Virus record (IMG/VR): IMGVR_UViG_3300030444_000103
Coordinates: 1-22,048 of that record
Strand: one strand, 5' to 3'
DNA: 22,048 nucleotides
DNA from: a virus
Taxonomy: Duplodnaviria > Heunggongvirae > Uroviricota > Caudoviricetes
The position numbers were made by a program, and so were the translations under genes. Within the stretch, counting starts at the first letter, position 1, and each line of letters opens with the position of its first letter. This document shows, piece after piece, positions 1-22,048 of this stretch. The notes under the pieces were generated by a model. The model searched no databases and was not told the origin of the DNA. It worked only from the letters and a program-made list of their open reading frames with translations.

Positions 1-24
1 GATACCGCCAAACGTCACCAGAAA
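1..24 (-). ncRNA. dicF: DicF sRNA, 5' portion only (continues off the left edge)
   Basis: Reverse complement of nt 1-24 is TTTCTGGTGACGTTTGGCGGTATC, which matches the recalled 5' end of E. coli DicF; it lies downstream (minus strand) of the ydfC-like gene as in the dicB operon. Recalled from memory, not searched. Confidence 0.5.
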
Positions 25-364
25 ATTGATAACAGAGGGCGTTGCAGCGGGGTTGTCACTTAAGCGTATGGTCAACCTGACAACCCGGTGTCCTCAACGG
101 GGAAGGAATAACCCCGCCATACTTACCGCCGCGCCATTTCGCGGGTTGCCACAACCGGAAGCGCACGGTCGACGAAAATTTAACGACAGGCTATCTATGA
201 ACCAGCTACCTCGCCGTGCGCTTTCGCGTTATGGTCTGACTTTTCAGGGAAATATCCTTTCAGTAAACTGTCAGTGCCGGATGCTCACCCGTGTCCGGCG
301 CACGCACTCCACCTCACCCGTGGAGAACTCCTTAATTACCAACCTTAGCTTCGTTGGTTAGCTA

Positions 365-583
365 TTAACGCGGGTATGTAATCATTCTGGCAATGCTTAA
401 TGCCGCTGCTTTTTCCAGATTGGTGATATCCTGCTCCAGAGAGAACAGATTTTCAGCCTGCTTAGCCCTGGCTTCATTAGCCCATTTCAGATCCTGCGCT
501 GCATTAATTTTCTGGTGCATCCACTCATAAAGTTCATCATCGGTATAGTCTGGCGCGATGATAACGGGTTCTCGTTTCTGCAT
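365..583 (-). CDS. ydfC: YdfC-like small prophage protein (72 aa)
   Basis: 72-aa ORF on the same strand and upstream of dicF; size and operon position match the K-12 dicA-ydfA-ydfB-ydfC-dicF arrangement. Confidence 0.5.
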   Translation of the reverse strand: MQKREPVIIAPDYTDDELYEWMHQKINAAQDLKWANEARAKQAENLFSLEQDITNLEKAAALSIARMITYPR

Positions 584-612
584 ACTGATTCCTTGCGGTG
601 CTGTTTCGCTTA

Positions 613-741
613 TCAGCCGTTAGATTTTGCCGAACTGGAAAGCGCCTGTTTAAATTCGCTGAAGCTGAGAGCTTCTTCGCCTTCGGCAAGGCCTTCGAAG
701 TATTCTTCGTAAGCCTTTTCCATGATTGTGTCGAAATCCAT
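613..741 (-). CDS. ydfB: YdfB-like small protein (42 aa)
   Basis: Hand translation of the minus strand gives MDFDTIMEKAYEEYFEGLAEGEEALSFSEFKQALSSSAKSNG then stop; below the 60-aa ORF-track cutoff; size and position match ydfB. Confidence 0.45.
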   Translation of the reverse strand: MDFDTIMEKAYEEYFEGLAEGEEALSFSEFKQALSSSAKSNG

Positions 742-742
742 A

Positions 743-898
743 TCACCCACCTGAATTTCTTTCCAGCCAGCGACGCGCTCCAGATTCGGTTTTAAACGTT
801 TTGCTTTTGGTATACGTCATTGCGGTGAACGTGCCGTCCTGGTTTGGAAACACGCCGTACACCAGAGATTCGTTGTTGCCAAGATCGATAGTATCCAT
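743..898 (-). CDS. ydfA: YdfA-like small protein (51 aa)
   Basis: Part of track ORF 743..952; internal ATG at 898 is preceded by GAGG and yields 51 aa (MDTIDLGNNESLVYG...), matching the size and position of ydfA. Confidence 0.45.
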   Translation of the reverse strand: MDTIDLGNNESLVYGVFPNQDGTFTAMTYTKSKTFKTESGARRWLERNSGG

Positions 899-1011
899 GC
901 TGACCTCATTTCCCCTTAACGCCGGGGTAGCGGAACTGTTTGCTGAGAACACCGTGCGGTGTCTTGATGGAAAATAATTTAGAATAACCTAACATGAGAG
1001 GCGAGTGTTTT

Positions 1012-1029
1012 TGTTAGATTGATCTAACA
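1012..1029. promoter_or_regulatory. Operator-like palindrome TGTTAGA-N4-TCTAACA downstream of the repressor gene
   Basis: Near-perfect inverted repeat TTGTTAGATTGATCTAACAA read directly; same half-sites as the site at 1523-1540. Confidence 0.5.
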
Positions 1030-1065
1030 AAAAGGGTGGGCGCAACTAATCACTTGAAAAGAATG

Positions 1066-1473
1066 TTATTTTATTGATTTATTTTTACGCGCTTTAAGCA
1101 TTTCTTCGAAGAGTTTGTTGAAGTTTTCTACTCTTGCGCGCATTTCAGACAGCAAGGCTTCCTGCTCGGAAGATGGAAGAGCATCGAATAATTCGATCAA
1201 TTCTTTGTGGTTGGGAGTTAGCTCTGTTTCCACATGAAGTTCTTGTGCAGGCACTGGTGCCTTGTCTTCGTCACCAAACATTAGCCATGTAGGTGAGCAC
1301 TTCAGAGCATCCGCTAAAGCAAACAATCGTTTTCCGACTGGCTGGGTTTCGTCTCTTTCCCATTGTGAAATTGTGACGTGAGCAACTCCAGCGAGGCGCG
1401 CGGCTTCTCGTTGTGTTAAGCGTAATTCTTTTCGTCGCGCCAGAACTCGCTGGCCCAGGGTTCTTGTATCCAT
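1066..1473 (-). CDS. dicA: XRE-family HTH prophage repressor, DicA-like (135 aa)
   Basis: N-terminal HTH (LRLTQREAARLAGVAHVTISQWE); 135 aa; divergent from a 76-aa Cro-like gene and co-directional with ydfA/B/C-dicF, as for DicA. Confidence 0.7.
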   Translation of the reverse strand: MDTRTLGQRVLARRKELRLTQREAARLAGVAHVTISQWERDETQPVGKRLFALADALKCSPTWLMFGDEDKAPVPAQELHVETELTPNHKELIELFDALPSSEQEALLSEMRARVENFNKLFEEMLKARKNKSIK

Positions 1474-1540
1474 AGTTAGGTAATTCTAATTTTTCTTGAC
1501 TTAGGTATCCCGCGCACAATAATGTTAGAAAAGTCTAACA
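1474..1540. promoter_or_regulatory. Divergent repressor/cro control region with two operator sites
   Basis: Perfect TGTTAGA-aaag-TCTAACA at 1523-1540 and a degenerate copy AGTTAGG-taat-TCTAATT at 1474-1491; TTGACT at 1496-1501 followed 17 nt later by ATAATG gives a candidate rightward promoter overlapping the operator. Confidence 0.5.
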
Positions 1541-1553
1541 AGAGGGGGATTTG

Positions 1554-1781
1554 ATGCTTAAAGTTGACGCAATTACTTTTTTTGGCAGCAAAACAAAGCT
1601 TGCCAATGCCGCAGGAGTGAGGCTGGCAAGTGTTGCTGCTTGGGGGATACTGGTTCCTGAAGGTCGCGCGATGCGTCTACAGGAGGCATCTGGCGGGGAG
1701 CTTCAGTATGATCCCAAAGTTTATGATGAATATCGTAAGACGAAGCGGGCGGGGCGGTTGAACAATGAAAATCACTCCTGA
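1554..1781 (+). CDS. dicC: Cro-like small HTH regulator, DicC / YdaS family
   Basis: Track ORF 1551..1781; ATG at 1554 after GAGGGGGA; divergent from the repressor; start could instead be TTG at 1551. Confidence 0.6.
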   Translation: MLKVDAITFFGSKTKLANAAGVRLASVAAWGILVPEGRAMRLQEASGGELQYDPKVYDEYRKTKRAGRLNNENHS

Positions 1782-2286
1782 ACAGGCTCGTGAGGCTCTG
1801 GATGCCTGGATATGTCGACCAGGAATGACACAGGAGCAGGCGACGATATTAATCACTGAAGCATTCTGGGCTTTGAAAGAGCGCCCGAACATCGATGTTC
1901 AGCGTGTCACAGATGAAGGTGGCGCGGTTGATCAGCGAGCGCTTGGTGTTAATCGAGTGAAGATATTCGAACGCTGGAAGGCTATCGACACCAGGGATAA
2001 GCGTGAAAAGTTCACGGCGCTAGTGCCTGCGATTATGGAGGCTATCCGGATTAGTGATTTCAGGTTGTATCGTGAAATTACTGACGGAAAAAGCATCACG
2101 TGCATGATCGCCGGGTTAAACAAAGAATATGGCGATGTGGTGGAGTCCGGACTGCTTTTTGCTGATCCTGCCGTAGTGGATCGTGAAACTGACGAACTTA
2201 TAGAAAAAGCAATTGCTTTCAAGCTTGCGTATCGACAGCAATACCAACAAAAAGCTGGATGGAATTATGAGCCTTCTTTTTGCTGA
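1765..2286 (+). CDS. YdaT-like prophage protein in the cII position
   Basis: 173-aa ORF overlapping the end of the cro-like gene; family assignment is from weak recalled resemblance only. Confidence 0.5.
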   Translation: MKITPEQAREALDAWICRPGMTQEQATILITEAFWALKERPNIDVQRVTDEGGAVDQRALGVNRVKIFERWKAIDTRDKREKFTALVPAIMEAIRISDFRLYREITDGKSITCMIAGLNKEYGDVVESGLLFADPAVVDRETDELIEKAIAFKLAYRQQYQQKAGWNYEPSFC

Positions 2287-3232
2287 ACGCCCACTGGTTA
2301 TAAACACGCAGCTGGCAATGAAAATTGGCTTAAACGAAGCCATTGTTTTGCAACAACTGCACTACTGGTTGAGAGATACCAACTCCGGCATGGAATGTGA
2401 TGGTGTTCGCTGGATTTATAACACAACGGAACAATGGCTGGAACAGTTCCCATTCTGGTCAGAGTCAACGTTAAAGCGCGCGTTTGCAAGTCTGAAAACG
2501 CTGGGGCTTTTGCGTTGTGAAAAGCTCAATAAATCAAAGCGCGATATGACCAATTTCTACATGATCAACTATGGGAGCGAGCTTTTAGATGGTGGCAAAT
2601 TGAGCGAATCCATCGGTTCAAAATGCGCCGCTCCATCAGGTCAAAATGACACGATGGAAGAGGTCAAAATGAAACGCTCCATTGATTCAAAACGACCCAA
2701 TGTCATCGGGTCAAAATGGCCTGATGATCTTACAGAGAATACAACAGAGATTACTACAGAGAATAAAAACACTTTTCGTCCGGAAGCTTCGCAACCGGAC
2801 CCGCAGACGACTGAACAGGATTTTTTAACCCGGAACTCCGACGCGGTTGTGTTTAGTGCGAAAAAACGCCAGTGGGGTAGCAGGGAGGATTTGGCGTGTG
2901 CGCAGTGGATCTGGGGGCGGATCGTGGGTCTCTACGAACAGGCAGCCAGTGATGATGGCGAGATCATGCGACCAAAAGAGCCTAACTGGACTGCCTGGGC
3001 CAATGACGTGCGCACAATGCGGATGCTGGATGGCAGAAGCCACAGACAAATTTGCGAAATGTTTGGTCGGGTTCAGCGAGATCCATTCTGGGTAAAAAAC
3101 ATCATGAGCCCGTCAAAGCTCCGCGAAAAATGGGACGAACTGGTCATCCGCCTGGGACGTTCACCTGTACAGCGTTGTGTTAATCATATTTCTGAACCGG
3201 ATACAGAAATTCCGCCTGGTTTCAGAGGATAA
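2267..3232 (+). CDS. Phage replication initiator (O-like replisome organiser)
   Basis: Track ORF 2213..3232 with likely ATG at 2267 after GGATGG; N-terminus MSLLFAERPLVINTQLAMKIGLNEAIVLQQLHYWL is typical of replisome-organiser N-domains; iteron-like repeats lie inside the gene. Confidence 0.65.
   Translation: MSLLFAERPLVINTQLAMKIGLNEAIVLQQLHYWLRDTNSGMECDGVRWIYNTTEQWLEQFPFWSESTLKRAFASLKTLGLLRCEKLNKSKRDMTNFYMINYGSELLDGGKLSESIGSKCAAPSGQNDTMEEVKMKRSIDSKRPNVIGSKWPDDLTENTTEITTENKNTFRPEASQPDPQTTEQDFLTRNSDAVVFSAKKRQWGSREDLACAQWIWGRIVGLYEQAASDDGEIMRPKEPNWTAWANDVRTMRMLDGRSHRQICEMFGRVQRDPFWVKNIMSPSKLREKWDELVIRLGRSPVQRCVNHISEPDTEIPPGFRG
2610..2720 (+). repeat. Iteron-like direct repeats (putative ori) inside the replication gene
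   Basis: Five copies of CCATCrGkTCAAAATG-like motifs at about 2610, 2633, 2660, 2681 and 2703, spaced about 22-24 bp. Confidence 0.5.
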
Positions 3233-3272
3233 GTGTTGATTTCAGGTCATGAGGTAATTTTAAGGGGGACTT

Positions 3273-3695
3273 GTGGCAAAAGTTTTTACACAAGAAGAGC
3301 GGGAAAAAATTAAATGGCAGGTGGTGGAACTCGTGCGCCAGAGCGGCCGTGAGACGTTACGGCAACTGGAAGCTAAAACAGGTGCGACTAGATATCTGAT
3401 GAGCGTTCTTGCCAGAGAGCTGGTAGCCAGTGGCGATGTATACAACTCCGGCTACGGGTTATTCCCCTCTGAACAGGCGCGTAAGGACTGGCAAAACGCC
3501 CGCAAAAAACTCTCGAGGGCAAAGGTGAAGAAACCTGCTGTGGTTGATCCGGACCTTATCTGGTCATCACCTGACGGAGAAATACGTCGCTACGACAGTC
3601 GCCTAAACATAATCTGTCGCGAGTGCCGGAAGAGCGAAGTTATGCAGCGCATACTGGCTTTCTATCAGGGTAATTTTCAGGACGTGGCGCAGTGA
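3273..3695 (+). CDS. Hypothetical prophage protein (140 aa), GTG start
   Basis: ORF with AAGGGGGA upstream of a GTG start; its stop overlaps the start of the next gene; no family recognised. Confidence 0.5.
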   Translation: MAKVFTQEEREKIKWQVVELVRQSGRETLRQLEAKTGATRYLMSVLARELVASGDVYNSGYGLFPSEQARKDWQNARKKLSRAKVKKPAVVDPDLIWSSPDGEIRRYDSRLNIICRECRKSEVMQRILAFYQGNFQDVAQ

Positions 3696-4137
3696 GTGCA
3701 CCGGCAACCATTCTTGATATGTGCTGTGGCAGCCGCATGTTCTGGTTCGATAAGTCTGACGAACGGGCGATATTTAGCGATATCAGAAAAGAAGGATACA
3801 CATTACGCAATGGGAGACGCTTGATTATCAGCCCTGACATTATCGCAGATTTTCGTGCATTATCATTTGCAGACGCATCTTTTTCGATGGTTGTATTAGA
3901 CCCTCCGCATCTTGAGCGTGTTGGTGATAACGCCTGGATGGGAAAGAAATATGGACGGCTGAATAAAGATGCCTGGCGTGATGATTTGCGACAGAGATTT
4001 AAAGAAGCTTTTCGGGTGTTGAGGCCGCACGGCGTTCTGATTTTTTAATGGAATGAAACGCAAATACCGGTAAGCCAGATTCTGGCACTGACAGATAGAA
4101 AGCCTGTTATCTGTCAACGAACAGGGAAAAAACGATA
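3692..4137 (+). pseudogene. DNA methyltransferase (DPPY/DPPH-motif type), frameshifted at a T6 run
   Basis: 118-aa ORF containing VVLDPPH ends at TAA within TTTTTT (4041-4046); the next frame continues open (WNETQIPVSQILALTDRKPVICQRTGKKR) to about 4137; no SAM-binding motif follows, so the gene is truncated. Confidence 0.5.
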
Positions 4138-4310
4138 AAACCCACTGGATTATTTTTATGAAAGAGGCATCCAGTGAGTAGATTCGTAAGGTTACAGATA
4201 CGTATATCTGAATAATTAAATTCAGTTCTGTAAATAAAACTTAATCCTTAACCGGATGGATTTCTGCACCCTCAGAACATCAGGAGGCCGCCCGAAAGGG
4301 CGGTAGTGAA

Positions 4311-4493
4311 ATGCGAAAGTTCAAAATTATTATTGAAACGGGAATAGCTGGTGGAGATTTTGAGGATGTATTCGAAGTGGACGATGACGCAACACCTGAT
4401 GAAATTCATGACGGAGCATAAGAAATTTTCTTTAACTACTGCAATTACTCATACCACGAAATAAAAGACGATGAGGAAGAACAAAGTGGCTGA
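4311..4493 (+). pseudogene. Short ORF with an in-frame TAA at 4419-4421
   Basis: Hand translation: MRKFKIIIETGIAGGDFEDVFEVDDDATPDEIHDGA, stop, then EIFFNYCNYSYHEIKDDEEEQSG. Confidence 0.3.
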
Positions 4494-4662
4494 TTTTTGT
4501 TCAGCTAAATATAACATCAGTTTTGAAGAGCGGGATGAACTATTAATGGACTATGGTGAGTTACGCGGTGGAAGTGCTGCTGATGTCGAATCCTAGCGTG
4601 ATGACTATGAAGCGGGAAAAACTCCGGTCGAAGCATATTGTGATGAGTGGGGCGATGAATGA
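4471..4662 (+). pseudogene. Short ORF with an in-frame TAG at 4594-4596
   Basis: Hand translation: MRKNKVADFCSAKYNISFEERDELLMDYGELRGGSAADVES, stop, then RDDYEAGKTPVEAYCDEWGDE; its TGA overlaps the next ATG (ATGA). Confidence 0.3.
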
Positions 4663-4946
4663 GCGAGATTAATTATCAGGAAGGGCATGAAACGGCGGGG
4701 CAAGCAAAACCAGTGACATGGCGATATCGCTACGTGAAAAAAGGCGTTACGGACTTTCAGGGGAAGTAGTGGTCTGGTGACTGGAAATATGTACCGAAAA
4801 AAGAGGATTGTAACGACAGGCCGAACTATCAAATTCAGGCCTTATTCACTGCCTCACCAGTCCCGGTTACATCAGAAGAATTGGTTAAAGCTGTGCACTT
4901 TTATGAACAACTAAAACGCGAAAATCCACCAACATCCGGCAACTAG
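4659..4946 (+). pseudogene. Short ORF with an in-frame TAG at 4767-4769
   Basis: Hand translation: MSEINYQEGHETAGQAKPVTWRYRYVKKGVTDFQGK, stop, then a 58-codon open stretch WSGDWKYVPKKEDCNDRPNYQIQALFTASPVPVTSEELVKAVHFYEQLKRENPPTSGN. Confidence 0.3.
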
Positions 4947-5200
4947 ATTAATGGGTTAACTATGTCGGTTAAACGACCAGCCAACTGAAAAAGCGGAAAC
5001 CTGATTACAGGTTGCCAGATAAGGCAATGAGCTACCTGGCGCGGAACGGACTGATAAGTATGGGGAATGTTTTACGATGAACCTTTAGACTAAAGAGTTT
5101 GTAACGCTATGTAAGTGATTTTTTCTGGTTTAGATATTTATATGTCCGGCCAAATTGAGGTGTGTTTAAATGTAATTGCACATTGATTGTAGGAGGAATA

Positions 5201-5380
5201 ATGAAAAACGCATTGCAGTTTTTGTTTGTTGCGTTCTGGTTGTTCGCATCATGTATGCCCATCATCTTCACAGCAAGGTATATGGAAAAAGTTGATGTTT
5301 TGATATTAATATTTGGATATATAAATGCCCTTTTTTTAGGGGTGTTCATGGCGGTCATGTGCATTGAATACTGGCGGTAA
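5201..5380 (+). CDS. Small hydrophobic (two-helix) membrane protein, 59 aa
   Basis: Strong SD AGGAGG 5 nt before ATG 5201 (inside track ORF 5162..5380); MKNALQFLFVAFWLFASCMPIIFTARYMEKVDVLILIFGYINALFLGVFMAVMCIEYWR; sits in an AT-rich island. Confidence 0.45.
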   Translation: MKNALQFLFVAFWLFASCMPIIFTARYMEKVDVLILIFGYINALFLGVFMAVMCIEYWR

Positions 5381-5559
5381 ATACAGCGAATTCCATTGGT
5401 TTAGTTGGATATTTACTGTGCTGGACAAAAACGGTTTGCGGGGAAATCTTAGTTAAGTAGAATGACTGCGGGTGCTTGAGGCTATCTGCCTCGGGCACGA
5501 ACACCAACGGCAGGTAGAGAAAAGCCCCAGTTAACATTACGCGTCCTGCAAGACGCTTA

Positions 5560-5640
5560 ACATTAATCTGAGGCCAATTTCATGCCAGACACATGTAGGT
5601 TAGCCTCTTACGTGCCGAAAGGCAAGGAGAAGCAGGCTAT
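5560..5640 (+). pseudogene. hok/gef-family 5' region remnant, cut at the start codon
   Basis: GCCTCTTACGTGCCGAAAGGCAAGGAGAAGCAGGCTAT matches the recalled hokC-type leader and SD and resembles the intact hokD start at 8941-8958; the coding sequence is absent after the start-codon position. Confidence 0.4.
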
Positions 5641-7127
5641 TGTTAACACCAAGCTGTAATGTCCCCTTTGAACCATTCTAAAATGTCCCCAGACAATTCT
5701 CTGGGGGATTTTTCATGACCAAAGAAACTGTTACGATGAGTCATAAGGAACTCCACCGACTTCAGATTATTCAGGAGTCAATTAATCGACATATTACTCA
5801 GGAACAAGCTGCGGCACGCATTGGCATTTCTATTCGGCAGGTTAAACGTCTGGTGCAACGGTATAGAAATGAAGGGCCTTCTGGTCTGGTTTCCCACCGA
5901 CGTGGAAAGCGTCCTAATAATTCCTTTTCTACTGAATTCAGAGCAACAGTAATTTTACTCCTCAAAGGCCGTTACGCTGATTTTGGACCTACGTTTGCGT
6001 GCGAAAAATTGCGCGAGATACACGGTTTATCTTTATCCGTTGAAACTCTCAGAAAGTGGATGATAGAAGAGGGGGGTATGGCGTGAACGCCGTCGTAAAA
6101 TTGCCCGTATATATCAACGCCGCATGCGACGACCATCTTACGGTGAACTGATCCAGATTGATGGCTCACCTCATGACTGGTTTGAAAATCGAGGCCCCAG
6201 ATGTACACTGATCGTTTTCATTGATGATGCCACCAGTGCGTTGATGGCGTTGCGTTTTGTGCCTGCTGAAACAACCCGGGCTTACATGGAAACCCTCCGG
6301 GGTTACCTTAATGATCATGGCGTACCGCTCGCTCTCTACTCTGATAGACACAGTATATTCAGGGTAAATAACCCAGAGCGGGAAGGTGAGCTGACCCAGT
6401 TCACTCGTGCGATAAAGACACTGGGCATCGAGCCAATCCATGCCAACAGCCCGCAGGCAAAAGGGCGGGTAGAGCGCGCCAATCAGACACTACAGGACAG
6501 GCTGGTCAAAGAAATGCGGCTTCAGAATATCAGTGATATTGAAACAGCAAATGCATGGTTGCCGACCTTTATTGAAGCCTATAACAACCGGTTCGCTACG
6601 TCGCCTCGTACTACTGATAATGCTCATCTTGATGTGCACCATTCTGAAGAGGAACTGGGTTATATCTTCAGCCTACAGGCGAAGCGCGTTCTGTCTAAAA
6701 ATCTCACTTTCCAGTACAAAAGCAGTGCGTTTCAGGTACGCAGTGAGGGCCGGGGATATCGACTTAGGCATTCGGTTGTTACTGTATGCGAGAACTTTGA
6801 CGGTGAAATTAACGTTCTGTATGACGGGAAAGCGCTGGGCTGGGAAAAGTATGTTGATGGCCCGGAGCCTATACCACTGGATGATGAAAAGAGTGTCCAT
6901 GAACGAGTGGATAATGCCCGTATTGATTTACGCTCAAAATACTATGTTAAACCTAAAGCTGACCATCCCTGGCTTACGCGCCGAACGCAAAGTCATCAGC
7001 AAGTTAAGCCCCCGAAGTTACCTAAAAAGAAGCCTGATCCCGATAAAAAAGATTGAAACCAAGATCGATTCGGTTGAGTGCATATCCATTCATAGGGTAG
7101 ATTCTTAAGTCGCGTTTCTGGTGTTCA
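5641..7127 (+). mobile_element. Insertion sequence with a DDE (rve) transposase, IS481/ISNCY-like; boundaries approximate
   Basis: Begins where hok homology ends; candidate imperfect terminal inverted repeats TGTTAACACCA (left) and TGAACACCA (right, reverse complement); no clear target-site duplication. Confidence 0.4.
5715..7056 (+). pseudogene. DDE transposase split into two ORFs by a frameshift in a G6 run (6071-6076)
   Basis: ORF 5715..6086 carries the N-terminal HTH; ORF 6124..7056 carries the integrase core; the alternative frame across the G run reads ...EEGVWRERRRKIARIYQRRMRRPSYGELIQ..., joining them. Confidence 0.7.
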
Positions 7128-7492
7128 TTTTCGGGTGGTTTGTTACTTGTTTTACCGGGGATATGCCAGAAACGCGCTGAGTCAGTCTGGGCGGTGCGCG
7201 TAATGAGGCGTTATGGTAAATAGCCTATGCTAATGTCCGCTAAGAGCAAGAAGCGGAAGTTGGCAGTTTTGTGGACTGTCCCCACAAAAGTGACTACAGA
7301 AATAGTTGCAATTCATAATTGATCATGGGTTGTCAGTTAAACTCGTGGCGATTTAAATAGACTAATTGGGAGTGCGTCCATTACTTATATCTTGTAATGT
7401 TAACTATCAGAAATGATACAAAGATAATATGTCTTTAAAGAAAAGGCTGATGGCGAAAAGTGGCCCGATGAGGGCCACAATACGGCTGTCAC

Positions 7493-7825
7493 TTAGACGT
7501 AAATATCAATGGTGCCAGCGGTATTTGTATCGTCTTTTTTCTCTTCTTTTTTATCAGGCTGAACTGTCGCGTCTTTATTCTTTTTCTCTGCCTGCTGCCT
7601 TAACAACTGCTCCAGTTGAGCCCTGAGGCTTTCAATTTGCTTCTGTACCAATGCAGCCATTTCTTTTTTCTGCTGTGTCGTCATCCCCTCTTCCGATGAG
7701 ATTTTCCCAAGCTTTTCAGTCAGCACCTGAATTTGTCTTGTGATTTTGGCTATTTCTGATGTTCCTTCCGGGGCGGAGTTGTTTGAAATAACGGTTGAGG
7801 TATTTCCCTGAATTGTGACAGACAT
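7493..7825 (-). CDS. flxA: FlxA-like protein (110 aa)
   Basis: 110-aa coiled-coil-like ORF matching the recalled size and context of Qin flxA; preceded by a sigma-28 promoter match. Confidence 0.65.
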   Translation of the reverse strand: MSVTIQGNTSTVISNNSAPEGTSEIAKITRQIQVLTEKLGKISSEEGMTTQQKKEMAALVQKQIESLRAQLEQLLRQQAEKKNKDATVQPDKKEEKKDDTNTAGTIDIYV

Positions 7826-7848
7826 AGATTTCTCCTTTTAAAAAAGCA

Positions 7849-7875
7849 CTATCGGCATGCACAAAAAAATCTTTA
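7849..7875 (-). promoter_or_regulatory. Sigma-28 (FliA) promoter for flxA
   Basis: Minus strand reads TAAAGATT-N11-GCCGATAG against consensus TAAAGTTT-N11-GCCGATAA, about 25 nt upstream of the start codon. Confidence 0.6.
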
Positions 7876-8320
7876 ATCGTATTTCTTGTGTCATTAATTG
7901 TTTGATGTTCAGATTGTTTTCCTCGCGGGCTGGCGCGCCTCAGAAAGTAAAGCTTGTTGACAGGGGTAAACGTTCGGCAATAATTTTCTGCCGCATGCGG
8001 GTGTTGCATAAAACGTGCTACGTTCCTTTATCGACAGGTCAGGTCACCGCTCACCCGCCGACGAGAAAGCAACACTGACATGCTAAAGCAAAAAATAGAT
8101 GAATAAGTTGAGTTGTGCATATGTAGCCTGACCGTCACAAAGTATATGGTGTCTGTACCAGTAAGATGATGGCCGGACTCTTTAAAAACGAGCTGACCTG
8201 CACAATACAGGATGGACTTAGCAATGGCTGCTCCTGGCACAAAGCGGACAGTGATCACCGTTCTTACGACTACTTTCTGACTTCCTTCGTGACTTGCCCT
8301 AAGCATGTTGTAGTGCGATA

Positions 8321-8346
8321 CTTGTAATGACATTTGTAATTACAAG
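8321..8346 (+). promoter_or_regulatory. relBE operator-like palindrome (relO)
   Basis: CTTGTAATGACATTTGTAATTACAAG just upstream of relB; matches the known pattern of TTGTAAT/ATTACAA repeats. Confidence 0.5.
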
Positions 8347-8357
8347 AGGTGTAAGAC

Positions 8358-8597
8358 ATGGGTAGCATTAACCTGCGTATTGACGATGAACTTAAAGCGC
8401 GTTCTTACGCCGCGCTTGAAAAAATGGGTGTAACTCCTTCTGAAGCGCTTCGTCTCATGCTCGAGTATATCGCTGACAATGAACGCTTGCCGTTCAAACA
8501 GACACTCCTGAGTGATGAAGATGCTGAACTTGTGGAGATAGTGAAAGAACGGCTTCGTAATCCTAAGCCAGTACGTGTGACGCTGGATGAACTCTGA
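8358..8597 (+). CDS. relB: RelB antitoxin
   Basis: 79 aa, MGSINLRIDDELKARSYAALEKMGVTPSEALRLMLEYIADNERLPF...; stop overlaps the relE ATG (TGATG). Confidence 0.85.
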   Translation: MGSINLRIDDELKARSYAALEKMGVTPSEALRLMLEYIADNERLPFKQTLLSDEDAELVEIVKERLRNPKPVRVTLDEL

Positions 8598-8884
8598 TGG
8601 CGTATTTTCTGGATTTTGACGAGCGGGCACTAAAGGAATGGCGAAAGCTGGGCTCGACGGTACGTGAACAGTTGAAAAAGAAGCTGGTTGAAGTACTTGA
8701 GTCACCCCGGATTGAAGCAAACAAGCTCCGTGGTATGCCTGATTGTTACAAGATTAAGCTCCGGTCTTCAGGCTATCGCCTTGTATACCAGGTTATAGAC
8801 GAGAAAGTTGTCGTTTTCGTGATTTCTGTTGGGAAAAGAGAACGCTCGGAAGTATATAGCGAGGCGGTCAAACGCATTCTCTGA
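8597..8884 (+). CDS. relE: RelE mRNA-interferase toxin
   Basis: 95 aa, MAYFLDFDERALKEWRKLGSTVREQLKKKLVEVLESPRIEANKLRGMPDCYKIKLRSSGYRLVYQVIDEKVVVFVISVGKRERSEVY... Confidence 0.85.
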   Translation: MAYFLDFDERALKEWRKLGSTVREQLKKKLVEVLESPRIEANKLRGMPDCYKIKLRSSGYRLVYQVIDEKVVVFVISVGKRERSEVYSEAVKRIL

Positions 8885-8955
8885 ACCAAAGCATGACATC
8901 TCTGTTTCGCACCGAAGGTGACACTTCTGCTTTGCGTTGACAGGAGAAGCAGGCT

Positions 8956-9111
8956 ATGAAGCAGCAAAAGGCGATGTTAATCGCCCTGATCGTCATCTGT
9001 TTAACCGTCATAGTGACGGCACTGGTAACGAGGAAAGACCTCTGCGAGGTACGAATCCGAACCGGCCAGACGGAGGTCGCTGTCTTCACAGCTTACGAAC
9101 CTGAGGAGTAA
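8956..9111 (+). CDS. hokD: HokD (RelF) type I toxin, 51 aa
   Basis: Hand translation: MKQQKAMLIALIVICLTVIVTALVTRKDLCEVRIRTGQTEVAVFTAYEPEE; below the ORF-track cutoff. Confidence 0.85.
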   Translation: MKQQKAMLIALIVICLTVIVTALVTRKDLCEVRIRTGQTEVAVFTAYEPEE

Positions 9112-9178
9112 GAGACCCGGCGGGGGAGAAATCCCTCGCCACCTCTGATGTGGCAGGCATCCTCAACGCACCCGCACT

Positions 9179-9207
9179 TAACCCGCTTCGGCGGGTTTTT
9201 GTTTTTA
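9179..9207 (+). terminator. Rho-independent terminator after hokD
   Basis: ACCCGCTTCGGCGGGT hairpin followed by a T-run. Confidence 0.6.
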
Positions 9208-9327
9208 TTTTCAACGCGTTTGAAGTTCTGGACGGTGCCGGAATAGAATCAAAAATACTTAAGTAGCGCGCAGGGATAAGAGGGATGGTCCCTTAAAGGG
9301 GAGAGCTAATTATCCGGAAGGATTCTG

Positions 9328-9579
9328 ATGATGAACATCGAAGAACTGCGTAAAATTTTTTGTGAAGATGGCCTCTATGCTGTGTGCGTTGAAAATGGAA
9401 ATCTTGTTAGTCATTACCGCATTATGTGTTTGCGAAAGAATGGGGCTGCGTTAATTAATTTTGTGGATGCTCGGGTCACGGACGGATTTATCTTGCGCGA
9501 AGGTGAGTTTGTCACTTCATTACAGGCATTGAAAGAGATCGGAATAAAAGCTGGCTTTTCTGCTTTTTCAGGAGAATAA
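9328..9579 (+). CDS. Rem-like small prophage protein (83 aa)
   Basis: ORF with GGAAGGA SD; size and position after hokD match Qin rem; the rem sequence itself is not recalled. Confidence 0.5.
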   Translation: MMNIEELRKIFCEDGLYAVCVENGNLVSHYRIMCLRKNGAALINFVDARVTDGFILREGEFVTSLQALKEIGIKAGFSAFSGE

Positions 9580-9645
9580 ACTCATCTACAATCTTGCGCG
9601 GGGCTGAACTCCCGCTGAGTAACACCGTGCCACCGGAGAAAACCG

Positions 9646-9924
9646 ATGGCACGCAACGCAAAATATTACAATTCTGATAATTCGCCCGTTCTTGCCTGCA
9701 CGCACGGGCGGTATTCTCACGCATTCAAGTCTGAATGGTTCCAGCACCCTCCATGCACTGCAGAACAGGCCGAATGGCTGATTCATTCTTACCGCAGGCG
9801 CGGGTTCGAGGTTAAGAAAGCTCTCAGTCTCGACTATCGGCACTGGATAATCTCTGTCAGGCTGCCTTATTCCGAACGCCCACCACGTGCGTCCCGCACT
9901 TTCCAGCAACGGATCTGGAGGTAA
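9646..9924 (+). CDS. Hypothetical protein (92 aa), translationally coupled to the next gene
   Basis: GGAGAAAACCG before the ATG; TAA at 9922-9924 is followed 1 nt later by the GTG start of the downstream gene. Confidence 0.4.
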   Translation: MARNAKYYNSDNSPVLACTHGRYSHAFKSEWFQHPPCTAEQAEWLIHSYRRRGFEVKKALSLDYRHWIISVRLPYSERPPRASRTFQQRIWR

Positions 9925-9925
9925 C

Positions 9926-10975
9926 GTGCGGGTATTACTTAGACCTGTTCTGGTGCCTGAGCTTGGGCTGGTGGTCCTTAAGCCGGGCCGTGAATCCATA
10001 CAGATATTTCATAATCCTCGAGTGCTGGTGGAACCGGAACCAAAAAGCATGCGTAATCTGCCATCCGGAGTCGTTCCTGCCGTTCGCCAGCCGCTGGCGG
10101 AAGACAAAACATTGCTGCCGTTTTTTAGTAACGAACGGGTGATTCGTGCTGCTGGCGGCGTTGGCGCATTGTCCGACTGGCTATTACGTCATGTTACATC
10201 CTGCCAGTGGCCTAATGGCGATTACCATCACACTGAAACAGTCATTCACCGTTATGGTACCGGCGCAATGGTGTTGTGCTGGCACTGCGACAACCAACTG
10301 CGTGACCAGACATCGGAATCACTGGAGCTGCTTGCTCAACAAAATCTGACAGCATGGGTGATTGACGTCATCCGTCACGCAATAAGCGGTACGCAGGAGC
10401 GGGAATTATCTTTGGCTGAATTATCCTGGTGGGCGGTCTGCAATCAGGTGGTGGATGCACTACCTGAGGCTGTATCGCGTCGTTCGCTGGGATTACCAGC
10501 GGAAAAAATCTGCTCGGTGTACCGCGAAAGCGACATCGTACCGGGAGAGCAGACCGCCACCAGCATATTGAAACAACGCACAAAAAATCTTGCACCGTTG
10601 CCTTACGCCCACCAGCAACAAAAATCACCACAGGAAAAGACGGTGGTAAGCATCACCGTTGATCCAGAGTCTCCGGAATCTTTCATGAAGCTGCCTAAAC
10701 GTCGCCGCTGGGTTAAGGAGAAATACACACGTTGGGTTAAGACACAGCCGTGTGCTTGCTGCGGTATGCCAGCCGACGATCCGCATCATCTGATTGGTCA
10801 CGGGCAGGGCGGAATGGGAACAAAAGCACATGATCTCTTTGTGTTGCCTTTGTGCAGAAAGCATCACAACGAGCTGCATACGGATACAGTGGCATTTGAA
10901 GATAAGTATGGCTCCCAACTGGAGCTGATATTTCGTTTTATCGATCGCGCGCTGGCAATTGGCGTACTGGCGTAA
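9926..10975 (+). CDS. YdfU-like DUF968 protein with a C-terminal Cys/His (HNH-like) motif, 349 aa
   Basis: Track ORF 9887..10975; GTG at 9926 after GGAGGT; C-terminus ...QPCACCGMPADDPHHLIGHGQGGMGTKAHDLFVLPLCRKHHNELH... Confidence 0.6.
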   Translation: MRVLLRPVLVPELGLVVLKPGRESIQIFHNPRVLVEPEPKSMRNLPSGVVPAVRQPLAEDKTLLPFFSNERVIRAAGGVGALSDWLLRHVTSCQWPNGDYHHTETVIHRYGTGAMVLCWHCDNQLRDQTSESLELLAQQNLTAWVIDVIRHAISGTQERELSLAELSWWAVCNQVVDALPEAVSRRSLGLPAEKICSVYRESDIVPGEQTATSILKQRTKNLAPLPYAHQQQKSPQEKTVVSITVDPESPESFMKLPKRRRWVKEKYTRWVKTQPCACCGMPADDPHHLIGHGQGGMGTKAHDLFVLPLCRKHHNELHTDTVAFEDKYGSQLELIFRFIDRALAIGVLA

Positions 10976-10988
10976 GTGGAGAACGAGC

Positions 10989-11741
10989 ATGAACCTTGAA
11001 GCCTTACCAAAATATTACTCCCCAAAATCTCCAAAATTGAGCGATGACGCTCCAGCGACAGGCACCGGTTGTTTAACAATTACGGATGTAATGGCAGCGC
11101 AGGGGATGGTGCAGTCGAAAGCACCACTTGGGTTGGCCTTATTTCTGGCAAAAGTTGGTGTTCAGGACCCTCAGTTTGCGATTGAAGGCCTGCTAAATTA
11201 CGCGATGGCACTGGATAACCCGACATTGAACAAATTGAGTGAAGAAATCCGGTTACAGATTATTCCTTACCTCGTGAGTTTTGCCTTTGCTGATTACTCC
11301 AGGTCTGCGGCAAGTAAGGCTCGCTGTGAGCATTGTTCAGGTACGGGATTTTATAATGTATTGCGCGAAGTGGTGAAACACTACAGACGCGGGGAATCTG
11401 TAATCAAGGAAGAATGGGTGAAGGAACTATGTCAGCATTGCCATGGTAAGGGCGAAGCCAGCACAGCGTGCAGAGGGTGTAAGGGTAAAGGGATTGTTCT
11501 GGATGAAAAAAGAACCCGGTTTCATGGCGTACCGGTATATAAGATTTGTGGGCGTTGTAATGGAAACCGGTTTAGTCGTTTACCGACCACGCTGGCACGA
11601 CGTCATGTCCAGAAGCTGGTACCAGACCTGACCGATTATCAGTGGTATAAGGGGTATGCGGACGTCATTGGTAAACTGGTAACAAAGTGCTGGCAGGAAG
11701 AAGCATACGCGGAAGCGCAATTGAGGAAGGTGACGAGATAA
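10989..11741 (+). CDS. Late-gene antiterminator Q (phage 82 / QuuQ-like), 250 aa
   Basis: Track ORF 10959..11741 with ATG 10989 after GGAG; several CxxC pairs; size and sequence match the recalled Qin QuuQ. Confidence 0.8.
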   Translation: MNLEALPKYYSPKSPKLSDDAPATGTGCLTITDVMAAQGMVQSKAPLGLALFLAKVGVQDPQFAIEGLLNYAMALDNPTLNKLSEEIRLQIIPYLVSFAFADYSRSAASKARCEHCSGTGFYNVLREVVKHYRRGESVIKEEWVKELCQHCHGKGEASTACRGCKGKGIVLDEKRTRFHGVPVYKICGRCNGNRFSRLPTTLARRHVQKLVPDLTDYQWYKGYADVIGKLVTKCWQEEAYAEAQLRKVTR

Positions 11742-11772
11742 ATGATTTTTGCTGAAGATGGCGACATGATGT

Positions 11773-11801
11773 TTGCATTTTTCAAAAAATATGGATAAAA
11801 T
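11773..11801 (+). promoter_or_regulatory. pR'-like late promoter
   Basis: TTGCAT-N17-TAAAAT immediately downstream of Q. Confidence 0.55.
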
Positions 11802-11846
11802 TTTTTCAACGATGGGCTTTGTATACCCGACGTTAAGAAAAAGTAG

Positions 11847-11872
11847 AAAACCCGCTGATGAGCGGGTTTTGT
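11847..11872 (+). terminator. tR'-like intrinsic terminator
   Basis: AAAACCCGCT-GATG-AGCGGGTTTT hairpin about 45 nt downstream of the promoter -10. Confidence 0.6.
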
Positions 11873-12162
11873 GCTTTAAATGGGGCAATGGTAATGTTGA
11901 ATCTCATCCCGGGACTCATGTCTGTTAACTTATTATTTAGCTGGTGACTTGGTTATTTGCCTGATGTTTAAAATGTTTTCTTCCAGTACAATGTCCCTAA
12001 ACACAATGAGTCTGCTTATTATATTATTAGCAGAGCTATTACGGCCAAAGTACAGCATAAGCTTTTAAAGCCAATCAACCAGTCATCAAGACAGACGGGG
12101 TTATTCATAAAAACTCTCCATGTGTGATCCGATGGGGCCTGAAATTAAAGCTTTAATATAGC

Positions 12163-12375
12163 TCATGAAAGGTAAACATTGGCAGCTGAAGGGCCACGCA
12201 GACCATTTATCCGGCAAAATTCCACGCGTAATCCGGTGGTAATTTCTTCTGCATCGCGGAGATTGAGCGCTGAGACATGAAGCTGGACATCGATACGACC
12301 ATCGGATGGGGTGATAAGACCCTTGCCGCTTTTGCCGTCAAAGGTTTTGACAATTCCTGTCATTTTACGGGACAA
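12163..12375 (-). CDS. cspF: Cold-shock-domain protein, CspF/CspH-like
   Basis: 70 aa, [26 protein letters not shown]...[16 protein letters not shown]. Confidence 0.8.
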
Positions 12376-12675
12376 AAAAATTCCTTAATACTGATAACTT
12401 GGCGCACTATACACACGTTCCTGAAGAAAGCTATAGTTTTTTGATGGGGTTGAAGATGGCTGGATGTCTAAAATAAACATTGCTTCATATGTTCAACTAT
12501 GCGTTAATGATTGCGTCGGTTTGAAGAACAGACGATATACGAAGTAGTTTACTAAAGCAGTTCTCATTTCAGGTGTTATTCACTTATTCCTTCTTTGAGT
12601 CTCTCCAATTAAGTACGAAGTCGTTTCTGTTATGCAAACCATTTATGCCGAAAGGCTCAAGTTAAGGAATGTAGA

Positions 12676-12891
12676 ATGTCAAATAAAATGACTGGTTTAG
12701 TAAAATGGTTTAACGCTGATAAAGGTTTCGGCTTTATTTCTCCTGTTGATGGTAGTAAAGATGTGTTTGTGCATTTTTCTGCGATTCAGAATGATAATTA
12801 TCGAACCTTATTTGAAGGTCAAAAGGTTACCTTCTCTATAGAGAGTGGTGCTAAAGGTCCTGCAGCAGCAAATGTCATCATTACTGATTAA
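12676..12891 (+). CDS. cspB: Cold-shock protein, CspB-like
   Basis: 71 aa, [38 protein letters not shown]...; divergent from the cspF-like gene. Confidence 0.85.
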
Positions 12892-13173
12892 AATTCATCG
12901 CTCGTCTGTATACGATAACGAAGAAGGCTGATGCCTGAGTAGAGATACGGACAGAGTAGTGAATATTGGATCTCTTTAATAAAAAGTAAGGAGGTCCAAT
13001 ACATGAAACAATGGCTAGCATATTTGGCAAAATCTTAATCAGGAAAAGTATGCTAACCATTGTGGTGAAGTGCAGGTTTGCTGCATGAATAGTTTTACAG
13101 CAGAAGCTAACTGCTGGCATGGCAAAACAAAGTGCGTAAGTGGATGACTCCCACAAAAAGCACCACAATCTCA

Positions 13174-13197
13174 AACCCGCTCAGGCGGGTTTTTTAT
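13174..13197 (+). terminator. Intrinsic terminator
   Basis: AACCCGCTCAGGCGGGTT hairpin followed by TTTTTT. Confidence 0.55.
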
Positions 13198-13254
13198 TAT
13201 CTGCTTTAAATATATTATTAAAATATAAAAAATACTTGTTACTAATAAAATCAA

Positions 13255-13425
13255 TCAGGCTACAGCTTTAAGATTTGTCTGGAATACTTTGTTGCAATGA
13301 GGGCAGATCAAAAGGGCACCTTTTTGTACTCTTGAAAAACTGTGTTCTGACTCTTGGGTGCAGTTTGGGCAGGAACATTTAACGAGATAATTACGGCGTG
13401 ATTTTGAGTTTTTACGTTCTGACAT
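13255..13425 (-). CDS. Small zinc-ribbon protein (56 aa)
   Basis: Internal ATG of track ORF 13255..13476 with AGGAAA SD; MSERKNSKSRRNYLVKCSCPNCTQ...ICPHCNKVF carries paired Cys motifs. Confidence 0.4.
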   Translation of the reverse strand: MSERKNSKSRRNYLVKCSCPNCTQESEHSFSRVQKGALLICPHCNKVFQTNLKAVA

Positions 13426-13644
13426 AGGCTTTTCCTGTATAAATGGCCGTATACAGTACACTAAATATGAAAACATTTCTCGTATTATTATTTTATATAT
13501 GACTTTCTTTCAAAATAATTACCCACATTTTTAATGTGTATGTTTTTTTAGCGCCGTTGAGAACAACGTGTGCTGTCAAAACTACCCCGTAGACTCCGAT
13601 CTTTTCAAACATATTGCACCATCCGTGTACATCGGGGTGAGGAT

Positions 13645-13860
13645 ATGAAATCAATGGATAAGTTAACAACAGGTGTTGCCTATGGCACATCGGCGGGTAA
13701 TGCTGGTTTCTGGGCATTGCAGTTACTCGATAAAGTAACTCCGTCACAGTGGGCTGCAATCGGTGTGCTGGGTAGCCTGGTTTTTGGCCTGCTGACGTAT
13801 CTGACAAATCTTTATTTCAAGATTAAAGAAGACAGGCGTAAGGCTGCGAGAGGAGAGTAA
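13645..13860 (+). CDS. Pinholin (phage 21 S-like), 71 aa, dual-start motif
   Basis: [71 protein letters not shown] after GGGGTGAGG; close to recalled S21. Confidence 0.8.
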
Positions 13861-13864
13861 TCCA

Positions 13865-14172
13865 ATGACTCAAGACTATGAACTGGTTGTGAAAGGAGTC
13901 CGTAATTTTGAGAATAAAGTTACGGTAACTGTAGCCTTACAGGACAAAGAACGCTTTGACGGTGAAATTTTTGACCTGGATGTCGCCATGGACCGTGTTG
14001 AAGGAGCTGCGCTGGAGTTTTATGAGGCAGCAGCCAGAAGGAGCGTCCGGCAAGTCTTCCTGGAAGTAGCAGAAAAATTGTCAGAAAAAGTTGAGTCTTA
14101 TCTGCAGCATCAGTACTCCTTTAAGATTGAAAATCCTGCCAATAAGCACGAGCGTCCTCATCATAAATATAT

Positions 14173-14176
<4 letters not shown>
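13865..14176 (+). CDS. YdfR-like hypothetical protein (103 aa) between holin and endolysin
   Basis: 103-aa ORF; its stop overlaps the endolysin ATG (ATGA); same size and position as ydfR in Qin. Confidence 0.55.
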
Positions 14177-15200
<1,024 letters not shown>

Positions 15201-15563
15201 GGTAATATTAAATCGGAACATTTACATCGCGGAATGTAAAATTTAAATAAAAAGGACTCTTCCATGAGCCAAAATTCCTGAAATCTTAAGGGTAAGATAA
15301 AAGGTCTTAATCAGAATGACACGTTATTATTAATAAATAAAGCTATTCTTTCATTGCTGTGTTTTTCTTTACAAAAGTAATCCTTGCTATGGGTGGTTAA
15401 TCATGCGTTAATGGTGTTCTGGTTTGTTACAAATTTATCTGAAGCAGTCATTGTTATAATTTTATTATTTGTACCTCTTGAGATTTCCTTGTTGGTTTTT
15501 CTCTCTGATATTTTTTTTCGGACCATTCTGCCCAAGGGCTAATTTCTTCAAAAGGTAATAATT

Positions 15564-15776
15564 ATGTCTAACAAAATGACTGGTTTAGTGAAATGGTTTA
15601 ACCCTGAAAAAGGTTTTGGTTTCATCACGCCGAAAGATGGCAGCAAAGATGTGTTTGTCCATTTCTCAGCAATTCAGAGCAACGATTTCAAAACATTAAC
15701 TGAGAATCAGGAAGTTGAATTTGGTATTGAGAACGGACCTAAAGGTCCTGCCGCTGTTCATGTAGTGGCGCTTTGA
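15564..15776 (+). CDS. cspI: Cold-shock protein, CspI-like
   Basis: 70 aa, [45 protein letters not shown]...; long AT-rich 5' leader. Confidence 0.8.
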
Positions 15777-15981
15777 GGTAGACAATATTACAAACCATAT
15801 TCACTTTAGATGCCCGTGTTGTCATGGTTCCCAGTATAGAACATCATCTTTTGATGTTTCTGACATGAATCCTTTCGGGGCAAAATGTATCTTTTGTAAA
15901 TCAATGATGATTACATTTGATAATATTTCACAATACTTAAATGCCAGCCGTCTGTCGTTGGATTTAAAAAAGTGAAAATGA

Positions 15982-16003
15982 AGGCTCCTTCGGGAGCTTT
16001 TTT
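15982..16003 (+). terminator. Intrinsic terminator
   Basis: AGGCTCC-TTCG-GGAGCTT hairpin followed by TTTTTT. Confidence 0.5.
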
Positions 16004-16047
16004 GCTTGGTATCTATTCGATGGATACTCACATACTACGGTAACATC

Positions 16048-16278
16048 ATGAAAAAAATCATAGTTTTTTTTAACTCTGAACCTGCAGTGGTAGTGCCAGC
16101 GATGACTGGAGTTAACACCATCATGCGTGAATATCCAAATGGCGAAAAAACACACCTTACTGTAATGGCCGCAGGGTTTCCATCTCTGACCGGAGATCAT
16201 AAAGTCATTTATGTAGCCGCGGATCGACATGTTACTTCAGAAGAAATTCTGGAAGCAGCAATAAGGCTCTTGAGTTGA
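16048..16278 (+). CDS. Hypothetical protein (76 aa)
   Basis: ATG inside track ORF 16006..16278; weak RBS. Confidence 0.35.
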   Translation: MKKIIVFFNSEPAVVVPAMTGVNTIMREYPNGEKTHLTVMAAGFPSLTGDHKVIYVAADRHVTSEEILEAAIRLLS

Positions 16279-16449
16279 TTTGATGCTATTGTATTGATAA
16301 TTCAGGAAAATTTTCTTTGTCTGTTTGTGTAAAATTTAGACTATCGTATGTTGATTATTGCGATGTTTCATCTTATCTTTTACACGTTTGCACCATATAA
16401 TCGACTTACTGTGTAACTGGAAAGTCATAACAGACTAAAAGAGGAAATG

Positions 16450-16623
16450 ATGAATATTGAAAACTTAAAAACAAAAGCAGAAGCAGATATTTCTGAATAT
16501 ATAACAAAAAAAATTATTGAACTTAAGAAAAAGACCGGGAAAGAAGTTACCAGTATTCAGTTTACCGCACGGGAAAAAATGACGGGTCTTGAAAGCTATG
16601 ATGTCAAGATTAATTTAATCTGA
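16450..16623 (+). CDS. gnsB: GnsA/GnsB-family protein (57 aa)
   Basis: Hand translation MNIENLKTKAEADISEYITKKIIELKKKTGKEVTSIQFTAREKMTGLESYDVKINLI, close to recalled GnsB; below the ORF-track cutoff. Confidence 0.75.
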   Translation: MNIENLKTKAEADISEYITKKIIELKKKTGKEVTSIQFTAREKMTGLESYDVKINLI

Positions 16624-16774
16624 TGTATTCAATAATAAAATTTATCCATAAACCTCGTTTTTACGGGGTTTTGTTATATTTGAATGGTTCCGAATATCTA
16701 AATCACAATTGTTGATGGTTTTTATTAAACCAATGCAGTCCGGCTCAGGAGTGAGAGAAGCCGGACGTTATGGT

Positions 16775-17185
16775 TTAGCGTGGTAAGATCTGTGTAGTTT
16801 TCTGGATGCTTTCAGTAAATAGTAATGAATTATCAAAGGTATAGTAATATCTTTTTTGTTCGTGGATATTTGTAACCCACCGAAAAACTCCTGCTTTAGC
16901 AAGGTTTCTTCTGTATTCCTGAAATGTGATCTCTCTGGATTTCAGCTTATTAGAGGTCGTTTCTATAAGATGCCTATCCTTTGAAAATTTGACAGACACA
17001 ATGTTTTTTAGGCCCTTTAATAACACTGTATTATCATTTTTTAATACAATATGAACATTCTCTGTGGCTAAATAGTAAATGTAATGTGAGACATTGTGAC
17101 GTTTTAGCTCAGAATAAAACCATTGATAGTTTAAATCGTTTCGAACTTTATCAAATATTTGTTTAAAAATGACTACCTGATCCAT
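16775..17185 (-). CDS. YdfO/YbcV-like DUF1398 prophage protein
   Basis: Track ORF 16775..17200; internal ATG at 17185 with GGAAGG SD gives 136 aa. Confidence 0.6.
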
Positions 17186-17242
17186 AGATAAACCTTCCAT
17201 GTGATATGAGGGGGCGTAGTCTGCACGATTATCTAAATTGCT

Positions 17243-17476
17243 TCAATCTGGTCTGACCTGTTTTCTGAGCAATTCAGTAATGTCACTCTTTTCTTTGTTT
17301 GCTTCAGAAGAAACTCTTTTTTCTGAGCACAGTCTCCGGCGGCAGGCTTCAATGACCCAGGCTGAGAAATTCCCGGACCCTTTTTGCTCAAGAGCGATGT
17401 TAATTTGTTCAATCATTTGGTTAGGAAAGCGGATGTTGCGGGTTGTTGTTCTGCGGGTTCTGTTCTTCGTTGACAT
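17243..17476 (-). CDS. Ribbon-helix-helix (Arc/MetJ-like) DNA-binding protein, 77 aa, possibly YnfO-like
   Basis: Basic N-terminus followed by NIRFPNQMIEQINIALEQKG, the RHH pattern. Confidence 0.5.
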   Translation of the reverse strand: MSTKNRTRRTTTRNIRFPNQMIEQINIALEQKGSGNFSAWVIEACRRRLCSEKRVSSEANKEKSDITELLRKQVRPD

Positions 17477-17584
17477 GAGGTTGTCCCGTATTCAGTGTCG
17501 CTGATTTGTATTGTCTGAAGTTGTTTTTACGTTAAGTTGATGCAGATCAATTAATACGATATCTGCGTCGGTAATGACTCCAAC

Positions 17585-18088
17585 TTATTGATAGTGTTTT
17601 ATGTTCAGATAATGCCCGATGACTTTGTCATGCAGCTCCACCGATTTTGAGAACGACAGCGACTTCCGTCCCAGCCGTGCCAGGTGCTGCCTCAGATTCA
17701 GGTTATGCCGCTCAATTCGCTGCGTATATCGCTTGCTGATTACGTGCAGCTTTCCCTTCAGGCGGGATTCATACAGTGGCCAGCCATCCGTCATCCATAT
17801 CACCACGTCAAAGGGTGACAGCAGGCTCATAAGACGCCCCAGCGTCGCCATAGTGCGTTCACCGAATACGTGCGCAACAACCGTCTTCCGGAGCCTGTCA
17901 TACGCGTAAAACAGCCAGCGCTGGCGCGATTTAGCCCCGACGTATCCCCACTGTTCGTCCATTTCCGCGCAGACGATGACGTCACTGCCCGGCTGTATGC
18001 GCGAGGTTACCGACTGCGGCCTGAGTTTTTTAAATGGCGGAAAATCGTGTTGAGGCCAACGCCCATAATGCGGGCGGTTGCCCGGCAT
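17585..18088 (-). CDS. insB: IS1 InsB (the -1 frameshift partner that makes InsAB')
   Basis: 167-aa ORF overlapping insA in the -1 frame, the standard IS1 arrangement. Confidence 0.85.
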
Positions 18089-18282
18089 CCAACGCCATTC
18101 ATGGCCATATCAATGATTTTCTGGTGCGTACCGGGTTGAGAAGCGGTGTAAGTGAACTGCAGTTGCCATGTTTTACGGCAGTGAGAGCAGAGATAGCGCT
18201 GATGTCCGGCGGTGCTTTTGCCGTTACGCACCACCCCGTCAGTAGCTGAACAGGAGGGACAGCTGATAGAAACAGAAGCCAC
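18007..18282 (-). CDS. insA: IS1 InsA
   Basis: [91 protein letters not shown]. Confidence 0.9.
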
Positions 18283-18450
18283 TGGAGCACCTCAAAAACA
18301 CCATCATACACTAAATCAGTAAGTTGGCAGCATCACCTAGTTTATGTATCGATCGACACATGGTTTTGCATTAGTGAGACACGACTGATGTACACAAAGC
18401 TTTGTACTGGATTGCAAGGCTTTGTGCTCTTCGATAGTGGTTAAGGCGGA

Positions 18451-19608
18451 TTACTCCACCTTCCCATCAAGCCAGTCCGCCCACCACTGCATCATTTCTC
18501 TGCGCTTATCGAGATACTGAGCATGGTTGTAAATCCCACGCACAGATCCGCCGTTGGCGTGTGCCAGTTGCACTTCAATAGCGTCAGCAGGCCATTCGTG
18601 CTCGTTCATAATCGTGCTGAATTCATGCCTGAATCCGTGACCGCTTTCCAGACCCTCATAGCCGATTTGTTTGATCACAAGCAATACCGCGTTCTCGCAG
18701 ATTGGCTTCTTCTTATCGTTGCGCCCGGCAAAAACAAACTCTGATACTGGTTTGGTGATTGAGCTTAGCGTAGTGAGAAGCTCAACCACCTGGTCCGACA
18801 TCGGTACTACATGAATCTTGCGGCCCTTCATCACACTGGCGTCGATGGTGATAATCCTGTTTTCAAAATCGACGTTCTTCCATAGCATGGAACGAAGCTC
18901 TTTTGTTCTTAGGGCTGTGTAGCGTAAAACTTTGGTCGCAATGAGCGATACGATACTTCCTGAAAATGTTGCCAGTGCTTTGTTGAATGCAGGGATCTGG
19001 TCTGCAGGAAGAAACGGGAAGTTCTTCTTGCGGTATCCTTTCATGGCGTCTGCAAGGTCAGGTGCCGGGTTATATTTAGCCCTTCCGGTGACAATAGCGT
19101 AACGGAAAACCTCTCCGCATCTTCTGCGGGCTTTGTTGGCTCGCTCCATTGCACCGCGATCTTCGAATCTGCGGATTACTTCCAGCAGTTGCATCGGCTC
19201 AATATCCTGAATCTCAAGGCCGCCGATGATGGGTAAAATGTCGTCGTCAAACATTTTGGCAAGTTCGTTTGCATAGCCTACTGACCAGACTTGCTTCTTG
19301 TGCTCGTACCATTCCTTGTAAATCGCACTAAATGAATTGTTGTTAGACGAAGCCTTTTTCGCCTTTACCGGATCGATGCCAACCGAGATGTCTTTCCTCG
19401 CGGTCCATGCTTTATCCCTTGCTTCCTGCAAAGTCATAAGCGGATATTTTCCGACGGTCAGGATTTTCTCCTTACCGTCAATCTTGTAGCGAAGCTGCCA
19501 TACCTTTTTCCCGGATACAGGGACATAAAGGTACAGGCCATTACCATCGAGAAGGCGGTATGGTTTTTCTTTCGGCTTTGCTGCTTCAATCTGCTTAACG
19601 GTGAGCAT
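18451..19608 (-). CDS. intS: P4-family tyrosine integrase, IntS-like (385 aa)
   Basis: Track ORF 18451..19644; ATG at 19608 gives MLTVKQIEAAKPKEKPYRLLDGNGLYLYVPVSGKKVWQLRYKIDGKEK..., matching recalled IntS; lies next to tRNA-Arg. Confidence 0.9.
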   Translation of the reverse strand: MLTVKQIEAAKPKEKPYRLLDGNGLYLYVPVSGKKVWQLRYKIDGKEKILTVGKYPLMTLQEARDKAWTARKDISVGIDPVKAKKASSNNNSFSAIYKEWYEHKKQVWSVGYANELAKMFDDDILPIIGGLEIQDIEPMQLLEVIRRFEDRGAMERANKARRRCGEVFRYAIVTGRAKYNPAPDLADAMKGYRKKNFPFLPADQIPAFNKALATFSGSIVSLIATKVLRYTALRTKELRSMLWKNVDFENRIITIDASVMKGRKIHVVPMSDQVVELLTTLSSITKPVSEFVFAGRNDKKKPICENAVLLVIKQIGYEGLESGHGFRHEFSTIMNEHEWPADAIEVQLAHANGGSVRGIYNHAQYLDKRREMMQWWADWLDGKVE

Positions 19609-19769
19609 GGGTAAAAATCCGGTGGGTAAAATTATTTTATCCACTTTTTACCCGTCATGGAGTGCGGCTGTCAACGATCTGAAGCGAACCATGACGAACT
19701 GTGAATCTACGGAAGGCTTGATATTCAGGGGATTTTGCGGACTGGTACGGATGGGAGCGAACTGATAAA

Positions 19770-19844
19770 TGGTGTCCCCTGCAGGAATCGAACCTGCAAT
19801 TAGCCCTTAGGAGGGGCTCGTTATATCCATTTAACTAAGAGGAC
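19770..19844 (-). tRNA. argW: tRNA-Arg (anticodon CCU)
   Basis: Reverse complement GTCCTCTTAGTTAAATGGATATAACGAGCCCCTCCTAAGGGCTAATTGCAGGTTCGATTCCTGCAGGGGACACCA folds as a cloverleaf with anticodon CCT and an encoded CCA. Confidence 0.9.
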
Positions 19845-19919
19845 AATGCGGCATGAGTATACCCGCTAATGGAGTGCGGGGTAAGTACGCTGCCGCTCGA
19901 TTGCTTAAACCCTCGCCAT

Positions 19920-20852
19920 TTATGCCGGGTTTTTATAATTTTTCTTAATGTTTTCCGCACGTTCTGCTTTTTGGCGTGCTTCTGCTTTACGCTTATTGCT
20001 CATGTCGTTACGAATCTGTGCATGACTCATTAACGCGAAGATAAAGGTGCCGCCGCAGATGTTCCCCGCTAAAGTAGGTAGTGCGAAGGGCCAGATGAAA
20101 TCGCTCCAGTGCAGCGTACCGTTAAACACCAGATAGAGGATTTCAACAGAACCGACCACGATATGGGTGGTGTCACCCAGGGCAATAAGCCAGGTCATCA
20201 ATATAATCACCACAATCTTTGCCGCACCCGCTGCAGGAAACATCCAAACCATAGTGGCGATCAGCCAGCCGGAAATGATCGCGTTGGCAAACATCTCGCT
20301 GGGGGTGTTCTTCATCACATCCATGCCGATTTTGACAAATGCATCGCGAGTTTCTTCATTGAAGATAGGCATATATTCAAATGCCCACGCCGCAATACCT
20401 GTCCCGAGAATATTACCCAGCAGCACGACGCCCCATAACCGTATAAGTAAGCCGACGTTGCTCATTGTCGGTTTTTGCATGACGGGTAGTACCGCAGTCA
20501 CGGTATTTTCGGTAAATAATTGCTGGCGGGCCATAATGACGATAATAAAACCAAAGGTATAACCGAGATTCTCCAGCAAGAAGCTGCCCGGCACACCTTC
20601 CAGTTCGACATGAAATATCCCTTTTGCCAGTAACGAAGCGCCCATCGACAGACCCGCCGCAATGGCTGACCACAGTAGCGCCATTGCGTCGCGTTCCAGC
20701 TCTTTTTCACCATCCTGGCGGATATGCTCATGAATTGCCATCGCCCGGGAGGGGAGTCGGTCTTCATCTATTTCTATTTTTTTGCCGCGCTCTTTTTCTT
20801 CGCTCTCAACTTCAATTTCGTCGCTGTGTTGATCAATTTTGTCGTTGTCCAT
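19920..20852 (-). CDS. yfdC: Inner-membrane protein YfdC (formate/nitrite-transporter-like)
   Basis: 310-aa polytopic membrane protein in the conserved position between argW and mlaA. Confidence 0.85.
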   Translation of the reverse strand: MDNDKIDQHSDEIEVESEEKERGKKIEIDEDRLPSRAMAIHEHIRQDGEKELERDAMALLWSAIAAGLSMGASLLAKGIFHVELEGVPGSFLLENLGYTFGFIIVIMARQQLFTENTVTAVLPVMQKPTMSNVGLLIRLWGVVLLGNILGTGIAAWAFEYMPIFNEETRDAFVKIGMDVMKNTPSEMFANAIISGWLIATMVWMFPAAGAAKIVVIILMTWLIALGDTTHIVVGSVEILYLVFNGTLHWSDFIWPFALPTLAGNICGGTFIFALMSHAQIRNDMSNKRKAEARQKAERAENIKKNYKNPA

Positions 20853-21145
20853 GGTCTCTTCTCTTGAATTAGCACGTATAGCTAAAGCGTAGCGGCTTTT
20901 TTGCTCGCAACTGACGGGAGTTACTCTGAAAATGTAGAAAAGGCTGCGTTTGCCTTTTTCTGTTTCTATAGAATCAAGTAGCCTACAGGGCGGCGATTAC
21001 CAGGCTATGATCAAATCAGCAAATCAGGGCGTCTGGACATCAGTTGACGTGCTGTTACAATCGCCCACACCTAAACAGGCGGATACGGTATCGTTCCGTC
21101 ATGGATGGCAAACTGCATAAGCCATAAAAAAACAGGGAGACATTT

Positions 21146-21901
21146 ATGAAGCTTCGCCTGTCGGCGCTTGCTCTGGGAACTACGCTTCTGGTGGGGTGTG
21201 CGAGTTCCGGTACAGATCAGCAAGGGCGTTCTGACCCGTTAGAAGGGTTCAACCGCACCATGTACAACTTCAACTTCAATGTATTAGACCCGTATATTGT
21301 TCGACCGGTCGCTGTCGCCTGGCGTGATTATGTTCCGCAACCGGCGCGTAACGGTTTGAGCAACTTTACCGGCAACCTTGAAGAACCTGCGGTGATGGTT
21401 AACTACTTCTTGCAGGGCGACCCTTATCAGGGGATGGTCCACTTTACCCGCTTTTTCCTGAACACCATTTTGGGGATGGGCGGCTTTATTGATGTTGCAG
21501 GGATGGCGAACCCGAAACTGCAACGGACTGAACCTCACCGCTTCGGTAGTACGCTTGGTCATTATGGCGTGGGTTATGGGCCGTACGTTCAGTTACCATT
21601 CTACGGTAGCTTCACGCTGCGTGATGACGGTGGTGATATGGCGGATGGTCTTTACCCGGTTCTTTCCTGGTTGACCTGGCCGATGTCTGTGGGTAAATGG
21701 ACGCTTGAAGGGATCGAAACCCGCGCTCAGCTGCTGGATTCCGACGGTCTGCTGCGTCAGTCGTCCGATCCTTATATTATGGTGCGCGAAGCGTACTTCC
21801 AGCGTCATGATTTCATCGCTAATGGCGGCGAACTCAAACCGCAGGAAAATCCGAACGCGCAAGCGATTCAGGATGATTTAAAAGATATCGATTCTGAATA
21901 A
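21146..21901 (+). CDS. mlaA: MlaA (VacJ) outer-membrane lipoprotein
   Basis: 251 aa; signal peptide with lipobox LLVGC; sequence matches recalled VacJ/MlaA. Confidence 0.9.
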   Translation: MKLRLSALALGTTLLVGCASSGTDQQGRSDPLEGFNRTMYNFNFNVLDPYIVRPVAVAWRDYVPQPARNGLSNFTGNLEEPAVMVNYFLQGDPYQGMVHFTRFFLNTILGMGGFIDVAGMANPKLQRTEPHRFGSTLGHYGVGYGPYVQLPFYGSFTLRDDGGDMADGLYPVLSWLTWPMSVGKWTLEGIETRAQLLDSDGLLRQSSDPYIMVREAYFQRHDFIANGGELKPQENPNAQAIQDDLKDIDSE

Positions 21902-21910
21902 GAAATAAAT

Positions 21911-21945
21911 AAAAAAGGTGAGTCGCAAAACTCACCTTTTTTGTT
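21911..21945 (+). terminator. Intrinsic terminator after mlaA
   Basis: AAAAAAGGTGAGT-CGCAAA-ACTCACCTTTTTT hairpin flanked by A and T runs, so possibly bidirectional. Confidence 0.6.
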
Positions 21946-22048
21946 GTTATCCCTCAATTACCACAAGTAAAAGGAGATAAACCGACAATGACCCGGACGT
22001 AATGATGTAAAAATACTGATGTTCGTCATTGACTATTTCCGATATTCA

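What the first reader, a model, noticed from the sequence alone, without database searches (positions are those of the whole stretch)
11742..13200. Cold-shock genes inserted between Q and the lysis cassette, behind a pR'/tR' pair
Downstream of Q there is a strong sigma-70 promoter (TTGCAT-N17-TAAAAT) and, about 45 nt later, an intrinsic terminator, the lambda pR'-6S-tR' architecture. A divergent cspF/cspB pair then separates Q from the holin, and cspI follows the lysis genes. After cspB, a near-perfect SD (AAGGAGGT, about 12987-12994) precedes an 11-codon mini-ORF (ATG about 13003).
Basis: partly seen in the sequence, partly recalled or inferred. Interest (0 to 1): 0.4.

Follow-up and report, generated by a model that had tools for sequence, protein, structure and literature searches.

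The report
Qin prophage late promoter and csp cargo
This is the well-known late-gene control region of the E. coli Qin-type lambdoid prophage, a lambda-style Q/pR'/tR' switch with cold-shock genes carried as cargo; the proposed 11-codon mini-gene is not real and instead overlaps an unannotated, conserved structured RNA that phage lambda also carries just after its own tR'.

Summary
The sequence features are all present within 1 nt of the stated coordinates. The window is a Qin-type prophage: 100% identical to E. coli IAI1 over about 1500-17660 and collinear with K-12 Qin.

The pR'/tR' reading is well supported.
- Q (ydfT/quuQ) is a lambda-Q homologue.
- The promoter has exactly lambda's geometry: -35, 17 nt, -10, 6 nt, then AACGATGGG.
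- The promoter-pause-terminator module is conserved in SfV, mEp460, Ayreon and Stx2 phages. Homology stops at the terminator, after which each phage carries different cargo.
- K-12 Term-seq shows an RNA 3' end at window 11874.
- The transcription start is not verified.

cspF, cspB and cspI are known annotated genes.

The SD/mini-ORF reading is not supported.
- AAGGAGGT is one arm of a 14-bp hairpin.
- The strongest RNA 3' end of the locus falls inside the ATG.
- The ORF is absent or broken in relatives.

What lies downstream of cspB is a conserved structured RNA, made of hairpin H1 and a P1-P5 domain, with 11 covarying pairs. It has no Rfam match. Relatives sit directly after tR' in lambda and next to tRNA genes in other phages.

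Overall this is an ordinary known locus with one unexplained RNA element.

The parts
10989..11741 (+). Q antiterminator gene (ydfT/quuQ), 250 aa. The mechanical ORF starts at TTG 10959.
   Evidence: Pfam PF03589 Antiterm, E 4e-54, plus a DnaJ-type CXXCXGXG finger. PDB 7UBM lambda Q, E 4.6e-36; the match is in two stretches that flank a roughly 40-aa extra zinc-finger insert. RefSeq annotation.
11773..11801 (+). Late promoter pR': -35 TTGCAT (11773-78), 17-nt spacer (11779-95, candidate Q-binding element), -10 TAAAAT (11796-801).
   Evidence: Sequence. The geometry is the same as lambda's TTGACT-17-TAAATT. The -35 is invariant and the spacer nearly invariant in 9 phage lineages, while the Q 3' codons vary.
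11808..11816 (+). -10-like sigma70 pause-inducing element AACGAT followed by the GGG discriminator. The predicted transcription start is 11808 and the predicted pause is at about 11823-11824.
   Evidence: Identical nonamer at the identical distance (6 nt) from the -10 as in lambda. GGG is at +7 to +9 and the pause at +16/+17 in lambda (PMC5001585). AACGATGGGCTTTGTAT is invariant in 8 of 9 lineages; 2H10 has one substitution, outside the nonamer.
11808..11874 (+). Predicted short terminated leader RNA of about 67 nt, the counterpart of lambda 6S RNA and StxS.
   Evidence: The 3' end at K-12 1642356(-) corresponds to window 11874 and was seen in three growth conditions (Adams et al. 2021, Suppl. 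file 1). The 5' end is inferred only. The fold is -30.4 kcal/mol, z -6.1.
11847..11870 (.). tR' intrinsic terminator hairpin, bidirectional by sequence.
   Evidence: Conserved in 9 lineages, with compensatory or wobble stem changes in sal3 and F1055. Annotated as a terminator in SfV and Ayreon. Homology to cargo-free relatives ends here. The upstream A-tract that makes it work in reverse is present only in the csp-bearing lineage.
12019..12108 (-). ynfS small protein gene, downstream of cspF.
   Evidence: RefSeq K-12 b4750 and its IAI1 homologue.
12163..12375 (-). cspF
   Evidence: Pfam CSD, E 5.6e-22. Annotation.
12515..12675 (+). cspB 5'UTR, a cspA-type thermoregulator. It contains a premature 3' end at 12596.
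   Evidence: Rfam RF01766, 158.8 bits, over 12515-12907. Term-seq 3' end at 1641634(-), and Rho-dependent termination reported for cspB.
12676..12891 (+). cspB
   Evidence: Pfam CSD, E 1e-31. Annotation.
12904..12952 (+). H1: a conserved hairpin in the cspB 3' region with the conserved internal loop CGAyAACGAwGA / CUGAGUAGAC.
   Evidence: Alignment A4 of 13 lineages: 12 pairs, 8 of them with changes on both sides. Absent from the PHB10-type lineage.
12965..13000 (+). H2: a 14-bp hairpin whose 3' arm is the 'SD' AAGGAGGU. It is followed by the dominant RNA 3' end at 13004-13006.
   Evidence: Fold. Term-seq 1641224/1641226(-), scores 0.6-2.5 million, in three conditions. Specific to the Qin lineage.
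13003..13038 (+). I judge it not to be a gene.
   Evidence: It overlaps the 5' arm and loop of P1. It is absent from PHB10, Cyrano and chromosomal relatives. Variants within the lineage are L>P, K>I, S>T, S>P and W4>stop. None of the searched coordinate prefixes covering it, nor 'cspB', occurs in the Ribo-seq supplement of Stringer et al..
13013..13169 (+). Conserved structured RNA domain: P1 (13013-21/13050-58), P2 (13059-67/13161-69), P3 (13070-75/13081-86), P4 (13098-103/13111-16, invariant loop AAGCUAA), invariant AAAGUGCGUAAG (13129-40), and P5 (13140-43/13151-54).
   Evidence: 22 distinct sequences, 32 pairs, 97.4% paired. 11 pairs change on both sides, against 5.2 +/- 1.3 in shuffles (0 of 500); slid controls give at most 5. 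The covariance model scores 154.9 bits here and 33.4 bits (E 1.5e-6) on lambda 44782-44946. No Rfam match.
13173..13192 (.). Second intrinsic terminator, after the structured RNA.
   Evidence: Read backwards, it ends the ynfU transcript (Term-seq 1641060(+) = window 13170). No + strand 3' end is listed there at 37 C.
13255..13425 (-). ynfU zinc-ribbon small protein
   Evidence: Pfam PF23499, E 6e-31. Annotation. Weaver et al. preprint.
13645..15200 (+). Lysis cassette: essQ holin, ydfR, rrrQ lysozyme, rzpQ with embedded rzoQ.
   Evidence: Pfam. Annotation.
15418..15776 (+). cspI with its cspA-type 5'UTR
   Evidence: Rfam RF01766, 112.8 bits. Pfam CSD.

Best explanation
The region is the late-gene switch of a Qin-type lambdoid prophage, and it works like lambda's.

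A sigma70 promoter (pR', 11773-11801) lies 32 nt after the Q gene. By analogy with lambda it starts transcription at about 11808. The first six transcribed bases (AACGAT, followed by GGG) re-bind sigma70 and pause RNA polymerase at about +16/+17.

Without Q, the polymerase terminates at the hairpin 11847-11870 and releases an RNA of about 67 nt that ends at 11874. With Q bound to the promoter spacer and loaded onto the paused polymerase, transcription would read through this terminator. It would then pass the cargo (antisense across ynfS-cspF, sense across cspB and its 3' region), the second terminator (13173-13192) and ynfU (antisense), and reach the lysis genes and cspI.

cspF, cspB and cspI are cargo (moron) genes with their own control. 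cspB and cspI carry the cspA-type cold-responsive 5'UTR.

The 310 nt after cspB do not encode a peptide. They are a conserved structured RNA consisting of H1, a lineage-specific hairpin H2 and a P1-P5 multi-helix domain. H2, whose arm mimics an SD, marks the main stable RNA 3' end, most likely as a barrier to 3' exonucleases. The P1/P2 scaffold is the same element that follows tR' in lambda and other lambdoid phages. I infer that it is a cis-acting processing or stability module of the late leader that was co-opted as the cspB 3'UTR.

Shown: the sequence anatomy, the homologies, the covariation and the RNA 3' ends. Inferred: the start site, the pause, Q binding and read-through, and the function of the RNA.
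For: Q protein:
- Homologous to lambda Q: PDB 7UBM E 4.6e-36, Pfam PF03589 E 4e-54.

Promoter:
- Geometry -35/17/-10/6/AACGATGGG is identical to lambda.
- The roles of AACGAT and of GGG at +7 to +9, and the pause at +16/17, are established for lambda (PMC5001585; PMC4604602).
- Promoter, spacer and pause element are almost invariant in nine lineages, whereas the Q 3' codons vary.

Terminator and module boundary:
- The stem is kept through compensatory or wobble changes.
- Homology with SfV, mEp460, Ayreon, sal3 and Stx2 phages ends exactly at the terminator, and different genes follow it.
- Phages L232 and L279 have a lambda-geometry pR' (TTGATT-17-TAGATT-6-AACGATGGG), a short leader, tR', the P1/P2 element and then an EssQ-type holin, with no csp.
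- K-12 Term-seq 3' end at 1642356(-) = window 11874 in three conditions.

csp genes:
- cspB and cspI 5'UTRs match RF01766 at 158.8 and 112.8 bits.

RNA after cspB:
- z -6.3 for 12892-13200.
- 11 of 32 covarying pairs in P1-P5 and 8 of 12 in H1.
- The covariance model hits lambda at 44782-44946, right after tR'.
- The element is always downstream of a cspB/G-like gene in more than 150 loci.
- The Term-seq 3' end at 13004-13006 is the strongest in the locus.
Against: - No transcription start data could be reached for about 1642422(-).
- The 3' end at 11874 could belong to the ydfU-ydfT (Q) mRNA rather than to a pR' transcript.
- The + strand U-tract of tR' is weaker here (UUUUGUGCUUU) than in cargo-free relatives (7 U).
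- Term-seq shows a late-strand 3' end at 12042 in one condition, so termination at tR' may be leaky.
- The promoter motif alone is not above chance.
- The spacer shows no similarity to the lambda Q-binding element.
- Qin Q carries an extra zinc finger of unknown effect.
- No + strand 3' end was seen at the second terminator at 37 C, so the P1-P5 domain may be rare or unstable under those conditions.
- The function of the RNA is entirely inferred. The link to RNase III processing of the lambda late leader rests on my recollection of Daniels et al. 1988; only the title could be confirmed here.
Confidence: 0.8

Rival explanations
1. The promoter-like hexamers are an inactive relic. The hairpin at 11847-11870 simply terminates the Q (ydfU-ydfT) operon on one strand and the convergent cspF-ynfS transcript on the other. 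No short pR' RNA is made in this prophage.
For: The hairpin is bidirectional, and the A-tract needed for reverse use occurs only in csp-bearing lineages. It lies 106 nt after the Q stop codon and about 150 nt after ynfS. Term-seq gives only 3' ends. No transcription start was found in any reachable data set. The promoter motif is not above chance.
Against: The promoter, spacer and pause element are more conserved than the adjacent Q coding sequence across nine lineages, including SfV, mEp460, Ayreon and the Stx2 phages. The nonamer AACGATGGG sits exactly where lambda has it. No minus-strand (K-12 +) 3' end is listed at the hairpin. The same segment, 100% identical, is present in a record deposited as a phage genome, PhiR42_1.
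Confidence: 0.12
2. The 11-codon ORF (13003-13038) behind AAGGAGGT is a translated leader peptide or micro-protein, for example one expressed only in the cold or after induction.
For: A perfect 8-nt SD with 7-nt spacing to the ATG. Available ribosome profiling was done at 37 C, where cspB is poorly expressed, so that negative result is weak.
Against: - The SD is sequestered in a 14-bp hairpin.
- The dominant 3' end lies inside the ATG.
- The ATG and SD are absent from PHB10-type, Cyrano-type and chromosomal homologues of the same region.
- Within the Qin lineage the variants are L>P, K>I, S>T, S>P and a stop at codon 4, and the SD mutates to GGAGAT.
- The codons lie in the covarying P1 stem.
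- One exact octamer in 22 kb is expected in 37% of shuffles.
Confidence: 0.04
3. The conserved RNA after cspB (H1 + P1-P5) is not a passive processing or stability module. It is a regulatory RNA in its own right: a trans-acting sRNA, a protein decoy (for example tRNA-like), or a conformational switch that senses temperature or Csp proteins.
For: - Invariant single-stranded AAAGUGCGUAAG and invariant P4 loop AAGCUAA across genera.
- Relatives of the P1/P2 scaffold sit inside phage tRNA arrays, directly abutting tRNA 3' or 5' ends.
- The segment GUUGUG can pair either with an upstream CACAAC or with a downstream CACAAC, which looks like an alternative-pairing switch.
- The csp-type variant is strictly linked to a Csp gene, and CspA-family proteins are RNA chaperones and antiterminators (established knowledge).
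Against: - No own promoter is evident, and no 3' end is seen at its terminator at 37 C.
- The invariant segments show no complementarity above shuffled controls to the cspB or cspI 5'UTRs, cspF, ynfU, the essQ start region or the pR' leader.
- ARAGORN and Rfam tRNA models do not recognise it.
- No experimental data exist.
Confidence: 0.25

Closest known systems
Phage lambda late control module (Q, qut/pR', 6S RNA, tR')
   Same: The Q protein is homologous. The promoter lies just after Q. The spacing is identical and the pause-inducing AACGATGGG lies at +1 to +9. An intrinsic terminator lies downstream, and lysis genes lie further on. A P1/P2-type structured element lies in the late leader.
   Different: The leader RNA is about 67 nt, not 194 nt. 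The terminator is bidirectional. Qin Q has an extra DnaJ-type zinc finger of about 40 aa. The spacer (putative Q-binding element) is unrelated in sequence. 1.3 kb of csp cargo and a second terminator lie between tR' and the holin. Nothing has been tested biochemically.
Stx-phage pR'/tR' with the StxS small RNA and stx cargo (Sy et al. 2020, PMC7547250)
   Same: A constitutive late promoter is terminated just downstream during lysogeny, giving a short RNA. Cargo genes (stx there, csp here) lie between tR' and the lysis genes. Some Stx2 phages share this very Q/pR'/tR' module at 82-83% identity.
   Different: StxS is processed from a transcript of at least about 250 nt and binds Hfq. Nothing of the kind is known for the 67-nt Qin RNA. 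Here part of the cargo is antisense to late transcription, and it has its own cold-shock control.
Phage 82 pR'
   Same: The same logic: a Q-dependent, sigma70-paused late promoter.
   Different: The phage 82 pause element lies 9 bp further downstream, with pauses at +25/+26 (PMC5001585). The Qin promoter follows the lambda layout, not the 82 layout. I believe, from my own knowledge and not tested here, that the Q proteins of phages 82 and 21 belong to different protein families.
CspA-family cold-shock genes with the cspA thermoregulator (Rfam RF01766); the chromosomal cspH-cspG pair
   Same: cspB and cspI have CSD proteins and full-length RF01766 matches. The divergent cspF/cspB pair mirrors cspH/cspG. 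cspI-ynfQ-ynfR-ynfN-gnsB mirrors cspG-ymcF-ymcE-gnsA.
   Different: cspB has a structured region of about 310 nt between its stop codon and the terminator. The covariance model does not find this region downstream of K-12 cspG or of cspI. cspF gives only a weak partial RF01766 match (14 bits).
Lambda late-leader region 44782-44946, between tR' and S
   Same: Covariance-model match, E 1.5e-6, retaining P1, P2, a P4-like hairpin (loop AAGCAGAA), AAAUGCGUAC and P5. Many lie directly after a terminator with Q upstream and a holin downstream.
   Different: Lambda lacks P3, and the insert inside P2 is variable in the family (65-300 nt). The csp-type variant has its own invariant motifs and is tied to a csp gene. 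RNase III processing of the lambda late leader (Daniels et al. 1988) is recalled from memory. Only the title was seen here, and its sites were not mapped onto this structure.

Membership tests
Lambda-type Q / pR' (qut) late antitermination module | Antiterminator homologous to lambda Q, encoded immediately upstream. | tested here: met
   PDB 7UBM/4MO1 lambda Q, E 4.6e-36 and 1e-23. Pfam PF03589, 181 bits against a cut-off of 26.7.
Lambda-type Q / pR' (qut) late antitermination module | Sigma70 promoter followed by a -10-like pause-inducing element at +1 to +6 and a GGG discriminator at +7 to +9. | tested here: met
   TTGCAT-17-TAAAAT-6-AACGATGGG in the window, against TTGACT-17-TAAATT-6-AACGATGGG in lambda. 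The role of these elements is given in PMC5001585. This is met at sequence level only; the pause itself was not observed.
Lambda-type Q / pR' (qut) late antitermination module | Q-binding element between the -35 and -10 hexamers. | tested here: inconclusive
   The spacer TTTTCAAAAAATATGGA is nearly invariant in nine lineages, which fits a protein site. It is unrelated to the lambda spacer, and binding cannot be tested with these tools.
Lambda-type Q / pR' (qut) late antitermination module | Intrinsic terminator shortly downstream that yields a short RNA in the absence of Q. | tested here: met
   Hairpin, dG -23.9, z -6.9. Conserved with compensatory changes. Term-seq 3' end at window 11874 in K-12. 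The 5' end of that RNA is not established.
Lambda-type Q / pR' (qut) late antitermination module | Q-dependent read-through of the terminator into the lysis and late genes. | not testable with these tools
   This needs in vitro transcription or Q induction with RNA-seq. The only support is gene order and the occurrence of the same module in deposited phage genomes.
CspA-family cold-shock genes | Cold-shock domain protein of about 70 aa. | tested here: met
   PF00313 for cspF (77.8 bits), cspB (109.1 bits) and cspI (108.4 bits).
CspA-family cold-shock genes | Long cspA-type 5'UTR thermoregulator (RF01766). | tested here: met
   cspB 158.8 bits and cspI 112.8 bits, against a gathering score of 78. 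cspF gives only 14.1 bits, which does not meet it.
Translated small ORF / leader peptide | SD and start codon accessible on an existing transcript. | tested here: not met
   The SD is paired in a 14-bp hairpin. The dominant 3' end at 13004-13006 cuts the ATG.
Translated small ORF / leader peptide | Conservation of the reading frame, with purifying selection. | tested here: not met
   Absent outside the Qin lineage. Within the lineage, only replacement and nonsense variants were seen.
Translated small ORF / leader peptide | Ribosome-profiling or tagging evidence. | tested here: inconclusive
   None of the searched coordinate prefixes covering it, nor 'cspB', occurs in the supplement of Stringer et al.. 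That work was done at 37 C.
Any Rfam 15 RNA family (for the RNA after cspB) | Covariance-model score at or near the gathering threshold. | tested here: not met
   The best sub-threshold hits are terminator-driven: Trp_leader 21.7, isrK 18.3, AaHKsRNA82 22.5 bits. Nothing was found for the lambda-type relatives either. ARAGORN finds no tRNA there.
Conserved structured RNA (generic criterion) | Base pairs maintained by compensatory changes above controls. | tested here: met
   P1-P5: 11 pairs with double changes against 5.2 +/- 1.3 in shuffles, 0 of 500 reaching it; slid controls give at most 5; 97.4% paired. H1: 8 of 12 pairs. Extended P1 in the lambda-type family: 9 of 18 pairs.

The most novel reading that the evidence does not exclude
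The RNA downstream of cspB (H1 plus P1-P5) and its relatives form an undescribed family of modular structured RNAs in enterobacterial phages. The relatives include the element directly after tR' in lambda and other lambdoid phages, and the copies that abut tRNA genes in D6, Klebsiella and other phages. All share a constant P1/P2 scaffold, in which GUUGUG can pair with either of two flanking CACAAC copies, around a variable insert. The family would act as a regulated processing or folding switch at the start of late mRNAs. In its csp-linked form it would couple cspB mRNA fate to temperature or to Csp proteins.
Probability: 0.3. Interest if true: 0.6.

Novelty: new member of a known kind. Interest (0 to 1): 0.3.

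Why it matters
The main finding changes little. It shows that the Qin prophage, present in about 30% of complete E. coli genomes in this form (1617 of 5426), keeps an apparently intact lambda-type late switch. It also shows that cspF and cspB sit in the classic cargo slot after tR', the slot that holds stx in Shiga-toxin phages. That makes two predictions testable:
- a constitutive RNA of about 67 nt, analogous to StxS;
- Q-driven expression of cspB, the lysis genes and cspI.

The useful by-product is negative for the mini-ORF, which should not be annotated, and positive for an unannotated RNA. A covarying structure of about 270 nt is tied to cspB-like genes across Enterobacteriaceae, and it is related to an element in the lambda late leader. 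It coincides with the most abundant RNA 3' end of the locus in published K-12 data. If it has a function, it would be a new handle on cold-shock mRNA control and on late-transcript processing in lambdoid phages.

Tried and rejected
- Transcription start evidence for pR'. The Thomason 2015 paper is not held. The Rend-seq annotation paper and the nascent-RNA paper have no supplements held. The Cappable-seq and RNET-seq supplements contain no coordinate near 16424xx. The question remains unresolved.
- Ribosome-profiling support for the mini-ORF. No entry in Stringer et al.. The Weaver et al. preprint has no supplement held. The PIRT-seq supplement only lists cspB by name.
- Known RNA families. 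Rfam gave nothing relevant in the finding's region beyond the cspA element, either at gathering thresholds or at E <= 5. The two isrK matches (16.6 and 18.3 bits, against a gathering score of 50) are terminator-driven.
- IpeX analogy (DLP12). nmpC is on the opposite strand, and the covariance model finds nothing in DLP12.
- tRNA-like reading of P2-P5. The P4 loop AAGCUAA contains GCU, and relatives abut tRNA-Ser(gct). However, ARAGORN and the Rfam tRNA model do not recognise it, and helix spacing does not fit a cloverleaf. Not adopted.
- Protein-coding reading of the conserved core. The frames are short and shifted by an indel in Cyrano, and conservation extends beyond any ORF.
- Base-pairing of the invariant segments with the cspB or cspI 5'UTRs, cspF, ynfU, the essQ start region or the pR' leader. 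Not better than shuffled targets.
- Literature search for the invariant strings and for 'cspB 3'UTR'. Nothing relevant was found.
- A second copy of the element near cspI or K-12 cspG. None found.
Full report
**Identity of the locus.** The segment 11500-13700 is 100% identical to many E. coli chromosomes, among them IAI1. It covers at least 80% of the query in 1617 of 5426 complete genomes. RefSeq annotation of IAI1 and of K-12 MG1655 gives the following order: relB-relE-hokD-rem-ydfU-ydfT(Q), then ynfS and cspF on the opposite strand, then cspB, ynfU (opposite strand), the lysis genes essQ-ydfR-rrrQ-rzpQ/rzoQ, and cspI-ynfQ-ynfR-ynfN-gnsB. This is the cryptic prophage Qin. K-12 coordinates convert as 1654230 minus the window coordinate, with no indels across the region. 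The window equals IAI1 only over about 1500-17660. Pfam confirms the proteins. Records deposited as phage genomes (PhiR42_1, HannyBb, PhiR63_1, 2H10, Tritos) carry the same Q-cspF-cspB-holin arrangement.

**Check of the observation.** All the elements exist.
- TTGCAT lies at 11773-78, followed by 17 nt and TAAAAT at 11796-801.
- A 10-bp GC-rich hairpin lies at 11847-11870.
- AAGGAGGT lies at 12988-12995, the ATG at 13003, and 11 codons run to 13038.

Motif statistics alone are weak. Promoter-like sites number 11 against 9.9 +/- 2.7 expected, and the SD octamer is expected 0.53 times. The hairpin is strong (dG -23.9, z -6.9). The scan calls it on the minus strand because its + strand U-tract is UUUUGUGCUUU.

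**Is it a pR'/tR' pair?** Four independent lines say yes.

1. The upstream protein is a lambda-Q homologue (7UBM E 4.6e-36, PF03589 E 4e-54), with an extra DnaJ-type zinc finger inserted.
2. Read directly from the lambda genome, pR' is TTGACT-17-TAAATT-TGACTC-AACGATGGG. The window has TTGCAT-17-TAAAAT-TTTTTC-AACGATGGG. In lambda, AACGAT is the -10-like element that re-binds sigma70, GGG is its discriminator at +7 to +9, and the pause is at +16/+17. Phage 82 has this element 9 bp further downstream (PMC5001585; PMC4604602). The Qin promoter therefore follows the lambda layout. That predicts a start at 11808 and a pause at about 11823-24.
3. The stretch 11700-11870 is 80-85% identical in SfV, mEp460, Ayreon, Salmonella phage 118970_sal3 and many Stx2 phages.
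   - The match ends at the terminator.
   - In the nine-way alignment the -35, the spacer, the pause element and the following GCTTTGTAT are almost invariant, while the last Q codons vary.
   - The terminator stem is kept with different letters in sal3 and F1055.
   - The annotators of SfV and Ayreon marked the same hairpin as a terminator.
   - After it each phage carries different genes before the holin: a methylase, small ORFs, or tRNAs plus stx2.
4. The Term-seq tables of Adams et al. 2021 list a 3' end at 1642356(-) in all three growth conditions. Its flanking 61-mer matches the window exactly, and the position is window 11874, i.e. ...GCGGGUUUUGUGC.

The predicted terminated RNA is about 67 nt, against 194 nt for lambda 6S RNA.

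Several caveats apply.
- I could not reach any transcription start table, so the 3' end might belong to the Q mRNA.
- The hairpin is bidirectional by sequence, and its upstream A-tract exists only in csp-bearing lineages. This fits a second role for the convergent cspF-ynfS unit, although no 3' end on that strand is listed.
- A late-strand 3' end at 12042 in one condition suggests some read-through.

**Cargo.** cspB and cspI carry full-length matches to the cspA thermoregulator (158.8 and 112.8 bits). A premature 3' end in the cspB 5'UTR (window 12596) and Rho-dependent termination of cspB are reported by Adams et al.. 'Inserted between Q and the lysis cassette' is a fair description, for two reasons. 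Relatives with a lambda-geometry pR' and a similar short leader and terminator go straight from tR' to an EssQ-type holin (L232, L279). The cspF-cspB-ynfU cassette also occurs in other contexts: phage PHB10, the Cyrano phage-plasmid, and the chromosomes of Kosakonia, Enterobacter, Kluyvera and others.

**The SD and mini-ORF.** This reading fails on five counts.
- The 309 nt from the cspB stop codon to the next terminator fold far better than shuffles (z -6.3). AAGGAGGU is the 3' arm of a 14-bp hairpin, H2, at 12965-13000.
- Term-seq shows the strongest 3' end of the whole locus at 1641224/1641226(-), window 13004-13006. That is 4-6 nt after H2 and inside the ATG. Its scores are 0.6-2.5 million, against 0.05-0.12 million at tR'.
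- The ATG and SD are absent from the homologous region in PHB10-type, Cyrano-type and chromosomal loci.
- Inside the Qin lineage the variants seen are L>P, K>I, S>T, S>P, a stop at codon 4, and GGAGGT>GGAGAT.
- No entry near these coordinates appears in a small-ORF ribosome-profiling supplement. This is a weak negative, since that work was done at 37 C.

**What is there instead.** Alignment of 22 distinct sequences gave a consensus structure:
- a hairpin P1;
- a stem P2 that closes three hairpins, P3 to P5;
- an invariant P4 hairpin, GCAGAAGCUAACUGC;
- an invariant single-stranded AAAGUGCGUAAG.

Of 32 pairs, 97.4% of cells are paired. Eleven pairs change on both sides, against 5.2 +/- 1.3 in shuffles (0 of 500 reach it) and at most 5 when partners are slid. 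Upstream, hairpin H1 (12904-12952) is also conserved. Eight of its 12 pairs covary, and it has a conserved internal loop. The csp-type element is always downstream of a cspB/G-like gene. Rfam has nothing for it, and no paper in the library contains its invariant strings.

**Link to lambda.** A covariance model built from this alignment finds no second copy in the window, in K-12 cspG, or in the SfV-type phages. It does hit lambda at 44782-44946 (33.4 bits, E 1.5e-6), directly after tR' and before S. That hit keeps P1, P2, a P4-like hairpin, AAAUGCGUAC and P5.

A pattern for the shared scaffold (CACAACAGGT...CCGTTGTGNTGAA) recovers more than 120 further viral contigs. In these, P1's base and P2 are constant, the P2 pair at the N position varies as C-G, G-C or A-U, and the insert ranges from 65 to about 300 nt. 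Of the 123 loci with a match:
- about 53 follow a T-stretch, and about 41 of those have a lambda- or Qin-type Q upstream and/or a holin downstream;
- about 39 follow a tRNA gene directly, and about 10 precede one.

The element follows tR' behind at least three sequence-distinct late promoters. RNAalifold on the P1 region also pairs the upstream CACAAC with GUUGUG (9 of 18 pairs covary). GUUGUG therefore has two alternative partners.

I recall that RNase III processing sites were mapped in the lambda late leader (Daniels et al. 1988). Only the title could be confirmed here, so any equation with P1 is an inference.

**Mechanism, with status.**
- Shown: the anatomy, the homologies, the covariation and the RNA 3' ends.
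- Inferred from the established lambda mechanism: the start at 11808, the sigma70 pause, termination at 11874 without Q, and Q-dependent read-through to the lysis genes and cspI, passing antisense over ynfS-cspF and ynfU.
- Inferred with low confidence: H2 acts as an exonuclease barrier that defines the stable 3' end, and H1 and P1-P5 are a cis-acting processing or stability module shared with lambdoid late leaders. A regulatory role (a switch, a decoy or a small RNA) is not excluded.
- Complementarity tests of the invariant segments against nearby mRNAs were negative.

**Verdict.** The pR'/tR' assignment is a new member of a known kind and lacks only start-site and Q-dependence data. The mini-ORF should be dropped. 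The one thing worth following up is the conserved RNA after cspB and its lambda and tRNA-array relatives.

Noticed in passing
window 12892-13200 (+); lambda 44782-44946 (L165 983-1147): An unannotated conserved structured RNA (H1, P1-P5) lies after cspB. It is not in Rfam 15.
   Followed up: yes
window 13004-13006 (+) = K-12 1641224/1641226 (-): The most abundant Term-seq 3' end of the locus (0.6-2.5 million) has no U-tract and lies just after the Qin-specific hairpin H2. The 5' end and origin of this RNA are unknown. It may be a stable fragment derived from the cspB 3'UTR.
   Followed up: partly
window 12042 (+) = K-12 1642188 (-): A late-strand RNA 3' end lies beyond tR', antisense to ynfS, after the small hairpin CTGCT...AGCAG. 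It appears in one growth condition only. It suggests leaky termination at tR' or another start site.
   Followed up: no
window 13173-13192: The second terminator shares AAACCCGC...GCGGGTTTT and the following TGCTTTAAAT with tR' (direct repeats D1 and D4, spacing about 1325-1330 nt). It therefore brackets the csp cargo. The ynfU transcript ends at it in reverse (Term-seq 1641060(+)).
   Followed up: partly
window 13050-13088 (+): A tiny frame, ATG...TGA (MLTIVVKCRFAA), preceded by AGGA at 13041-44, is open in the lineages I inspected by eye. It lacks a conserved SD and lies inside P1/P2/P3.
   Followed up: no
window 13001-13012 / 13059-13067 / 13161-13169; lambda-type loci L165-L292: GUUGUG can pair with a CACAAC copy on either side, giving extended P1 or P2. 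This is a possible alternative-structure switch conserved in both element types.
   Followed up: partly
window 5470-5641 (+): A Sok antitoxin RNA (RF01794, 99.8 bits) lies next to hokD, with relBE just upstream. This is known Qin content.
   Followed up: no
window 19770-19844 (-) and the window ends (<1500, >17660): A tRNA-Arg(cct) gene is present, and the sequence differs from IAI1, where IAI1 has nohA, terminase and portal genes. The window comes from a related but different Qin-type prophage or strain.
   Followed up: no
window 15418-16278 (+): cspI carries its own cspA-type 5'UTR and is followed by ynfQ, ynfR and ynfN. A ynfN-like gene also follows the cspB-type cassette in other genera, so these look like parts of one mobile cold-shock island.
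   Followed up: partly
L168 (phage D6) 2086-2206: A near-threshold STnc100 match (39.6 bits against 47) lies next to a copy of the second half of the lambda element, downstream of tRNA-Ser.
   Followed up: no
L146 (Raoultella lignicola): A tandem expansion of an 8-nt unit, (CCTGAAAG)n, lies inside the element between P3 and P4.
   Followed up: no

What the first reader, a model, noticed from the sequence alone, without database searches (positions are those of the whole stretch)
17243..19844. IS1 without a target-site duplication marks a deletion junction between the late region and the integrase
The IS1 copy is intact (768 bp, both terminal repeats, insA/insB) but its flanking 9-mers differ. 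IS1 normally makes an 8-9 bp duplication, so a flank mismatch indicates an IS1-mediated deletion or recombination between two copies. In this position one would expect terminase, head and tail genes between the lysis/accessory genes and int-att; none are present. That makes this a cryptic prophage remnant that still keeps int, immunity, replication, Q and lysis genes.
Basis: partly seen in the sequence, partly recalled or inferred. Interest (0 to 1): 0.5.

Follow-up and report, generated by a model that had tools for sequence, protein, structure and literature searches.

The report
IS1 joining two unrelated prophages
An intact IS1 insertion sequence without a target duplication joins part of a Qin-type lambda-like prophage to the integrase of a different, Sf6/P22-like prophage at the argW tRNA gene; this is an ordinary IS-mediated join, or an assembly join, and not a deletion inside one prophage.

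Summary
IS1 lies at 17570-18337: 768 bp, 23-nt terminal repeats, intact insA and insB. Its flanking 9-mers differ (ATCTGCGTC / TAGTTTATG).

- Left flank (1-17569): the immunity-to-lysis half of a Qin-type lambda-like siphovirus. Its own int/xis lie at the other end, next to rspB. It differs by 4 SNPs and 1 indel from E. coli G47-1, and its first 13.2 kb are 100% identical to a metagenome contig anchored at rspB.
- Right flank (18338-22048): intS, argW, yfdC and mlaA. It is 100% identical to an isolate in which intS is followed by an O-antigen acyltransferase and P22-like tailspike and ejection genes.

In G47-1 the two loci lie 867 kb apart in the same orientation. The junction therefore joins the start of that segment to its end. 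Neither one deletion nor one inversion can produce this.

My split of the possible causes:
- about 45%: the assembly entered one simple IS1 insertion and left through another. The source looks like a metagenome contig.
- about 20%: an IS1-mediated fusion of a circular Qin-type phage genome next to intS.
- about 15%: a large tandem duplication or a multi-step rearrangement.

Low interest; these are known phenomena.

The parts
1..17569 (+). Immunity-to-lysis half of a Qin-type lambda-like (cos, siphovirus) prophage. Gene order: ydfC/B/A, dicA-like repressor 1066-1473(-), cro 1554-1781, ydaT 1765-2286, O-like 2267-3232, pseudogene stretch, flxA, relBE 8358-8884, hokD 8956-9111, ydfU, Q (ydfT) 10989-11741, cspF/cspB, holin 13645-13860, ydfR, lysozyme 14173-14706, Rz-like 14703-15200, cspI, gnsB, ydfO, ynfO.
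   Evidence: 99.97% identical (4 SNPs, 1 indel) to G47-1 L001 16001-33570, annotated as above. 99.2% identical to phage PhiR42_1. Positions 1-13232 are 100% identical to metagenome contig L017, which continues upstream into exo, xis, int, rspB, rspA and ynfA.
17243..17476 (-). ynfO (YlcI/YnfO family, DUF3950), the last gene before cos in Qin-type and lambda-like phages.
   Evidence: Pfam DUF3950, E = 2.7e-21. Annotated as ynfO in G47-1.
17477..17569 (.). Non-coding stretch on the cos side of ynfO. In uninterrupted relatives about 390 bp of spacer and then nohA/Nu1 terminase follow.
   Evidence: Alignment with G47-1, which continues ATAATTGATT... and then nohA.
17570..18337 (-). Intact IS1. The insB-proximal end is at 17570-17592 and the insA-proximal end at 18315-18337. 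insB is 17585-18088, insA is 18007-18282, and the frameshift motif is at 18025-18034. There is no target-site duplication.
   Evidence: It is 98.7-99.1% identical to IS1 copies in three E. coli genomes.
18338..18450 (.). 113-bp spacer downstream of intS. It is the near end of the intS-acyltransferase spacer of an Sf6/P22-like argW prophage and contains an imperfect palindrome at 18380-18439.
   Evidence: Identical to L006 11159-11271. In L005-L008, L010, L012 and L014 a 641-aa acyltransferase and a P22-like tailspike follow.
18451..19608 (-). intS, a 385-aa tyrosine integrase of the Sf6/CUS-3/HK620 type.
   Evidence: Pfam Arm-DNA-bind_3, Phage_int_M and Phage_integrase. 99.5% amino-acid identity to CUS-3, N7 and phiv205-1, 98.7% to Sf6, 98.2% to HK620. 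The exact protein is found in many E. coli draft genomes at argW.
19770..19844 (-). argW, tRNA-Arg(CCT), at the attL end of the argW prophage.
   Evidence: ARAGORN, Rfam tRNA. No second copy of its 3' end is present in the window.
19920..21901 (.). Host genes yfdC (19920-20852, minus strand) and mlaA (21146-21901, plus strand).
   Evidence: Positions 19845-22048 are 100% identical to G47-1 and to isolates L006, L008 and L014. Annotation.

Best explanation
The IS1 bridges DNA from two different prophages that sit at two different chromosomal loci of a G47-1-like E. coli. One is the cos-proximal end of the early/lysis half of a Qin-type lambda-like prophage at its native rspB site. The other is the intS-acyltransferase spacer of an Sf6/P22-like prophage at argW. 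I think the most likely history is this. Each site carries its own simple IS1 insertion in the same orientation, each with its own 9-bp duplication (ATCTGCGTC in Qin, TAGTTTATG beside intS). The sequence in the window then enters the Qin copy and leaves through the argW copy, because the assembler collapsed the 768-bp repeat. On this reading nothing was deleted in the cell. The terminase, head and tail genes of the Qin-type prophage, and the rest of the P22-like prophage, lie elsewhere in the same genome. What is shown: the identity and breakpoints of both flanks, their different origins, and the geometry. What is inferred: that the source is a short-read metagenome contig, and that the join was made in silico rather than in vivo. 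The higher-level conclusion, two prophages and two loci rather than one prophage with an internal deletion, holds at about 0.85-0.9 whichever way the join arose.
For: Left flank: it is a Qin-type prophage with its own int/xis next to rspB. Window 1-13232 is 100% identical to L017, which runs on into exo, xis, int, rspB, rspA and ynfA. That upstream part is 99.92% identical to G47-1.

Right flank: it is 100% identical over 3,711 bp to L006, where a P22-like podovirus prophage follows intS. IntS is of the Sf6/CUS-3/HK620 type.

Geometry: in G47-1, ynfO is at 2.221 Mb and argW at 3.088 Mb. Both window halves read in the descending direction of that chromosome. The junction therefore joins the start of the 867-kb segment to its end. 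That is the path expected if an assembler mis-pairs the flanks of two direct IS1 copies. A deletion or a single inversion cannot give it.

Source: the rare T99M variant of the O-like protein occurs only in 3 contigs, from JGI/IMG and ENA metagenomes. The longest is 78,416 nt, and none is from NCBI genomes. The two ENA MEGAHIT contigs would end at window-equivalent 17,686 (k119) and 17,694 (k127), that is k-2 nt past position 17569. This is the signature of a multi-copy repeat starting exactly at 17570 (arithmetic).

Precedent and absence: a simple IS1 insertion with a 9-bp duplication exists at the homologous nucleotide of DLP12 in Ec-RL2-1X. Neither junction, nor the adjacency, occurs in 5,426 complete E. 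coli genomes or in the other collections.
Against: Assemblers normally break at IS copies rather than bridging them. If the source was assembled from long reads or from an isolate, the join would be real. I could not retrieve the source record, its reads, or the third (78-kb) contig. A simple IS1 insertion in the intS-acyltransferase spacer has not been seen in any other genome. The window carries no internal sign of chimerism: both halves fit the same G47-1-like backbone.
Confidence: 0.45

Rival explanations
1. The junction is real and was made in one step, by IS1-mediated fusion of a circular Qin-type phage genome with the chromosome. A Qin-type phage circle (excised or infecting) that already carried IS1 between ynfO and cos fused with the chromosome in the intS-acyltransferase spacer. 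The fusion went either by IS1 replicative transposition (cointegrate formation) or by RecA recombination with a resident IS1 there. The whole phage genome would then lie between two direct IS1 copies inside the Sf6-like prophage: acyltransferase-IS1-nohA...tail-attP-int-xis...ynfO-IS1-intS.
For: It gives exactly the observed 'circle-type' junction with a donor flank on one side and a target flank on the other (geometry). The IS1 at this Qin site appears to be a lineage trait, since two independent metagenome contigs end k-2 nt into it. Close relatives are complete phages, for example PhiR42_1, deposited as a phage genome with int, xis, cos-type terminase, head and tail genes. Cointegrate formation by IS1 is established knowledge. 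The target 9-mer TAGTTTATG is AT-rich, as IS1 prefers.
Against: There is no direct evidence. The partner junctions were not found in IMG/VR. The 100%-identical contig L017 shows the prophage at its native rspB site, so a second copy or a relocation must be assumed. No precedent was found among 5,426 complete genomes.
Confidence: 0.2
2. The junction is real and comes from chromosome-scale rearrangement between two IS1 copies. Either unequal crossing-over made a tandem duplication of the ~0.87-Mb rspB-to-argW segment, whose novel joint is intS-IS1-ynfO, or two or more successive inversions occurred on a chromosome that is not colinear with G47-1 and K-12.
For: The junction geometry is that of a duplication joint. 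IS-flanked duplications and inversions are well known in E. coli (established knowledge). Both flanks fit one backbone lineage.
Against: Duplications of this size are unstable and rarely fixed. Inversions confined to one replichore are counter-selected, and at least two would be needed. No related complete genome shows either junction.
Confidence: 0.15
3. A single lambdoid prophage integrated at argW by IntS had a Qin-like early/lysis region. It lost its terminase, head and tail genes through an IS1-mediated adjacent deletion, or through recombination between two IS1 copies inside the prophage.
For: IntS-type prophages do have the layout cro-Q-lysis-virion genes-(conversion gene)-int-argW, so the order in the window is architecturally possible. 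IntS modules occur with several virion types, including a myovirus-like one in L009 and an Stx phage, VT2phi_272. Real IS1-associated internal deletions exist in Qin-type prophages, for example in CEA106S.
Against: The left 17.5 kb is almost identical to prophages that carry their own int/xis and sit at rspB. The 113-bp spacer next to IS1 is of the acyltransferase/P22-like type. Phage records of this IntS type, 611R6 and phiv205-1, share nothing with window 1-17569 at megablast level. No genome shows a Qin-type early region at argW. No argW att core lies in the window's left part.
Confidence: 0.1

Closest known systems
Qin cryptic prophage of E. coli K-12 and its complete relatives (G47-1 prophage, phage PhiR42_1)
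   Same: Same genes in the same order: dicA/dicC-like immunity, flxA, relBE, hokD, rem, ydfU, Q (ydfT), cspF/cspB, holin, ydfR, rrrQ, rzpQ, cspI, gnsB, ydfO, ynfO. The window is 99.97% identical to G47-1 and 99.2% to PhiR42_1.
   Different: The window copy stops at IS1, 93 bp past ynfO, where relatives continue with nohA/terminase and about 25 kb of lambda-like head and tail genes. Its own int/xis lie outside the window.
Sf6 / HK620 / CUS-3 (P22-like, Lederbergvirus) prophages at argW; CPS-53/KplE1 of K-12
   Same: The arrangement argW-attL-intS with intS transcribed away from the tRNA. IntS is 98-99.5% identical. The spacer after intS is identical to isolates that carry an O-antigen acyltransferase and a P22-like tailspike.
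   Different: Only intS and 113 bp of the spacer remain here. Everything from the acyltransferase gene onward is replaced by IS1 and Qin-type DNA.
IS1 simple insertion (for example in DLP12 of E. coli Ec-RL2-1X)
   Same: Same element, same orientation, and the same nucleotide position in the homologous ylcI/ynfO-cos spacer.
   Different: The DLP12 copy has a 9-bp duplication (ACCTGCGTC) and is followed by the terminase gene. The window copy has no duplication and is followed by intS.
IS1-mediated adjacent deletions, cointegrates and IS-IS recombination joints; repeat-induced chimeric contigs
   Same: An IS copy whose two flanks come from different places and that lacks a target duplication is the classical footprint of all of these (established knowledge). 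CEA106S shows a real IS1-associated deletion in a Qin-type prophage.
   Different: Here the flanks are 867 kb apart and co-oriented in the nearest reference genome, which excludes a plain adjacent deletion or a single inversion. The window alone cannot tell the remaining mechanisms apart.

Membership tests
IS1 insertion sequence | Length of about 768 bp with about 23-bp imperfect terminal inverted repeats (GGTGATGCTGCCAACTTACTGAT / GGTAATGACTCCAACTTATTGAT) | tested here: met
   17570-18337 = 768 bp; repeat arms at 17570-17592 and 18315-18337.
IS1 insertion sequence | insA and insB' reading frames with an A6C frameshift motif | tested here: met
   InsA 91 aa (Zn_ribbon_InsA and HTH_Tnp_IS1) and InsB 167 aa (DDE_Tnp_IS1, full model). 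The motif is at 18025-18034.
IS1 insertion sequence | An 8-9 bp direct target duplication, expected after simple insertion | tested here: not met
   ATCTGCGTC against TAGTTTATG. This does not affect membership of IS1. It shows that the present flanks are not those of one simple insertion.
Qin-type lambda-like prophage (left flank) | Gene content and order colinear with Qin and its complete relatives, ending at ynfO-cos | tested here: met
   99.97% identity over 17,569 bp to G47-1; annotation.
Qin-type lambda-like prophage (left flank) | Located at the rspB site with its own integrase and excisionase | tested here: inconclusive
   This holds for G47-1, 2023CK-01509 and the 100%-identical metagenome contig L017. 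The window itself starts downstream of dicB, so its own left end is not visible.
Sf6/P22-like (IntS-type) prophage at argW (right flank) | IntS-type tyrosine integrase next to an intact tRNA-Arg(CCT) and transcribed away from it | tested here: met
   The same arrangement is seen in L003-L014.
Sf6/P22-like (IntS-type) prophage at argW (right flank) | P22-like virion genes (tailspike, ejection proteins) and a conversion gene next to intS | tested here: not met
   These are absent from the window. They are present in isolates with the identical intS and spacer (L005-L008, L010, L012, L014). Only a remnant of this prophage is seen here.
   The left flank maps to the Qin-type prophage at rspB and the right flank to the Sf6-like prophage at argW, 867 kb apart in G47-1.
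IS1 cointegrate / IS-IS recombination joint | A partner IS1 copy carrying the complementary flanks (acyltransferase|IS1|nohA) on the same molecule | not testable with these tools
   The source genome and its reads are not available. Partner-junction scans of IMG/VR found nothing.
Repeat-induced chimeric contig | Reads support ynfO|IS1|nohA and acyltransferase|IS1|intS, and no read or read pair links ynfO to intS | not testable with these tools
   No reads are available. Indirect support comes from the metagenomic origin of the rare T99M allele and from two MEGAHIT contigs that end k-2 nt into the IS1.

The most novel reading that the evidence does not exclude
The junction is real and records an integrase-independent way of lodging a phage genome in the chromosome. 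A circular, IS1-carrying Qin-type phage genome fused through IS1, by cointegrate formation or IS1-IS1 recombination, into the intS-acyltransferase spacer of a resident Sf6-like prophage at argW. The result would be a nested double prophage bounded by two IS1 copies.
Probability: 0.18. Interest if true: 0.35.

Novelty: already known. Interest (0 to 1): 0.12.

Why it matters
The main value is as a correction. The integrase beside argW is not the integrase of the prophage whose immunity, replication, Q and lysis genes fill the window, so annotating this stretch as one 'cryptic argW prophage' would be wrong. It also illustrates a general caution: an IS copy without a target duplication marks a join, not necessarily a deletion. 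In metagenome contigs the join may have been made by the assembler. If the join is real, it would be one more example of IS1 reshuffling prophage DNA in E. coli. Such reshuffling is well known.

Tried and rejected
1. Exact-pattern scans for the right junction found nothing in GTDB species genomes, IMG/VR or JGI metagenomes.
2. The same scans for the left junction also found nothing.
3. Scans of IMG/VR for the two partner junctions, IS1|TSD|nohA side and acyltransferase side|TSD|IS1, found nothing.
4. BLAST of both junctions against 5,426 complete E. coli genomes gave no contiguous match to the right junction. The only contiguous match to the left junction was the homologous DLP12 site in Ec-RL2-1X.
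5. Genomes that seemed to match 1-18337 (H31-H35) carry IS1 elsewhere; the one inspected, 2023CK-01509, has it in ydfO, and none gave a contiguous left-junction match. The IS1 remnant beside intS in CFSAN061770 and the IS1 in SCZE5 are also at other positions.
6. A look-up of the 397-aa GTG-start version of IntS found nothing on record.
7. A look-up of the 33-aa InsB tail, meant to recover the ends of the MEGAHIT contigs, returned only unrelated IS1 copies.
8. The third contig carrying the rare T99M allele (JGI/IMG, 78,416 nt, possibly the source) could not be displayed, because the tool merged it with L017.
9. A paper search for the origin of PhiR42_1 gave nothing useful.
10. I rejected Shigella as the source. 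The left 17.5 kb has no extra IS elements and is nearly identical to E. coli G47-1.
11. I rejected a simple deletion and a single inversion on geometric grounds.
Full report
**1. The observation**

Window 17570-18337 is a complete IS1.
- It is 768 bp long, with 23-nt imperfect terminal repeats at 17570-17592 and 18315-18337.
- insA (18007-18282, minus strand) and insB (17585-18088, minus strand) are open. They match the three IS1 Pfam families over their full lengths.
- The TTTAAAAAAC frameshift motif is at 18025-18034.
- The 9 bases outside the ends are ATCTGCGTC on the left and TAGTTTATG on the right. No direct repeat of 8 nt or more brackets the element.
- tRNA-Arg(CCT) lies at 19770-19844 on the minus strand.
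- The integrase is best read as 18451-19608 (385 aa, ATG start). The 397-aa GTG version is not on record anywhere.

**2. The left flank**

Window 1-17569 matches many complete E. coli chromosomes at 99.4-100% identity, and the match always ends at 17569. In strain G47-1 there are 4 SNPs and one 1-nt indel.

The G47-1 region is annotated as the Qin gene set: ydfC/B/A, a dicA-like repressor, cro, ydaT, an O-like protein, DUF977, pseudogenes, flxA, relBE, hokD, rem, ydfU, the antiterminator ydfT, cspF/cspB, holin, ydfR, rrrQ, rzpQ, cspI, gnsB, ydfO and ynfO. After ynfO come nohA, the large terminase subunit, the portal gene, and lambda-like head and tail genes.

At the other end of this prophage lie dicB, ydfD, an exonuclease, an excisionase and an integrase, directly next to rspB. 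Strain 2023CK-01509 has the same layout. So does the deposited phage genome PhiR42_1, which is 99.2% identical and carries int and xis at one end and Nu1 through Tfa after ynfO.

The left flank is therefore the early/lysis half of a cos-type lambda-like siphovirus that has its own integration module elsewhere. IS1 begins 93 bp past ynfO, where G47-1 continues ATAATTGATT.

**3. The right flank**

The exact IntS protein is found in many E. coli draft genomes, always next to argW, yfdC and mlaA. In most of these, intS is followed by a 641-aa acyltransferase, a tailspike with a P22 head-binding domain, Mnt/Arc, and P22 gp16, gp20 and gp7 homologues.

Window 18338-22048 is 100% identical (3,711 of 3,711 bases) to one of these drafts, L006 (GCA_009394485.1). 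The 113-bp stretch between the intS stop and IS1 is the start of the intS-acyltransferase spacer. L006 continues ATGGTAAACTT where the window has IS1.

IntS is 99.5% identical to the integrases of CUS-3, N7 and phiv205-1, 98.7% to that of Sf6, and 98.2% to that of HK620. The right flank is thus the attL end of an Sf6/P22-like podovirus prophage. That is a different virus type from the left flank.

**4. Are the two flanks one prophage?**

I found no evidence that they are.
- Phage records of the IntS type, 611R6 and phiv205-1, share only the int-argW-yfdC stretch with the window.
- No complete genome has Qin-type DNA next to argW, with or without IS1.
- The left part of the window contains no copy of the argW att core.
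- The O-like protein of the window (2267-3232) carries a rare change, T99M. It occurs in only three contigs of a 15-billion-protein collection, all from JGI/IMG or ENA metagenomes.
- One of these, ENA ERZ27262710 k119_83180 (L017), is 100% identical to window 1-13232. It continues upstream for 7.7 kb through dicB, exo, xis and int into rspB, rspA and ynfA. That upstream part is 99.92% identical to G47-1.

In this lineage the Qin-type prophage therefore sits at its native site.

**5. Geometry**

G47-1 shares the window's Qin part and its yfdC-mlaA flank, the latter 100% identical over 2,204 bp. In G47-1, ynfO lies at 2.221 Mb and argW at 3.088 Mb. Both window halves correspond to the descending direction of that chromosome.

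Call the Qin side of nohA segment A, the 867-kb interval from ynfO to intS segment B, and everything from the acyltransferase gene onward segment C.
- A deletion between two IS1 copies would give A-IS1-C (nohA|IS1|acyltransferase).
- An inversion would give nohA|IS1|intS and ynfO|IS1|acyltransferase.
- The window shows ynfO|IS1|intS, which is the start of B joined to the end of B.

That joint arises in only four ways:
- in a tandem duplication;
- in an excised or inserted circle;
- after several successive rearrangements;
- when an assembler pairs the left flank of one IS1 copy with the right flank of another.

**6. Is the left junction real?**

The second ENA contig (L018, k127_90677, 99.86% identical) ends at 17,694. 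These are 117 and 125 nt into IS1, which is k-2 for k = 119 and k = 127.

This is what a de Bruijn assembler does when a multi-copy repeat begins exactly at 17570. It suggests that IS1 at this Qin site is a trait of the lineage and is multi-copy in those samples. It remains an inference, because I could not read the contig ends (one search failed to recover them).

A simple IS1 insertion exists at the homologous nucleotide in the DLP12 prophage of Ec-RL2-1X, in the same orientation and with a clean 9-bp duplication ACCTGCGTC. It shows what an undisturbed insertion at this site looks like.

**7. Most likely explanation**

The allele data point to a metagenome contig as the source. The only T99M contig long enough to hold the window is a 78,416-nt JGI/IMG contig, and none of the searchable collections returned either junction.

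For a short-read metagenome contig that runs through a 768-bp multi-copy repeat and shows a joint no single deletion or inversion could make, I judge a repeat-collapsed assembly join to be the single most likely cause (about 0.45). On that reading the cell carries two ordinary IS1 insertions and both prophages may be largely intact.

The best real alternative is fusion of a circular, IS1-bearing Qin-type phage genome with the chromosome next to intS, by IS1 cointegrate formation or IS1-IS1 recombination (about 0.2). It explains the circle-type joint in one step. Related phages are complete.

A large tandem duplication or a multi-step rearrangement gets about 0.15. The window alone cannot separate these. 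Reads or long-range data would.

**8. Comparison with what is known, and novelty**

Every component is known:
- IS1;
- Qin-type prophages;
- IntS/argW prophages of the Sf6/HK620/CUS-3/KplE1 type;
- IS copies without target duplications as footprints of recombination, cointegration or deletion;
- chimeric contigs at repeats.

In strain CEA106S, an IS1 48 bp further from ynfO is joined to a truncated major capsid gene. Nothing here lies outside known kinds, so interest is low. The useful result is the correction that the int in this window does not belong to the prophage that fills it.

Noticed in passing
L015 9131-9898 (E. coli Ec-RL2-1X, DLP12); homologous to window 17570: IS1 is inserted at the identical nucleotide and in the same orientation in the ylcI-cos spacer of a different prophage (DLP12), with a clean 9-bp duplication ACCTGCGTC. 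This points to an IS1 hot spot or to gene conversion between homologous prophage segments. K-12 derivatives (ER2796, ER3413, evolved MG1655 lines) also carry an IS1 between ylcI and nohD at another position.
   Followed up: partly
L016 4179-6259 (E. coli CEA106S): An IS1, itself split by an IS3, lies 48 bp further from ynfO and is joined to a 5'-truncated major capsid gene. This is a genuine IS1-associated internal deletion of terminase-to-capsid genes in a Qin-type prophage.
   Followed up: partly
window 2267-3232 (SNP at 2562): The O-like replication protein carries a rare T99M substitution. It is known only from three metagenome contigs (JGI/IMG and ENA; longest 78,416 nt) and works as a lineage marker for the source strain.
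   Followed up: yes
window 3700-7100: This stretch is rich in pseudogenes and is shared with G47-1: a frameshifted SAM methyltransferase, a DUF7167 gene with an internal stop, and a partial ISEsa1/ISNCY-type transposase (5715-7056). It also holds an Rfam sok antitoxin RNA match at 5470-5641 with no intact hok gene beside it.
   Followed up: no
window 8358-9111, 12515-12907, 15418-15803: The Qin-type segment carries cargo genes: relBE, hokD, and three cold-shock genes. Two of these have full-length Rfam cspA thermoregulator 5' leaders.
   Followed up: no
window 18380-18439: An imperfect 25-nt-arm palindrome (72% complementary, 10-nt loop) lies just downstream of intS and is conserved in L005, L006 and SCZE5. 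It may be the intS terminator or a protein-binding site. The simple terminator scan did not flag it.
   Followed up: no
L029 27691-39579 (E. coli G47-1 argW locus): In the closest complete genome, argW is occupied by a different element: a 428-aa integrase, an IS3, a rolling-circle replication protein, and the defence genes gapS6a/gapS6b. argW is thus a busy integration site in this lineage.
   Followed up: no
L009 11650-21158 and L013 11308-14040: The identical IntS is linked to quite different neighbours in other isolates: a short acyltransferase with myovirus-type baseplate and tail-fibre genes (L009), or gtrA/gtrB/gtr-type glucosyltransferase genes (L013). The int module is exchanged among phage types.
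   Followed up: no
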